The position numbers and the translations under genes are program-made. This document shows, piece after piece, positions 1 to 64,000 of a stretch of 64,000 nucleotides of DNA. Source of the stretch: Candidatus Bilamarchaeum dharawalense (lineage in GTDB: Archaea; Micrarchaeota; Micrarchaeia; Anstonellales; Bilamarchaeaceae); assembly GCA_902386555.1 (NCBI GenBank), contig CABMJJ010000009.1, positions 245,525 through 309,524 of the forward strand, given 5' to 3'. Under the pieces are notes generated by a model. The model was not told where the DNA came from, searched no databases, and worked only from the letters and a program-made list of their open reading frames with translations. The first letter of the stretch is position 1, and every line of letters begins with the position of its first letter.

Positions 1-9
1 TACAATAGC

Positions 10-735
10 TTGGATATGAGCGGGAAAAAGACATTTGAAAAATTAAAAAAACAGATCAAGACTTTTTCGCCTTTGGTAACAAGCTGGAACAGTGCCAAAG
101 AGCTTTTTAATCCAAAAACGATCGACAAAACATTAACCGAAATTGTCGGACTGGCAAACCTGAGGCTGGCAGTGACTATTTTTATAATCGCAGCTTTTCT
201 TTCAACCCTGCTTTCTATTCTGGCATTGATTGAATCGGCACAGCTGGTGAATTTCACTTCTGAGACGATAACCGAAGCACTTGGAGTGGAAGGACAGAAG
301 GTTGGTTTCGCAGAAACCGCACCATTGGCCCTATTTCAATTGATAACAGGACTGCCTCTGGCATTGATTGTTAATATGGTAGGGGAATGGATCGGCTATA
401 GACTAGCAAAAATAAGTGGGGGCAAAGGAACCTTTGAAAAACAATTTTATTTGGCATCCGTAATAACACTTTCACTGGCAATGGTTAATGTGTTAGCTCT
501 TTTAACACCAATTCCATGTGTTCAAGTAATCGCCTGGATGGGAATCGTAATCGGAATGATCTATCTCGGAGCGTATGTGATGTGCAAAGCCTATTCAATG
601 GTACACGAAATAAGTTTTGTTCACTCGCTTGCCATTGTGCTGATGGTTTCGATTATGCGAGCTGCAGTAATAATATTTGTGATGAACTTGATTTCTGCCT
701 GGCTTAATTTGCCGGCATATTTTGAGCTTCAATAA
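10..735 (+). CDS. Yip1-like multi-pass membrane protein
   Basis: About 5 hydrophobic segments and GGKGTFEKQFY resembling the Yip1 GGxGxF motif; the start may be the ATG at 16. Confidence 0.55.
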   Translation: MDMSGKKTFEKLKKQIKTFSPLVTSWNSAKELFNPKTIDKTLTEIVGLANLRLAVTIFIIAAFLSTLLSILALIESAQLVNFTSETITEALGVEGQKVGFAETAPLALFQLITGLPLALIVNMVGEWIGYRLAKISGGKGTFEKQFYLASVITLSLAMVNVLALLTPIPCVQVIAWMGIVIGMIYLGAYVMCKAYSMVHEISFVHSLAIVLMVSIMRAAVIIFVMNLISAWLNLPAYFELQ

Positions 736-747
736 TGGGGGGAGAAA

Positions 748-1707
748 ATGGTATTTAATCCGAAAAAATTCATCGTTGAGTCGCAGGATGACATTAAGAA
801 AAAAATTGGAAAAGAACATGCAATAACTGCACTTTCAGGTGGAGTTGATTCTTTTGTTGCTGCCACACTTGCTTCAAAGGCATTACCAGGCCAAATCCAT
901 GCGTTTTATGTGGACAATGGACTTATGAGAAAGGATGAAACTGAAAAGGTTTCAAAAGTAGCCAAATCCCTGGGTGTGGAACTAACAGTTATTGATGCAA
1001 AAAAACGATTTTTGGATGCGTTGAAAGGAGCCAGCGATCCTGAAACCAAACGTAAAATAATCGGTGAAACCTTTGTACGAATTTTCGAGGAAGAAGCAAG
1101 GAAAAAGAAAAACGTTTCGTTCCTTATCCAGGGAACCATCGCACCAGATTGGATCGAAAGCGGAGGCATGGGAAGAGACACCATAAAAAGTCATCATAAT
1201 GTAGGAGGACTTCCTGAAAAAATGCATTTGAAACTTTGCGAACCATTGCGCGAACTTTACAAACACGAGGTTAGAATTGTAGGTAAAGAATTAGGTTTGC
1301 CGGAGATTGTCCACCAACGCCAACCATTCCCAGGACCAGGTCTTGCAGTTCGAATTGTTGGTGAGATAACAGAAGAAAAAGTGAAGATAGTTCAGGATGC
1401 GTGTGATATTGTTGAAACAGAATTGGACAATGCGGTTGCGGCTAAAAAAATGGAACGACCATGGCAATATTTTGCAGCACTTCTGCCTTCAAAAACAGTT
1501 GGAGTGAGGGGCGATGAAAGAGCATACCAGTATACTGTTATCGTGAGGGCAGTCCGAAGTTTGGATGGTATGACTGCCAACTTTTCACATATTCCCATGG
1601 ATGTTCTAGAAAGAATTTCAACCAGGATTACCAATGAGATTAGATCAGTTGGCCGGGTGGCCTATGACATTACAAATAAACCTCCAGGAACAATAGAAAT
1701 GGAATAA
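748..1707 (+). CDS. guaAB: GMP synthase (glutamine-hydrolysing) subunit B, ATP pyrophosphatase
   Basis: ALSGGVDS PP-loop, IKSHHNVGGLP, RQPFPGPGLAVR, C-terminal YDITNKPPGTIE; no GATase domain (archaeal split form). Confidence 0.95.
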   Translation: MVFNPKKFIVESQDDIKKKIGKEHAITALSGGVDSFVAATLASKALPGQIHAFYVDNGLMRKDETEKVSKVAKSLGVELTVIDAKKRFLDALKGASDPETKRKIIGETFVRIFEEEARKKKNVSFLIQGTIAPDWIESGGMGRDTIKSHHNVGGLPEKMHLKLCEPLRELYKHEVRIVGKELGLPEIVHQRQPFPGPGLAVRIVGEITEEKVKIVQDACDIVETELDNAVAAKKMERPWQYFAALLPSKTVGVRGDERAYQYTVIVRAVRSLDGMTANFSHIPMDVLERISTRITNEIRSVGRVAYDITNKPPGTIEME

Positions 1708-1974
1708 TTAGACTTTTTCCACAAGGGCAGCAAAACGACGATCAAGTGGATTGCCTTCATTAAAAAGTTTTTGAGCACGATCAGCAACAGCCACAGAACG
1801 ATCAGCCTTTGGAACAGTGGAATAGGTAGCTTCCGAGGGAACACGAAAGTTCCCACCGGCTCGAGAAAGAGTGGTTAGTTCGTCATATTCCCTTCGTTCG
1901 GTTCTACTGGCTATGGGAAGTTCTGACAGATTAGGCGGTTTGGCCTTTTTAACGTCTTGGAGTACTTCAGCCAT
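1708..1974 (-). CDS. small hypothetical protein
   Basis: Fills the gap convergent to guaAB, with an upstream TATA-like TTTTATA; no recognisable motif. Confidence 0.5.
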   Translation of the reverse strand: MAEVLQDVKKAKPPNLSELPIASRTERREYDELTTLSRAGGNFRVPSEATYSTVPKADRSVAVADRAQKLFNEGNPLDRRFAALVEKV

Positions 1975-2049
1975 ATTCCCACATTTTTACATTATTTGTA
2001 ATAAGACATTGTATAAAACCCTTTAAAAGGTTACCTTCAAAGGGATATT

Positions 2050-2559
2050 ATGGCAGGATTCGACGAAGCACGAAATCTACTTACTCAGCAGAGATACAAA
2101 GAGGCTGCCAGCGTACTGGACAGGGTAATATCAGAGAATAAAAACAAAGATGAGTTTTGGTATCTTCGTGGAGTAGTATCGCTTAAGCTAAGAAATTACG
2201 ATGTTGCACAGGAATGTTTTGAAAGAGCATTGCTACTTGACAGAAAATCAAAATATTACCAGATAAAAGGAATGGCCCATTTTGAACTTTTCGAAATAGA
2301 AGATGCAGTTGAAGCATTCCTAAATGCTTTGGCACTGGAACCAAACAATGCAGCAACCAATTTCTTCCTATCCATATGTTACCTGTTCTTGGATGATCCC
2401 CGATCAGATTTTTACATTAGAAAGGCACACAATGTGGACTCAAAAAAGACAAAACAACTTTTGCTGAATTTTTACACCTTCTTTTTGAAAAATGATCCAC
2501 GCATGAGCCCAGCAATGAAAGCGAAGGTAGAGGCAAAGCTTCATGATATGCGAAGTTAG
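2050..2559 (+). CDS. tetratricopeptide repeat protein
   Basis: TPR-like WYLRGVVSLKLRNYDVAQECFERAL and KGMAHFEL...AVEAFLNALALEPNN. Confidence 0.85.
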   Translation: MAGFDEARNLLTQQRYKEAASVLDRVISENKNKDEFWYLRGVVSLKLRNYDVAQECFERALLLDRKSKYYQIKGMAHFELFEIEDAVEAFLNALALEPNNAATNFFLSICYLFLDDPRSDFYIRKAHNVDSKKTKQLLLNFYTFFLKNDPRMSPAMKAKVEAKLHDMRS

Positions 2560-2594
2560 AAAAGAATAAGAAAGTTGCAGCTCCTACATTGGAT

Positions 2595-3044
2595 ATGAAA
2601 TTCTATACCATTCTTGGAATTTTGGTTTTACTAGTTTGTTTTGGTTGTATCCAGCCAAAAAGCACAACCATTCCTTCAGATTTGGAAATCACCCATAGTT
2701 TTGGTGCATGCCATGCTGACTGGGGTACAACGACAATTACCATAGATGCTCAGGGAGATGGGGTCTATGAAAGTACCAGAGACGGTCAGGTGGAATTTAG
2801 AAAAACATTCAAATTAAATGAAGAGGAATTACTCGGATTGCTTAACAAGATAGAAGAAAGTGGGTTCTATTCACTTAATGATTTTTATAACGACCCAGGT
2901 GTAATGGATGGATCCTGTGAATCCGTATTTGTTACAAAAAACAGTTCAACAAAAAGCGTGGCTGTTTCCAATACTCCGGCACCAAAGGCCTACACAACAG
3001 CCGCCGATGCCATAGTTGCAATTGCCGAAGACAAGACAAAATAG
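2595..3044 (+). CDS. secreted, probably lipid-anchored protein
   Basis: MKFYTILGILVLLVCFGC signal with lipobox-like FGC, followed by a small extracellular domain. Confidence 0.65.
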   Translation: MKFYTILGILVLLVCFGCIQPKSTTIPSDLEITHSFGACHADWGTTTITIDAQGDGVYESTRDGQVEFRKTFKLNEEELLGLLNKIEESGFYSLNDFYNDPGVMDGSCESVFVTKNSSTKSVAVSNTPAPKAYTTAADAIVAIAEDKTK

Positions 3045-3072
3045 TTATAATCCTATGATGTATTAGCCTACC

Positions 3073-5430
3073 ATGAAACTAATTCTTGTTCTTTTTGTAA
3101 TTTTTGTTTGGCTATCTCTTTCCTATGCTGAAGTGCCTGAACACGAACCAAGTTGGGATAGTAATTGTGGCGAAGGATTCCAATGGAGCAGAGGAACTGC
3201 AAGTTGTAAGCAGGCTGATTGCCCGTCTGGAGCTGGTAGAACTTATACCTATGAATGTAACTGTGGAGAAGCATGGGACAAACCTTTCAGAACATGCTAT
3301 GATCCAAAGAGACCTGGTTATGTCATAGCTTGTGTGGCAGCAGGAGCCAAATGCCCTGGAGAAGAGATCAACACCCCACCATCTGCAGAAAGTTGTGATT
3401 ATGATTCTGACTGCCCAACAGGATATGTTTGTAATCCCACAACCAATAGATGCGAACAGCTAGGACCAAGCGGGTGCACATCAGATTATAATTGCCAAAG
3501 TGGGTACAGGTGCAAACTATCCAGCCATCAATGTGAAAAAATACCTGAGGATCAAACCTGTAACGAAGTCTCCTGCGCGTTATCAGGTGGAACATGTGAA
3601 AATGGTAAATGCATAGACAAATGTAAGGACGTAACCTGCAACCCAAAATGTGATGGAGGAGAATTCAGAACAAGTGGAAGTTGTAGAAGTGGGAACTGCA
3701 TATATGGAGTTAATGTTCCCTGTAAAGCAGGTTGCTCAAAATTCCCTAGTCGTTGTAAAATAATTGTGGGGAAATTAAATTTCCTTGATATTGATAACAC
3801 CCTTAAACCCATAAAAAATGCAAAAATCGAAACAACCTGGTATGATTTATCAATGGCAGTTAAGGCCAGTTTACCTACTCGCTATTCAAAAGAGGACGGA
3901 ACCATTGAGTATACGGAAAACGAATTGGAGATGTTTCAAAACGGCACATTGGAAGTAAAGGTAATTTTTGAAGATCAATTCGATAGGATACAGGTTGTGG
4001 ATGGGAGTGGATTGACAAACACATCAACTGATGCACAACGCACTGCAGCTCCGGTAGCACATGCAACATACAGACTTGATCTTAATATGCCAACAAGCCA
4101 TACTGACCTTAATCTTACTCTTACCAGAACGAATCCAAATGCCGTCTATGCAAAAATTTATTTTTATTCACTTCAGGCAGCAGATTTCATGAAAAACGAT
4201 CTTAAACTGGTGATGAAACATCCACCTGAACGGGTATATGCAAATGACCAAAGCGCGAATGGCGCTTTCCACAATGGCGGATGTGCGAATGGTATAGCAG
4301 ATAGAGGGGTTTCCATCGATCCAGTGGCCAGTTCTTTCGATGATCCTGCAGCCCCAACAAACCGCGAATGGCATGAATTTGGGCACCATATAATGTATGA
4401 AGTCTATGGCTATCATCTTTGTGGAAGGACAAAAAACCATGGCGGATATTGGAATCCTGATTCAGTTGATTCCTACACTGAAGGATTTGCAGAATTCATG
4501 TCCATGATGATGTTGGATTACCATAACTATCCAAAAAAGAATCTTTACTTTGTAGGGGCCACGCCCTATGACATGGAAGTGAATTACAAGGTCAATTCCA
4601 GGGTAGGTCGTATGGAACTTGAAGAAACAGCACTTGCCTCTATTTATTATGACCTGTTGGACGGAGGACCAAATGACGACGATGGCATACAACTAAGCCG
4701 GGAGCAGATTTGGAATCTTATTTCCACAAAACATAATTTGGATGGCAATATGAAGTATATCGAAAGTATATGGGACGCGTATAGAGTGCTGAATGCAAGC
4801 AATCTTCCTGGTCTGCATGATGACTTTTTGTCTGGCTATCTAAACCCAGCATTTCATGTAAGCAAACTAGATCGTATTTTCATAACCCACGGGGTATATG
4901 CAGATCGAAATTACAACAGTATATGGGAACCTGGTGAAGATGTTGGATTTACCATATTTGCAGGAAGAGCAAGAGCAGATGCACCTGAGAATGAACAGTA
5001 TAACAAACCAGTGGTAGATGGAAGTTACATAAAAATAAATGCGAAAAACGAGGTAACAGGAGATCTTGTGGACCATTACCCGATCCATGTGGTGGAAACC
5101 ATAACTGGAACAGAAGAAGGGATTCCAGTATCCTACAGTCTTGAATTTGATACCGTACCAGATGAAAAGGGAGAGATAAACATAAACATGCCACCAGAAG
5201 ATTACAATACAACCATGAAATTTTCATTTGGCGGGGATGATAACTTTGAAAAAACAGATGGATTCGAACTTACCAGCACAGAATTTTTCCAAAAACTAAA
5301 TCCTGATGTGCATACATTTAACAGCTATACAGTCCAACTGAAACCAAAAATAAAAATAGGTGAAATTAGCTGTTGTACTTCTGGGTTTGTTGTACTTCTG
5401 TTGGGAGGGGCATTGATCATAAAAAATTAG
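3073..5430 (+). CDS. secreted Cys-repeat zinc metalloprotease (gluzincin-like) with C-terminal membrane anchor
   Basis: Signal peptide; CxxDxDCxxGYxC repeats; WHEFGHH plus downstream EGFAEF; terminal CCTSGFVVLLLGGALIIKN. Confidence 0.75.
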   Translation: MKLILVLFVIFVWLSLSYAEVPEHEPSWDSNCGEGFQWSRGTASCKQADCPSGAGRTYTYECNCGEAWDKPFRTCYDPKRPGYVIACVAAGAKCPGEEINTPPSAESCDYDSDCPTGYVCNPTTNRCEQLGPSGCTSDYNCQSGYRCKLSSHQCEKIPEDQTCNEVSCALSGGTCENGKCIDKCKDVTCNPKCDGGEFRTSGSCRSGNCIYGVNVPCKAGCSKFPSRCKIIVGKLNFLDIDNTLKPIKNAKIETTWYDLSMAVKASLPTRYSKEDGTIEYTENELEMFQNGTLEVKVIFEDQFDRIQVVDGSGLTNTSTDAQRTAAPVAHATYRLDLNMPTSHTDLNLTLTRTNPNAVYAKIYFYSLQAADFMKNDLKLVMKHPPERVYANDQSANGAFHNGGCANGIADRGVSIDPVASSFDDPAAPTNREWHEFGHHIMYEVYGYHLCGRTKNHGGYWNPDSVDSYTEGFAEFMSMMMLDYHNYPKKNLYFVGATPYDMEVNYKVNSRVGRMELEETALASIYYDLLDGGPNDDDGIQLSREQIWNLISTKHNLDGNMKYIESIWDAYRVLNASNLPGLHDDFLSGYLNPAFHVSKLDRIFITHGVYADRNYNSIWEPGEDVGFTIFAGRARADAPENEQYNKPVVDGSYIKINAKNEVTGDLVDHYPIHVVETITGTEEGIPVSYSLEFDTVPDEKGEININMPPEDYNTTMKFSFGGDDNFEKTDGFELTSTEFFQKLNPDVHTFNSYTVQLKPKIKIGEISCCTSGFVVLLLGGALIIKN

Positions 5431-6323
5431 CCGTCTAATTTTTTCTTCATTTCATCCAGCCACACTCGCTCTTTCAATGAGTGAGGGGTAATCTCCTGAG
5501 CGAACTTTTCTGCACCCCCGGATTTTTCACGAGACAGCCAGTTCTTTTTTTGCTTAATTTTTTTTAGGTATTCTGGATTGGCCAGTAGAATTTGTCTTAA
5601 AATTCTCTCGTAGCGATTTTTCTTTCTTGAAACTTCTTCAAGTTTTCTTTGGGCTGCGGTTTCTGCTATGGTACCCTTACCCGTAACTCTCACCAGTTGG
5701 GCTTTGGCAACAGATTCCTCATAGCGAAATTGATTTATTTTAGCCATGAATTTGGCAATTGGAATTTTAATCAAAGAATCAGAAATAAGCAGCAGCCAGC
5801 CTTCCTTAAGAACAACTTTTTCTGCATGTTTTATTGCTTCCAGTGCATCGGCTTTTATCATATCCTGATTGATAAAACCTCGTAGAACAGGATATTTGAC
5901 TGTCATAGAACGGGAATTGACCTTACCAACCCAGCCACGCAAGGATTCTCTTGCATCTTTGATTTGATTACGCCATTCCATAAGCTGGTCAAGTTTAAGT
6001 GACGCTTCCTGTGGTGGAACGGATTTGAAATCCAGAAGCCATATTTTCTTGGAAACAACCTTACCAACATCCTCATCTTCTACTATAACTTGGAGAAGTT
6101 CTGGAAAATATTTATGCAAGGCCCGAAATTCTTCCAAATTTAGAAGGAGTTGGTCTATCACTTCCCCTCTTTTTTTACCTATTTCCCTCCAGGTGGATGA
6201 CATTTCTTTCTTTAGATCACCATCGTAAACATTGTGAAACTGACGTTCCAGTTTGCGTATTTTGGCTTTCTTTTCATGGAGAAAAACAGCAGCCTCTTCA
6301 AGATATTCAATAAGCAGCATCAT
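5427..6323 (-). CDS. hypothetical helical/coiled-coil protein
   Basis: Long Lys/Glu-rich ORF, translationally coupled to nfo by a 4-nt overlap. Confidence 0.7.
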   Translation of the reverse strand: MMLLIEYLEEAAVFLHEKKAKIRKLERQFHNVYDGDLKKEMSSTWREIGKKRGEVIDQLLLNLEEFRALHKYFPELLQVIVEDEDVGKVVSKKIWLLDFKSVPPQEASLKLDQLMEWRNQIKDARESLRGWVGKVNSRSMTVKYPVLRGFINQDMIKADALEAIKHAEKVVLKEGWLLLISDSLIKIPIAKFMAKINQFRYEESVAKAQLVRVTGKGTIAETAAQRKLEEVSRKKNRYERILRQILLANPEYLKKIKQKKNWLSREKSGGAEKFAQEITPHSLKERVWLDEMKKKLDG

Positions 6324-7159
6324 AATCCCTTCTTCATTTTTTCATATTCTTTTTTCAGCAAGAGGGCATCCAGATCTAATTTTGGTGTCTCACAGATCAC
6401 TGTTCCAGAATAACCATTTTCAGCAAGTACTTTCATAAATGGTTTGAAGGGAGGCTCGTTGTTTGTACCGAGGACAAAATGATTGAGTTCTCCCTTATCA
6501 GAATAATTTATCTCTGAAAAATGGCAGTGGAATCTTTTAACATAGTCACCCAGTTCTTTTTCTAATTTGTCAAAGATAGCAAGGTAATCTTTCTCACTGG
6601 TTATTCTGAAATCCCCCCGGGCATGAAGATGGGCAAAATCAATCGCAGGTTCAACCATTTCCAATTGCTGAGATAATTTAATGTTTTCATCTAACCCACC
6701 GAAAGCACTTTTTTTACCAACCGTCTCAGCACCGAGCCTAATTTTGATGGAGTGTTGCTTAAGTGAGACCTCTATATCCTGTAGGTTTTTCTTTGCAATG
6801 GCAAATGCCTCGTCTTTAGATAATTTCTGATAGAAACCAGGATGAAAAACTGTAATGTTCCCCCCACAAAGAAAGGTGGTTCTTGCTGATTCAAAAATAT
6901 GTTTTTTGGAATTGTGTATTTTTTGTTCATCACTGGTACATAGATTCACATAATAGGGTGCATGGGATGAAAGAGAGATATCCTGTTTTTTAGCCAGGGT
7001 GGCAGCTTCCCTGGCCACATCATCCTTCATTCTAACTCCATGAACAAATTCCATTTCCATGGCACCAAGACCCAGTTTTGAACAGCATTCGATACCTTCG
7101 ATGGTGCTTGTACCCTGGCATTGAATAGGAATACCTGCCGGACCAAAACGAATAGCCAT
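6320..7159 (-). CDS. nfo: endonuclease IV (AP endonuclease 2 family)
   Basis: FGPAG, HAPYYVNL, FHPG, ETVGKKSAFG, IDFAHLHAR, HCHFSEI metal-binding motifs. Confidence 0.9.
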   Translation of the reverse strand: MAIRFGPAGIPIQCQGTSTIEGIECCSKLGLGAMEMEFVHGVRMKDDVAREAATLAKKQDISLSSHAPYYVNLCTSDEQKIHNSKKHIFESARTTFLCGGNITVFHPGFYQKLSKDEAFAIAKKNLQDIEVSLKQHSIKIRLGAETVGKKSAFGGLDENIKLSQQLEMVEPAIDFAHLHARGDFRITSEKDYLAIFDKLEKELGDYVKRFHCHFSEINYSDKGELNHFVLGTNNEPPFKPFMKVLAENGYSGTVICETPKLDLDALLLKKEYEKMKKGL

Positions 7160-7226
7160 GGCTTAGATAAGAAAGTGAAAAGATAAAAAGAAGTTAGAAA
7201 GGATGACAAGGACACCCCAGTCCTTT

Positions 7227-8078
7227 TCATTGACAGAGGTGGGTTTGCTGGTTACATTGTTCTCCTTGTACACAATCAGCCACTGTGTTGCAGTAACCTA
7301 CTTTTGCATTGCAAAAATGGCTGCTATCGCAAACCTGCCAGCTTCCGCAATCTGCATTGGTATTGCAGCGATCGCTATCTGGAACACATCTATGGGTTTG
7401 GCTGCTGCAGAGTTCCCATTCGTTACATTCGTTGTGTGCCAGACAATAGCCTTGTCTTGCAACGCATTTGTTGGTGGTTTTATCGCAGCTAGACCAACCA
7501 GCAGGACAGTCTTCGCTACTTATACAGAATCCAGATTTAGGAAGACAAACGTGGGATTTGACTTCACAGGTCTGCCAACCTACGCAATCACCTTCAACAT
7601 CACATTTACCAGGAAGAAGAATGCATCTTTTTGAGGTAATTTCACATTGTCTCCAGGAGTCACAATCTCGAGTATCAACACAAAAACCAGGTGCTGGACC
7701 GCATTGGTGTTTAGCAGGATTACAGAACTCGGATGGTTGATTACATTGATTATCTGCATCGCAATAGCCTGGTGCTGGTCTGCATCTTAATTCAGAATCG
7801 CAAACCTGCCAGTTCTGACAATCACTGGTTTTTCTACAGTAACCAGATTTGAAAAGACAAAGATGAGTTGTGGTTGCATCACAGGAAGTTAAATTGTCAG
7901 TACAATCTGTATCCACAAAACAATAGCCAGCGCGTAGAGAGCAAACCTTGCCAGATATATTACATGTCTCCCATGCCTGACAGTTGGCATCAGAAGTACA
8001 TGCAGTTGGTCCGCTACTTCCCCCACATCCAGCTAATAAAAAAACAAGAGCCACAAGCCCGATTAATATAAGTCTCAT
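7227..8078 (-). CDS. Cys-rich repeat lipoprotein
   Basis: LLAGC lipobox, then about 10 repeats of G[YF]CxxDxDCxxW[QE]xCxxxx[HN]xC. Confidence 0.8.
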   Translation of the reverse strand: MRLILIGLVALVFLLAGCGGSSGPTACTSDANCQAWETCNISGKVCSLRAGYCFVDTDCTDNLTSCDATTTHLCLFKSGYCRKTSDCQNWQVCDSELRCRPAPGYCDADNQCNQPSEFCNPAKHQCGPAPGFCVDTRDCDSWRQCEITSKRCILLPGKCDVEGDCVGWQTCEVKSHVCLPKSGFCISSEDCPAGWSSCDKTTNKCVARQGYCLAHNECNEWELCSSQTHRCVPDSDRCNTNADCGSWQVCDSSHFCNAKVGYCNTVADCVQGEQCNQQTHLCQ

Positions 8079-8110
8079 GGTGTGTTATTGGATTGATGGT
8101 TTTATATTTC

Positions 8111-8770
8111 TTACTTGAATCTATGAAAAATAGGTAAAAGCCCGCCAATATCTCTTATGGTAAAATCTGCCCTACTTTTAATAGAGGAGTATTTACCTGT
8201 TAAAACACGGATAGTTCGGATACCAACCGATTTGGCAGGCAGAATATCAGCATCTTCTCTATCTCCTATGATTATACATTCTTCTGGCTTGGCTTTCAGT
8301 TTAACGAGAATACGTTTGTAGAACATTTGATCTTTTTCTTTTTCAGTAACAAAGACCCCATCAAAATAAAGCGCCAACCTCAATCGGATCAGCTTATCCC
8401 ACTGTTTGATGGAATTTCCACTTGTTGCAACATAGATTTTGAATCCCGACTCCTTAAGATGCAACAGTGTCAATGGTACTGTGGAGAATGGTTGGATTGC
8501 AGTTTTAGTATCATGATAGGCAGCTATGGCAGCTGCAATAAATCGTTCCGGTTCACTGACTTTTAATTGCCTGCAGAGTTCATTAAAATGTCCCTCATAA
8601 TTGGAACCCTTCTTCTCAATGATTTTAGTTAATCTGGAATTCAACGATTGATAATTTGTATCAAGCCCCATGCTAATCATTGCATTGAGAGCATTTTTTC
8701 TAGCCAGTGTGGAGAATTCAGTTGATGGAAAAAGAGTATCGTCAATATCAAATAAAACGAATTTAAGCAT
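8111..8770 (-). CDS. HAD-superfamily hydrolase
   Basis: FDIDDTL motif I, QWDKL, IGDREDADI motif IV. Confidence 0.9.
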   Translation of the reverse strand: MLKFVLFDIDDTLFPSTEFSTLARKNALNAMISMGLDTNYQSLNSRLTKIIEKKGSNYEGHFNELCRQLKVSEPERFIAAAIAAYHDTKTAIQPFSTVPLTLLHLKESGFKIYVATSGNSIKQWDKLIRLRLALYFDGVFVTEKEKDQMFYKRILVKLKAKPEECIIIGDREDADILPAKSVGIRTIRVLTGKYSSIKSRADFTIRDIGGLLPIFHRFK

Positions 8771-8801
8771 AATATAGAATTAGAGAAATAAAAATAAAGA
8801 G

Positions 8802-9812
8802 TTATCTTTCTCTTTCAACTGGGATAGTCACTGGACTCAAGGTCACCGTGCATCTGCCAGAATCAACCTGGACCAACCCTTTTTGAGCCATTGTAAGTAC
8901 GTCAGTTTGGCCATCCTGTTTTGTACAGCCACCATTGCCACATTCAACGGTTCCGCTTTTGATTTTTGGATTGCCTGAATCATCAACATCAATGGATACT
9001 GAAACTTCGATTAATTGTCTTTCAGCACCCAATGCTGCTCGGATTGATCGTACTCTTTGGAATATTGCTTTTTTCATTGATTGGTAAAGACTGTCTGCAA
9101 CTTCTTCAGAACATTCTGGAACTTTAACTCTCATGACTTTTGGACAGTCAGCTTCACAGTAGTTTGGTGCTCTTTTGTTGCATGATTCGTTTACTGTTAC
9201 TGAAGCGTATTCGTAGGAAGTTGTCCCGTCTGGTCTTGTTACTGGAACTAAAACACCAGTCTCAACGTTTCGGTCAACCTTACCATTTCCGCAGTGAGTA
9301 TCAGCCAAACAAACTTCTGGTTGGGCAGTTTTTGGAGTAACATCAACTTCGCCAGATAATCTTGCTTTATCAAATGGAGTATCAACACTTGGGATTTCTA
9401 AAGCGCCAACTTTACCATCACCACAGCGGCCACAGCTTGCTTCATCATAATTTGGTGATCGGTGATCCCCTTCTCCCTTATCCAATTCACATTTCTTATC
9501 TCCTTTTACTGGAGGAGGTGCGCAATCAAGGCAGCCTTCTTTTGGAACTGCAACTGGATAGAATTCAACATCATATTGAACGATTACTTCTTTTTCATGA
9601 ATAGTAACACATTGCCTTGCTTCTGCTTTTTCTACTGCAACTATTGGTGCTGGAGTAGTGGCTAATTGAACCGGACTTTCAGTCATTGGACCACCACAGG
9701 TCTTAAGAAAAATAAGGGCTGCGGCTACGGCTGCAGTACCACCTACAGTGGCATAGCTTTTCCATCCTACTTTTCTTGATTCCGACTCAGATGAACGAGA
9801 TACTCTAGTCAT
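8802..9812 (-). CDS. membrane-anchored Cys-containing hypothetical protein
   Basis: SD GGTGA before ATG 9812; N-terminal TM segment; CGDG and CGNG motifs. Confidence 0.7.
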   Translation of the reverse strand: MTRVSRSSESESRKVGWKSYATVGGTAAVAAALIFLKTCGGPMTESPVQLATTPAPIVAVEKAEARQCVTIHEKEVIVQYDVEFYPVAVPKEGCLDCAPPPVKGDKKCELDKGEGDHRSPNYDEASCGRCGDGKVGALEIPSVDTPFDKARLSGEVDVTPKTAQPEVCLADTHCGNGKVDRNVETGVLVPVTRPDGTTSYEYASVTVNESCNKRAPNYCEADCPKVMRVKVPECSEEVADSLYQSMKKAIFQRVRSIRAALGAERQLIEVSVSIDVDDSGNPKIKSGTVECGNGGCTKQDGQTDVLTMAQKGLVQVDSGRCTVTLSPVTIPVERER

Positions 9813-9860
9813 TTTTTCACCTTTATAACCAAAACCCATCTTGGGTAATTGTGTTACAAT

Positions 9861-9889
9861 GTATACTTTAGTGGCAAACTATATTTAAA
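9861..9889 (-). promoter_or_regulatory. TATA box plus conserved CCACTAAAGTATAC box
   Basis: Minus strand TTTAAATA-N7-CCACTAAAGTATAC, same boxes and spacing as at 13706-13734. Confidence 0.7.
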
Positions 9890-9921
9890 CCTATCATTTG
9901 TCAAAAATAAAGAAAAAAACA

Positions 9922-11115
9922 TCATTTTACCTCTAAAGTTGCTGCTTCCCTATCAAGGTTACCATTTCTTGTTCTCTGAGACCAGGTAACCATGGCTGCC
10001 TGAGCAGCACCAAGACCCATGATTATTGGGTTGAATGCAGCACCAAGAAGCTGGCTGGCTTCAGCAGTAATTGGGGTAAACAACAGTGCAGCATCGATAG
10101 CAAGACAAATTGCAGTTGTCACGATCTCAGGAACATATGGTTTTATTCTGAGATTGGTTAATGTTTCAGCAACTCCGCCTTGGGTTTTTGCAAGTTTTTC
10201 AACAACTGGTTTTGGACCCTTGATCAGGTATTCAACTTGTTTACCATCGTGCAATCGAGCGGTTAGAGTTATCTTGCCATAGGTGGTTAGTATCTCTCTA
10301 GTAACTGCCTCGCCTGCATGAAGACTAATATTTTCTCTTCCTTTTGGAGTGTGAAGGACCAGGTCGTACTGCCCCGAGGTGGATTTGGTATATTCCAAAT
10401 AACAACCAGTAAACAATCGCCTTTGTGTACCTGGAAGACCGAGGGTTGTTTTAAGTGTTTTTGAATGTGGGATATCTGCCGCTTTTTGCAGGATACCTTC
10501 AACTTCACCTGCTAATCTTATTGCATCTACATATCTTTTTTCAGCAATAGCAGTGTTGGCTTCTCCTTTTTTAGCAGCAGCATCAGATAGATCTTTTCCT
10601 AATTTCGCTGCAGCATCTATTTTGGCAGATGCTTTATCAACTGCCTTGCGAGCATCTTTTTCAGTAGGACCTTTTGGAACTTTTGGTGCTTTGACTGGTT
10701 TTACAACAACCGGCTTTGGAGCTGGTGTTGGTGCTATTTTTGGTGGTTCATCAACGTGAAATGGAATGGGTGCTGGTGCATCTGCTGCAGATCCAGATGG
10801 TTTTGGTGCTTCTCTAACAAATGGAGGATCTCTTGGTAGGTCACCAAGATCAATTGGTTTATCTCTGTCTGGACCAAAGCCTCTAGCAAGAACATCAGTT
10901 CTATCATGTGGTTCTTCTCTTACCGGTGCAACAACTTTTGGTGCTGCTTCTGGTTTTGGTACTGGACCTCCTGGAAGACCATCAGTCAAACCTTTTTCTG
11001 CAACTCTTGCTGCAAGTGGTGCGCCAGGATTAACAGCTCGGTTAGCTGCATCCAATCCGGCATTGACTTCATCCCTGAGTGAAGAACCCCCGCCTCTTCC
11101 TCGTGGAGGTGCCAT
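9922..11115 (-). CDS. Pro/Ala-rich hypothetical protein with two C-terminal TM helices
   Basis: Low-complexity N-terminus, helical middle, hydrophobic IVTTAICLAID...IIMGLGAAQ near the end. Confidence 0.75.
   Translation of the reverse strand: MAPPRGRGGGSSLRDEVNAGLDAANRAVNPGAPLAARVAEKGLTDGLPGGPVPKPEAAPKVVAPVREEPHDRTDVLARGFGPDRDKPIDLGDLPRDPPFVREAPKPSGSAADAPAPIPFHVDEPPKIAPTPAPKPVVVKPVKAPKVPKGPTEKDARKAVDKASAKIDAAAKLGKDLSDAAAKKGEANTAIAEKRYVDAIRLAGEVEGILQKAADIPHSKTLKTTLGLPGTQRRLFTGCYLEYTKSTSGQYDLVLHTPKGRENISLHAGEAVTREILTTYGKITLTARLHDGKQVEYLIKGPKPVVEKLAKTQGGVAETLTNLRIKPYVPEIVTTAICLAIDAALLFTPITAEASQLLGAAFNPIIMGLGAAQAAMVTWSQRTRNGNLDREAATLEVK
10921..11014. repeat. 94-bp exact repeat, copy 1 (copy 2 at 11997-12090)
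   Basis: Identical sequence encoding AARVAEKGLTDGLPGGPVPKPEAAPKVVAPV in two adjacent genes. Confidence 0.95.
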
Positions 11116-12167
11116 TAGGCTTCACCCACTGGTCTTACACTTTCCCAATTAATTTGAGAAAGGCAAGCGTTGGCTCTGGCAACTACAACAGCAGTACGAA
11201 GTTCTATCTGTGCTTTAAGTGCTGCATTTTCTGGTAATGCAAGAGCAGTTGGATTTGTGTTCTCTTCTGCTGAAATCATTGCAACCACATTTGCACTGAC
11301 AGTCATATCTGCTAAAATACCTTTGGTTGTTTCAACACCAGATTTTCTAGCGATGTCAACCACTGGACCAAAGTCTAAACCATTGTCAGCTCTTGTGCCT
11401 GCAACTTTTGGATCTTTTGGAAGATTTGCAGTTAATTCACCAAGAACATAGTGGGAGACTTGCATTACCGTCATTGCTCTGACGATACCTGCACTCTCTG
11501 CTCCTGTTCCAAATGCTCGATCAACATCGCTTTCGAGTTGGTCGAGTCTTGCTCTTAAGCCTTGTGCTGGATTTGGTTCTGCTTCGGTGGGTACTTTACC
11601 TTCAATTGCATCAACTAAAGAAGTGATTGAATTTCTTACACCGGCCATGAATGGATCAATAACTGTTTGGCGCAATTCTTGCAATACACCAGCAACAAAT
11701 TCTGGTCTTTGTTTTGCTAATGCAGCTGCAACTAAAGCATCAATATCCAATGGTGGTTTCTCTTCAGCAACTGATTTTGGTGCTTCAACTGGTGCTGGAG
11801 CAGATTGTTTAGGTGGTTCAACAGCTGCAACTACATCGCGTGTTGAAACTTCACCAGGTTCAGGAATATCAACTGGTGCTGATGATGGTGTAGACGATGC
11901 TGAGAATCCTGCAAGTATATCTTCTACTGGTGCAACAACTTTTGGTGCTGCTTCTGGTTCTACTGGTGCAACAACTTTTGGTGCTGCTTCTGGTTCTACC
12001 GGTGCAACAACTTTTGGTGCTGCTTCTGGTTTTGGTACTGGACCTCCTGGAAGACCATCAGTCAAACCTTTTTCTGCAACTCTTGCTGCAGCTGGTACAA
12101 CTGGTGTTACTGGAGCCTTACCCTGTAATCCTATTTTTTTCAATCTATCTGCTAATGATTCAGTCAT
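11115..12167 (-). CDS. Pro/Ala-rich hypothetical protein with tandem repeats
   Basis: SD GGTGA before ATG 12167; PEAAPKVVAPVE x3; helical C-terminal half. Confidence 0.75.
   Translation of the reverse strand: MTESLADRLKKIGLQGKAPVTPVVPAAARVAEKGLTDGLPGGPVPKPEAAPKVVAPVEPEAAPKVVAPVEPEAAPKVVAPVEDILAGFSASSTPSSAPVDIPEPGEVSTRDVVAAVEPPKQSAPAPVEAPKSVAEEKPPLDIDALVAAALAKQRPEFVAGVLQELRQTVIDPFMAGVRNSITSLVDAIEGKVPTEAEPNPAQGLRARLDQLESDVDRAFGTGAESAGIVRAMTVMQVSHYVLGELTANLPKDPKVAGTRADNGLDFGPVVDIARKSGVETTKGILADMTVSANVVAMISAEENTNPTALALPENAALKAQIELRTAVVVARANACLSQINWESVRPVGEA
11922..12029. repeat. 3 x 36-bp in-frame tandem repeat
   Basis: TTCTAC[T/C]GGTGCAACAACTTTTGGTGCTGCTTCTGG at 11922, 11958 and 11994. Confidence 0.95.
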
Positions 12168-12172
12168 TATAA

Positions 12173-13675
12173 TCACCCTTTAGAAAGATCAACTGGCGTA
12201 TCCTTAACCGCAAGACCTTGAGCAATAGTTTCTGTTCTTCCTTCAACTGGTGCTGCTGTTACTGGATTCTTGAAGCTTGGTTCAGCAATTAGTGCACTCA
12301 CATCTGGAGAAAGTAACACCTCAAGGGTAATTTCTCCTTTTAAAAATTTGGCAAACAAGTCAAGCTTTGCATCTACTGCAGCAAACCCATCTGCAATTGC
12401 TTTTGGCAAAGCAGCTAGCTGGCCTTCCACTTTAGTTACAGCCGCCTGAGCGCCTTCTGCAGCTTTTTGTGCAGCTCCAAGAAGACCTTCAGCTCGTTGT
12501 GCTGCAGCTTTTGCTTCTTCAGCTTGTCTTACTGCAGAACCTGCGCTAGTCTTGGCAGTCCGAACTTCTGAGAAAAGGAAATCAGCAAGTGCTGGACCAC
12601 GAAGTTCAATATCAGCTTGACCAGGTTCATTTACTTTTAACACAAACACATCTTCAACTGCTTTTCTTGTCATATCTGGCAGGTCGAATTTTATTTTCTC
12701 CAATGCGCCAACAATATGACCAAGTAACGCAACTCCCTTCATTTCAACATTTTCTACTTTATCACCTGTTTTAACAGAGACAGTAGCTGTGAAAAGAGAT
12801 TCCAATGCACCTTGAACACGAGTAGCAAAGGCACCAGCGTCCTGTGCATTTTCAATCTGTGCGCATATAAATTCCAATGCCTCGAAACCAGTGATTCTTT
12901 CTTTCACCGTGGTTGGTTTACCATCTTGACCATTGGGACCTGGACCCTCACGATTAACACTAAGCGAACCAATTCCAGTTACAATCTCGCTCAATGCATC
13001 AACACCAGTAATGGTGCTTTTTCCGCGTTTAAGTTCCAAACCACTAACATTAGAGAGTAAAGTTTGCAATGCTTCGGTACCAGACACATCAGACTGACCA
13101 TATTTCATAGATAGGGCAGCCAGTGCACCTACAATTTCATTAATTTTTTCAAGAGCCTTTTCACCAGTCAAAGTTTCTTGTTTTCCTTTGACAACAACAG
13201 AAATGGAAACTGTGTCTATGGTAGATTTAATATCACGAGCAAGAGTTTCTGTTCTTTCTGCAGCGTCCTGTGATTTTTGTGCTGCGCCTTTTGCTTCTTC
13301 AGTATTGGTTCTAATTTCTCCTGCCAATGTTCTTTCTTCACCGATAAATGCTTCTATTGCAGTATTGTTATCATGAACTGCTGCCTGTGCAGCTACGACT
13401 TTTTCTCCAGCTTCATGAAGTAGATCTCTTGCTTCTTCAACTTGTTTACCTGCATCGGTAGCAGCTTCTTTGGCTCCTCGAGCATCTGCTCTAAGATCAT
13501 CCAATTGAGCATCAACAACGCCCTTGACTGCGTCCAAACCCTCAGTAAGGCTTGCGCCAACTGAGCCCTTTTCGCCACCAAGAACTTTTTGAATATTTCT
13601 TTTTGCTCCGTCGAAATCTGGTTTCTGTGGAGTAACTTTCTGACCCGGATTACCTTCGCCTGCCAAACATATCAC
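12173..13675 (-). CDS. Ala-rich coiled-coil protein with about six internal (T/S)GxxAL repeats
   Basis: Heptad-like Ala/Glu/Lys ends; repeats TLTGEKAL, DVSGTEAL, TITGVDAL, RITGFEAL, EMKGVALL, ELRGPALA; the true start may be TTG 13666 after GAGGTGA. Confidence 0.75.
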   Translation of the reverse strand: MICLAGEGNPGQKVTPQKPDFDGAKRNIQKVLGGEKGSVGASLTEGLDAVKGVVDAQLDDLRADARGAKEAATDAGKQVEEARDLLHEAGEKVVAAQAAVHDNNTAIEAFIGEERTLAGEIRTNTEEAKGAAQKSQDAAERTETLARDIKSTIDTVSISVVVKGKQETLTGEKALEKINEIVGALAALSMKYGQSDVSGTEALQTLLSNVSGLELKRGKSTITGVDALSEIVTGIGSLSVNREGPGPNGQDGKPTTVKERITGFEALEFICAQIENAQDAGAFATRVQGALESLFTATVSVKTGDKVENVEMKGVALLGHIVGALEKIKFDLPDMTRKAVEDVFVLKVNEPGQADIELRGPALADFLFSEVRTAKTSAGSAVRQAEEAKAAAQRAEGLLGAAQKAAEGAQAAVTKVEGQLAALPKAIADGFAAVDAKLDLFAKFLKGEITLEVLLSPDVSALIAEPSFKNPVTAAPVEGRTETIAQGLAVKDTPVDLSKG

Positions 13676-13705
13676 CTCATGATATAGTATAAAATGTGTC
13701 TTATG

Positions 13706-13734
13706 GTATACTTTAGTGGGGATTGTTATTTAAA
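13706..13734 (-). promoter_or_regulatory. TATA box plus conserved CCACTAAAGTATAC box
   Basis: Same 14-bp box and 7-nt spacing as at 9861-9889. Confidence 0.7.
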
Positions 13735-13767
13735 TGTTTGCATTAGTGTTTTTTTGTAATTTTGGAA

Positions 13768-14754
13768 CTATTGACTGCTCTCGGTGGGTTGGTGGTGTTC
13801 ATATAATTTAGTGTAACGACCCTCAAACAGAGTTGCCCGTACCAGCCCAAGGATAAAGCTTGGGGATTCCCTCATTCGTCTAACAGAATAGGGGAACTCA
13901 TTAGGGCCATATGGTTCATATATTTCAATTGGAACTCCCTGAGTAACCAGTTGATCTGCAAGTTTTTTCATAACCCCTCTAAGCATTTGAACTACGAAAT
14001 AATCTTTTTGGAAATCACCCTGCTGAAATGCCACTGCTTCGGCAATTCGTTCGCTATGGTGAGAGCCAATGGCAACACCAAAACTAGAGGATGATTGTGT
14101 AAACGCAATTTCTATCAATTCGGCAAATGCACGGTGAATCTCTTCGTTTTTCATAAATGCAATTCCAGGAGATTCGGGGTAGATTCCTTTTACCAAACGA
14201 ACCGTGGCCTGATCTCTTTGCATAAGATCCCTAAGGTCATCTGGAGTTCTTTTGAGATTTGCTTGAAGTACAAGACGAACAAGACGACCCTGCACTTCCA
14301 GTAATCTTTTGTATAGTCCTATGGTAAAGTCAGTGGTATCACTACCTTCCATGTCCATCCAAACAGGAATGCCTTTACGACTGGCAAGAGCAACAATATG
14401 TGACATATTTCCTGCAGTATAATTTTCCGGAGTGGACAAACCAGCAACATCCAACCCGAACTGGGTGGGTTTCATACTAATTGCTGGGACAAATGTTGGA
14501 TCGAGTAATTCAGATGAGGAAAGAAAAGTAGCAAGACGTTCTATCAATGTTTCGTATGCTTCCATATTATGCATAACTTCTTCTTTAGTTTTACAATGTT
14601 CACCAAGATAATTTACAAGGGCGCCTTTACCCTCATCATGATCTTTTTGAATGGCGCGAAGGACATGTTCCACAGTTGGACCAGCACACCATTTACGTCC
14701 AACAGTTGCGTGAAAAATAGCCCCACCAACTCCTGCATGTTGTCTCTGTTTCAT
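13768..14754 (-). CDS. proline dehydrogenase (monofunctional PRODH family)
   Basis: SMKPTQFGL, WMDMEGS, VLQANLKRT, VRLVKGIY, YEPYG, YSVRRMRE. Confidence 0.85.
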   Translation of the reverse strand: MKQRQHAGVGGAIFHATVGRKWCAGPTVEHVLRAIQKDHDEGKGALVNYLGEHCKTKEEVMHNMEAYETLIERLATFLSSSELLDPTFVPAISMKPTQFGLDVAGLSTPENYTAGNMSHIVALASRKGIPVWMDMEGSDTTDFTIGLYKRLLEVQGRLVRLVLQANLKRTPDDLRDLMQRDQATVRLVKGIYPESPGIAFMKNEEIHRAFAELIEIAFTQSSSSFGVAIGSHHSERIAEAVAFQQGDFQKDYFVVQMLRGVMKKLADQLVTQGVPIEIYEPYGPNEFPYSVRRMRESPSFILGLVRATLFEGRYTKLYEHHQPTESSQ

Positions 14755-14846
14755 TAGTTCCACCCACATTTTGTTCTAAGAAGACACCACAATATACCAT
14801 AAAATAAACAATTTATAAAAGCTAGTTATTTTTTCCTATTATATAG

Positions 14847-17090
14847 TTAGTTAGAAAAAGAAACTCTGCGAAGCATTACTGTTTTATCGTCATCGGTTTT
14901 ACCTGGACGTAACTCGGTGCACTGACAGATGGTTTCGAAACTAGTTACGGCAGTGGGGGTGGGTTTACCCTCGGCATCCAGAATAGGTTTGCCATCTGGA
15001 CCTTCCAATACCGGTCCATCCTGATTATCCGCTCTTCTAGATTCAGCCATGTTAATAAGCGCAGCTCTTGCCTCCGCAAGATCACCATGGTATAATTCTA
15101 TTACTCTGGCAAATTCGTGGGGACACACAGGTACTCCAACACCATCGCTATTTGCAACGACAATATCTCCATTTTCAAGGATTATTGGTTCATGTTGGTA
15201 TACGCGATTATTGATGAAAATAAGCCCTGCGCCTGCGCCTGCTGCAGAACCAATGTGATTTGCTGGGAATGGAAATTCTTTGGTTTTTTCAAGAACAAGT
15301 TTATAAAACTCTCTTGTTTGCTCTGGAGTAAGGTTGTGCAATTCCAAACCTTTTCTTCTAAGATCAGCCAGGACAAACTCATAGGCAAAGGAAAGACTTC
15401 TAGAATGACCAGTACTTTCCTCGAGTGTTTCACCATCACGAATTATTCTCCAATCACTGTCGCCGCAGTGGATACCATAAAATTCTTTGCCTTTTTGAAA
15501 TGTTACGGTAACCGTAGTTCCCATGTTATTTTCCTGGTAACTGGAATCGTTGGTTTTGGAGTTAATTTGTTCCATAACAATGGCAAGGTCTATCATGACA
15601 ATAATACGTCTAACATCTTCCGGTGTTTTGAGCCAGCCAGCTATGGCAGCTAATTCAAAAACTTCTTTTGCAATTTCACTTGCTCTTTCACCACCAAAAT
15701 GTCCGCCCATTCCATCAAATACAGCATCCAGTTGGATCACATGGCCACCGGGTGTGATGATGGTAGCTGAAGAAAAATTATCTTCACAAACTTTCGGATT
15801 GCCATTTTCGTCTCTTTTGGCTTTCATCACAGTATCATTGTAGGAAACTTCCCCGTGGGCTGAATGTTCGACCCAAAGAAAACTACGAAGAAGATTGAAT
15901 TGTGCTTCTTTGAAAGCAGCTCGCCTAAGAGAACCCAGATCCATTGCCGAATCAAATGCTGCAATATCCAGAATATTGGGCTGATATCTGCGATTGCTGG
16001 TTGGACTTACAAATGCTCTTCTTAATGCGTTTTGAATTTCTGGACTCAGATCTCTATCTGAAAATGATTCGTCCAGGCTTGTGGGTAAATTTTCCGCCGA
16101 TCGCTTATAACGACCCTTATGCTGGGGAAGAGAAACGAATGAATCAACCAAACCAACTTCCTCTCTTGAAAATTTTGGATCAGGATCAAAACGAACTTTG
16201 TGAGCTAGAGAAGCAGCAGTAAACAGATCCAAAGAACCATGGTGCCAGTATTGACATCGTTCTTCCATTGGCGTTTTAAACCATAGATCATAGTGTGCAT
16301 GAAGTTTTTCTCCAATGTGATTATAGGCAGTAGTGGCAACTGAACGATCCAGAACAAAACCTTTTTTTCCTGGAGTTAAAATGGAAACGTTTTCAACGCG
16401 CTCCAGCCAACGGAGAATTTCAACATCCTGTTCAGTTAATTTTTTCCTTTCAGCAGTGAGCACTGTTCTAAGGGAATCCAAGGATGCTCGAGATGGATAT
16501 AGAGCATTCCATAATTTGCTAAGTGTTTGATTATCATTTCCCACCCATGCAGTGAAGAGTTCAAGTTTCAAAGCCATTTCAGGTGGAACTATGGACTGAA
16601 ACCGTGCCTGGGTTGGAAGAACAGATCTCATGGGAGTGAACATAAGTGAATTTAGAAATTGTGCCTGGAGATAGGAGGGTGCGATTGCAACTGCTTCCAA
16701 TTGCTCCTGTTGTGTTGCTGGAGTGAAATTGCATTTTTCAATAAGTGATTCTACAGTAGCATTACGGGTTTGAATTTCCTGTTTCCAGGTTGGTAGTGCC
16801 CAGCCTTCAGTGACCACAATTTGCATTCTTAAATCTCTCACACCCGCATGCAATTGTAGAAATTGCTCCAATGTTTGCTGGTCAAAGGGTGTACCTTTTT
16901 TACCTAAAACCATGATTATGAAATCTTTTTCTGTTGAGGTTAGTTGAGTAAAAATTTGTTCACTGCGATTAATCGGAATGGGTTCGTAGACATGTACCCC
17001 CCACTTGTAGGCTAAAGAACGAACAACCATAGCTAGGTGTGGCTGTAATACATGATGACCTTGTGAACGACGAGGATCTGTCTCTGCCAT
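14847..17090 (-). CDS. large protein with C-terminal PP2C/PPM Ser/Thr phosphatase domain and N-terminal leader motif
   Basis: VFDGMGGHFGGERAS, MGTT, HCGDS, NSDGV, DDKT; N-terminal RSLAYKWG motif. Confidence 0.85.
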   Translation of the reverse strand: MAETDPRRSQGHHVLQPHLAMVVRSLAYKWGVHVYEPIPINRSEQIFTQLTSTEKDFIIMVLGKKGTPFDQQTLEQFLQLHAGVRDLRMQIVVTEGWALPTWKQEIQTRNATVESLIEKCNFTPATQQEQLEAVAIAPSYLQAQFLNSLMFTPMRSVLPTQARFQSIVPPEMALKLELFTAWVGNDNQTLSKLWNALYPSRASLDSLRTVLTAERKKLTEQDVEILRWLERVENVSILTPGKKGFVLDRSVATTAYNHIGEKLHAHYDLWFKTPMEERCQYWHHGSLDLFTAASLAHKVRFDPDPKFSREEVGLVDSFVSLPQHKGRYKRSAENLPTSLDESFSDRDLSPEIQNALRRAFVSPTSNRRYQPNILDIAAFDSAMDLGSLRRAAFKEAQFNLLRSFLWVEHSAHGEVSYNDTVMKAKRDENGNPKVCEDNFSSATIITPGGHVIQLDAVFDGMGGHFGGERASEIAKEVFELAAIAGWLKTPEDVRRIIVMIDLAIVMEQINSKTNDSSYQENNMGTTVTVTFQKGKEFYGIHCGDSDWRIIRDGETLEESTGHSRSLSFAYEFVLADLRRKGLELHNLTPEQTREFYKLVLEKTKEFPFPANHIGSAAGAGAGLIFINNRVYQHEPIILENGDIVVANSDGVGVPVCPHEFARVIELYHGDLAEARAALINMAESRRADNQDGPVLEGPDGKPILDAEGKPTPTAVTSFETICQCTELRPGKTDDDKTVMLRRVSFSN

Positions 17091-17157
17091 TTTATCTCCT
17101 GTACTTATAAGTGTAAATTTGTGGGAATCGATTTATAAATCTATGGAAAGTTTTTTA

Positions 17158-17862
17158 CTAGGAAACAGGGACTTGGAAAATGACACCAACCGCATAACCA
17201 GCAACTGCAGCAGCACCACCAATTATCATGAGTTCGAATCCACCAACGAACCATTTGCCGGAAATTTGATGACTTTTGTATGCACCCAAAACAAAGAGAG
17301 TGATGAAAGAGAGGATTAATCCTAGCCAAATGGAGGTTGAAACTGGGAAAAAGAAGAATGGAAAAAGTGGGATCAGAGAACCAATAATTGCACTCACTCC
17401 AACAAGAATACTTTGCTTCACTGGACTCATTCCATCCCGTGGATCTTCGAGGTGAAGCTCGTCCTTCATCATTGTTTCAAGCCAAACTTTTTTATTTGAA
17501 ATAATTTTATCAACAACCTGATCCAGGAGTTTGCCTGAAAATCCCTTGGCTTTGTAAATCTGGACGATTTCATCTTTTTCACGTTCAGGAAGATTCTCCA
17601 TTTCCCAAAGCTCTCGTTTTAGTTCGGCATCGTAATGCTCAACTTCTGCGCGTGAAGAAGTGAACGCAACTGCAGCCATGCTAACACTTTCAGCAAAGGC
17701 AGCCGCAAGACCAGCAAGAATAACTAGAGGCGTTGATTGGGTTGCAACAGCTACACCTAATATAATACCAAGAACATTGACCAGGCCGTCCTGTCCACCT
17801 AGAATTAGATTTCGGAAAAGTTCACCGCGACCAGTGCGGTGTTGTTCTGCATGTTCTTGCAT
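17158..17862 (-). CDS. VIT1/CCC1 family Fe/Mn transporter
   Basis: RNLILGGQDGLV, AESVSMA, ELKRELWE, GSLIPLFP. Confidence 0.9.
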   Translation of the reverse strand: MQEHAEQHRTGRGELFRNLILGGQDGLVNVLGIILGVAVATQSTPLVILAGLAAAFAESVSMAAVAFTSSRAEVEHYDAELKRELWEMENLPEREKDEIVQIYKAKGFSGKLLDQVVDKIISNKKVWLETMMKDELHLEDPRDGMSPVKQSILVGVSAIIGSLIPLFPFFFFPVSTSIWLGLILSFITLFVLGAYKSHQISGKWFVGGFELMIIGGAAAVAGYAVGVIFQVPVS

Positions 17863-17891
17863 ATGTTTTCTTAGTATTATAAACTTAAAAA

Positions 17892-18043
17892 TGGACTTGA
17901 GGGGACTCGCACCCCTGGCCTCCTGAATGCGAATCAGGCGCTCTGCTTCCAGCTTTTAGGAATTACTTCCTAAAAGATATTTCTCTAGTTTGACATTTTT
18001 CGCGAAGCGAAAAATTAACAAAACCAAACTGAGCTACAAGCCC
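17892..18043 (-). tRNA. tRNA-Ala (anticodon CGC) with a 78-nt D-loop insert/intron (17945-18022)
   Basis: Acceptor GGGCTTG/CAAGTCC-A with G3:U70; anticodon arm CCTGA-TTCGCAT-TCAGG; T arm AGGGG-TGCGAGT-CCCCT; removing the insert gives a 74-nt cloverleaf with D arm GCTC-AGTTTGGTA-GAGC. Confidence 0.88.
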
Positions 18044-18130
18044 GAAAAATGTTATTATATTAATGCCAAATATAAAATAATGCTTTACTGAACACAAAAA
18101 ATTAGTAAATATATTCTACACGTTAGTTTA

Positions 18131-19798
18131 TTATATAGAACCTGAGTGCGTGCTTTCTTCCTGATCCCTAGCCCATCTATCGGCCATGGTATCCAGGTGA
18201 CTGCGAACTCTTTGAAATTTTTCTGCAAGTGCTTTTTGATAGTCTGGATTGCTGGCATAGTCATCAGATCCATAACCATAGCGCTGCATTTGAGTTATCA
18301 CAAATCGGGTATATCTTGTGAGTGCAGTTAACTCCCTAGATGTTAGGTCAAATTCAAGCATTAGACTGGCACGATGGCGTTGTGCAATATCACTCTCACC
18401 AGATGGTAATTCTAAAAATAGATCAATGTATTTGTCAAGAGCTTTGGAAAGTTGATCGTATCTTTTTGTGACCAGCCCAGAATCTGCATGAACCACTCTC
18501 ATGGGAAGATGATCTGCCAATGGAAGGATTCGACCATTGGAACGAATGCTTTCCAAAAATGCATCTATTTCTTGATATCTTTCTTCGCGCATTAATCTAT
18601 ATACTCGCCAGAGACCGGCATTTAATTCAAACAAGGGACTGCTTGGATCATCATGCAGCCCGAGAATCCTTTTTCTTGTAGTACCATGGCTCATGTCAAA
18701 GGAAACCGTATCCTGAACTCTGACTCCCCTTGCCCCGTCTAACTTCCTTTCCCTGGCTGTTTTTTCAACATACTCTGCATATTCAACTATTGGAGTTAAT
18801 AGGAAAGACATGGGGTTACTTAACACTGCACCACGGACAGGAGCACCAACAATATTAATTCCTGGAGGGTTTTTTGCTTGTGCATATTTCATGAACAAAC
18901 CTTCATCAGTAACTGCAATGCAAAGATCGTGAAATTTAGTGGAAACCACAAAATTAAGATGACGACCATAGGCTCCCTCTTTTTTATCTCCAGACCACCA
19001 GAAACCAACTAAGGTTGATGGTTTGTCCTCGGGCCTTTGGAAATCAAGTGGAGGGGCTCCTGATTTCATTGAATTTTGGATCATTCTTTCCGCATTTTTT
19101 ATCATGTTCTCTGCAACCTGAAGTTCATACTCCCCTTGAGCAACTGCGTTGATTCCCAATTGTTGCAGGCTAAACAGCATACAGGAACGACCATGGGAGA
19201 GAACATGAAGGGTGTGAGCTTTAGCATAAACAGCGTCGATTGTTTTTTGAATATCCCAATCAAAATTTTGCAAATGTTCATTCTCGCCTTTCCAATAGAT
19301 TTTACGGGTTTTGCCTTCGTTATCAATATATCTTACTTCGCCAACAAATCTTCGCCAGCTTTCCTGGGATTTGGAACGGTAGGCAAAATTTAATCTTGTC
19401 TCACCATTAACATGTACGAAGACTGGAATAGCTTGATAACCAATGTTAATTGGACTGCCAACAGCCACCCAACCATCCTGGATGTTGATAACTTCCCGGA
19501 TTCGAAATGCTTCTGGATTTTGAGCCATAAGCTCACGGATATAGGTATCATATCTTTTTACAAGCAATTCGGCAGTTGTCCTTTCTGACGACTCTACGGC
19601 AATTGTTGCATTGGGATCAAGAGTGGTAAACTTTTTTGGAACCTGACCGACTTCAAAAATCCTAGCTGGCTTGGGAGTTTGTTTTGGTAGTACGATTGGA
19701 TCTGCAAATGGCATGCCCCATTTGTATGCCAGTGATCTTGCTATCACTGACGGATCAATACAGTGAGGATTATATTTCAACGGACGTTCTGGGCGCAT
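18131..19798 (-). CDS. hypothetical protein with N-terminal RSLAYKWG leader motif
   Basis: 555-aa ORF with its own TATA; no recognised domain. Confidence 0.75.
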   Translation of the reverse strand: MRPERPLKYNPHCIDPSVIARSLAYKWGMPFADPIVLPKQTPKPARIFEVGQVPKKFTTLDPNATIAVESSERTTAELLVKRYDTYIRELMAQNPEAFRIREVINIQDGWVAVGSPINIGYQAIPVFVHVNGETRLNFAYRSKSQESWRRFVGEVRYIDNEGKTRKIYWKGENEHLQNFDWDIQKTIDAVYAKAHTLHVLSHGRSCMLFSLQQLGINAVAQGEYELQVAENMIKNAERMIQNSMKSGAPPLDFQRPEDKPSTLVGFWWSGDKKEGAYGRHLNFVVSTKFHDLCIAVTDEGLFMKYAQAKNPPGINIVGAPVRGAVLSNPMSFLLTPIVEYAEYVEKTARERKLDGARGVRVQDTVSFDMSHGTTRKRILGLHDDPSSPLFELNAGLWRVYRLMREERYQEIDAFLESIRSNGRILPLADHLPMRVVHADSGLVTKRYDQLSKALDKYIDLFLELPSGESDIAQRHRASLMLEFDLTSRELTALTRYTRFVITQMQRYGYGSDDYASNPDYQKALAEKFQRVRSHLDTMADRWARDQEESTHSGSI

Positions 19799-19910
19799 AA
19801 ATAAACCTTGGGGATGTGATTATATGTGTTAATTAGTGTAGAAACAGTTTTTAAATATAACTAAAATGCGGTTTTTTATATATTAGTGTACAATTCCTCC
19901 TAAGATTCTA

Positions 19911-20999
19911 ATGTTACCTAATATCTATAAAGGAAATTATGTACTACTGGCAATATTCCCGATTATACTGATTGCACTGTCCCTATATTTCATACCATCA
20001 ATTAAACTTGGTGTGGATTTTCAGGGAGGTACGTTAGTTACACTTTCACTGAAAGAAAATGTTAATGCAGAAGAACTTCAGAATCAGCTAAAAACAGAAG
20101 GTTTGGATGCCTCGGTACAGGTTTTTCAAACTGCAGTTGGAACACGAGCTGAGATAGAGGTACCCCAAAGTCAAAATCTCATAAAGGCCGATGACCTACG
20201 AACAAAGTTTAATACTTTATTGCCAGAGGTCACCCAGTTGGAGGTTGCCAATTATCAAAATGCAACTTTTGATGAGGAGTACAAAGCAAAGAAAGCTGAA
20301 CTTGATGGAATAGCTGACGAGATGTTTGGCCTTGCAGGAAAAGACCGCAATAAACTGAATATTTCAAGCACCAACGAACTGCAACAGGCATTTACTCAAG
20401 CCTATTCTGATGTTTATAAAAATTACCAGGATTCTATCTCACAGCCAATAAACAAACATGTTCAATATGATTCCATTTCAGTCCAGACCGTAAGTCCTGC
20501 ACTTACCACACATTTTATCGAGGTTGCAACTAATATCGTAATACTTTCGATTGCACTAAGTCTTATTTTGGTCTTCATATTTTTCAGAACAGTGGCCCCA
20601 AGTTTAGCAGTTTTACTGGGTGCCTTGAGTGATATTACCATTGCCCTTGGTGCCATGGGACTATTGGGGGTACCATTAACACTTGCATCTTTTGCTGCAT
20701 TGCTTATGCTTCTTGCATTCTCACTTGATACGGATATACTACTAACAACCAGATTGCTCAAGAGAAAGGGTGACCCAAGGGAAAATGCCTTTGATGCGAT
20801 GAAAACAGGTATGACCATGAGCATCATGGCCATGATTGCATTTCTTGCATTATTCATTCTTGCAAGTCTTACGCACATACCAACCTACTATGAAATATCA
20901 GCCGTGGCAATTGCCGGTTTAGTAGGGGACATTTTTGCCACATGGGGCATCAATGGTGTGATAATTTTATACTATGTCGAACACAGGAGGAGAGCCTAA
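19911..20999 (+). CDS. secF: protein translocase subunit SecF
   Basis: LGVDFQGGT, VSPAL, AALLMLLAFSLDTDILLTTRLLK; six TM helices. Confidence 0.9.
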   Translation: MLPNIYKGNYVLLAIFPIILIALSLYFIPSIKLGVDFQGGTLVTLSLKENVNAEELQNQLKTEGLDASVQVFQTAVGTRAEIEVPQSQNLIKADDLRTKFNTLLPEVTQLEVANYQNATFDEEYKAKKAELDGIADEMFGLAGKDRNKLNISSTNELQQAFTQAYSDVYKNYQDSISQPINKHVQYDSISVQTVSPALTTHFIEVATNIVILSIALSLILVFIFFRTVAPSLAVLLGALSDITIALGAMGLLGVPLTLASFAALLMLLAFSLDTDILLTTRLLKRKGDPRENAFDAMKTGMTMSIMAMIAFLALFILASLTHIPTYYEISAVAIAGLVGDIFATWGINGVIILYYVEHRRRA

Positions 21000-22714
21000 T
21001 GGAATTCTACAAAGACACGCATTTTCTTTTCCTGCTGGTCGTGTTCTTGATATTTGCAGCAGCCATAACCTTCTTTGCAAGCTGGCTACTCATAGTTGCC
21101 CTGATGTTCTTTGGAATCACTTCCTTGATGTGGAAGGAGTCACACATTAAATTGTCTGGAATGGTATTCCTTGTTTTGCTAGCATTGCTAAGTATCTATG
21201 TCCATGGTATGAACTTTGGTATTGATTTTGTCGGTGGTACCAGAATTCCGGTTGTTCTTGAGCATTCCGTTGATCAGCAAACCATGAATGAGATGGTAAA
21301 CACAATAAAAAGCAGGGCAAACACCCTTGGTCTTAAGGAAATTAAGGCAAGGGCAGTTGGAAACACGATCATAAATGTTGAAGTTGCAAGCAGTGATGAG
21401 GCAACCATTGCATATATTGAAAAAACTCTATCACAGCAGGGCGTTTACCTTGGTGTTGTTGATGGTAAGGTTGCAGTAAGCGGAGATCATATTTTTAGAA
21501 CATCAATTCATGCACTTGCAGCAAATGAATTGATACAGCAGGGAAATGCTGATTGGGGTGTTGGTTTTTCAGTGGATAGGGAAGGGGGAGACCTTTTTGC
21601 AAATGCAGCAAAAGGCAAAGCAGATTACCCGGTTTACATGTTCATAGACCGTCCAAATGATGCGGTATTATTTTACGATAAAGAAACCTTCAAATCATAC
21701 ATGCTAGCTGATGCTGGAGAAAAAGAATCAGTCAAAGCATTAACTGAAATGCTCAGGCTGGAGGATGGTAAGGATATCCCAGTTTATATCATACAGGATA
21801 TGCCAGCTAACTTAACTGCTGCGACCAACTTAACAAAGGCAATGGTGGCATCCAATGTTTCAGCTGAAGTAAAGGAAAATTTAACCAAACGCGGCTTTAC
21901 TGTTGTTGAGTACCCAGAAGAAAAAATGAAACCAGGATTCATGAGAACGCGAACCGGTGTGCTTGTGGTAGATAAACTGGAGGCAGCAGGATTGCTTACC
22001 TCACCACTTCTTAGCGGTGGAGTTACCAGCGGGGTTCCAAATTATAATTATGTTATCACTGGGCGAGTTGAATCCACAGGCAGTGCAACGGACAAGAACA
22101 AAGCGGCACTTGAAAAAGTAAAAAGTATTGAATCTATTTTGAAAGGTGGCGCGCTTCCAGTCCAGATTTCGCTTGGTTCACGAACAACATTGCCAGCATC
22201 ACTGGGAAGCCAGTTCTTGGAGTTGAGCTTACTTGCCATAGGCGGATCACTTATTGCCATTGCAGCACTTATAGGTATTAGATACAGAAATATTCGAGCA
22301 ACCATGCCCATTGTTCTTATTAGTTTAGCAGAACTGGTTATTTTACTTGCGATACTTGGATCATTCACCATTGATTTGGCAGCCATGGCCGGAATTATTG
22401 CAGCCATTGGTGTTGGCGTGGATGCACAGATAGTTATTACCGATGAACTTTTGAAAAAAGATGATCATAAGATGTCTGAAAAAGTCGAATTGGCCTTTGG
22501 TATCATCAAAACAAATGCCATTGTTGCAATATTTTCAATGCTTCCACTTTTGTTTTCCGGCCTTGTTGAGATTATTGGTTTTGCCATGTCTACCATGCTT
22601 GGTGCTTTGCTTGGGTATCTTTTGACAAGACCAGCCTATGCAGCATTGGTGGAGAAGGTATTGGATGCAGAAAAGAAAGGAGAAGAACACAAACACGGAC
22701 ACCCAATTGCCTAG
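20999..22714 (+). CDS. secD: protein translocase subunit SecD
   Basis: FGIDFVGGTRI, ILKGGALPV, IDLAAMAGIIAAIGVGVDAQIVITDE; ATG overlaps the secF stop. Confidence 0.9.
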   Translation: MEFYKDTHFLFLLVVFLIFAAAITFFASWLLIVALMFFGITSLMWKESHIKLSGMVFLVLLALLSIYVHGMNFGIDFVGGTRIPVVLEHSVDQQTMNEMVNTIKSRANTLGLKEIKARAVGNTIINVEVASSDEATIAYIEKTLSQQGVYLGVVDGKVAVSGDHIFRTSIHALAANELIQQGNADWGVGFSVDREGGDLFANAAKGKADYPVYMFIDRPNDAVLFYDKETFKSYMLADAGEKESVKALTEMLRLEDGKDIPVYIIQDMPANLTAATNLTKAMVASNVSAEVKENLTKRGFTVVEYPEEKMKPGFMRTRTGVLVVDKLEAAGLLTSPLLSGGVTSGVPNYNYVITGRVESTGSATDKNKAALEKVKSIESILKGGALPVQISLGSRTTLPASLGSQFLELSLLAIGGSLIAIAALIGIRYRNIRATMPIVLISLAELVILLAILGSFTIDLAAMAGIIAAIGVGVDAQIVITDELLKKDDHKMSEKVELAFGIIKTNAIVAIFSMLPLLFSGLVEIIGFAMSTMLGALLGYLLTRPAYAALVEKVLDAEKKGEEHKHGHPIA

Positions 22715-22775
22715 ATTTCTGCACTGGATTTCAATTGAGCCAACAGTTAAAAACTCTAATTGAATTAGTAGGAAC

Positions 22776-25226
22776 ATGTGTAACTTATACCTAGAAGGTA
22801 CAAGGGCAATTGTGGACCTGGCCAAGTGTCCCTACGAATTTGCCTCACCTGAATTTCTTAATCTTCACCTAAAAGATCTTTCCACCACCGAGTCTCCCAT
22901 AAAAACTCTTAGATATGAGGAAGAAATAGTTGTAGAATTAAATGAAGAAAAGACAACCATTCTAACCCAATATGCATCTTTTATTCGCCAACTTGAAACC
23001 ATATTGCTTAAAGATGATATTTACGGTTTGAAACAGGACCCGGCCAATGAAGGACGACGTAAACTACTGAAACGATTTTACGAATATGTTTTCTTGAATC
23101 CGATGATGGCATCGCAACAGCTGAGAGACTACAATGAGACCGAACCGGAAAAAGCAATTTATGTTAAAGGCTATCAAACTTTCAAAAGCTGGGTTGCTGG
23201 AATTCTGAAAAGCTACGAAAATACCAAATTGTACAGCCTGGTAAAAGAAACTGGGGACCTGCGTGCAGCATTTCTGGAATTGGTTGGACTAAAAACACTT
23301 TATTTTGTCCCATCATTGGTGTTGGGTATCCCAAAGGAAGCTGTGCCACTAAAAGGCCCGGAGGCAAAATACAGTTTGCCATTTGGAGTGGATGTGCAGA
23401 TATATGAAATACCAGGTGCCGAAGCCTATCTTTATGTTCAGGAAAACAAAATCGTAGATACTCTGTCACAGGACCTGAACAAACTTCTAAAAACTACCAT
23501 CAACGAGCAATTCAAGGAAACCTTTTCCAATGTCGACTGGGACATTTTAATGAATTTGAAAACCAGAGAATATCGCCAATTTTTCATTGACAGGGCCGTT
23601 ATTGATGGAATAGAGATAACACCTCAACAGGCCATGGCCATGGGTCACGAGTGTGCAGCTTGGGTGGTTGGTCTTGGGGCACACATAGAAAATTTATCAT
23701 TGGATAAGGAGAATATTACAGATATCTATATCGACAGTGAAAACTCACCCTTGTATGTTGAACATGCAAAATATGGCCTTTGCCACACTCTCTATAGGTA
23801 TAATCGTGATCTGCTCGACAGATCATTCAAAAATATTGTTTATACACTTAGGGGGACTAGAAAATTCGATGAAAGCAATCCCATTGTGGATGTTGTATTG
23901 AAAAGACTCTCCATGAGGTGCCACCTTCAAAGACCACCGGCAACATTTGGTGAATTACAGGCAGCACTTAGAATTATGAAGGAACAACCATTCACCTATG
24001 CCCAGTATCTTAATTTTGGATCGTTTACTCCGCTTTTTGCTGGTTATGATGATACCATGGTTACCCTTGGATGTTCGGAAGCAGTTCTCGGACTGAAAGG
24101 TGTGGGAAAAACTTCTTTCACTGCAGCTAAGATTACGTCCATAGGTACCAGAAGAAGAGTGATTCCTGTTCAGGATATTGAGGAAATTCCAGTTCGTGCA
24201 TTTAGAAAACGAGGATTCCATATTGGTGCTGCCAGAGTTCAGAGTTCTGATTCAGAAGAATCAAACACCAAGGAACTTGATCTTGTTACCATGGCCAATG
24301 CACTTCTGCGTATGGGTGATGCTGCACTTATTATCAACGAAGTCCGATCGCGTGTCGCAGTTCAGGGTATTATTAACCTGTTAAACACCCAGCCAGGTGT
24401 CTTCCTGCTCTACAACCTTCATGCCGAATCTCTTCGAGATATACAGGACAGATTGGAATTGGTATTTGGTCTTCCTGCGGCAAGTATGTATGCTACCGAC
24501 AGATACACTTTCCTCAAGAAAGTCAGATTTGGAAGAAAAGGAAGAGTCTATCGTGTTCTGGGTTTTGAATTTGAAAGTGACATTGAAGAGAAAAAGTTTG
24601 CTGAGGTATTTAGATTTAAGAGAGGGGATAGCATAACCAACTGCACCTGGGAAGCTAAATTCCTAAGAAACCCAGAAGCAAGCATGTGGGACTTTGATAA
24701 GGTGAATATCAAAAAACTCACTAAAGAGCTAGATATTGCATTTGTACCACCAGCACTTGGAAGAAGAAGTGAAGAAACCGGTATTTCTCCAGAGCAGTAC
24801 ATGTTACAGGCATTCTGGAAGGGAAAAATGTATTATGAAATATTCAAACTCAGCCAACAAATGAACGATAAGTTGATGCTTGAACTGGATTTTGTACTTA
24901 AGGTGAATACGGCGGCAGGAAGATTGCTTGTTTCCATGGAAAAAGAACAGGGAGAAATTGACTTTGGAGAAGCATGGGAACGCTGGGTGCCTATGTTCAA
25001 AGAAGTTGTTAAACAAGACCTGGAAAAACGAAAATTGGGTGCTGTTCCGGATATACCTGTGGAAACAGAAGTTGAAGCACCACAACCAAAAAGCGAAATT
25101 GAAGATGAACCCGCTGCTGAGGAAGAGAGCGATGAAGGAACCAGACCAGAAGACGAAGAAGATCCAAGGCTACGAACACTGAGAGAAAAATTAAGAGAAA
25201 AAAGATTGGCTGCAAAGAAAAAATAA
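22776..25226 (+). CDS. type II/IV secretion system ATPase (TadA/FlaI/VirB11-like)
   Basis: ITDIYIDSENSPLYVEH, Walker A GLKGVGKTS, Asp box QDIEEI, Walker B LIINEVR, His box LHAES; acidic C-terminal tail. Confidence 0.8.
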   Translation: MCNLYLEGTRAIVDLAKCPYEFASPEFLNLHLKDLSTTESPIKTLRYEEEIVVELNEEKTTILTQYASFIRQLETILLKDDIYGLKQDPANEGRRKLLKRFYEYVFLNPMMASQQLRDYNETEPEKAIYVKGYQTFKSWVAGILKSYENTKLYSLVKETGDLRAAFLELVGLKTLYFVPSLVLGIPKEAVPLKGPEAKYSLPFGVDVQIYEIPGAEAYLYVQENKIVDTLSQDLNKLLKTTINEQFKETFSNVDWDILMNLKTREYRQFFIDRAVIDGIEITPQQAMAMGHECAAWVVGLGAHIENLSLDKENITDIYIDSENSPLYVEHAKYGLCHTLYRYNRDLLDRSFKNIVYTLRGTRKFDESNPIVDVVLKRLSMRCHLQRPPATFGELQAALRIMKEQPFTYAQYLNFGSFTPLFAGYDDTMVTLGCSEAVLGLKGVGKTSFTAAKITSIGTRRRVIPVQDIEEIPVRAFRKRGFHIGAARVQSSDSEESNTKELDLVTMANALLRMGDAALIINEVRSRVAVQGIINLLNTQPGVFLLYNLHAESLRDIQDRLELVFGLPAASMYATDRYTFLKKVRFGRKGRVYRVLGFEFESDIEEKKFAEVFRFKRGDSITNCTWEAKFLRNPEASMWDFDKVNIKKLTKELDIAFVPPALGRRSEETGISPEQYMLQAFWKGKMYYEIFKLSQQMNDKLMLELDFVLKVNTAAGRLLVSMEKEQGEIDFGEAWERWVPMFKEVVKQDLEKRKLGAVPDIPVETEVEAPQPKSEIEDEPAAEEESDEGTRPEDEEDPRLRTLREKLREKRLAAKKK

Positions 25227-25228
25227 AT

Positions 25229-26386
25229 TTATTTGCTGTTTTTCATATACCTGGCTACTCTATCCATTGCCTCATTTATTTGTTCTGGCGATCCGAGGAA
25301 AACAACTCGGAAGTATTTGCCCTTGTCGGTTGGCAGGAAACCAGAACCAGGAACCGTGACCACTCCTTCCTTGAGAAGCCCCCGGACAAATTCTGCATCA
25401 TTTTTCCAAGGACCATCAACTTTTATGAATGCATAGAATGCACCTTTAGGCGCAGCCAAACTTAGTCCCGGAATTTCCTTCACTCGTTTTGCTAAAATGT
25501 CTCTTCTTTTTTTGAGATCGGCATTGAATTTGGCAATGTGATCATGGGGCCCTTTTAATGCAGCCATATAGGCACGTTGCATTTCCCAGTTTACAGAAAG
25601 TCTCTGGTTACATAAACGTTGGAGTGCATCCTTCATTACGCTCCATTGTTCTCCATGAAATGCAATATAGCCAACTCTGGCACCGGGATAGATGTAGTTT
25701 TTGGAGATTGAGTTACCGGAAACCAGTGGAACATCCTTGTGGATCGTTCTTAGGTTTGTATATTCGCCATCAAAAACAAGTTTTTCGTAGGCATCATCAG
25801 AAATTATCGGGAGGTTGTGTTCACCGGCAATATCAACAATTGCTTCCAGTGTTTTTCTGGAATAGACAGAACCAGTTGGGTTGTTTGGATTTATCACCAA
25901 CAGTGCCCGAGTATATTTGGTAATACTCTTACGAAGATTATCAACATCAGGCTCGAAATTGGAATCGCAATCATAGAATTCTATGGTACCATAACTAAGA
26001 CGTTGTTTTGTAAGATAAAGAGGGTAGGTTGGGACTGGAAGAAGGATGTTTCTACCTGGGTCCACCAGTGCTTGAAATAGGAAATCAATACCTTCGCTTA
26101 AACCAGAAGTAACAAAAACATCTTCCGGTGCAACTTTTTCATAGTTTGCAATTGTGCTACGAAGCTCTGGATCGCCTTCTGATGGTGCATAGCCAGAATA
26201 ATTTTGCTTAAGGGCTTCGGCAGCAGCATCAAGAATGTGTTGCGGTGGTCTAAAACCAAATGGCGCCGGATCACCAATGTTAAGATAGATCATTTTGGTG
26301 CCCTGCTTTTCCAAACGTTTTGCCTCCTGAACAATATCACGAATTGGATATGAAACTAATTCGCTTCTTACTGATGGTTGAATCAT
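25229..26386 (-). CDS. class I/II PLP aminotransferase (alanine aminotransferase-like)
   Basis: YPIRDIV, LNIGDP, INPNNPTGSVY, SDDAY, NSISKNY..PGARVGY, GAFYAF. Confidence 0.9.
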   Translation of the reverse strand: MIQPSVRSELVSYPIRDIVQEAKRLEKQGTKMIYLNIGDPAPFGFRPPQHILDAAAEALKQNYSGYAPSEGDPELRSTIANYEKVAPEDVFVTSGLSEGIDFLFQALVDPGRNILLPVPTYPLYLTKQRLSYGTIEFYDCDSNFEPDVDNLRKSITKYTRALLVINPNNPTGSVYSRKTLEAIVDIAGEHNLPIISDDAYEKLVFDGEYTNLRTIHKDVPLVSGNSISKNYIYPGARVGYIAFHGEQWSVMKDALQRLCNQRLSVNWEMQRAYMAALKGPHDHIAKFNADLKKRRDILAKRVKEIPGLSLAAPKGAFYAFIKVDGPWKNDAEFVRGLLKEGVVTVPGSGFLPTDKGKYFRVVFLGSPEQINEAMDRVARYMKNSK

Positions 26387-26470
26387 TTGAAAACCTCCGT
26401 TTGTTTTTTAGTGGAGGTTTTCGATCCCAATCGAAGAATCAACTTCAATTAGTTGAAAACCTCCTTTCAT
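26387..26470 (-). promoter_or_regulatory. candidate translational attenuator: 20-codon uORF with alternative SD/anti-SD pairing
   Basis: On the mRNA: GGAGGTTTTC (26464-26455), GAAAACCTCC (26422-26413), GGAGGTTTTC as SD (26398-26389); uORF 26470-26408. Confidence 0.5.
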
Positions 26471-26557
26471 GGTCCTATAGGAATATCACTACCAAATTAA
26501 CTAATCAAATAGGGGATGGAATGTTTTTATTGCTGTTGATACGTCAGACGTCGATAG

Positions 26558-26914
26558 TTATCTCGATGATATGGAAAACGTAGTTTTTTTCAGTGCACCA
26601 TTGAAGATAATTGTTTTCGAAATAGATACTAATTTTTTATGGGGCTCACCAGATCTGCAATTGGTATATTCTATTCCCTCAATAAAAAAACAAAGACTGG
26701 TTTGATTACCGATGATACCAAGATCAGATTCGATTTTTGGCCTTCCGAGTTCAGATAGGCTCTGGAAATCACCACGCAAGTAAAGAACGCGCCAGACGTC
26801 CTCGGCAAGTTGAATCTGGTATAGGGAATGGTCAGGTTGTTCTGTATTTGGAAGAATAGGGATTAGTATGGTGATGAAAAATAATAATGACAAAAACGCT
26901 TCAATGGATTGCAT
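26558..26914 (-). CDS. pilin-like membrane-anchored protein
   Basis: MQSIEAFLSLLFFITILI: Glu then a hydrophobic helix; TGATG coupling to the upstream gene. Confidence 0.6.
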   Translation of the reverse strand: MQSIEAFLSLLFFITILIPILPNTEQPDHSLYQIQLAEDVWRVLYLRGDFQSLSELGRPKIESDLGIIGNQTSLCFFIEGIEYTNCRSGEPHKKLVSISKTIIFNGALKKTTFSISSR

Positions 26915-27318
26915 CAGCCACCACACACAAAAAGTTGTTTGATTTGTTTTTCTGATCCAATTACTACGATACGATAAATACAGACTGAATAGCTGAGGGA
27001 TGGACTTTTCACTCCGATATAAAGGGAAGAAAGATCGCTCCCATCACGCAAGGTTTCAATTGTAATAGCGTTCAGTTTTTTCTCATCGATCCAGTTTGGA
27101 TAGCGAATCTCACCCTCCTCAACTACTGCTCCACTCTTAACAACATAATCAGCAATTCCAACAAGTCTGTTGAATATCTTCTGATGATGGGCGCCGGTAG
27201 CAGTTTCGTTTGAAAAAAATGAAACGGTCTCAATTAGTATAATTAGTATTAGTAAAATTGGGATTAGACTAACCATTGCATCGATGGCAACAAATCCACT
27301 AAACCGGTTCCTTATCAT
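26914..27318 (-). CDS. pilin-like protein with class III signal peptide-like start
   Basis: MIRNRFSG|FVAIDAMVSLIPILLILIIL. Confidence 0.6.
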   Translation of the reverse strand: MIRNRFSGFVAIDAMVSLIPILLILIILIETVSFFSNETATGAHHQKIFNRLVGIADYVVKSGAVVEEGEIRYPNWIDEKKLNAITIETLRDGSDLSSLYIGVKSPSLSYSVCIYRIVVIGSEKQIKQLFVCGG

Positions 27319-27595
27319 TATTTGCAAAAACACCACCCACTTCGATAAGTTTCCCTTCATAATTGATGTGTAATTTGTTTTGTTCAACACTAAAGAATTC
27401 AGAGACATTGGCATCCAAACCAGCATTCAAAGCCATGTCAACTGCCAATGTTATGGATTCTGCAGAGTGGACTCGTTCCGACTCTCTTGCCACCATTTTT
27501 GCATCGTCAATTTGAAGGGAGATAACTTTGACAAAGAAAAGGATCATAATGGCAGATAATAGAAGAGTGATCAAAAATTCAATCGTCAGTGGCAA
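27299..27595 (-). CDS. pilin-like small membrane protein
   Basis: LTIEFLITLLLSAIMILFF N-terminal helix; overlaps both neighbours. Confidence 0.55.
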   Translation of the reverse strand: MPLTIEFLITLLLSAIMILFFVKVISLQIDDAKMVARESERVHSAESITLAVDMALNAGLDANVSEFFSVEQNKLHINYEGKLIEVGGVFANNDKEPV

Positions 27596-28146
27596 GAAAT
27601 CACCAATTTTGGAAGTTTGGATTTTGTTGAGATAAATTTTGAACTTAGAATGATTGGAATCTCGCCATCAACGCTCATGTAGTCAAGCGAGAATCCATTT
27701 TTGGAGAGTTTGCTGGGTTTTAGAAAAACAGATAATTGGGGGTCAGTGAATGAGACTGAAAAATCAGGATCGAATTTATGATTTTTTAAATTTGTAATTT
27801 TTTGTTGTGCTGTTTGGATCGCACTGGCACGGGCATCGTTTTCTCTGAAGCAGATGGAACATAGATGATCATCGCAATAATTGGGATAGTCTCGATCATA
27901 GGTACAAAAATGGTCTTGGCAGTGCCTACACAGTCGGATATCATGATTATTATCATAGATGGCAAATCCCTCATTCGCACCCTGTCTTGCAGATTCAATA
28001 AGAATCTCCTTGATGTTCATGGAAAGACCATAGGCTCGTTCGATGGCAACTGCTTGAGAAAAATCACTTTTTGAAACTGAGAGAAGCATGGTAAAAACTA
28101 GCAAAAGAGAAACAAAAACAAGAATAAATGTAAAGTAGCCTCGCAT
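27586..28146 (-). CDS. pilin-like protein with Cys-rich insert
   Basis: MRG|YFTFILVFVSLLLV; CRHC...C...C...CSIC cluster. Confidence 0.6.
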   Translation of the reverse strand: MRGYFTFILVFVSLLLVFTMLLSVSKSDFSQAVAIERAYGLSMNIKEILIESARQGANEGFAIYDNNHDIRLCRHCQDHFCTYDRDYPNYCDDHLCSICFRENDARASAIQTAQQKITNLKNHKFDPDFSVSFTDPQLSVFLKPSKLSKNGFSLDYMSVDGEIPIILSSKFISTKSKLPKLVISCH

Positions 28147-28180
28147 TCATCCCCCAAAATAGTAGGTAGACAAAATTAAA

Positions 28181-28693
28181 ATGCCTTTTGGGATAGCACT
28201 ATGTGGGAAAATGACGCTGGAACCAAAGAGTGTTGAAAACGAAAAAGAATTTGTCAAGATAATTAGTGAAAGTGCTAACAAAAGTAAATCGAAAAACTTT
28301 GTTCTTATGATTGATGCTGGACTTACGGGAAACAATTTCGTAACATTATATGAAGCTAGTGAAAGCAAATTTCCAACAAAAATAAACGGGATGGAACATA
28401 TCCCTGAACATCTGCAGGATAGGGAGTTTGTAAAAGGAACGTTGATGGAATTTCTGGTGGTGGAAAAAAAGAGTCTGGGGAAGATGATAAGTGCTTTGGT
28501 TGGTTTTAATGTGGAACCCCAATTTGAACTGGGACAGTTAGAGGATAATGATAAACCAAATGAATATGGACAGATCACTGAGGAAACGCTGATTATCGCA
28601 CTGACAAAAAAAGGCCTGTTTTTTCTTCAAAAACTAACTGTGGAAAAAATAGATTATGTAAAAAACGTCTATAGAAAAAATAAGTTAAAATAA
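28181..28693 (+). CDS. hypothetical protein
   Basis: 170-aa ORF between divergent/convergent neighbours; no motif. Confidence 0.55.
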   Translation: MPFGIALCGKMTLEPKSVENEKEFVKIISESANKSKSKNFVLMIDAGLTGNNFVTLYEASESKFPTKINGMEHIPEHLQDREFVKGTLMEFLVVEKKSLGKMISALVGFNVEPQFELGQLEDNDKPNEYGQITEETLIIALTKKGLFFLQKLTVEKIDYVKNVYRKNKLK

Positions 28694-28731
28694 AAAAAGA
28701 AGGACCTTACCCAAAATCCACATGGACCTTT

Positions 28732-28914
28732 TTATCTTACCTTGACTGCATAGCTGCCAACCACATTCACTTCGACAATTTTGGCAACTTCTGAGCGCTC
28801 TGCATCAAGTATAACTACCATGCCAGAGTATTTTTCTGAAAGTTCGCCCTGGCATTTTGGACAGACCTTGTCCTTAGTTTGAACTATGTATCTACATTGT
28901 TTACAGGCACTCAT
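28732..28914 (-). CDS. spt4: transcription elongation factor Spt4 (RpoE'')
   Basis: ACKQCRYI...CPKC zinc ribbon, GMVVILDAERSEVAK, GSYAVKVR. Confidence 0.95.
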   Translation of the reverse strand: MSACKQCRYIVQTKDKVCPKCQGELSEKYSGMVVILDAERSEVAKIVEVNVVGSYAVKVR

Positions 28915-29492
28915 TTCTCTTCACCTTTTTCTTTCTTCTTTTCTTTTTTCGGAGCTGCCTTTGCTTCAAGCCACTCAGGCCTTCCAAGACCATCCGGTCG
29001 CATGGTTAAACCGATTTTCGTATCTGAAGAAGTTGATTTCATACTTACAGTAGAAACCTTCACTATGACATCATCACTTTTCTTAATTGCTTTTTTCAAA
29101 ACCTTGGAGCTCAATGTCTTAGCTTTCTTATCGTAGTAGAATTTCTCCTTGTCTATCTGTGAAACGTGCAAAAGACCTTGGAATGGACCAATGGAAGCAA
29201 ATGCACCGAATTCAACGATTTCTTTTATTTCTGCTTTGTAGACTTCGTTGACCATTGGATAGAAGCACAATGCATCATATTGCACTGAATAATAGGCACC
29301 ACTATCACCGGGTATGATCATACCATCGGAAACAACTTTCGGGTTGTTGACTGAGAGGATAATACCTAAATCCTTGTAAATGCGCCCTTCATAGCGTTCT
29401 CTTAAAATAGCCTGAACTGCATCCTCGAGCTCGCTGCCAAACATGGCAGGGGGAACCCTAATCCTGTCTTCAATTGTTTTTATATAATACAT
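28911..29492 (-). CDS. rpoE1: DNA-directed RNA polymerase subunit E' (Rpo7)
   Basis: IRVPPAMFG, IIPGDSGAYY, S1 domain VEFGAFASIGPFQGLLHVSQI, KIGLTMRPDGLG. Confidence 0.95.
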   Translation of the reverse strand: MYYIKTIEDRIRVPPAMFGSELEDAVQAILRERYEGRIYKDLGIILSVNNPKVVSDGMIIPGDSGAYYSVQYDALCFYPMVNEVYKAEIKEIVEFGAFASIGPFQGLLHVSQIDKEKFYYDKKAKTLSSKVLKKAIKKSDDVIVKVSTVSMKSTSSDTKIGLTMRPDGLGRPEWLEAKAAPKKEKKKEKGEEK

Positions 29493-29518
29493 AATTTGAC
29501 CTCCGTCATTCGCTCTTT

Positions 29519-29550
29519 TTCACTTAGGGGGCATTGCCCCTCAAACCCCC
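29519..29550 (-). repeat. dispersed GGGGT-(A)GGGG-loop-CCCC element, copy in the rpoE1 leader
   Basis: GGGGGTTTGAGGGGCAATGCCCCCTAAGTGAA; related copies at 34313, 47086 and 62616. Confidence 0.55.
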
Positions 29551-29637
29551 GCGGAACGCAGGAGAGAAAAGAGAGAGTCTAGCCAGTAATTTACAGGCGT
29601 ATTACCTTTGAAGAGGGGGGTTTAAATTCCTATCCCA

Positions 29638-30354
29638 TTAGCCCAGATTGGCCAGATGATGCTGGAACGCAGCTATTGCCAAATCCCTTAGATCAGCAAA
29701 TCTAGGATCCAAAGCTCTAAGGAAATTAAACACTTGAACTGTTTCCAAACGCAGATTTATAGAAAGCTCGAGTGTTTCGTATTCAGCAACCTTCAGACGG
29801 ACAGCCTTGGCAACAGTTGAAGCTATTTTTTCAAGCCTGGAATCACGATCAGCAGGAACAGAATCGTCTGCATTGCGGATGTATGGAACAGCATAGAAAC
29901 CGATTATTGTGGCCTCATCAAAACAGGCTGCTCGGATATAAAGTTCACTTGCTTTTCTAAATTTATCATAGGTTTCAAGAGGAGTGGTGCTATAGGTTGA
30001 TGCTGCAGAATAAAGCAGAGCTGCAACAAAGGAACTGGCCGGATCAATTTTATCTTCAAGTTTTTTGGCTTCTCTCATCAAGAAATCATGAATATCTGGC
30101 TGTTGTTTGCAACCATCTAAAGCTTCTGTAATCAATGATGCGATCTGGCCTCGCCTTGGATTCTGACTGGTTTCAAAATCCATAATGCCGTGGGTTGCAC
30201 TCAGACCATGCCGACCTATTTTCTGACCTTGCTCAATTGCATCCAAAAGAGCCCCAAATCTTTTTTTGTTATCGAAATAAGCATGTGCTCTTGGAAAATG
30301 TCTTGCTAGAAATCCTTTATCCAGTTCTCCTGATTTCCCTGTAAGTTGTTTCAT
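29638..30354 (-). CDS. hypothetical all-alpha protein
   Basis: Likely start MKQLTG at 30354, 10 nt after the upstream stop. Confidence 0.65.
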   Translation of the reverse strand: MKQLTGKSGELDKGFLARHFPRAHAYFDNKKRFGALLDAIEQGQKIGRHGLSATHGIMDFETSQNPRRGQIASLITEALDGCKQQPDIHDFLMREAKKLEDKIDPASSFVAALLYSAASTYSTTPLETYDKFRKASELYIRAACFDEATIIGFYAVPYIRNADDSVPADRDSRLEKIASTVAKAVRLKVAEYETLELSINLRLETVQVFNFLRALDPRFADLRDLAIAAFQHHLANLG

Positions 30355-30364
30355 AAAAATAACC

Positions 30365-31864
30365 TTATGGACAAATGCTCGGAATACGAACATTCTTTGG
30401 GCAAATGTCTTTAGATTCTGGTTCATAGACCCGCTCTGAACCACTGTACCAATACCATTTGCTTAATTCGTGATCAAAATGCTCCCATATTATTTTACCA
30501 TCTCGATAATGAAATCTGTTGTGGATGTAGGCATAATAAATGTCTCCAGAGATTTGCCTTCCGATCATATCATTCATTTTTAGGGCTTCGGTGTGGGCAA
30601 CATAGTAACCAAGTTCAATATCATTGAATGAATCCATACCGTAAACCAGTCGACCTGCAAGAGGATGATCGCATTTCTTGCCAGGAATGGATGCACAGAT
30701 AGACATTGCCTCTTTCTCATCAAGCCAATAATTTCGATCCTCGTCTGCATAGACCAATGCTTGTGCTTCTAACAATTTTCTGTTAAGGTCTTGAACCTGG
30801 ATTTCTTGTCTTATGTATCCCCAAACTGCCAAGGTGGTAACTGCAGCAGCTACCGCAGCCACAGCTGCATATTTCAGCCCAGTTATCAATCTTTTCACCC
30901 AGTGTTTTTCAACGGCCTTTTTGTCGTATATACCTTCACCAGTATTGATGATGACTACGCGATCATCTGAACTAAATCCATAACTAAAAGCACCAGCAAA
31001 TCCTGCAGCTGCTGATGGTTCTGAGTGAATTCCAAGCTCTTGTAATCTTCGATATGCTCTAAGGATTTTACCATCGCTCACAGTAAGTAGATTCAATCGT
31101 CCAGACCTAACCAGATCATCTGCCATTTCATGGTAAGGAGTACAGGGTGCAGTAAGCTTATCAGCCACGCTTCTATCCCGCTTTTTTGAAAACTCACTGC
31201 CAAGTGCAATTGCATTTTTTGGCGTTGTGACGCCAATAATTAGTGGAGCATTACTTCCCCAAATTCTTCTTGCTTCAGCCTCCAGCTCAACAACCAATTC
31301 ACCACTACCAATTGGACAAATTAAATGAGTCGGAGGCAGGGTTATACCTTTAGCTGCTAAATCTTCTTGGATTTCATGAACAATATTGCCATACCCTTGA
31401 GGAAGTTTATAGCTTTCAACCATCCTTATTTGTTCATCGCTACAACTAGTCAATTTTCTTGCAATTTCACGCATTTCTTCTTGAGTGACTTCGTGTTTGC
31501 TAAGGTCCATCTCATGAACAATGGAACATTCACGCAATCGATCTTTTACAACTCTAGGAATATCTTTTGAAACGATATTTACAACTTGAATACGGAAATC
31601 TTTCCAGTCTTTTCCTTCAGATTCTGCTAGCTGTTTTGTTAATTCGCCAGTGCTGAGACCCGAATTGCCACAGGTAATGTGAACCAGCACCGCGCTCTCG
31701 TCTGGTTTAATGGTAGCTAGCAAAGCCTCGCATCGCCTATCCTTATGGGTACCTGAAATTTCATTGGCGCTTTCATCTTTGATAAAAACCTTGGCTCTAT
31801 GACATAGGCCTGAAATCTGGTGATACTCACGTAGAGGCGTATGACCTATTCTAAGTTGTCTCAT
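30365..31864 (-). CDS. PLP-dependent beta-family (threonine synthase-like) enzyme fused to a TM helix and C-terminal domain
   Basis: IKDESANEISGTHKDR (PLP Lys), TCGNSG, PIGSGEL, EPSAAAGFAG, VIINTG; then YAAVAAVAAAVTTLAVWGY TM and about 140 further residues. Confidence 0.8.
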   Translation of the reverse strand: MRQLRIGHTPLREYHQISGLCHRAKVFIKDESANEISGTHKDRRCEALLATIKPDESAVLVHITCGNSGLSTGELTKQLAESEGKDWKDFRIQVVNIVSKDIPRVVKDRLRECSIVHEMDLSKHEVTQEEMREIARKLTSCSDEQIRMVESYKLPQGYGNIVHEIQEDLAAKGITLPPTHLICPIGSGELVVELEAEARRIWGSNAPLIIGVTTPKNAIALGSEFSKKRDRSVADKLTAPCTPYHEMADDLVRSGRLNLLTVSDGKILRAYRRLQELGIHSEPSAAAGFAGAFSYGFSSDDRVVIINTGEGIYDKKAVEKHWVKRLITGLKYAAVAAVAAAVTTLAVWGYIRQEIQVQDLNRKLLEAQALVYADEDRNYWLDEKEAMSICASIPGKKCDHPLAGRLVYGMDSFNDIELGYYVAHTEALKMNDMIGRQISGDIYYAYIHNRFHYRDGKIIWEHFDHELSKWYWYSGSERVYEPESKDICPKNVRIPSICP

Positions 31865-32001
31865 ATCTCTCCATACTTATTGTGGTTGTTTGTGTTTTTA
31901 AATGTTAGTTTTTATGCAATCTAGTGGAAAATGGAGAAAGTGTTTAAAAATAGATGGATATGGAGCAAATGTTTAAATATGGTTTTAGACAGAATAGGCT
32001 T

Positions 32002-32658
32002 ATGAAATTCTGTGAAATAGGAGTTTACCATCATGATTGTTGGTTTACTGATGCCATAAACAAGTTCCCAGAATTACAGGTTAGAGAGATCAGTGCACGC
32101 ATTTGCGAATTGGGCTCTGGAGTGAAAATAAACAGAGCAAGTTATCGTATTTTTACCCCAAATAAGGAATGTATTGGGGCTTTTGTAAATCAAATTTCTT
32201 CTTCTGTATCCGAGGCAAAGGTATTAGCTTCTGACGCTGCAACTGCATTGGTGGAAGTCACCTGGAAAGCGTCTAAAACATCTTATGATGCAATTTTGGG
32301 AAGTGGCTGTGCAGTAACTTCTGCTTGCTATGGAAAAGACGGTTACGAAACATATTCGTTATTCACAGACACCCCAGATGAAACCCGAAAATTACTTGGT
32401 GAGTTGGAGCAGATTGGCGAGGTTAGGACATTTTCCATAAAAAATACTCCAAATGGCAATCGAAAGTTCGGGCTTACGCCAAAACAACAGCAGGCGATTG
32501 TTTCTGCAATATCCATGGGCTATTATGAATGGCCAAAGCAGGCCAATTTGGAAGAATTGGCAGCTAGGCTTGGAGTTAAACGCAGAGCATTGCAGGAAAA
32601 TTTGAGAAAAGCAGAAAGTAAGGTTCTTGGCGGAATGCTGGACCAGCTCCATATGTAA
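32002..32658 (+). CDS. Bat/HTH_10-type transcriptional regulator
   Basis: C-terminal LTPKQQQAIVSAISMGYYEWPKQANLEELAARLGV...LRKAESK; TATA 30 nt before ATG 32002. Confidence 0.88.
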   Translation: MKFCEIGVYHHDCWFTDAINKFPELQVREISARICELGSGVKINRASYRIFTPNKECIGAFVNQISSSVSEAKVLASDAATALVEVTWKASKTSYDAILGSGCAVTSACYGKDGYETYSLFTDTPDETRKLLGELEQIGEVRTFSIKNTPNGNRKFGLTPKQQQAIVSAISMGYYEWPKQANLEELAARLGVKRRALQENLRKAESKVLGGMLDQLHM

Positions 32659-32662
32659 TTTT

Positions 32663-32678
32663 ACTGACATATGTCAGT
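32663..32678. promoter_or_regulatory. perfect 16-bp palindrome (candidate operator) upstream of TATA
   Basis: ACTGACATATGTCAGT, then TTATAT (32685-90) and ATG at 32714. Confidence 0.65.
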
Positions 32679-32713
32679 TCATTCTTATATCTTCAGAAAT
32701 CCCGAATTATTCT

Positions 32714-34285
32714 ATGAAAGAACTGGACAAGGAATGGAAAACAACTTCGCGATTGGTCTTGGGAGGAGAGGTTGGCGAATTAGAAGATTTCAGAGAATGG
32801 TTAATCGAACTTAACAACCCGAGATTTGTAAAAAAATCCTCCGTTTCAGGTAAGGAAACTGTCTTTTCCAGCAGCGAATATCAAGAAGGTTCCAAATTTC
32901 TAACCATGGATGAGATATCATCAAACCAGAGGTTAGACCCACTGGATATTAACGACATAAAAGATATTGATTCCATATTGAATGCAGTCCGGGAGAGAGT
33001 ATCCTATTGTGGAAATGTCATACTAGGTAATTCTAAGTTCATAGAAAAAAGCTCCAACATAACCAATAGTTTCTACGTCTACGACTCTGTTAAAATCAGC
33101 GATTGTAAAAACATTGCTTGCTCCCAATATCTTCGTCTTTGTGAAAATATTTTTGGAACAAATGAGGGCGGAGAATCCGAATATTGCATACGTTGCTGCA
33201 TACTCTTCAAGAACAGCAGAAGTTTTGAACTTTGGAAAAGTACCAATTGCTCTGATTGTTATTACTCTTTTGGGCTTGATGGCTGCAAGGATTGCATCTT
33301 TTCATTCAATCTTCAAGGTAAAAACCATGTGATCGGAAACCTGGCGCTTCCCAAAGACAAATATTTGGATATAAAGAAAAAGCTACTTGGCGAAATGAGA
33401 GAGCAACTTATAAAAAATAAAAAACTACCTTCGCTTGTTGAATTAGTATCAACAACAGAGCCGGATTATGGTGAAGTGGCTACGCATGTGCCAGAATACC
33501 ATGATGATCTGGCAGCAGATAGAGAGGCAGTGGATGCAGCTTTCACAAAAACATCAGAGTTGTTATTTTCTAGACCTTTATCTGGCAGAATGGATGACTA
33601 TGATGGATGGCTACGGTCACATAATATCGTGCCTTATTCTGTAAAATCAGTACTTAGCAAAAGAACTGTCCAGCTATCGCAATGGCCAGGACTGTCCCAA
33701 TTGCCAAAAAATAGGATAGTAACCGTAGAAGAGGCTAGAGCAATCTCCAGATTGGCAATTACCCCAGAACAAGTGGAGAGAATATCTTTGGCAAATGTAC
33801 CGGAGTTCGTAGGAAAGATAGCCTATTTTCCACCTGAAGAGAGGACAGGAACAAACTCCAACCTAATCGAATGCCAATGGGGGTCTTCGGCAGCAAATTG
33901 CTATCGTTCGGTGATTTGTGTTTATAGTAAAAATTGCGGATACTGCTCCTGGCCAAGAAGTTCGGAAAATTGTTTTGGTTGTGGAATTGTTTTTGATTCG
34001 AACTTCTCCATGAAATGCTACGACTCGGTAAAACTTTCAAGATGTTTTGAATTGGACTCCTGCTCTTCATGTACCGACGTTTATTTTGCCCATAATTGTG
34101 AAAATGTCAGAGACAGTATGTTCTGTTTTAATGCAAAAAATCTAAAAAATGCCATAGGCAACATGCAGCTTCAGCCGGACCAGTACAAGAAACTCAAATC
34201 TGCAGTCCAGAACCAGCTCTGGGATGAATTGGAATCGAAAAAAGACCTAGATTTGAGTGTTTTCTCGATGGGTGTTGTAAAATGA
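32714..34285 (+). CDS. Cys-rich repeat protein, fused A+B modules
   Basis: WKTTSRLVLGGEVGELEDFREWL...INDIKDIDS...YCGNVILGNS (A); AFTKTSELLF...WPRSSENCFG...MFCFNAK..AIGN (B). Confidence 0.85.
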   Translation: MKELDKEWKTTSRLVLGGEVGELEDFREWLIELNNPRFVKKSSVSGKETVFSSSEYQEGSKFLTMDEISSNQRLDPLDINDIKDIDSILNAVRERVSYCGNVILGNSKFIEKSSNITNSFYVYDSVKISDCKNIACSQYLRLCENIFGTNEGGESEYCIRCCILFKNSRSFELWKSTNCSDCYYSFGLDGCKDCIFSFNLQGKNHVIGNLALPKDKYLDIKKKLLGEMREQLIKNKKLPSLVELVSTTEPDYGEVATHVPEYHDDLAADREAVDAAFTKTSELLFSRPLSGRMDDYDGWLRSHNIVPYSVKSVLSKRTVQLSQWPGLSQLPKNRIVTVEEARAISRLAITPEQVERISLANVPEFVGKIAYFPPEERTGTNSNLIECQWGSSAANCYRSVICVYSKNCGYCSWPRSSENCFGCGIVFDSNFSMKCYDSVKLSRCFELDSCSSCTDVYFAHNCENVRDSMFCFNAKNLKNAIGNMQLQPDQYKKLKSAVQNQLWDELESKKDLDLSVFSMGVVK

Positions 34286-34376
34286 CCAACCAGTTTTTGA
34301 GTACTTTTTCCAGGGGTTCGAGGAGATCTACCCCTAACCAACCAGTTTTGGGGGCACCCTTTTCCAAAAGGGTGCC
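34285..34376. repeat. 13-bp direct repeat flanking a G/C-tract element, followed by an 11-bp perfect hairpin
   Basis: ACCAACCAGTTTT at 34285 and 34337; GGCACCCTTTT-CC-AAAAGGGTGCC at 34353-34376. Confidence 0.8.
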
Positions 34377-34394
34377 AAAACCGTTCTACAGCGG
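34377..34394 (+). promoter_or_regulatory. shared operator-like box upstream of TATA
   Basis: AAAACCGTTCTACAGCGG, 16/18 identical to the box at 47078-47061. Confidence 0.7.
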
Positions 34395-34439
34395 CATCAG
34401 AGATATATATTTCAAAGATGAGATAATTGGTGTGGGAAT

Positions 34440-36632
34440 ATGGAAGTAAGAGAAATACACCTCTATTCTGAAAAAATAGAGGACGATGATGTCAAGAACC
34501 TGTTCAATAGGGTAGTGAAATCCAAGTTCCCACTTTTTGGTTTTATTAGTCTCTCGGACTTTTTTTCATTAAATGCACTTACTTTAGTCGTAAAAAGGAA
34601 TATTAATACTGTAAAATTTTATGCAAAGGAAAAGGATTGCCTTCAGAATATCTCTCCACTTATTTTCCCCTACAGGATGTGCGATCCTAGCCTCCTGAAG
34701 TTGTCTGAAGGCTCCTATTTCCCAATACCTGGGATGTATGTTATCAACGGAGCACAGCATGACCTCCTGGATTTCATTCTAAAAGAAAAAATAGAACAGA
34801 TGACGCTTAACATAACCAAGGTCATGGGCCAGTTTATTGCCAGTGGAACAGTGGTAAAGGAAAGCGGCCAGAAGGGCATATTTGTTGTTCTGGCTCCTCA
34901 AAAATTCTTGAACATTAATCTGGAAAAAAATCCATCCATCTATATAGAACTGCTGGAACCGTTGCCAAAACAGATTTACATGAGTTCCAAATACCCTGTT
35001 TTCGAAGAGACCGGGGTTAGCATGGGCGTGGACAACTATGATCCGCTTCAACACACCATCATAGCTGGAACTTCAGGTTCTGGAAAAAGTAAGGGTCTTT
35101 TTGTACTTTTGAAGGCATTGGAAGCAAAATACAAGGACAACACAAGAATTGTTGTGGTTGATCCACATGGAGAATTTGCCAAATTATTTCCACATGCCAA
35201 AATAATCAATTTTATTGACAATTATATTGAACCGTTGGATGTTGGGCGGGACAAGTCACCCATGCTTACTCAACTTGTTTCACAGTTGATTACATCTTCT
35301 ATTGGCCAGGAGAACAAATATTCTGAAAGGGTATTATTCTACACTGTTCACCTTCTCTCATCAATAAACAAACTGGATTTGAACAACATTAGCTTGCTCC
35401 TTACAGATTCTTCAGTTAAAGCAGAGTATGTTAGCATGTGTGACAATGACGAGGTAAAACGATTTTTTGATGAGGAATATAATGACATTCACATTCATCA
35501 TTTCAACAATGCAATTTTACCGATTTTGAACTTTGTGGGTGAATATCAATTATACTTGGGCAAGGAAAAGAAACGAGAGGGGCTTCTAGAAGCCATTCAG
35601 CAGAACAGGATTACAGTGGTTGCTTTTGACCCTAAGTTTTTCGGAAGAAGAATGATAAGTTTCCTTGCTGGCGCGGTCATAAACCAGATGTATATTTTAG
35701 CCATTACTGGAAAATTAATGGATAAACCAACTGTCCTTGTGGTGGACGAATTCCCAAGAGTGGAGACTAGAGTTACCAAGGATATTCTCTCAGAGACAAG
35801 AAAATTCAACCTGTTTGCCTACCTTTCCTGCCAGTACCTGGGCCAGCTTAGTAAGGAGGTTCTTGATTCCATTGTATCCAATGCAAGAAACATCATTGCA
35901 TTCAAGATAAACAGACAGGATGCTACCATGCTCAGCTCGATTATGGAAATAAAAGTCGAAGAATATTTCAAAAAACACAGAGCTACCACCGAACTGGAAG
36001 AATCCAAAAAAGAAATGTTCGTACGACTGCACCAAAGGGAGTGTATTGTCCGTTTGTTTGATGGTGTGAAGTACCTGTTACCCATGAAACTGAAGATAGT
36101 GGATGCAAGAAAGTGGGGGTTAAGAGAAGGGGCAGATCCATATGTGGAAAGAACACCACCACCAGAAGCACCGGGCGTATTACGATCAAAGCCAATGGAA
36201 AATGCATTTGTGAATCAAGCACCCCAGGATAGCGAACGGCACCTGCCTCCAGCACAACCATTGCCACGAATGTCAGTTGCACAACAAAAAGGAGAGGAAC
36301 CGCCACGAACCGAGGCACCCATAGACAGCGCAACAGGACTTTATTGTGTAGCAGAAGAAGGCGAAAAACCACCCGGAGAGGAAAAAGAAGAAAAACCAGA
36401 CCTCCCGGAACCAATGACAGACAGTCCATGGTTACAGGAAACCCCAGATGCTATTTATCAACTGGGAAAGGCCAAGATGAATGGGGATGTGCCAAAGGAA
36501 GCTGAGACGATCATAAAAAAGGATGACAACCCATCTGCAACAACACCGTCCGAACCAGAAACTGCGCCAAAAACCACATCAAAAGAAGATAAACCAAAAA
36601 AACCAGTAAAGAAAGCCAAGAAAAAAGAATAA
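34440..36632 (+). CDS. HerA/VirD4-TraG-like (FtsK-HerA superfamily) ATPase with Pro/Glu/Lys-rich tail
   Basis: GTSGSGKS, VVDPHGEF, LVVDEFP, ETRKFNL...CQYLGQL, IVSNARNIIAFK. Confidence 0.85.
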   Translation: MEVREIHLYSEKIEDDDVKNLFNRVVKSKFPLFGFISLSDFFSLNALTLVVKRNINTVKFYAKEKDCLQNISPLIFPYRMCDPSLLKLSEGSYFPIPGMYVINGAQHDLLDFILKEKIEQMTLNITKVMGQFIASGTVVKESGQKGIFVVLAPQKFLNINLEKNPSIYIELLEPLPKQIYMSSKYPVFEETGVSMGVDNYDPLQHTIIAGTSGSGKSKGLFVLLKALEAKYKDNTRIVVVDPHGEFAKLFPHAKIINFIDNYIEPLDVGRDKSPMLTQLVSQLITSSIGQENKYSERVLFYTVHLLSSINKLDLNNISLLLTDSSVKAEYVSMCDNDEVKRFFDEEYNDIHIHHFNNAILPILNFVGEYQLYLGKEKKREGLLEAIQQNRITVVAFDPKFFGRRMISFLAGAVINQMYILAITGKLMDKPTVLVVDEFPRVETRVTKDILSETRKFNLFAYLSCQYLGQLSKEVLDSIVSNARNIIAFKINRQDATMLSSIMEIKVEEYFKKHRATTELEESKKEMFVRLHQRECIVRLFDGVKYLLPMKLKIVDARKWGLREGADPYVERTPPPEAPGVLRSKPMENAFVNQAPQDSERHLPPAQPLPRMSVAQQKGEEPPRTEAPIDSATGLYCVAEEGEKPPGEEKEEKPDLPEPMTDSPWLQETPDAIYQLGKAKMNGDVPKEAETIIKKDDNPSATTPSEPETAPKTTSKEDKPKKPVKKAKKKE

Positions 36633-36656
36633 TAAACTTCTTCAGGAGGTAGTCTA

Positions 36657-37679
36657 ATGGCGCTAACCCAGACAGAAGAAAAATTATTACGTTCCATAGT
36701 TGTACGTTCAGAAAACGATCCGGAAAATCCTGAGTTTCCGCCTAAAACCCCTAAATTTCCAGCAACACCAACCGGTAAGATAAAAGTTCCTGGTTTCTCG
36801 AATGTGTGGTTAAAGGACGAAAGCTTCAACCCAACAGGTACGCATAAGGACAGGATGGCCTGGGAGATAGTAGTCACCTATAGAAGATTTCTTCTTGCAA
36901 AAAAACTAGACCAGATGCATGGACCATTGCCGCAAATGTCCATAATATCTTCAGGATCAGCAGCAATTGCAATACAAAGCATGTTGAAGGAGTATCGTTT
37001 GCCGAACCTAAAAGTATTGATAGATAAGAACATGGAACATGGGATTATCACTTCAATGAAAAAAATAGGTTGTGAAATTTACAAAACAGATTTGAGTGTA
37101 AAGGAACTTGATTGGAAAGACATTCTGGAACTAACCAATAATCCAGATGGATATGACATAACATCCAATGAAGCATTGGATCCGAGTACACGATTTTATG
37201 ACTGGTTGAGTTACGAAGTAATAAACAACTCACCGGATTATTGTTTTGTGCCCTTTGGAACGGGAAAATTATATGAAAACATATTGAATGTTAACAAAAA
37301 AGAAGTTTCAACAACCAACCACGACCCAAGATTCAGAGGTCAAGTGAACACCCTAAGAAAGTGTAATTTCCTTGGTGCAACTACAAATAATCCAAACACC
37401 AAGGCGATAAAATTATACTCCCAACATTTGCCATTCGTTCATTATGATGAGCAATGGATCAGATTATACCATGATTCTGCCTTTTGCGGTCCTGAAACTA
37501 GTGTCCATTTACTTAAGGAAGGTTATCTTGATGATGCCATAGATATTGCAGAAGCCAACAATGTCAAATGTGAATATTCTGGCATTGCCGGACTTGCATT
37601 GATGCTCCAGCTTGGAACATACCTGCCAAAAAACAAAAAAATGCTTATCGTAAACACTGGAAAGACGAAATATCCATGA
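36657..37679 (+). CDS. PLP-dependent beta-family (threonine synthase-like) enzyme
   Basis: LKDESFNPTGTHKDRMA, SSGSAA, VPFGTG, CEYSGIAGLA, IVNTGK; SD GGAGGT. Confidence 0.85.
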   Translation: MALTQTEEKLLRSIVVRSENDPENPEFPPKTPKFPATPTGKIKVPGFSNVWLKDESFNPTGTHKDRMAWEIVVTYRRFLLAKKLDQMHGPLPQMSIISSGSAAIAIQSMLKEYRLPNLKVLIDKNMEHGIITSMKKIGCEIYKTDLSVKELDWKDILELTNNPDGYDITSNEALDPSTRFYDWLSYEVINNSPDYCFVPFGTGKLYENILNVNKKEVSTTNHDPRFRGQVNTLRKCNFLGATTNNPNTKAIKLYSQHLPFVHYDEQWIRLYHDSAFCGPETSVHLLKEGYLDDAIDIAEANNVKCEYSGIAGLALMLQLGTYLPKNKKMLIVNTGKTKYP

Positions 37680-39245
37680 TCAAAGAGAATAGATACTATT
37701 ATTGATTTTTTTGTCTTTTTCTAGTTTTTTGTTAATCTCATCCAGCACTTTTTTCTTAATTTTCAAATATTGCTCTCGTCCAACTTCCACATTACCTATG
37801 GCATATCGTTTACCCTTTATATTAAAACAAAACATGCAGTTAGACAGGCCTTCGCAATTATGACAGAACATGGAATCTGAACAATCCCTGCAGTTATCCA
37901 TCTCAAAACATCTAACAAGTTTTTGAGAGTGATAGCAGGTTATGCAGAAGCTAGAATCAAAAAGAGTGTCAAAGCCAAAGCAATTTTCTGAATTTTTTGG
38001 CCACATGCCACACCCGCAGTATTTGGATTTGACAACTGCAGATGCTTTGTAACAATGTGCCGCATTCACAGTGACAGTAGATTCGATGAAATTCTCCACA
38101 TTTCCCTCTCGAATATCCACTGTAAAGTAGGCAAGCTTGCCAATGGACTGGTGAATATTATCCAATCGGATATTCTCTGCCTCCTCCTTGCTAAATTTCA
38201 CTGTCTCACCAATCTGCCAGGCTTCATCCATGGTTACCACCACATCTTTTGGAAGAGCCTCTAGCGCGATAACATAGGGAAGCATAAGAAGTCTTTTGCC
38301 GCTGATTGCTGATTTTCTCTCCTCGATCTTATGGGCGTGGGTGTAAAGCCAGTCATCGTAATCATCAATTTTAGTTAGTTGCTTCCCAAGCACAACAGCG
38401 GAAGTATTAGTAAAAGCATCTTCAATGATTTTTTTATTCTCAAATACCTTTTGCTCTGGTTTTGGAGTAAAATTTGGCTTTTGAAGCTTGGCTTTTTTGG
38501 TGATATCAAGCAGAGATGGAAGGGATTTGTTCTGCTTCAAACAATCAACCATTTGTTCCAAGAGAGATTTTTTGATGGATAGATATTTGTCTCGGTCGAT
38601 TTCAAGATTTCCAATGCAATATTTTTTGTTTTTTAGGTGAAATGAAAAGAGACAGTTTGAACAGCCATTGAGATTTGAAATGTAATAGCAGTCAGAGCAG
38701 TTTTGAGCAGACCAGACCTCAAAAGAACGCTTAACTGCAAACGTCTGAGTACAGCGTATACAAAATTCTGTGTCCCCAGGACCGTGAACACCAAAACAAT
38801 TACTACTGTCTCGTCCAACTGTACAGTAGGCAAGGTATTTGGAATTCATGAATTGGGCAGTATCGGTCACAAAATGGCAATCAGTAAGATTTGCACTTCT
38901 TTCCACATGGCTTGAATTGCCTAGGACAGTGTTCCCACAATAGTAAACCCTATCAGAAATGGCCTGGGTGAGAGATTCAAGATCTTTTATTTCATTGATA
39001 TCAAGCTCGAACTTTTGGTTAAAGTTCACTTCGTCAAAACTGATGAACTTTGCATTTTTGGGGTATTCTTTTATGGAAAATGCAACATCCTTCCCAGATA
39101 CATTGGATTTTCGAATAACATTGGAATCGATCAGGCCGGAAAGCCATTTTGAATAATCCGTGAGTTCGCCTACTTCCTGACCGAAAAGAAGATTGCATGT
39201 CTTTTTCCAGGATTGGTTCAGGATGGTATAGGTTTCAGATGCCAT
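37680..39245 (-). CDS. Cys-rich repeat protein, fused A+B
   Basis: SWKKTCNLLFGQEVGEL (A), LPSLLDI, IEDAFTNTS (B), WPKNS, CMFCFNIKGKRYAIGN. Confidence 0.88.
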   Translation of the reverse strand: MASETYTILNQSWKKTCNLLFGQEVGELTDYSKWLSGLIDSNVIRKSNVSGKDVAFSIKEYPKNAKFISFDEVNFNQKFELDINEIKDLESLTQAISDRVYYCGNTVLGNSSHVERSANLTDCHFVTDTAQFMNSKYLAYCTVGRDSSNCFGVHGPGDTEFCIRCTQTFAVKRSFEVWSAQNCSDCYYISNLNGCSNCLFSFHLKNKKYCIGNLEIDRDKYLSIKKSLLEQMVDCLKQNKSLPSLLDITKKAKLQKPNFTPKPEQKVFENKKIIEDAFTNTSAVVLGKQLTKIDDYDDWLYTHAHKIEERKSAISGKRLLMLPYVIALEALPKDVVVTMDEAWQIGETVKFSKEEAENIRLDNIHQSIGKLAYFTVDIREGNVENFIESTVTVNAAHCYKASAVVKSKYCGCGMWPKNSENCFGFDTLFDSSFCITCYHSQKLVRCFEMDNCRDCSDSMFCHNCEGLSNCMFCFNIKGKRYAIGNVEVGREQYLKIKKKVLDEINKKLEKDKKINNSIYSL

Positions 39246-40020
39246 GAATTCCGCCTCCCAAATTGTAGATATTCAACTCCAATCTTTTGTTTTTTTCGAT
39301 TTTCTCGGCAATTTCGCCAATTATTTTGTTTTTTATCTTCAGATATGTTTCTCTTCCAAGCTCAACATTCATTATTGCATATCTAAGCGATTTTGCGTTA
39401 AAACAAAACATACAGTTATTCAGATTTTCACAATTGTGACAGAAATAGCAATCAGTACAATTGCTGCAGTCACTTAGTTCAAAACATCTAGCTAATTTTA
39501 CAGAATTATAACATTTCATTGAAAAGTTAGAGGCAAAAAGGAAATGACCGCCAAAGCAGTATTCTGATTCACGTGGCCAGAAGCAGTAGGCATCGCATTT
39601 GGAATAGATATACCATACTCCGTCCAAACAGTGCTGGGCATGCATAAATGTTGAGGTTTTCCTAAGATCTTGGTTATTACCAAGCATGACATCTGAAGTC
39701 ACATATTTAATGCCATTTAACTTTTCAGAAGCATTTGCCAGTGTTATCATCTTAGCATCATTTTCAGACAGCTGTTTCTTACCAAGTTCCAGAGATTCTT
39801 CCAGGGTTACCATGTTCTTTTTTATTGAATTAAAAAACAAAATGTCTGGCACGTAAACAATGTTGTCGCTAGCTTGAGACTTGATGTGAAGAGCTTTACT
39901 AACATTTTCCAAGAGCCATTCCCGATAGCTTTCAACGCCAGCAAGTTTCTTGCCAAGAAGAATGAAGGAAGTTTCCTGGAAAGCACGCTCGATTTCATCC
40001 ATGAACATCACCGTTGACAA
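39235..40020 (-). CDS. Cys-rich repeat protein, B module
   Basis: IERAFQETSFILLGKKL, FWPRES, CMFCFNAK, LNIYNLGG. Confidence 0.88.
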   Translation of the reverse strand: MSTVMFMDEIERAFQETSFILLGKKLAGVESYREWLLENVSKALHIKSQASDNIVYVPDILFFNSIKKNMVTLEESLELGKKQLSENDAKMITLANASEKLNGIKYVTSDVMLGNNQDLRKTSTFMHAQHCLDGVWYIYSKCDAYCFWPRESEYCFGGHFLFASNFSMKCYNSVKLARCFELSDCSNCTDCYFCHNCENLNNCMFCFNAKSLRYAIMNVELGRETYLKIKNKIIGEIAEKIEKNKRLELNIYNLGGGIHGI

Positions 40021-40771
40021 TGTCTATCAAAGATGGCAACGCTTTCTTTGATTTGAGAGTATCACGCATGTCGCAGATTAATTTTTCCTTTAGCTTATGG
40101 TATTCTTCAGAGCTGAATTGGCAATTGCCAATCAGATAGCTCTTGTTTCTCTGATTAAATGAAAACATGCAATTGGTACAATTTTCTAAACTTCCTGTGA
40201 AATAACAATCAGAAGCAACATAATTTCTGATGGTTTCCATGCATCGTACATTCTTGTAGGTTTCAAAAGTCTTGATATTGAACTTGCTTGCTTCCCCAAT
40301 GGCATTGCCACCAAAAATATACTCTGCAAATCTTAGTACTGAGGAATAGGCAACAAACTTGCAATCGTAAACATCTTGTGTTTTGTAGATAAATGAGGAA
40401 TTTATGCATCTGTTGGAAGTTTCGACCTGACGCGAATTGCCAAGAACAACATTGCCAATGTAGAATGCCTTTTCCTTTGCCACTGCGATGATGGAGTCCA
40501 GATCTTTTACATCATCGATGTTGAATTTGGCCTTGCCAACTTCTCTCATATACTGATCCATTTCGTCAAGACTAAGGAATTTGGAACCACTAGGGACTTT
40601 ATCAGATGAGACAATAACGTCTTTTCCAGAAATTGCTGATTTTTTCATTCCGAATGGTTCAACATATCGCAAAAGCCATTCTTCGTAGTTTTTGAGCTCG
40701 CCCAGCTCGTCTCCTAGCAATACTTTGCAGGTTTTTTTCCAAGCAGTATTTATTTCCGGGTTCATATTCAC
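39995..40771 (-). CDS. Cys-rich repeat protein, A module
   Basis: AWKKTCKVLLGDELGEL, IDDVKDLDS, YIGNVVLGNS, LPSLIDI. Confidence 0.88.
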   Translation of the reverse strand: MNMNPEINTAWKKTCKVLLGDELGELKNYEEWLLRYVEPFGMKKSAISGKDVIVSSDKVPSGSKFLSLDEMDQYMREVGKAKFNIDDVKDLDSIIAVAKEKAFYIGNVVLGNSRQVETSNRCINSSFIYKTQDVYDCKFVAYSSVLRFAEYIFGGNAIGEASKFNIKTFETYKNVRCMETIRNYVASDCYFTGSLENCTNCMFSFNQRNKSYLIGNCQFSSEEYHKLKEKLICDMRDTLKSKKALPSLIDIVNGDVHG

Positions 40772-41550
40772 TGCCCCACATTGAAAATGTTTAATTTCAG
40801 GCCTTTTGTTTGCTCCAGTTCCTTGTGAATGTAGCCCAAAACCATTTGTTTTATCTCCATATACCTGTCTCTGCCAACTTCTACATTGCAGATGGCATAC
40901 CTCTTGGCTTTTACATTAAAGCAGAACATGCAATTGTTCAAATTCTCGCAATTATGGCAGAACAGGGAATCGGTACAATTGGTGCAATCGCTCATCTCAA
41001 AGCAACGATTGAGATTTTCAGAATTGTAGCATTTAATACAAAACTGAGATGAAAATGTGTAGAAGGTACCAATGCTGTAATCAGATTGTCTTGGCCAGAA
41101 GCAATAGTAGCAGTATTTTGATCGAACCATGGCAACGGATTTGTAGCAATAATGGGAAGAATAGTAGAAATCACAATCAATAAGGTTGCTGCACTCTCCA
41201 TATTTGGTATTAGGAGTAACTGTGGACAGTTTTTGCAGAGTGTTTTTTGCATTGGAAAGATTTAGTTGTTCGAGATCAGCTGGGGAAAGCTGCTTTTTAC
41301 CCTGGATATCATAGCCTTCTTCAATGGTAAGAATATTGTGTTTTATATCTCTGTAAAAATCAAATGGCGGAAGATAGATTTTCTCCCTACTCATCACTGA
41401 CTCTCCATATTCATTTGTGGAAACATTTTCGGTGAGCCATTTTTCGTAGTCTCTGAAATTACCCAGTTTTTTTCCTAAAACAACTGACGTGATGGTTTGG
41501 AAAGTCTTCTCCAAATCAGCTTCTAACTTTGAATCAACCATTCCAATCAC
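40768..41550 (-). CDS. Cys-rich repeat protein, B module
   Basis: LEKTFQTITSVVLGKKL, FWPRQS, CMFCFNVKAKRYAICN, LNIFNVG. Confidence 0.88.
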   Translation of the reverse strand: MIGMVDSKLEADLEKTFQTITSVVLGKKLGNFRDYEKWLTENVSTNEYGESVMSREKIYLPPFDFYRDIKHNILTIEEGYDIQGKKQLSPADLEQLNLSNAKNTLQKLSTVTPNTKYGECSNLIDCDFYYSSHYCYKSVAMVRSKYCYYCFWPRQSDYSIGTFYTFSSQFCIKCYNSENLNRCFEMSDCTNCTDSLFCHNCENLNNCMFCFNVKAKRYAICNVEVGRDRYMEIKQMVLGYIHKELEQTKGLKLNIFNVGQ

Positions 41551-42322
41551 CTTTTCCGCTGAGAATCTGAATTACAGATGGTAGTTTTTTCTTTTTCTTC
41601 AATTCATCTGCAAATTCTTTGACCAATTTGGCCTTGAGACTAGCGTATTTGTCCTTTGCAAGTGGCACATTCCCAATGAGATAGTGTTTATTTCTTTGAT
41701 TGAAGGAGAAGATGCAATTGGTGCAATCTTCAAGACTTGCCGAGTAATAGCTATCTGATGCAACGTTGCAGTGATAGGTTTCCAAGCATCTAATCTGTTT
41801 GTGTGGATCAAGGACTTTTATGCAGAATTGGATCTCTCCACCAAAACAGCATCCGAATGAATATTCGGGGCTGCGGATAGATGTTGTATAAGCAACATAT
41901 TTCCCATCGTAAACATCCTGACAACCGATGGCATAGACAGTATTGACACAGCGATGGGAATTGAGAATGTTACTTGAATTGCCCAAAACAATGTTTCCTG
42001 CATAAACCACCTTTTCCTTTGTAGCACGGACAAGAGAATCGATATCTTTGATGTCATTTATGTTAAAAGGCAAGGAGGCGGTTTTTTTAGCATAGGCTTC
42101 CATTTCGTTGTGTCCAATAACCCTTGCTGTTTTCGGAACCCGATTGGATGAGATGGTAACATCGGTTCCAGATAGGATAGATTTCCTTTTCACTATGGGA
42201 TCGGTATAGATCTTGAGATAGTCAGCAAAACTGTTTAGATCTCCAATTTCTTCCCCAAGAAGAACTTTGCAAGTAGACCGCCAGGATTTGTCAAGTTGGG
42301 CCAAAATCAAAGTATCAGTCAT
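41534..42322 (-). CDS. Cys-rich repeat protein, A module
   Basis: SWRSTCKVLLGEEIGDL, INDIKDIDSL, YAGNIVLGNS, LPSVIQI; start MTDTL at 42322. Confidence 0.88.
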   Translation of the reverse strand: MTDTLILAQLDKSWRSTCKVLLGEEIGDLNSFADYLKIYTDPIVKRKSILSGTDVTISSNRVPKTARVIGHNEMEAYAKKTASLPFNINDIKDIDSLVRATKEKVVYAGNIVLGNSSNILNSHRCVNTVYAIGCQDVYDGKYVAYTTSIRSPEYSFGCCFGGEIQFCIKVLDPHKQIRCLETYHCNVASDSYYSASLEDCTNCIFSFNQRNKHYLIGNVPLAKDKYASLKAKLVKEFADELKKKKKLPSVIQILSGKGDWNG

Positions 42323-43115
42323 GTTTTTCACCTGGTTTCCCAATGGAGTAGATATCAAAATCTAATGCTCTTGTTTTCATCAACTGGCTTGTGATTGTTT
42401 GTAAAAGAATTTTTTTCACGCGCATGTATTGCTCCCGCCCAACTTCTATATTTCCAATTGCATATCGTTTGTTTTTCACATTAAAACAAAACATGCAGTC
42501 GGTCAGGCCTTCGGAATTGTGACAAAACAAAATATCACTGGAATGGTAACAGCCGTCTACCTCGAATGCACGGGTAACTTTAACTGAATTGTAGGTATGG
42601 ATACAGAATTGGGAATATGGGGTGTTGTGACAACCGAACATATTCTGGGAGTACATTGTGTAGTTGGAATATGCCACGTTCTTTATGCCGCCATAAAGAT
42701 CATCACCATAATAGAGAAACATACCGTCACCTGCACCGCCGCATTTGTCAACATTGGTATAGGTTCTCCACCGGTAGTTGCCAATCGCATAGGCAATTGG
42801 AGTAACTATTCGGGTCATCATGTCTTTGAGATCAGAACTTTTAATGTCATCAAAAGTAAATTTGGTTTGGTTTACCATGCCCATTTCTTCCATGGAAATT
42901 GATCGTTTTGTAGAAATTTTCCTTCCCATGAAGTTTAGTGTTGGAAAATTCCACACGATCTTGTCACTAACTGCGGATTTGGCTGGATGGGGAAGTGGAA
43001 TGTGTTTTCCAAGCCAAGAGCCATAATCATCAATACCACTAAGAGATTCGCCAAGAAGGATGCGGGTGGTATTTGAAAATTCCTTTTCCAGTTCAGGCCA
43101 GACCATTTTAGCCAC
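42315..43115 (-). CDS. Cys-rich repeat protein, B module
   Basis: LEKEFSNTTRILLG, CMFCFNVKNKRYAIGN, FDIYSIG. Confidence 0.88.
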   Translation of the reverse strand: MAKMVWPELEKEFSNTTRILLGESLSGIDDYGSWLGKHIPLPHPAKSAVSDKIVWNFPTLNFMGRKISTKRSISMEEMGMVNQTKFTFDDIKSSDLKDMMTRIVTPIAYAIGNYRWRTYTNVDKCGGAGDGMFLYYGDDLYGGIKNVAYSNYTMYSQNMFGCHNTPYSQFCIHTYNSVKVTRAFEVDGCYHSSDILFCHNSEGLTDCMFCFNVKNKRYAIGNIEVGREQYMRVKKILLQTITSQLMKTRALDFDIYSIGKPGEKHD

Positions 43116-43881
43116 CCCTCTCTTCGCCGATGATATCCATTATGGAAACTGTTCGGTGCTTTTTTTTCAAGTCCTGTGCCATTTCTGAAATAAGCTTTGC
43201 TTTCAAAGCAGCATACTGTTCCTTGCTTAACTGTACATTCCCAATCATGTTTCTTTTGGCATGCACATTGAATGTGAACATACAATCTGACGAACCGTTT
43301 GCATTATGGCAGAAATAACAATCAGAGCTGCTGACAGTAAGGCTACACTCAAAACAGCGCTTAAGCGAATTGTTATAGAGACATCGTACCAGCATGGAAC
43401 TGTCCCCACTTGAAGTTGAGGCAAAACAATAGTCGTTGTTTCTCAGCATGTAGCAGTAGGCGATATATTTTCCATTTACAATCATGGATGAATCCAGAAC
43501 ATAATTGCTATCTGTAATATTATCTGAATTTTCAACAAACTTCGAGTTGCCAAGCACTTTGTTGCCACTGTAGATAAATTTTTCTTCAACTGCCTCAAAA
43601 AGAGAATCAATGTCCCTGATCTGGTTAACATCAATTGGTTTTGATAGGATGGTTGCACCAGTGATTTCGTCATTGTAATCAAAGAATTTGGCTTCTTTAG
43701 GATAATGATTGGAAGTAACGAATATGTTTTTTCCAGAAATAATGGATTTCACTGATTTGCCAACCAGTGGTTCTTTCAAATAATCATAATAGTCCTTCAT
43801 CTCACCCAATGGCTCCCCGAATAGTACTTTTGTTGTTGATTTCCAAGACTGATTAATTACATCATAAGCTTTGTCCGCCAT
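43108..43881 (-). CDS. Cys-rich repeat protein, A module
   Basis: SWKSTTKVLFGEPLGEM, VNQIRDIDSL, YSGNKVLGNS, VSIMDII. Confidence 0.88.
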   Translation of the reverse strand: MADKAYDVINQSWKSTTKVLFGEPLGEMKDYYDYLKEPLVGKSVKSIISGKNIFVTSNHYPKEAKFFDYNDEITGATILSKPIDVNQIRDIDSLFEAVEEKFIYSGNKVLGNSKFVENSDNITDSNYVLDSSMIVNGKYIAYCYMLRNNDYCFASTSSGDSSMLVRCLYNNSLKRCFECSLTVSSSDCYFCHNANGSSDCMFTFNVHAKRNMIGNVQLSKEQYAALKAKLISEMAQDLKKKHRTVSIMDIIGEERGG

Positions 43882-45461
43882 AGTCTCTTCCTCCCTCCAC
43901 CGAGAGTAAAGATATCCAAACCAAGTTCCTTATTTTTTTCAAGTTCATCAAGAATCTGGTTCAGTACTGCTGCTCGTATGGATTTGTATTTGTCTGGTGC
44001 AAGTGCACCGTTGCCAATTGCATAGCGTAGGTTTTTTGCATTAAAACAGAACATACTGTCTCTGACATTTTCACAATTATGGGCAAAATAAACGTCTGAG
44101 CAATTGTTGGAGGCATCTACTTCAAATGCTCTGGAAAGATTAACCGAATAATATGTGTGAAGACAGAAACTGGAGGTGAATGAAAGCCCGCAGCCATACA
44201 TATATTTTGAATTTCTTGGCCAGTAGGAAAATGCAACATTATCATTGAAAGATGCAATTGGACAGTAATAGCAATTTACTGAAGTATTGCATAATGGAAC
44301 AACAATAAGATTTTTTGTTTCTCCAAGCTGGCCTTCTGGATTGAAATATGCTATTTTGCCAATTGATTTTGACAGACTAGAGATCGAATCGATGTCTTCA
44401 ACATCAAGTTGCATGTTTTCGCCCAACTCCCAGTTCTCCCATTGCGTGACCAGACGATCTCTGGAATAAAGATGGAACGGGGATGTTTCACCAAGATAGA
44501 CGGTTTTTCCACTTGCCAGGGACTTTTCCTCGCTGATGTGGGGGACATGCCTCAGAAGCCATTCCTTGTAATCATCAATTTTTTCTAGTTGCTTGCCAAA
44601 AAGTAATGATGTTGTTTTCTGGAATCCCAATTCAATTGGTTCTTTGTTCTTCTGATCCCTATCACCGGAAGGACTGAACCCTTTTGGAACCTCTAGTGCC
44701 TTGCAGCTTTTGGATGCGAATTCCATAAGCGACGGGAGTTTTTTCTTTTTTTCAAATTCGCCTCTCAATTCCTCAAGAAGTTTTGCCTTTAGAGACAGGT
44801 ATTTATCTTTTGAAAGTTGGATATTGCCAATAACATTTCGCTTGTTCTTTAGATTGAATGAGAATAGAACATCTTGAGAGCCCTGGACACATGAACTGAA
44901 ATAGCAGTCACTTGAATCATAGCACTTCCAAGCTTCTAGACATCTTGATTGCTTATGGGTTTCAAATGCCCTTACGGTGCTGGTAGTGAAAGCATCGCTG
45001 ACTACACCAAAAAGATATTTGCTTCCTCTACAATAGGAGCAGTATGCCATGTATTCTGAATCATAGATAAAATTGGAATTGTAAACATAAAATGAATTCT
45101 GAACGTCGGAACTCTTTTCCACATGCTTGGAATTAGCAAGAACAACATTGCCACAGTAATAAAGCCGTTCTTCTAAGGCATCTAAAATCGAATCTATATC
45201 TTTTACCTGGTTAATGTTCAATGGCTCCTGTTTTTTCCCATAATCAACTTCGTCTAATGAGAGGAATTTGGCATTGTCAGCATAGTCTGAGACTGCACAA
45301 TACACTTCTTTTCCCGAAAATGCAGACTGTTTGTTTTTAAGTGGAACAAGACCTTCAGAAAGCCAATCTGCATAATCGTCAATATCACCAACTTCCGCAC
45401 CAAGAAGAACTTTCATGGTTGATTTCCATGAACGATTAATTGCATCCTTTGTTTGGTTCAT
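43857..45461 (-). CDS. Cys-rich repeat protein, fused A+B
   Basis: SWKSTMKVLLG (A), LPSLMEF, IELGFQKTT (B), YWPRNS, LDIFTLGG. Confidence 0.88.
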   Translation of the reverse strand: MNQTKDAINRSWKSTMKVLLGAEVGDIDDYADWLSEGLVPLKNKQSAFSGKEVYCAVSDYADNAKFLSLDEVDYGKKQEPLNINQVKDIDSILDALEERLYYCGNVVLANSKHVEKSSDVQNSFYVYNSNFIYDSEYMAYCSYCRGSKYLFGVVSDAFTTSTVRAFETHKQSRCLEAWKCYDSSDCYFSSCVQGSQDVLFSFNLKNKRNVIGNIQLSKDKYLSLKAKLLEELRGEFEKKKKLPSLMEFASKSCKALEVPKGFSPSGDRDQKNKEPIELGFQKTTSLLFGKQLEKIDDYKEWLLRHVPHISEEKSLASGKTVYLGETSPFHLYSRDRLVTQWENWELGENMQLDVEDIDSISSLSKSIGKIAYFNPEGQLGETKNLIVVPLCNTSVNCYYCPIASFNDNVAFSYWPRNSKYMYGCGLSFTSSFCLHTYYSVNLSRAFEVDASNNCSDVYFAHNCENVRDSMFCFNAKNLRYAIGNGALAPDKYKSIRAAVLNQILDELEKNKELGLDIFTLGGGRKRLWRTKLMM

Positions 45462-47023
45462 TTCATCCCACCTATTGTGAAAATGCTAAACCGGCAGTTC
45501 TTCTTCTGGAGAATTTCTGAACTAAGCTGCTCAAGAACAGATTCTTTGATTTTTGAATAATCAGCTTGGGGCAGGGATGTGTTCCCGATGGCATGTCGCT
45601 TACCTTTCACATTAAAACAAAACATCGAATCAGTTAGCCCTTCTGAATTATGGCAAAACAATGCATCTGCGCATTTGGTAGAGGTATCAACTTCCAAACA
45701 GCGGCTTAGGTACAGAGAATTATGGCAGTTGATGCAGAATTCAGAATTCATATTGCGGTAGCCACCAAAGATATACTTGGAACTGAACGCTGACGATATG
45801 ACCCCCAAATTCTCGCTTTGAACAATGTCAAAGCCCTTGTAGATATTATTTGTGTAGTAGACCAAAGGAGACTGGATCGTGTTTTTGTTTACGCCATCCA
45901 GAATTTCTACTGAGAAATAGGCAATCTGACCAAGCTGGGAAGTGATGGAATCAATCGACCCTAGAGCAGACTGGTCCATGACGATCTTGCCCAGTTCCAG
46001 CCCTTCGTTTAAAGTCACAAAAAGGTCTTTTGGAAATAATGAAATGGCATAAAGATCTGGATGGGAGGGACGGTAGGTTGTGCTGCCAAACATGGTTTGT
46101 ATTGGTTCCATCTTCATTTTTTCAGAGGCAAGCCAGTTTTCATATTCTGTGATTGACCCCGGCTCTTTTTTCAGAATAATTTTGAAGGTGGATGCAAAAC
46201 TTTTCTCAATGGGTTTCATATCACTGCTTTCCTGTTTTTTTGGAACAGAAATTGGAGGTTTTTTTCCAGATTTGCTTCTGTTTACAAGTTCAAACAATGA
46301 TGGATATTTTTTGTTGGTTTTTAGCGACTGGATAACTTCGGAAAGAAGTTTCTTTTTCAAGTCAAAGTATTTATCTCGTGAAAGTTGGACATTGCCTATC
46401 TTGTGTTTCTGGTTTCTTTGAAAAAAGCAGAACATTAACTCGCTAGAATTCACGCATTGGTTTGAAAAGTAAAGATCGCTACAATCACCAATAATATGAC
46501 TTTCGAAAATTCGCTTGCAATTGAATCCGCCGAAAAACCGTATGGTAAATTCTGTCTTCCCAAACCAGCCTGATCCGAAAATGTTCTTGCTACCAAGGCG
46601 GATAAGCGAGGAATAGAAGACATTTGTCGATTCTGAGACATTCAAAGAATTTGCAACATAATTGGAATCCATCACAAGATCAGATGATTCTACGAATTTT
46701 GAATTTCCTAGAACTCTGTTACCGGTGTAGGCCCATTCCTCTGAAACTGCACGAACTAGAGAGTCTATGTCTTTGATATCGTTGATGCTTAATGGTTTGG
46801 ATGTTGAGATTTCATCTGCTGAGATTACGTTTGCCAACTTAGAATAGTCTGATGCAAGGTAAACTTCCTTGCCAGAAATAGCAGATTTAGAAATTTGTGG
46901 TTTGGGGCAGTATTCTGCCAACCAGTCCTCATAGTCTCTAAGCTCGCCCAGTTCCTCTCCTAGAAGAATCTTGCACGTAGACTTCCAGGATCGGTTGAGT
47001 GCTGAGTAGAGCTCGGAATTCAT
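45458..47023 (-). CDS. Cys-rich repeat protein, fused A+B (first gene of the operon)
   Basis: SWKSTCKILLGEELGEL (A), YPSLFEL, IEKSFAST (B), FSIFTIGG. Confidence 0.88.
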   Translation of the reverse strand: MNSELYSALNRSWKSTCKILLGEELGELRDYEDWLAEYCPKPQISKSAISGKEVYLASDYSKLANVISADEISTSKPLSINDIKDIDSLVRAVSEEWAYTGNRVLGNSKFVESSDLVMDSNYVANSLNVSESTNVFYSSLIRLGSKNIFGSGWFGKTEFTIRFFGGFNCKRIFESHIIGDCSDLYFSNQCVNSSELMFCFFQRNQKHKIGNVQLSRDKYFDLKKKLLSEVIQSLKTNKKYPSLFELVNRSKSGKKPPISVPKKQESSDMKPIEKSFASTFKIILKKEPGSITEYENWLASEKMKMEPIQTMFGSTTYRPSHPDLYAISLFPKDLFVTLNEGLELGKIVMDQSALGSIDSITSQLGQIAYFSVEILDGVNKNTIQSPLVYYTNNIYKGFDIVQSENLGVISSAFSSKYIFGGYRNMNSEFCINCHNSLYLSRCLEVDTSTKCADALFCHNSEGLTDSMFCFNVKGKRHAIGNTSLPQADYSKIKESVLEQLSSEILQKKNCRFSIFTIGGMK

Positions 47024-47043
47024 GTACTACTACGCTCTGTAAC

Positions 47044-47078
47044 TATATAATAGAATAACACCGTTGTAGGACGGTTTT
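47044..47078 (-). promoter_or_regulatory. operator-like box plus TATA for the Cys-rich operon
   Basis: AAAACCGTCCTACAACGGT (ACCGT-N6-ACGGT), then TTATATA 27 nt before ATG 47023. Confidence 0.7.
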
Positions 47079-47154
47079 GATTTGATTGAGGGATTCGGAA
47101 ACCCCTTCAACCCCACATTCAATCGACTCGAACGCAGATTACAAACCCCGAAAA

Positions 47155-47871
47155 TCAACGCATTACTCTGAGTATATCATTCAAAACAGGGAGAAGTTTT
47201 TTCTCTGCTTTTCTTAAAAGTTCAGCACAAGTTGATGGACTAATCCCAAGCTTTTGCGATAATTCTTCAATGCTTATCTTTTTTGGTTCCTCGTAATAGC
47301 CATACCTGCAGGCAAGATCAAAAACTTCCATTTGCCTATCAGTTAGAAGTTCGCTGGCAAATTTTAATTTGCTAAAACCCGAGGTACGGAAACTATCTAA
47401 AGAAACTGCCTGGGATGGTTCTAAATATCGCTTTGACTTGATTTTAAGATCATAACCGTGTTCCTTAACCAGTTCCATGAAATCTTTCAAATTTTTGAAA
47501 TTTGGGGCAAGCATGGTAACATAGTCTACTCCCGCCTCGGTATAGGTCGGCTCAATCCACATTGTTTTTGTCTTGGCTAAGGCAGGTGCAGTGGCAAGAT
47601 CTTTACTTTGTCTTATGGAGAGTTGGGATTTGTGAGGACCGATTAGGATTATCGATACTTCTTTGACCTTTGTTTGCCTTTTCCATAGATCAACCACTGT
47701 CCTAAGATGAGAAGTGTCCACTTCGAAAAGGTTGGTAATTGTTTTTTCGTCCTGACCAATAGTTGCCAACCACTTAATTTTTACATCCTTAAGCTTGTCA
47801 GTTACTGCAATAGAAGTACAGTCATGGATTTGTTCCAGTTCAACAATAAGTGGCTGCGTCTTCTCGCTCAT
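47155..47871 (-). CDS. Bat/HTH_10-type transcriptional regulator
   Basis: LTDRQMEVFDLACRYGYYEEPKKISIEELSQKLGISPSTCAELLRKAEKKL. Confidence 0.9.
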   Translation of the reverse strand: MSEKTQPLIVELEQIHDCTSIAVTDKLKDVKIKWLATIGQDEKTITNLFEVDTSHLRTVVDLWKRQTKVKEVSIILIGPHKSQLSIRQSKDLATAPALAKTKTMWIEPTYTEAGVDYVTMLAPNFKNLKDFMELVKEHGYDLKIKSKRYLEPSQAVSLDSFRTSGFSKLKFASELLTDRQMEVFDLACRYGYYEEPKKISIEELSQKLGISPSTCAELLRKAEKKLLPVLNDILRVMR

Positions 47872-47902
47872 AAAATAGATTCGCAGGATCGATTTTTATA
47901 GA

Positions 47903-49039
47903 TTAGCTGGCTGCCCGGAAAGCGGGTCGCTTTATAGGAAGTATAGTCTCGCCAGAATTTCGATGTGGTTTAATCCTTCTGCAATCTTCAGCAAATGCTT
48001 CTCGTGCTCTCTTGCAAACATTGTCACAAATCCAGCCAGGTTCTTTTTCTCTTCCAGAATTAAGCCAGGCTTTTTCTTCGCGGACCATGTGTTCAAGCAT
48101 AAGACGGAGGTTGGATACAATTTCACCAAAGCTATGGCCATATACATTTCCTTCAAAAAAATCAGGATTGGTAAAAGTCGTAGAGCCACAAAAAGTTAGA
48201 TTACCCGTAGGTGTTAAACGAAGCTTAACACGGGATAAATCAGACAGGCCTTTTTCAGATTTTTTAAATGCTTGATAGACTTCGGGTTTTACAAGAGTAT
48301 GATCAGATAAAAAGCTTGGAAGATCACAAGCTCGGCCAGTTGGTCTGAGTGATTTATTAACAATTTCAACATCAAGAAACGGTTTTGTAAGAATCCTTGG
48401 ACTACCATCAGGATTGTGACGTCTTCCCTCTTCAAAAACAGCAAAATGGTCTCTGATCCAGAGCCAGAGGGGAGTTTGAAAAAGTTCTGGTTGAGTAAGA
48501 TGAAGGAAGTCGGCACGAAGTAGCGGATCCGAAGGTAGATGCTCTTCAGGAAAGCAAAGTAGTTTTAGAGCTAATTTATCAGGAAGCATACCTCCAAATG
48601 TAAGCAGGGCTTGTCTGATTCTATCATCATGACCAATACAGCCATAGGGATGGTGAGTAACCTCAAGATGGACCTGTCGCCCCATTAGTCTAATTTCTTC
48701 TACTGCATCTGCAAATCTTTCAAAATCCAGATGGGGATTCAGACCGCCACTAAGAAGATTTATACGGCCTACAAATTGAGCAAGCGCAAGCATGAATCCA
48801 GGTAAATCGCTGTGATAGGTAGGATCTCCACCACCCAACAAATTCAGAACTTTCCTTCTATTTAACGGATTTGATTGGGTATGGGGAACAAACAAACCAG
48901 ATTGGAATAGCTGGACAACATCTTCAGTTGGTAATTCTTCACCCTTATGTTTGCTGTTCTCTGCACAATGACGACAACCATTACAACAGCTAGAAGTTGG
49001 ATCAATCTGATGGATGGTAAGGGATTTTGGTTCGTCCAT
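47903..49039 (-). CDS. radical SAM protein
   Basis: CCNGCRHC (CxxxCxxC), LGGGDPT, distal Cys residues TFC and CDNVC. Confidence 0.75.
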   Translation of the reverse strand: MDEPKSLTIHQIDPTSSCCNGCRHCAENSKHKGEELPTEDVVQLFQSGLFVPHTQSNPLNRRKVLNLLGGGDPTYHSDLPGFMLALAQFVGRINLLSGGLNPHLDFERFADAVEEIRLMGRQVHLEVTHHPYGCIGHDDRIRQALLTFGGMLPDKLALKLLCFPEEHLPSDPLLRADFLHLTQPELFQTPLWLWIRDHFAVFEEGRRHNPDGSPRILTKPFLDVEIVNKSLRPTGRACDLPSFLSDHTLVKPEVYQAFKKSEKGLSDLSRVKLRLTPTGNLTFCGSTTFTNPDFFEGNVYGHSFGEIVSNLRLMLEHMVREEKAWLNSGREKEPGWICDNVCKRAREAFAEDCRRIKPHRNSGETILPIKRPAFRAAS

Positions 49040-49114
49040 TTTATTTATTGTGTGTGGAAAAGTATATAAATATGATCTTATATCAGAGAGAAAAAGAAAT
49101 TTAAACTTTGAGCA

Positions 49115-49203
49115 CTATTTAACATTTGTTAAATAGCAGCTTTTTTCTAAAAAAGCTGCGCAAATGGTTTGTTGAAAATTTCGCTTGCGAAATTTTGGCA
49201 AAC
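49115..49203. repeat. three tandem inverted repeats in the ino1 promoter/leader
   Basis: CTATTTAACA-TT-TGTTAAATAG; GCAGCTTTTTT-CT-AAAAAAGCTGC; GTTTGTTGAAAATTTCGC-TT-GCGAAATTTTGGCAAAC. Confidence 0.85.
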
Positions 49204-49220
49204 TTCGGAAAGTGATTTTT

Positions 49221-50321
49221 ATGGGGAAAATTAGATGTGCTGTTGTTGGAGTGGGAAACTGTTTTGCTGGTTTGGTCCAGGGAATTGAATATTACAAGAG
49301 ACACCCGAACGAGGAGGTAACCGGTGTGATGTATGAAAAAATAGGCGGCTATACTGTTCATGATATCGAATTTGTTGCTTCATTTGATGTCGCTGAGAAT
49401 AAGGTTGGAAAAACTCTCGCAAAGGCAGTTTATGAATATCCAAACAAGGTGAGATGGACTGATTCGGTTAGTTGCTGTTCTGGTACGGTGAAAGAAAGTC
49501 CGATTCTGGATGGGGTAGGAATCTATGTCGAAAACATGATAAAGCCAATAAAACAAACGAAGACGGTAGAACAGTTGAAAAAAGAGGCTATAGAAGAAAT
49601 AAAAAAATCAGGAGCCCGGATTATCCTGAATCATCTGCCGGTCGGCTCGCAGAAGGCAACGGAATTTTGGGCAGATATTGCGCTTGAAACTGGATGTGGA
49701 ATGGTAAATGCCATGCCTGTCTTCATTGCAAGCGACGTGAAATGGGCACAGAGATTTACGAAGAAAAACTTGCCCATTGTCGGGGACGATTATAAGGGAA
49801 TGATTGGTGCCACCATAGTCCATAGAACCCTAGCAAAATTATGCGATTCTCGAGGTACAAAAATAGACAAAACATACCAGATTAACGTTGGTGGAAATAC
49901 AGATTTCATAAATATGCTTGAAAGAGACCGATTACAAAGTAAAAAGATCAGTAAAACCGAATCTGTTCAGTCACAGCTTTCAAAAAGGCTGCCCGATGAC
50001 CAGATTTATGTAGGTCCTTCGGATTTCATACCTTTCTTGGGAAATACCAAACTTATGTTCATGCGCATAGAGGGTAGGATGTGGGCTAACATACCCTATA
50101 ATATGGAGGTTAGACTCGAAGTAGATGACAAAGCTAATTCCAGCGGGGTTTCTGCTGACGCACTAAGATATGCACAATTTGCATTGGATAAAAAAGTAGG
50201 CGGACCGTTAGTAGGGCCAAGCGCCTGGCTTATGAAGCACCCACTGAAACAGTTTAGTGATTCAAAAGCAAAGGAATTAGCGGAAAAATTTGCCGCGACT
50301 GGGATTAACGCAGAAGACTAG
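49221..50321 (+). CDS. ino1: myo-inositol-1-phosphate (inositol-3-phosphate) synthase
   Basis: VGVGNCFAGLVQG, LPVGSQKA, PIVGDD, GATIVHR, YQINVGGNTDFINM, SKKISKT, VGPSD. Confidence 0.95.
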   Translation: MGKIRCAVVGVGNCFAGLVQGIEYYKRHPNEEVTGVMYEKIGGYTVHDIEFVASFDVAENKVGKTLAKAVYEYPNKVRWTDSVSCCSGTVKESPILDGVGIYVENMIKPIKQTKTVEQLKKEAIEEIKKSGARIILNHLPVGSQKATEFWADIALETGCGMVNAMPVFIASDVKWAQRFTKKNLPIVGDDYKGMIGATIVHRTLAKLCDSRGTKIDKTYQINVGGNTDFINMLERDRLQSKKISKTESVQSQLSKRLPDDQIYVGPSDFIPFLGNTKLMFMRIEGRMWANIPYNMEVRLEVDDKANSSGVSADALRYAQFALDKKVGGPLVGPSAWLMKHPLKQFSDSKAKELAEKFAATGINAED

Positions 50322-51306
50322 TAGGGTTATGGCAATTTTTGTTAAGTATCTTAGAAGCTATAAGTAACATAGTCAACGGAATGCGCGATTCCCCACGACG
50401 CATATGCTCGAATTGACGTAACGTGTACTTTACTGGGGAATTTTGATTAAGTCGTAACACGGCTCGATTATCTGTACCAAATTTATTTTTTAGAGACGTA
50501 AGGAGGTGTGAACCATAGTTAACACGTCGAACCTGATTAATTCGATTAACTGCTAGATTAAGACGAAAATTTTTCTTTCGGCTCAAAAATCCTACGTATT
50601 TGTAAAAATTTAGAACCGAATTGTTGTTTGTAACAAAAAGCAATAACGTAAACTTATCGGTTTTATGATGTCTTATGTGTAGCTTGCCTGCTTTCACACC
50701 GAAGTGAAGCAACAGGTTTTTGATTTGTAACATGAACATTACGCCATTGTGAATGTGATCCTTGCGTTTATTCATGCAATAGTTTAGCTCTATCGCACTC
50801 GGACGCCTAGAACGTAGTGAGACACATCCATCAAAATTAAACAAAATCCTGAGAAACGCAGCTCGGATTTCAGGAGAACCGGAAACTATCCATTCGGGTA
50901 TATAGTATTCAGTTTTTGTTTTATCACCACTAGGTACGCCAAGAAGGACAAACGATTTTGCTAACATAGAAGACTGGATTAGTGCCTTGTAAGAATGTCT
51001 CTTAGAAAAACCAGTTTTTGATAAATACCGAACCACCTTACCTCGTATGCCAAAAAGACTATAGACTTTATCCAAAAACCACTCACATTCGCTCCTGGAA
51101 TTTGAATAAAGGAGTAGTTTACTTAGTTTTGGAGCTCCATCTCTCCAAGAAAAATCGATATGGCCATCAGTTATCAAAGCCGCAATAACTTCTGCTAGCT
51201 CTTTAGATGGAAAAATAGGGAACCAATTCTTGCAAGCAGCTAACTGTTTAGGTTTATTATTGTATGCAGACGCAATCTGTTCGAATTTAAGTAACTCACC
51301 CCCCAT
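50305..51306 (-). mobile_element. free-standing two-motif LAGLIDADG (DOD-type) homing endonuclease gene
   Basis: LAEVIAALITDGHI and IRAAFLRILFNFDGCV, IPEWI, FYKYVGFL; no intein splicing ends; overlaps the ino1 stop. Confidence 0.8.
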
Positions 51307-51337
51307 AACAAAAAATCAATTTTGTTATTTATAAACA

Positions 51338-51406
51338 AAAGCAGACCTCATTTCCGCAGACGATGAAGCACAACGACTAGCATTGGAAGTCGTTAGGGGA
51401 AAATGA
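51338..51406 (+). pseudogene. probable displaced 3' end of ino1
   Basis: Reads KADLISADDEAQRLALEVVRGK-stop, aligning with the current Ino1 end SDSKAKELAEKFAATG. Confidence 0.45.
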
Positions 51407-51440
51407 TCTGATTTAAATAACAATTTTACTCATACCAAAC

Positions 51441-53171
51441 ATGCTTCTTTTTTCAAATGTGGCGTTTTTCTTTAAAGAAATAGAAAAGCGCAGCGGCAGG
51501 CTTGAGATGACCGACCAGCTTGCTAATTTGTTCAAACAAACAGATGTCAACGAAATCGACAAGCTAGTCTATATCATTCAGGGCATTCTTGCCCCGCCCT
51601 ATGAAGGCATTGACCTCGGCATGGGAGAAAGATTTGCACTTGCTGCCATAGCCGCAAGCTCAGGCTATCCATCAAATGAAGTAGAAAAAAATTATAAAAA
51701 AAGCGGAGATTTGGGTGACACGGCTGAAGAGCTTCTTGGAAAGAAAAAACAAACTGCGCTTTCCACAACCGAGATGGAAATCAGTTATTTGTTTGATGCG
51801 TTAATGAAAATAGCAAAGTCTTCTGGACCAGGAAGTCAGGATCAAAAAATAAAAATACTCACCGAGCTTTTGAATAATTCCAGTGGATTGGAATCGCGAT
51901 ATGTTATTCGCTATGTCACTGGAAGTCTTAGACTGGGTGTAGGGGATCCAACTATTCTGGATGCTCTATCAGTTGCTCATGTGGGAGATAAGTCACTTCG
52001 CGAGCCATTGGAACGTGCCTATAACACCTGTTCGGATTTGGGATACGTTGCTAAAGTTTTCTATACCAATCCAAAAAAAATTGAAAGTTTTGTTGTAACT
52101 CCGTTCAAACCACTTATGCCTGCTTTGGCAGAAAGAGAAAATGCTCCTGAAGCCATAATAGAAAGACTGGGAAAATGCGGAATTGAAATGAAATACGATG
52201 GTTTTAGACTCCAGTGTCATAGGAAAGGAGATAGGGTTGAGCTTTATTCAAGAAAACTGGAAAAGATGACTAACATGTTTCCAGATGTGGTAGAAGCCAT
52301 TAGAGAACTTAAGGTGGCTGAGATAATTTTCGAGGGAGAGGCCCTTGCATTTGATAGTAAAAAAGGAAGATATTTCCCATTCCAGCAGACCATGCATAGA
52401 AGAAGAAAACACGGAATTGAGGATGCGTCTAAAGAATTTCCGCTTAATGTTTTCGTTTTTGATGTTCTTTATATTGATGGCAGGGATATGACTGAACAGC
52501 CCTATGAAAAAAGAAGAGACATAATTGAGAAAACATTCAAAAATAAAATTCTCCAACCAAGCCAGATGACCTTAGTAAGTAAGACCAATGAACTTGAAAA
52601 AATATTCCAAAATTCCATTTCCCAGGGACTGGAAGGAATAATGGCTAAGGATTTAACTGCACCCTATACCGCAGGCAAGAGAAAATTTGCCTGGATCAAA
52701 CTGAAAAAATCCTATGGAAAATCAGTGGATACCATTGACGCGGTAGTGGTTGGCTACTATCTCGGTCAAGGAGCAAGAGCAGAATTTGAATTTGGCGGAC
52801 TTTTGGTCGCGGTTTATAATCCAGATCGCGGAAAGTTTGAAACTGTAGCCAGGATTGGGTCTGGATTTAGCGAAGATGAAATGAGAAATTTGCAGGAAAT
52901 TCTAAATGATATAAAAACCAAGAAACCGCCAGTTAAGCTGGACTTTAGTGTTGAAAAACCAGATTTCTGGGTGACTCCCAAATATGTTGTGGAAGTTGCC
53001 TTTGATGATATCACCCAATCATCCATGCACACCTGTGGGGCTAAAGATGGAAAGGGGTATGCACTACGATTCCCAAGGCTAGTTAAATTAAGAGAGGACA
53101 AGGGAGTAGAAGAAATTACTACGACTGAAGAAGTTGTGAGGATGTATGAATTACAGCATTCACGAAAATAG
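51441..53171 (+). CDS. lig: ATP-dependent DNA ligase
   Basis: KYDGFRLQCH, FEGEA, FDVLY, EGIMAK, WIKLK, ALRFPR. Confidence 0.96.
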   Translation: MLLFSNVAFFFKEIEKRSGRLEMTDQLANLFKQTDVNEIDKLVYIIQGILAPPYEGIDLGMGERFALAAIAASSGYPSNEVEKNYKKSGDLGDTAEELLGKKKQTALSTTEMEISYLFDALMKIAKSSGPGSQDQKIKILTELLNNSSGLESRYVIRYVTGSLRLGVGDPTILDALSVAHVGDKSLREPLERAYNTCSDLGYVAKVFYTNPKKIESFVVTPFKPLMPALAERENAPEAIIERLGKCGIEMKYDGFRLQCHRKGDRVELYSRKLEKMTNMFPDVVEAIRELKVAEIIFEGEALAFDSKKGRYFPFQQTMHRRRKHGIEDASKEFPLNVFVFDVLYIDGRDMTEQPYEKRRDIIEKTFKNKILQPSQMTLVSKTNELEKIFQNSISQGLEGIMAKDLTAPYTAGKRKFAWIKLKKSYGKSVDTIDAVVVGYYLGQGARAEFEFGGLLVAVYNPDRGKFETVARIGSGFSEDEMRNLQEILNDIKTKKPPVKLDFSVEKPDFWVTPKYVVEVAFDDITQSSMHTCGAKDGKGYALRFPRLVKLREDKGVEEITTTEEVVRMYELQHSRK

Positions 53172-53216
53172 TGCCTCCAAACACAAATTTTTAATCCTCA
53201 CATGATTATGCCTATC

Positions 53217-54677
53217 ATGAAAGTCGAATTAAAAAAAGGGCATTTATCGGATTTCAAGGGTGGACTTCTTTGTGTTTTTCTCATGCAAAATGATGATCCA
53301 CCCTGGGATGTTAAACCATTTTTGAAGGATGTGCCAGAGGAAAGATTCGAAGGGAAGCTTCTCCAAACCTATTCTACAGACACCATGGGCCAGGCAAAAT
53401 TTGCAAAACTGCTTGTAGTTGGACTTGGTAAAAAAGAAGAATACAAAATTGATTTTCTAAGAAGGGTAGCTGGAACTGCGGTTAGATATGCTGCAGGCAT
53501 AAAAGAAAAAGAATTGACAATCTATGTGCCAAGTAAATTTGTTGGGAAACCAGAACTAAACAAAATGGCCCAGGCTGTGGTAGAAGGGGCAATACTTGCA
53601 CAATACAAATTCACTCAATATAAAACCAAAAAAGATGACCTCTTTGTTGTTGAAAAACTCCATATCCTAAGCAAGGAAGAGATTGGCGAAGGCGTAAAAC
53701 GCGGGATTATCTATGCCGAAGCCCAGAATTATGCAAGAGAGTTGGATGAACAACCAGCAAACGTTGCAAGTCCAAAATGGGTGGTGGAGGAAGCAAGAAA
53801 ACTAGCCAAGAAATATGGTCTGCATATCACTGTTTATGACAAAAATGAAATGAAGAAAAAAGGGATGAATGCAATTCTTGCGGTTGCCCAGGGCAGTGCC
53901 CAGGACCCACATCTTGTGAGAGTAGAATACAACAAAGGAAAACATCCGACCTACTGTGTAATTGGTAAGGGCGTGGTATTTGACAGCGGCGGCATCAACA
54001 TCAAGCCATCGCCAGGAATGCACGAAATGAAATATGACAAAACCGGAGCCATGAATGTTCTCGGAGTGATGAAGGCAGTAGCAGAACTAAAACTTCCAAT
54101 TCACGTTGTTGGGTTTATGCCAATGGTTGAAAATATGCCATCCGGCAGCGCTCAGAGACCAGGGGATATCGTAAAGGCGTATAATGGAAAGACCATTGAG
54201 GTGCTCAATACAGACGCAGAAGGAAGGCTTATTTTAGCTGACACACTTACTTTTGCCACTGAAGAAAAACCAGCTTATATGATCGATATGGCAACGCTTA
54301 CTGGAGCAATGGTAGTTGCACTTGGAAGGCATGCCATAGGGGTTTTCTCCAATGATGACACTCTTGCAAAGACAATCGAGGATGCAGGAACCGATGCTCA
54401 CGAACGGGTGTGGAGGATGCCTGTTTGGCCTGAGTATACTGAGATGATGAAATCGGATTTTGCAGATATAAAAAATATTTCAGATACTGGTGAAGCCGGA
54501 TCCATTACCGCAGCTGCCTTTTTGCAGGAATTTGTAGGGGAAACAAAATGGGCACATTTGGATATAGCTGCTGTAGATATGGTCAAAACCCCCCACCCCT
54601 ATCTTGACAAGGGAGCAACTGGGATTGGTGTGAGATTGGTTACAGAAACGCTGGTTAAATTAGCAAAGAAAAAATGA
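53217..54677 (+). CDS. pepA: leucyl aminopeptidase (M17)
   Basis: GKGVVFDSGG, MKYDKTGA, NTDAEGRL, DMATLTGA, WAHLDIA; the start could be 53202. Confidence 0.95.
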   Translation: MKVELKKGHLSDFKGGLLCVFLMQNDDPPWDVKPFLKDVPEERFEGKLLQTYSTDTMGQAKFAKLLVVGLGKKEEYKIDFLRRVAGTAVRYAAGIKEKELTIYVPSKFVGKPELNKMAQAVVEGAILAQYKFTQYKTKKDDLFVVEKLHILSKEEIGEGVKRGIIYAEAQNYARELDEQPANVASPKWVVEEARKLAKKYGLHITVYDKNEMKKKGMNAILAVAQGSAQDPHLVRVEYNKGKHPTYCVIGKGVVFDSGGINIKPSPGMHEMKYDKTGAMNVLGVMKAVAELKLPIHVVGFMPMVENMPSGSAQRPGDIVKAYNGKTIEVLNTDAEGRLILADTLTFATEEKPAYMIDMATLTGAMVVALGRHAIGVFSNDDTLAKTIEDAGTDAHERVWRMPVWPEYTEMMKSDFADIKNISDTGEAGSITAAAFLQEFVGETKWAHLDIAAVDMVKTPHPYLDKGATGIGVRLVTETLVKLAKKK

Positions 54678-55616
54678 TTAATGGTAGTCCTGGTTGCTTC
54701 TCCTAGGCATTTTAGTGTAGAATACCAAGTTTGCAACTCCGGATATGTACAGGAAATCAGAGATTACTGCAGCTGACTCCATACCAAGATTAGCCAATAC
54801 AACGTTAGCAAGTGTAGCTGTAGTGCCTATGCCTGATATTCTGTGCAAGTTTTGGTTGTTCTTGTGGAAAATCGTCAATGCACTTTCAAGTAAGAGTGGA
54901 ACTGCTACGAGAACTGAATCCGTAAGAGTAAATAGCAATCCTGCCGCAGTTAGCTTCAATCCGGTTGCAACCAGCCTTCCGATTTTCTCCCCATGAACTT
55001 TTGGGAATGTTTTTTCATCGTATTTTATATCCCTTAGATCGCCGACGAGATTTCTTGATGCCGTCACAAGACCGATCACAAGACCTATTGCAAGGTGCTT
55101 GGGGGTTAATGAAGTGGAATAGAACAGCTGTGAAAAGAAATAGCAGGCGCTCTGCCCGATTCCTCTTACCAAAAAACTTGCTTGGCTTAGAAAATCACTT
55201 GATCCTTCTTTTTTTGAGTATAAAACGCTAGTTAGGTAATGGATTCCGGTCATAACCAGAGTTGCTGGATTTATTATGGCACCAACCATACCCACAACCG
55301 CAAAAGTAACATCTGCCACTTTCCTGCTTATGCTCGGACGGTTATCGTGTTTGTGTTCGGATTCCAAAGTCCAATTCAACGCAGCCCACAAACCAAACAG
55401 TGAGAGTAGGTTTAATACGTCGGTAGGGGTTGGGTTCAGTGACGCTGACACTGTAGTTTTTGAGACAACCGTGGTCAGCGGGTAATCGCCAAAAGTAGAG
55501 TATGGTCTTGTCATTAGGAAGTAATTTTCTGCTTTCCCTTTTGCGTTTTTCCAGAAGCCAGTCGGGGGCGATGAGTCGAAATTGCCCTTGGGGGGGTGTA
55601 ATTGTTTCATGGTCAA
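54678..55616 (-). CDS. UbiA-family prenyltransferase-like membrane protein (divergent)
   Basis: MTRPYS, RNLVGDLRDIKYD...TFP..HG motif, several TMs; first Asp-rich motif degenerate. Confidence 0.6.
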   Translation of the reverse strand: MTMKQLHPPKGNFDSSPPTGFWKNAKGKAENYFLMTRPYSTFGDYPLTTVVSKTTVSASLNPTPTDVLNLLSLFGLWAALNWTLESEHKHDNRPSISRKVADVTFAVVGMVGAIINPATLVMTGIHYLTSVLYSKKEGSSDFLSQASFLVRGIGQSACYFFSQLFYSTSLTPKHLAIGLVIGLVTASRNLVGDLRDIKYDEKTFPKVHGEKIGRLVATGLKLTAAGLLFTLTDSVLVAVPLLLESALTIFHKNNQNLHRISGIGTTATLANVVLANLGMESAAVISDFLYISGVANLVFYTKMPRRSNQDYH

Positions 55617-56242
55617 CCCCCGGTGATGACTTTTCCCATCTTATCTATACTGTGGAGCAGGTGTATCTTCATTGGTATCTCCCCAGCATCTACTATGGGA
55701 AAAATACCGCAGGTTGGAGGCGATGCGATCGATTCCCGCATAACATCTGCTGCTTCGGCAGAGGCGAACAACAATGAGATATTCCGCAATAGCATCCAAT
55801 CTTCTTTATGGTACTCCGCTGCTTCCCTAGTCGGTAGATGAAGAAGGGTCAATTTCCCTAGTCCTGCTGCCAAACCAATTTCCCAACTGGTATCCTTTCC
55901 AAATCCGCCAACAGCAAATACAATATCGGCTATCCGTATTGCCAATTCATCAACTATTGCCATTTCCCAGCCAATACTATTGCCTTTTAACACGCCGAAC
56001 GGATTGTCTCGTTGTGGAAGAAACACTGCAAATCCAGATTCCTCAAGTAGGTCTACGATTCTGGAATTGTTTTTTCGCATTTCCTCGTCTTTGTCATTGG
56101 TATAACCGTAAATGTGAGCTGCCAGGTAGATTAATGGTTTTTTACCGTCTTTTTCCCATTTATCCTTCCATGCAGCAAATTTGTTTTTTGCCTCTTGACC
56201 TAAAAGGTTTTCCGGGTTTTTGTATCTTAGTGTGGTTGTCAT
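55613..56242 (-). CDS. nucleoside 2-deoxyribosyltransferase / N-glycosidase family protein
   Basis: IYLAA, VFLPQRD, DELAIRIADIVFA, DTSWEIGLAAGLGK. Confidence 0.75.
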   Translation of the reverse strand: MTTTLRYKNPENLLGQEAKNKFAAWKDKWEKDGKKPLIYLAAHIYGYTNDKDEEMRKNNSRIVDLLEESGFAVFLPQRDNPFGVLKGNSIGWEMAIVDELAIRIADIVFAVGGFGKDTSWEIGLAAGLGKLTLLHLPTREAAEYHKEDWMLLRNISLLFASAEAADVMRESIASPPTCGIFPIVDAGEIPMKIHLLHSIDKMGKVITGG

Positions 56243-56337
56243 AGTTGTTTTGTGGTTTTACTTATATATTAAATATAACAGACAAAAATTGCACAAAAAA
56301 GGATTTTTTTATAAATATTTAGGATTATGAGTAATTT

Positions 56338-57303
56338 ATGAAGGAATTGGATCTGCTTGACAGGCGTATAATGTATGAGTTAGACACCAATGCCAGGACA
56401 CCGGCTTCAGAAATAGCAAAAAAATTAAAAAAAAGCAAGGAAACGATTAATTTTCGAATAAATCGACTGATTGATGGTAGATACATCCGCTACTTTTATA
56501 CTGTTTACAATACCTCCAAGCTAGGCTGGTACCACCATAAGGTATATGTGAAATTCAAGAATATAACCCCGGAGAAAGAAAAGGAACTGTTCGAATATTT
56601 ACTGGCCCAGCCCTTTCTCTCCTATCTGGCCAGCGTAGAAGGATACTACGACTGTATTTTTCTAGTTATGGCCAGAGACTCCCAGGACATGGTTAATTTC
56701 CTCCATCCATTTGTTTCAAAATTCGGGGATTATATTCAACAGAAGGACTTGGTAATTTTTTTAACAACCCATCGCCTGAACAACCGGTTCCTCTACCCTG
56801 GGGAACGGGCAGATTACTGCTATCAAGTTCCTTTGGGACATTATAAACTAGACGAAACAGACCAAAAGATTTTAGCCATACTTTCAGACAACGCTAGGTT
56901 TCCGCTAACACAAATTGCAAAAAAACTAAAACTTGATCCGAAAACGGTCAAATACCGAATGAAAAAATTAGAAAAAGACAACATAATACTGGGATATGTC
57001 TCAGCTCCAGATTTCAACAAGCTTGGATTGCAGTTTGTACAGATTAACATGACATTTAAGGACCCGACCATAACTCAATCAGTAATAGAATATTTCAATT
57101 CCACCAATGGCTGTTTGTTTGCAATTGAACTCCTTGGGAAATATGATTTGCTTGTCGAGCTCCATGTGAAGAACAATGATGAACTCAGATCGATAGTAGA
57201 TGGATTTCGCAAGAAATTTGTTACGCAGGTTAACGATTATGATGTCCACACCATAAACAAGGAGTATACCATGGTCTGGGGACCGTTCTCAGAGAAAAGA
57301 TGA
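56338..57303 (+). CDS. tandem Lrp/AsnC family regulator
   Basis: LDLLDRRIMYELDTNAR and LDETDQKILAILSDNAR HTH units, GKYDLL. Confidence 0.9.
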   Translation: MKELDLLDRRIMYELDTNARTPASEIAKKLKKSKETINFRINRLIDGRYIRYFYTVYNTSKLGWYHHKVYVKFKNITPEKEKELFEYLLAQPFLSYLASVEGYYDCIFLVMARDSQDMVNFLHPFVSKFGDYIQQKDLVIFLTTHRLNNRFLYPGERADYCYQVPLGHYKLDETDQKILAILSDNARFPLTQIAKKLKLDPKTVKYRMKKLEKDNIILGYVSAPDFNKLGLQFVQINMTFKDPTITQSVIEYFNSTNGCLFAIELLGKYDLLVELHVKNNDELRSIVDGFRKKFVTQVNDYDVHTINKEYTMVWGPFSEKR

Positions 57304-57633
57304 CTATCTTTTAGCAGTAACTTTCTCAACAGCCAGATCCTCTGCCAATTCATGGATTAGTTTGTTATCCAGAACGATTAATTCCTGAACTATTGGGTTG
57401 GTAATATTTAATTTGAATAATTTTGCACGACCAAGTTGTCGCGTTGGTTTGACAATGCCGATTTTTACAAGATCTGGAAAGAAAGTGTGGATGGTACTCC
57501 ATGCCACGCCAGAATTCTCAGCAATCTCGGTAAGTGGATAATCAAATTCCCTATAGGTTATGAAAAAATCTATGACTCTCACAAGAGGGTAGTCGCCAAA
57601 TAATTTTACAAATGAGGATTTTTCTTCTTGCAT
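57304..57633 (-). CDS. small winged-HTH protein
   Basis: YPLTEIAENSGVAWST...TRQLGRAKLFKLN; leaderless ATG 30 nt after TATA. Confidence 0.75.
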   Translation of the reverse strand: MQEEKSSFVKLFGDYPLVRVIDFFITYREFDYPLTEIAENSGVAWSTIHTFFPDLVKIGIVKPTRQLGRAKLFKLNITNPIVQELIVLDNKLIHELAEDLAVEKVTAKR

Positions 57634-57704
57634 AAATTTATTGTGGGTAGTAATGTTTTTAAATTTGAGCTTGTAATTTAAATTTGCGAACATTGGGGGA
57701 TTGA

Positions 57705-57977
57705 ATGAACGACGTAAGGACAGCAGTACTGAGAAAACTTGCCAAACATGGATATTGGGGTAATCGACATACGGCATTCGAGAATCTCCATAAAGGATTT
57801 CCTAGTCATTTTGGCAACGAGGTCAAAAAAACTGCAACGAAGCTTATTAAGGAAAATTTTTTAATACCAAAACCAACTTCCTATGGGTTACATGTTTCGT
57901 TAAATCCAAGAATGAAGGAGATTATAGAAAAAATAATAGGTACTGCCGAGGGGCAGAATTCTGAAACTAAGAAATAA
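57705..57977 (+). CDS. small basic hypothetical protein (wHTH-like)
   Basis: WGNRHT...KLIKENFLIPKPTSYGLHVSLNP. Confidence 0.65.
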   Translation: MNDVRTAVLRKLAKHGYWGNRHTAFENLHKGFPSHFGNEVKKTATKLIKENFLIPKPTSYGLHVSLNPRMKEIIEKIIGTAEGQNSETKK

Positions 57978-58030
57978 AAATACAACCAGCTAAGATAGGT
58001 TTACAAAAAATAAGGTAGTGAGTGATAGGT

Positions 58031-58432
58031 ATGGTCAAATACGCATTCAACGAATTCGCCATAGAATGGCTTAAAGAACACAAATTTACAGAAGAAGAGA
58101 TAGATGATATTCAAAGCATCATGAATAAGTTAGAGGTACAGAAAAACAATGATGAAACCATTCAAAGACTCCTAAAGAATGCGATTCCTAAAGTTGATGC
58201 CATAGTTACACTCCTGGCTTCCATTACTGATGTAAATGGCAAACCAATATGTTTTGAAGATAATGGACTAATTGACATACCAGATGAGGCCAGAGAATAT
58301 TTTGAGCATGATCTTGAATTTGAAGAGCTGGATATTTTTGTAGATAAGATCAAAAAAGTCAAGTTTGCAAGACGATTTTCCTACCCAAAAAGGAGAAGCG
58401 AGAAAAAAGGGGATAGACACTCAACTGTCTAA
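58031..58432 (+). CDS. hypothetical acidic protein
   Basis: ORF with SD-like GTGA upstream; no motif. Confidence 0.55.
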   Translation: MVKYAFNEFAIEWLKEHKFTEEEIDDIQSIMNKLEVQKNNDETIQRLLKNAIPKVDAIVTLLASITDVNGKPICFEDNGLIDIPDEAREYFEHDLEFEELDIFVDKIKKVKFARRFSYPKRRSEKKGDRHSTV

Positions 58433-58708
58433 TCATCGGATGACTGAAAATTCTTTGGAGTTATTTTTTGGTTCAACCCAAGCAAATTCCAATTCTTTTA
58501 CATGTGCATTTTCTGGACCATGATAGCACCATTCAAGCAATTTTTCAAGACTCGACCTGCTTCCTTCGGCCAAAATTTCCACAGAACCATCTTTTTTGTT
58601 TGTTACCCAACCAACCAGATTGAGCTTGGATGCCATAGCCTGAGTATTTGCACGGAAGAAAACACCCTGAACAGCACCAAAAACTTGAATATGGATCGCA
58701 AAGACCAT
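58433..58708 (-). CDS. acyP: acylphosphatase
   Basis: GAVQGVFFR, GWVTNKKDGSVE, GPENAHV. Confidence 0.92.
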   Translation of the reverse strand: MVFAIHIQVFGAVQGVFFRANTQAMASKLNLVGWVTNKKDGSVEILAEGSRSSLEKLLEWCYHGPENAHVKELEFAWVEPKNNSKEFSVIR

Positions 58709-58780
58709 GGTTGAGATAAGGACGAAAAGTAATAAATAGCAAATAACCATACCTTTAAAACCATTTCCTGACACAATAAC

Positions 58781-59947
58781 ATGTTAATGACCGCTCCGAA
58801 TCAACTTCAGTTTAGACCAGAAAATGCCAGTTCTAAGGTACTCGGCAGGCTGATGGCTTGGAAAAATGGGTGGAAAACGTATCAACCATTGACAAGTGCC
58901 ACCAGAGCTGTTGCCATACCTGAAAAAGAGGTTCAAAGACCAAAACTTACTGATCCTAAAGAACAAGGCAAATGGAATTTGAAATTAATACAAGCGACAA
59001 CAACCAAAGAAGCAGAAGACGCTTTGACACATGGTGCGAATATTAACTGCTATGTAAAAAATGATTCTTTAGGTATAGACAGTGCTTCAGTTCTTATATT
59101 TGCAGTGATTGAAAAGAGATCAGAATTATTTGATTTCTATTTGACAGAGCCAGGAGTGGATATAGACAGAAAGGATAGTAACGGATTCAGTGCTGTCATG
59201 CGAGCAGAAGTCTTAGGACAAATTGAAATGGTAGCTAAGCTCAGGGCGAGGGGAGCTGGATATACTGAAGAAGACAAAAAAACAGTTTATGAATTGAAAC
59301 TGATTAGAGCTAAAACAGTTGAAGAAGCAAGAGATGCCTTAGCGCATGGTGCGGATATTAACTGTTATGTTCAGAAGGGGCAGGTACGAAGTGCTTCAGT
59401 TTTATTATTATCAGTAACTGAAAATAAATCAGAATTGTTCGATTTCTATGTGGAACAGCCAGGAATTGACATTAATAGAAAAGACAATTATGGATTTTCA
59501 GCTATAATGAGGGCAGACTTCTTAGGACAAATTGAAATGGTAGCTAAGCTCAGGGCAAAGGGTGCTGTTTACACTAAAGAAGATGAGAAAAAAGTCTGGG
59601 AGCTGAGACTGATTAGAGCTAAAACAGTTGAAGAAGCACGAGATGCCTTAGCGCATGGTGCTGATATTAACTGCGTTGCAGAGAATCCATCGATAAATGT
59701 ACGAGATGGATCGGTGTTGATATTTGCGGTTTTAGATAATAACCAAGAACTATTTGACTTTTATGTGGAACAGCCAGGGATTAACCTCCAAAAAAGAGCA
59801 ACAAATGGATGGAATGCATTGATGGATGCTGTCCACAGCAAACGCAAGAAAATGGAGAAAAAACTAAGAGAAAAAGGATGTACATTATCAGCTGATGAAG
59901 AAGACGCAGTACGGCAATTCAAAGCGTATACTCCGAAAAGACAGTGA
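58781..59947 (+). CDS. ankyrin repeat protein with N-terminal leader motif and three ~103-aa units
   Basis: LxHGADIN and DIxRKDxxGFSAxMRA repeats; DNA repeats with 309-nt period (59212/59521). Confidence 0.85.
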   Translation: MLMTAPNQLQFRPENASSKVLGRLMAWKNGWKTYQPLTSATRAVAIPEKEVQRPKLTDPKEQGKWNLKLIQATTTKEAEDALTHGANINCYVKNDSLGIDSASVLIFAVIEKRSELFDFYLTEPGVDIDRKDSNGFSAVMRAEVLGQIEMVAKLRARGAGYTEEDKKTVYELKLIRAKTVEEARDALAHGADINCYVQKGQVRSASVLLLSVTENKSELFDFYVEQPGIDINRKDNYGFSAIMRADFLGQIEMVAKLRAKGAVYTKEDEKKVWELRLIRAKTVEEARDALAHGADINCVAENPSINVRDGSVLIFAVLDNNQELFDFYVEQPGINLQKRATNGWNALMDAVHSKRKKMEKKLREKGCTLSADEEDAVRQFKAYTPKRQ

Positions 59948-60645
59948 GATTCATGATTGTCGAACAACCACGTAAGGTAATGCCAGCAGATGCTCAGATA
60001 GGGAGGATGGTGGCTCTTAGGAATGGATGGAGAGCTTACGAACCTATCCAATTGGTATCAAGAGCACCTGTTCAGACCAAAACAGAGACCACAAGAGAAG
60101 AATATGCAAGATGGCTTGCTGAAGAATTAAAGGATATTGCATCGTTACATGGAGATGTCTTAGGATCGGGTAGTGAAGCAGAAAATAGAACAAAACAACT
60201 GCTTCTTGATAAATTAAAAACAAGCATAGATAGAAAAGATGCGCAAGGGATGATCTCCGTATTACAAAAAATGTTACCCACACCAGTATTAGGTATGCGA
60301 TTTGGCGGTGATTTTTCACAAACAAGATTTGGAGCAGCCAGATTTTGTCTTGCAATAGAAACATTATACGAATTAGGAGAAAAACAACTAGCTAGAGAAT
60401 TCCTGAATGCATTGGCATCTGAATATAATTTTACTAGGCAGATAGGAAATACCGTCTATGGATGTGGATTGGTACATAAAGTTCCGGTAGCAGTTACTGC
60501 AATGAAAATAGGGGAAAGTTATGTGGCAAGAAAATGGTTGCAGCACCTGCTTAAAAAAGCTCCTGAAAAAAATGATCACGAATGGGAAACTTTGGGCTAT
60601 GCCATGGCTCTGGAATTGGGTAAAGAAGTCGGAATAAGAAAATAA
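59944..60645 (+). CDS. hypothetical helical protein with N-terminal leader motif
   Basis: Coupled to the ankyrin gene; IGRMVALRNGWRAYEPI near the N-terminus; the start may be ATG 59953. Confidence 0.7.
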   Translation: MRFMIVEQPRKVMPADAQIGRMVALRNGWRAYEPIQLVSRAPVQTKTETTREEYARWLAEELKDIASLHGDVLGSGSEAENRTKQLLLDKLKTSIDRKDAQGMISVLQKMLPTPVLGMRFGGDFSQTRFGAARFCLAIETLYELGEKQLAREFLNALASEYNFTRQIGNTVYGCGLVHKVPVAVTAMKIGESYVARKWLQHLLKKAPEKNDHEWETLGYAMALELGKEVGIRK

Positions 60646-60686
60646 AATTTTATAAAAAATTAAAAAAAGAGATTGGATCAGTCCAT

Positions 60687-60737
60687 ATCTTGAACGACGA
60701 ATCGTTCAAGAGAGTATTGAAACGCTATGCGTTTCAA
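60687..60737. repeat. double hairpin at the thermosome 3' end
   Basis: TCTTGAACGA-CGAA-TCGTTCAAGA and ATTGAAACGC-TAT-GCGTTTCAAT. Confidence 0.85.
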
Positions 60738-62383
60738 TCCATTCCCATGTCACCCATGCCGCCTGGACCACCTGGTGGCATTCCGCCTCTACCTCCTCTT
60801 GAACTGATTATATCATCAATTCTTAGGATTAGTCTTGCGGTTTCAGTTGCAGAGACAATGGCTTGTTTTTTGACCTTTGCTGGCTCAAATACGCCAGCTG
60901 CTTTTAGATCAGCAACTTTGCCATTAAGAACGTCAACTCCAACGGTTTTACCCGTTGCTTCTTTGTGTTTTGTTCTAAGGGCAACGATGGTATCGATAAC
61001 ATCCATACCTGCATTTTCTGCCAAAGCTCTTGGAATGGATTCCAATGCTTCTGCAAATGCCTGAATGGCAAGCTGTTCTCTGCCGCCGATGTGGGTTGCG
61101 TAGTTCTGGATTTCTTTGCTGATTTCCATTTCCACACTGCCACCACCAACAACGTATTTACCATCCTGCAATGCACTGGCAACTGCGCCACGGGCATCAA
61201 CAACTGCTCTTTCGACTTCACTGACAACATGGTCAGTTCCGCCGCGAACAAATACAGTAACGGATTTTGGATCTTTGCATTTTTCTACAAAAACCATTGC
61301 TTCGCCGGATATTTTTTTCTCTTCAACAAGACCAGCATGACCAAGGTCTGCTTCTTTAAGATCTTCAAGTGTTGAAGCAATAACAGCGCCAGTTGCACGA
61401 GCAAGTTTTTCCATATCGCTTTTTTTGACTCGTCTTATTGCAGTGATTCCTTTCTTTGCAAGGAAGTGCTGGACCAAATCATCGATGCCTTTTTGACAGA
61501 AGACAACATTTGTCTTGGCAGCTACGATTTTATCCACCATATCTCTCATCATTTTCTCTTCCTGGTGGAGGAATGCTTCCATCTTGTCCGGAGAGGTTAT
61601 TTCGATTTTGGCATCGGTTTCTGTTTTTTCGATTTCAAGCGCTGCATCCAGAAGAAGGATTTTGGCATCCTTAACACTCTTTGGCATACCTGCATGAACT
61701 ACTTCTTTGTCGACCAATACACCACGAATAAGTTCGGTATCAAGAACTTCTCCGCCTGCTTTCTTTTCGATTTTTATAAGATCAAGATCAACTGTTGTTT
61801 TACCGTTTTTTGTTTCAGCAACCTGCATGACTGCTTCAGACATTAGGACGGCTATTTTCTTCTTTTCATCATCATTTCCAATACCTTTTGATCCCATGGA
61901 AACAAGCGCAATTTTAACTAAAATTTCCTTGTCAGTTGGTAAAACTGGTTCGGATATTTTTGCAAGTGCTTCTTCTGCTTTCTTGGCAGAAAGTTCATAC
62001 CCCTTAATGATTACGGTTGGGTGTATGTTTTGATCTAAAAGTTCACCTGCCTTTCTGAGTAGATTACCAGCGATAACTACACTGGTGGTAGTACCATCAC
62101 CAACTTCCTTGTCCTGGGTTTTGGCAACTTCAACCATCAGCTTTGCAGCTGGATGATCAACATTCATTTCTTCAAGAACGGTTCTACCGTCGTTTGTTAT
62201 TACAATATCGCCCAAATCAGAAACAAGCATCTTGTCCATACCTTTTGGACCAAGGGTAGTCTTGATTATGTTGGCTACTGCATAGCCGATTGCAATGTTA
62301 ATTCTCATTGCATCTCTTCCAATAACTCTTTGAGCCCCTTCTGGGAGCACATAGGTTTGTTCGCCACTTACTTGTTTGCTCAT
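60734..62383 (-). CDS. ths: thermosome (group II chaperonin) subunit
   Basis: [43 protein letters not shown] tail. Confidence 0.97.
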
Positions 62384-62615
62384 AGTTACACCTCATTAAA
62401 ATTCCCATTTTAATAAAGTAAAAATGCTACTGCATTTTTACACCTCTACACTGAGTATAGTTTTAGACTATCAAAATGAGTTGAGATGTGATATGTATCA
62501 AAAAAGTTTAAAAAACTAGCTAGTTTTGGATGTTGCACCAGTAGTGATGGGATTCGACTTAGGAATAAACAAAACCAAAGAACTAAAACCTTTTGAGTTA
62601 GAGTATACTTGTATC

Positions 62616-62642
62616 GGGGTGTGGGGTGTCCCCACAAGTGAA
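62616..62642 (+). repeat. dispersed GGGGT-GGGG-loop-CCCC element, copy in the srp54 leader
   Basis: GGGGTGTGGGGTGTCCCCACAAGTGAA, 5 nt before the ATG. Confidence 0.55.
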
Positions 62643-62647
62643 CAAAA

Positions 62648-63967
62648 ATGGATTTGGGTAAAAAACTTAGAGAAGCGCTAGCCAAGCTTACTAATCGTCC
62701 CTATGTTGACGAAGATGATGTAAGAGCGCTTATCAAGGATTTGCAAAGAGTTTTGATCTCCTCTGATGTCAACGTAAAGCTAGTTTTTGGATTATCGAAA
62801 AAAATTGAAGAAAGAGCACTCAAATCCAAGAAGATGGAGGCCCTGACACTCAAGGAACATGTTACCAAGATAGTATATGAAGAATTGGTTTCGTTGATGG
62901 GCCAGAGTTATACTCCACGGTTGGATAAACACAAAATTTTGATGTGTGGCCTTTATGGGAGTGGAAAAACCACTTCGTGCGCAAAACTGGCTCATTTTTA
63001 CAAAACCAGAGGATTGAGTGTTGGACTTATTGCAGCTGATACGGATAGACCCGCAGCTCAAGAACAATTGGAACAACTGTCCAAGCAGGTAGGTGCAGCC
63101 TATTACACTACCAAAGGAGAGAAGGTACCATCAAAAATTGTATTAGAAGCTCTGAAAAAAGCCAAAGAAGACGTGATAATAGTTGATTCTGCGGGTAGAA
63201 GTGGATTGGACGGAGCATTGGTTGAAGAATTACGAAATATTGCAGATGTTCTTAAGCCAGAAGAATGTTATTTGGTTATTAGTGCAGATATTGGTCAGGT
63301 TGCAGGAAAACAGGCAACAGAATTCAATGCAACAGTTCCACTTTCAGGGGTTTTTGTAACTAAAATGGATGGTTCTGGAAAGGGGGGCGGTGCACTCAGT
63401 TCGGTTGCCGCATCCAATGCAAAAATTTCTTTTGTAGGCATTGGAGAAAAACCAGGAGATATTGAAGTTTATAATTCTGAGAAATTCGTAGGTAGATTAT
63501 TGGGTGTTCCAGATATTGGGGCATTGATGGAAAAGATCAAAGAAATTTCAGAGGAAACCGACCTTAAAAAAATCGAAAGTGAAGAACTCACCATAGAATC
63601 TTTTTATGAACAGTTAAAGGCAGCCAAAAAATTAGGGCCGTTGAGCAGTGTTTTTTCCATGATCGGAGCTGTTGATGTGCCAAAGGAAATGGTCCAGCAA
63701 AGTGAAGGTAAATTGAAAAAATTTGAATCCATGATAAACTCCATGACAAAAGAGGAGAAAAAGGATGCTGCTTTGTTGAAAAATAATGCTGCCAGAATAG
63801 CAAGAATTGCAAGGGGAAGCGGCTCCAGTGAAAAAGAAGTTCGCGAATTTTTATCTCAGTTTGAGAAGATGGAAAAAATGATGAACATGTTCAAGAAAAA
63901 CCGCGGATTCCGTAAAAAAATGGAAAAAATGATGTCGGGAAAGCAGGGCTTTCCCGGAATGAAGTGA
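62648..63967 (+). CDS. srp54: signal recognition particle protein SRP54
   Basis: GLYGSGKTT, DTDRPAA, DSAGR, TKMDGSGKGGG, Met-rich M domain SMTKEE...RIARGSG. Confidence 0.97.
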   Translation: MDLGKKLREALAKLTNRPYVDEDDVRALIKDLQRVLISSDVNVKLVFGLSKKIEERALKSKKMEALTLKEHVTKIVYEELVSLMGQSYTPRLDKHKILMCGLYGSGKTTSCAKLAHFYKTRGLSVGLIAADTDRPAAQEQLEQLSKQVGAAYYTTKGEKVPSKIVLEALKKAKEDVIIVDSAGRSGLDGALVEELRNIADVLKPEECYLVISADIGQVAGKQATEFNATVPLSGVFVTKMDGSGKGGGALSSVAASNAKISFVGIGEKPGDIEVYNSEKFVGRLLGVPDIGALMEKIKEISEETDLKKIESEELTIESFYEQLKAAKKLGPLSSVFSMIGAVDVPKEMVQQSEGKLKKFESMINSMTKEEKKDAALLKNNAARIARIARGSGSSEKEVREFLSQFEKMEKMMNMFKKNRGFRKKMEKMMSGKQGFPGMK

Positions 63968-64000
63968 ACGTTGCGACGTTCACAACATGAAGGGCGGGAT

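Follow-up and report, generated by a model that had tools for sequence, protein, structure and literature searches.

Why should two adjacent genes that encode different proteins carry the same short peptide near their starts? The question arises in a 64,000-nucleotide stretch of the Candidatus Bilamarchaeum dharawalense genome, the whole of which we call the window, where a sequence-only reading had singled out two neighbors that each bear a variant of one leader, here called the tag. Both open reading frames and the motif proved to be there. The first gene, g1 (58781-59947, forward strand), encodes 388 aa: the tag, then a linker rich in Pro, Glu and Lys, then three ankyrin modules, each of ~97 aa. 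The second, g2 (59944-60645, forward strand), has an orphan body of alpha-helical repeats behind the tag and a linker. Its start is either a GTG overlapping the stop codon of g1 (GTGA), giving 233 aa, or an ATG at 59953, 5 nt past that stop, giving the 230-aa form found in the protein database. Both contain G-R-x-x-A-x-[KR]-N-G-W-[KR]-x-Y-[EQ]-P-[LI] ~20 residues from the start; the tag cores are S18-L37 in g1 (SKVLGRLMAWKNGWKTYQPL, 58832-58891, forward strand) and, counted from the GTG, D16-I35 in g2 (DAQIGRMVALRNGWRAYEPI, 59989-60048, forward strand). Because ~15-20 poorly conserved residues precede the motif in both proteins, the genes do not literally open with it.

The body of g1 is an ankyrin-repeat protein (Pfam Ank_2, 1.8e-13, 51.3 bits against a cut-off of 27.3, in three stretches; Ank_4, 1.2e-8), and its orthologue in the related genome G278 is 55% identical across 365 aa. 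Pfam and NCBIfam contain no family match for g2, whose best Pfam score is a weak one to TPR_6 (E 0.2). The Atlas model of g2 (pTM 0.66) is an alpha-helical repeat, closest to TPR/PPR-like clusters at TM scores of 0.36-0.46, below 0.5, and searches of 5.8 billion proteins of similar length and of 101 genomes of the order returned no relative of g2 except itself. The two bodies had earlier been described as unrelated. Outside the tag, g1 and g2 have a single stretch of 16 residues in common (I-D-R-K-D-x-x-G, E 0.026); their alignment is collinear over ~120 residues (E 5e-7, with the tag as main contributor), and the two genes may be old tandem duplicates instead of two independent graftings.

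A second pair lies ~40 kb away on the reverse strand. There, g3 (18131-19798, 555 aa) consists of the tag (core P16-I35, PSVIARSLAYKWGMPFADPI, 19694-19753, reverse strand), a linker and a conserved body of an undescribed family, and g4 (14847-17090, 747 aa) of the tag (core L19-I38, LAMVVRSLAYKWGVHVYEPI, 16977-17036, reverse strand), a region without assigned function and, at the C-terminus, a PP2C phosphatase domain. Their variant reads R-S-L-A-Y-K-W-G. It is different from the GR/NGW subtype of g1 and g2, yet it aligns with the pair-2 tags without gaps, as had been proposed. The PP2C assignment of g4 comes from Pfam PP2C_2 (PF13672; 3.7e-7, 30.4 bits against a cut-off of 24), with a match to NCBIfam Stp1_PP2C (5.8e-15) that lies under that model's cut-off. 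In a scan of the whole genome g4 is the sole match to PF13672 (32.5 bits), and a control scan of four model archaea found no PP2C. The genome encodes one receptor-type Hanks kinase. For g3, searches of Pfam, NCBIfam and the PDB sequences gave no match, and a profile of its family likewise matched no PDB sequence. A poor Atlas model of the family (pLDDT 0.38) has protein kinases as 8 of its 10 nearest structure clusters (TM 0.19-0.30), and the Asp of a possible D-x-G varies among members; a kinase-like fold is possibly present, and we treat it as a lead only.

The four tags stand out from the rest of the 1,273,724-base genome. The loose pattern R..A.[KR].G.....P[ILV] has exactly four matches in its six-frame translation, and these are the tags of g1-g4. 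When an ungapped pair-2 profile is run over 1.16 million positions, its highest non-self match is the g4 tag, and the g1 tag is second-best against the pair-1 profile; in a further ranking by ungapped profiles, tags of the other subtype come at 3, 6, 9 and 41, in the correct register. Profiles made elsewhere arrive at the same places: one from only the three G278 tags ranks the g2 tag first and the g1 tag second of 1.16 million positions, and an HMM of 10 tags, all from other genomes, puts g3 first (E 6.7e-8) and g4 second (E 0.0045) of 13,453 ORFs. The idea that the two subtypes would retrieve each other in profile searches and occur beyond these four genes was borne out in part. A HMMER profile of one subtype fails to retrieve the other, but the rank test joins them and tags occur in other genes, as described below. 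Where g3 and g4 both read R-S-L-A-Y-K-W-G, they use different codons at six multi-codon residues, Tyr being the exception. Because identical residues are written in different codons, selection acts on the peptide, and from this codon comparison we conclude that the tag is selected at the peptide level. It corresponds to no model that we searched: residues ~15-40 of g1-g4 match nothing in Pfam, NCBIfam, PADLOC or PHROGs, PADLOC and PHROGs return generic ankyrin matches only for the genes, and a profile search of the tag against the PDB gave only chance-level internal matches (best E 0.013).

The leader had been proposed to be a portable module added to varied cargo, and the relatives both support and extend this. 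Diverged tags sit on at least six body types in 8 of the 40 genomes of the genus: PP2C phosphatases, the g3 family, ankyrin proteins, polytopic membrane proteins, HEAT-like proteins and the g2 orphan. The eight genomes are the present one, G278, G286, G291, G118, G281, G285 and G272. The diverged tags came to light through syntenic loci of the closest relatives, in G278 (three genes), G286 (three) and G291, after own-genome profiles had missed them. The tags of G281 and G285 were found among the 40 genomes by a profile lacking them, at per-genome E values of 1.9e-4 to 3.5e-3, and that of G272 has an E of 6e-6; in the genus-wide profile search, 18 of the 19 strong matches are sequences used to build the profile. 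All-against-all BLAST sorts 21 proteins into PP2C, g3-family, ankyrin and membrane families plus two singletons, and matches between families are limited to the tag. Two proteins of one genome, G285a and G285b, have an additional 146-residue module in common (45% identity). As for bodies that lack the leader, two of the eight aligned g3-family members, tandem copies in G123 from another genus, have no recognizable tag, and ankyrin proteins are frequent in the family, with matches in 23 of 61 genomes, none covering the tag.

Outside the genus, our searches returned nothing convincing. Profile A1, built from this genome only, gave no tag in 200 further members of the phylum (best E 0.0045; the 10 matches inspected there were chance), and among 1.84 billion representatives it retrieved g2, g4 and one Cys-rich repeat protein, which we rejected because its six repeats inflate the score. 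Residues 1-60 of g4 retrieved g4 alone from 5.8 billion proteins. Profile A4 gave nothing convincing beyond the genus in 401 genomes of the phylum, its four best matches there being internal helices or Arg-rich spurious frames, and profile A6, set against 5.8 billion longer proteins, returned its 12 training proteins and 2 strain variants among the 8,000 candidates scored. The tag has thus been found only in one genus, and literature searches on Micrarchaeota or DPANN ankyrin proteins, Micrarchaeota PP2C and DPANN N-terminal effector motifs turned up no description of such a tag. Three further leads also came up. 'Motif A' (L-H-K-x-L-W-x-E-T-G-V-H-L-A-E), at the starts of giant PP2C proteins, is perhaps a second copy of the tag, with a score of only 10-12 and a rank of 2-3 per protein; a weak resemblance in a 511-aa neighbor in G286 is unsupported; and two g3-like genes of G089 begin with 'VHVQQGP', which is absent elsewhere in that genome.

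Aligning the tags gives a consensus of ~21 residues, [DST]-P-x-x-[LI]-A-R-S-[ILV]-A-x-[RK]-[WL]-G-h-P-x-h-[DE]-P-[LI]. Conservation is restricted to 21 columns and falls to background level past column 28; its most constant positions are Gly (15 of 18), Arg (14 of 18), two Ala (13 of 18 each), two Pro (11 of 18 each) and Asp/Glu (15 of 17). Hydrophobic positions are spaced i, i+1, i+4, i+5, i+8, with helical hydrophobic moments that are only moderate (0.14-0.57). From this pattern we predict an amphipathic helix, N-capped and some three turns long, with the conserved Gly as its end; what follows it is probably a short extended stretch of Pro, acidic and hydrophobic residues. The 30 residues after the tag are enriched in Pro (2.0-fold) and Glu (1.5-fold), and the joint to the body reads as a flexible linker. 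In all but one of 17 proteins the anchor Gly is found between residues 20 and 52. The motif of G281 and G272 sits deeper, ~260 residues along the open frame and after a region common to both, and tag-like elements recur at the C-terminal module of giant PP2C proteins. A scan of g1-g4 and 14 more proteins, tagged or related to tagged ones, for 19-residue windows with a mean hydropathy of at least 1.6 revealed no Sec/Tat-type signal; such hydrophobic windows are confined to three membrane-family proteins, far behind the tag. Nor is a class III (prepilin-type) signal present, as after [RK]-x-G come h-P-x-h-[DE]-P and then a polar linker, with no hydrophobic stretch.

The tags of a genome resemble one another more than they resemble those of their orthologues. 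Mean tag identity is 0.39 for different bodies in the same genome (17 pairs), 0.31 for the same body in different genomes (29 pairs) and 0.27 for different bodies in different genomes (105 pairs), and for 12 of the 16 tags with a choice the nearest neighbor belongs to their own genome. Genome-specific features of the tags are Y-K-W-G here, D-[KR]-[LM]-G-L-P in G286, R-R-G-W-P-K in G278, A-x-W-G and F-D in G281, and S-I-S-x-R-L and P-I-L-E in G285. Comparing the tag core with the whole protein gives 6/19 identical residues against 53% for g1 and G278b and 4/20 against 45% for g4 and its G286 counterpart; only for g3 and G286 is the tag higher, at 13/20 against 49%. By these measures the tags evolve in concert within genomes, and the greater likeness within a genome than between orthologues points to a shared, co-evolving reader. 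Because this likeness is mostly among neighboring genes, old local duplication or gene conversion could contribute to it.

We tentatively favor a reading in which the leader is a lineage-specific recognition tag, read in the cytoplasm by one shared reader that evolves with it. A reader protein common to all tags of one genome would bind the tag in the cytoplasm, would co-evolve with the tags in each genome, and would thereby gather a small, fast-changing set of signaling, scaffold and membrane proteins: the only PP2C phosphatase, the g3 family, the ankyrin, TPR-like and HEAT-like repeat proteins, and the polytopic membrane proteins. The gathering place would most likely be a complex at the cell membrane. 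The existence of the reader, its cytoplasmic site and the link to phospho-signaling are what we infer from these comparisons. Bearing on the site, three tagged polytopic membrane proteins have K/R-rich segments at the C-terminus and ahead of the first helix, and under the positive-inside rule their N-terminus would accordingly be inside; the action of the tag looks cytoplasmic and independent of its position in the protein. The interest of such a system is that protein-level dealings of DPANN archaea, including Micrarchaeota, with their hosts are largely unknown, and their lineage-specific proteins are mostly unannotated. A peptide-selected tag that sits on unrelated bodies and changes in step in each genome is a rare testable handle. 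It connects the cell's only PP2C phosphatase with repeat scaffolds and membrane proteins, and the identity of the reader would tell a membrane signaling complex from the cargo of a delivery route. Its reach is limited to those 8 genomes.

Part of this evidence would equally suit export. It is possible, if rather unlikely, that the tag is an export or translocation signal for a non-Sec route to the cell surface or to a host archaeon, with a chaperone or ATPase as its reader. Micrarchaeota are host-dependent, and the lineage and the 1.27-Mb genome suit this account, as do bodies of kinds that symbionts commonly deliver (ankyrin, HEAT/TPR-like, PP2C, possibly kinase-like), the orphan status of g2 and a concerted evolution that is consistent with a single reader. 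The content of locus 2, where g1 and g2 lie, also varies among genomes. This locus, on the thermosome and acylphosphatase side, holds an ankyrin gene and an orphan here, a membrane, an ankyrin and a membrane protein in G278, and a membrane protein and an opposite-strand gene in G286; in other members of the genus the flanking genes abut in four of six cases, and one unverified untagged ORF stands there in two of six. The tag region, however, lacks a hydrophobic or twin-arginine signal, three carriers are polytopic membrane proteins whose tag is predicted to be cytoplasmic, two giant PP2C proteins carry the motif internally, and g4 is the only PP2C of a cell with one resident Hanks kinase. The window does contain a TrwB/HerA-like ATPase (34440-36632), but its distribution does not follow that of the tag: 4 of 6 tag-bearing genomes have it against 8 of 33 others, a tally over related genomes in incomplete assemblies that leaves G272 aside, and G272 has the tag and an assembly from which the ATPase is absent. 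For want of clean co-occurrence we rejected it as a tag-linked gene. To our knowledge, no archaeal effector-delivery signal of this kind has been described. That the tag is specifically the signal of an undescribed archaeal delivery route, by which a varying set of ankyrin, HEAT/TPR-like, PP2C, kinase-like and membrane-inserting proteins would reach a contact site or host cell, seems unlikely to us; if it were true, the tag would be a sequence handle for listing DPANN effectors.

The remaining accounts dispense with a shared reader. We doubt that the tag has no function of its own and is an ordinary helix-Gly-strand element passed on by descent and by local duplication, in which neighboring gene starts were copied together with the N-terminal part of an old gene of the PP2C locus. 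Tagged genes do occupy only two loci and are mostly adjacent, and the ~120-residue collinearity of g1 and g2 and the common module of G285a and G285b have the look of duplication. Chance also produces the pattern, as an internal helix-strand element of an AAA ATPase, a ~620-aa protein that we take to be GatE-like and a benzoylformate decarboxylase, and similar elements occur in the C-terminal module of the giant PP2C proteins. Yet divergence from one body cannot account for bodies as different as PP2C, ankyrin, polytopic membrane, HEAT-like and g3, and the non-conserved Pro-rich linker between the motif and every body sets it apart, so that the motif is not part of a fold. Synonymous divergence at identical amino acids speaks for long-term peptide selection, and different bodies have genome-specific features in common. 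An improbable account makes the tag a membrane-binding amphipathic helix that holds soluble proteins at the cytoplasmic face without any protein reader. It would explain the aromatic and basic cluster near the Gly (W-K-N-G-W-K-x-Y, Y-K-W-G, R-R-G-W-P-K), the hydrophobic spacing and the moments at the upper end of their range. Lipid-binding helices, however, tolerate wide sequence change, and position-specific conservation of small and special residues would be unusual for them; the helix would be redundant on three proteins already embedded in the membrane, and genome-specific co-variation would stay unexplained. Very improbable is a cis-regulatory role, in which the tag would be a degron or would tune translation as a nascent-chain element. 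Its position near the N-terminus in 16 of 17 proteins and its Trp/Gly/Pro-rich features, loosely reminiscent of arrest peptides, fit this idea, as does the place of locus 1 (g3 and g4), invariably beside secF/secD. The secDF genes, however, are divergent from or upstream of the tagged genes, never downstream; the carriers are large, unlike short upstream ORFs, and in two of them the motif is internal.

A shared recognition tag would have partial parallels in known systems. MAP-kinase D-motifs are short linear motifs in flexible N-terminal stretches that recruit unrelated phosphatases, scaffolds and substrates to one hub, much as a PP2C phosphatase and repeat scaffolds have a common tag here. 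There is no sequence relation, however: the D-motif is basic-x-hydrophobic-x-hydrophobic, without the helix-Gly-Pro core, and in place of a eukaryotic network we have an archaeon with a single Hanks kinase and a hub that is only putative. The encapsulation peptides of bacterial microcompartments and the cargo-loading peptides of encapsulins are short amphipathic helices joined to unrelated cargo by a poorly conserved linker. The tag, with its helix read from sequence, has the same helix-linker-body architecture, but membrane proteins are among its carriers, as are giants of 1,200-1,850 aa, and in this 88%-complete genome the best scores for shell genes are below cut-off (Linocin_M18, PF04454, 15 bits; BMC, PF00936, 18.5 bits). 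Like the phage T4 capsid targeting sequence, which is read by one partner, the tag is one N-terminal peptide on exchangeable unrelated bodies; unlike the T4 internal proteins, the tagged genes are chromosomal and lie among housekeeping genes, the sequence is different, no protease cut motif is evident and PHROG matches are only the generic ankyrin ones. MIX, a long N-terminal region with three motifs, marks polymorphic secreted effectors of bacteria that depend on type VI secretion. The tag resembles it as a conserved N-terminal marker on polymorphic, fast-changing bodies in variable loci, and its [KR]-x-G-h-x-h-Y is, we presume, loosely like the central MIX motif, but the tag is much shorter and a type VI system is not expected in a 1.27-Mb archaeon.

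The region upstream of g1 had been credited with CACAATAA as the operon's promoter, an assignment that we do not uphold. This octamer (58772-58779, forward strand) ends 1 nt before the g1 ATG, downstream of a TATA-like box, TTTAAAA (58754-58760, forward strand), that we read 21-27 nt upstream of the ATG; the octamer is neither the TATA box nor the promoter proper. TTTAAAA is probably the promoter core for a g1 transcript with no leader or almost none. Rfam has no match in 57000-61500. Sequence words from this DNA are listed in no RNA run and in four public DNA sequencing runs, all of one study and with small shares. The octamer recurs before other genes, and its exact form is absent from pair 1. 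It has seven copies in the window against 4.0 expected, a count reached in 9 of 100 shuffles, and 79 in the genome. Of these, 17 (21%) precede the start codon of an ORF of 80 aa or more by no more than 12 nt; for 30 shuffled octamers, the share at that position is 3-16%. The order of TATA-like box, ~12-16 nt, CACAATAA, 1-12 nt and ATG is found at four of the seven copies in the window.

The two adjacent genes of pair 2 both carry the tag, a peptide of about 21 residues near the N-terminus, on otherwise unrelated bodies, as the sequence-only reading had described. The first, g1 (58781-59947, plus strand), encodes 388 residues with three ankyrin modules of ~97 residues each (Pfam Ank_2, 1.8e-13). 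The second, g2 (plus strand), begins either at a GTG at 59944 that overlaps the g1 stop or at an ATG at 59953, 5 nt past that stop, the start given in the protein database. Residues 22-37 of g1 and 20-35 of g2 both read G-R-x-x-A-x-[KR]-N-G-W-[KR]-x-Y-[EQ]-P-[LI]. The full BLAST alignment of the two proteins (E 5e-7) is driven by the tag, outside which the sole common stretch is a 16-residue ankyrin-like I-D-R-K-D-x-x-G (E 0.026). The g2 body is predicted to be a helical repeat in the Atlas's own structure model; g2 matched no Pfam or NCBIfam family, and searches of 5.8 billion similarly long proteins and of 100 further genomes from the order found it no relatives.

Pair 1, 40 kb away on the minus strand, bears the RSLAYKWG subtype on g3 (18131-19798) and g4 (14847-17090). 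Neither subtype retrieved the other with HMMER profiles. An ungapped profile of locus 2, however, ranked the tags of the other subtype 3rd and 6th of 1.16 million positions, and that of locus 1 ranked them 9th and 41st, all in the right register; the best non-self match of the pair-2 profile is the g4 tag, and the second-best of the pair-1 profile is the g1 tag. Because HMMER fails where ungapped ranks succeed, we judge the kinship of the subtypes to be real but weak. A loose pattern derived from all four tags has exactly four matches in the six-frame translation of the source assembly (G000; 1.27 Mb in 11 contigs, 88% complete; window at G000:C9:245525-309524), each close to the start of a real gene. 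Since per-column identity of the tag DNA is only 59% and shared residues mostly use different codons, what has been conserved is the peptide, rather than an RNA or a stretch of DNA copied recently.

Conservation extends over 21 columns and then drops to background. These comprise a capping [DST]-P, the run [LI]-A-R-S-[ILV]-A-x-[RK]-[WL] with hydrophobic positions i, i+1, i+4, i+5 and i+8, a Gly (15/18), and h-P-x-h-[DE]-P-[LI], a pattern from which we infer a helix-Gly-extended shape. In the following 30 residues Pro is enriched 2.0-fold and Glu 1.5-fold. Of 17 proteins, 16 have the anchor Gly within residues 20-52; the giant PP2C proteins of G281 and G272 carry the motif ~260 residues in, after a region common to both. 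Such giant proteins (1,200-1,850 aa; G050, G118, G281 and G272; loci L059, L060, L118 and L138) start with L-H-K-x-[LI]-W-x-E-T-G-V-x-L-x-E, ~40 residues ahead of the tag, and carry a similar [ET]-[IL]-V-Q-D-V-A-x-[RK]-L-G-[IL]-x-P-R-D within a C-terminal module that they share; both look-alikes may be further copies of the tag element.

Queries made from G000 sequences only found no tag in 200 other genomes of the phylum, a sample without G286 and G278, and a word search with the g4 leader returned nothing beyond g4. Among 1.84 billion protein representatives, the only extra match of the G000-only profile was a Cys-repeat protein, rejected as an artefact. Diverged tags are borne by the syntenic loci of G286 and G278, the nearest two species by identity of the thermosome adjoining locus 2 (94% and 91%). 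Proteins of the relatives are named by NCBI as Candidatus Micrarchaeota archaeon. G278 has three tagged genes between its acylphosphatase and thermosome genes (..A-R-R-G-W-P-K-[LF]-E-P-L-R), G286 has tagged g3 and g4 orthologues and a tagged membrane protein, and the g4 orthologue of G291 is tagged as well. A profile of 12 sequences found genes of G281 and G285, which it did not include (per-genome E 1.9e-4 to 3.5e-3, 40 genomes), with the matches all close to the beginning of a long ORF; G272 came in with an 18-sequence profile (E 6e-6). Independently, a model from 10 tags of other genomes, run on 13,453 G000 ORFs, put g3 (6.7e-8) first and g4 (0.0045) second, and a profile made from G278's three tags retrieved g2 first and g1 second in G000. 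The tag is thus not confined to the genes of the window. Across the genus there are 19 strong matches in 8 of 40 genomes, 18 of them the 18-sequence profile's own members. Strong matches in the 401 phylum genomes came only from this genus; outside it, the best scores came from spurious frames or from helices inside a conserved enzyme. Among the 8,000 candidates scored from the 5.8-billion-protein collection, two strain variants were the only additions. The earlier view of the leader as a portable module is supported within the genus, where tags sit on several unrelated body types, but no tag was found beyond it.

Grouped by all-against-all BLAST and Pfam, the tagged bodies are a PP2C family (570-1,850 aa), the undescribed g3 family (8 aligned members), the ankyrin protein g1 with an orthologue at 55% identity, a polytopic membrane family (three proteins, 2-6 predicted helices by hydropathy window), a HEAT-like protein, and g2 in a group of its own. 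Homologues of the bodies without the leader do exist: two tandem g3-family copies in genus g9 are untagged, and untagged ankyrin proteins are common in the family, with matches in 23 of 61 genomes, none covering the tag. Three genomes of this family (G253, G243 and G054) show large expansions of ankyrin-repeat genes, with 19, 11 and 11 matches to g1, partly in tandem arrays and with the tag on none. In G000, g4 is the sole PP2C match; its likely counterpart is the one receptor-type kinase, the sole clear Hanks-type Ser/Thr kinase of the genome (489 aa, one transmembrane helix; G000:C7:164563-165360 region; locus L127, 1012-2481, minus), whose outside C-terminal domain we take to be PEGA-like.

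Locus 1 consists of g3, a VIT1 transporter gene and g4, and adjoins secF/secD in G000, G286, G285, G059 and G050. Locus 2, made up of g1 and g2, is an insertion: in 4 of 6 further genomes from the genus the acylphosphatase and thermosome genes are direct neighbours, and in the remaining two, where no tag was found, a single unverified ORF lies between them. Its gene content varies among G000, G278 and G286. Elsewhere in the window, nine co-oriented paralogous genes without a Pfam match occupy 37680-47023 (minus); six are of ~260 aa, and in the other three, of 521-534 aa, the ~260-aa unit is internally duplicated (pairwise identity 24-46%, E down to 1e-127). A 730-aa HerA/TrwB-like ATPase (34440-36632, plus; DUF87 2e-10, TrwB_AAD_bind 2e-8) is patchy in the genus (13 of 40 genomes including G000, 65-87% identity). 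A free-standing ORF of 333 aa (50305-51306, minus) matches LAGLIDADG_3 (1.4e-6) and is flanked by the genes for myo-inositol-1-phosphate synthase and DNA ligase. G+C is ~40% in G000 versus 48-59% in loci of other species of the genus, a wide spread for one genus.

Tags on differing bodies within a genome (17 pairs, mean identity 0.39) are more alike than cross-genome tags on the same body family (29 pairs, 0.31) or on different bodies (105 pairs, 0.27), and for 12 of the 16 tags having a choice the nearest neighbour lies in the same genome. The divergence at synonymous sites makes recent gene conversion unlikely. The simplest account would be a putative common reader, a partner protein drifting along with the tags; old local duplication between adjacent genes is a partial alternative. 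Among orthologues, the tag core is sometimes no better conserved than the protein overall, which speaks against a strongly constrained element.

We tentatively favor a docking tag, which one putative partner would read in the cytoplasm by docking onto it, because the tag is predicted to face the cytoplasm in the three membrane carriers, can be internal, and heads the cell's sole PP2C. An export signal would suit the effector-like, variable repertoire, but it has no link to any known machinery and the TrwB-like ATPase of the window does not track the tag; we consider it unlikely. Shared descent with no function seems to us slightly less likely than export, a lipid-binding helix less likely again, and a cis-regulatory peptide the least probable of these readings. 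In Pfam, NCBIfam, PADLOC, PHROG and a PDB profile search, neither a curated family nor a solved chain was found to cover the tag, and the listings of a full-text literature search hold no description of it. Docking motifs, cargo tags and effector markers are alike in kind but unrelated in sequence, and we know of none described in this phylum.

The octamer CACAATAA, which the sequence-only reading took for the operon's exact promoter, is indeed present at 58772-58779 (plus), 1 nt from the g1 ATG. However, it has a TATA-like TTTAAAA 12 nt upstream, pair 1 has no exact copy, and other genes do. The TATA-octamer-ATG layout recurs at 4 of the 7 window copies, and genome-wide 17 of 79 copies fall within 12 nt ahead of an ORF start, versus 3-16% for shuffled octamers. 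It looks like a recurrent start-proximal element that is not specific to tagged genes. Copies stand 1-12 nt before start codons with a TATA-like box ~12-16 nt upstream, for example at minus-strand ORFs starting near 31864, 49039 and 57632, and the octamer may be a start-proximal promoter element of the organism.
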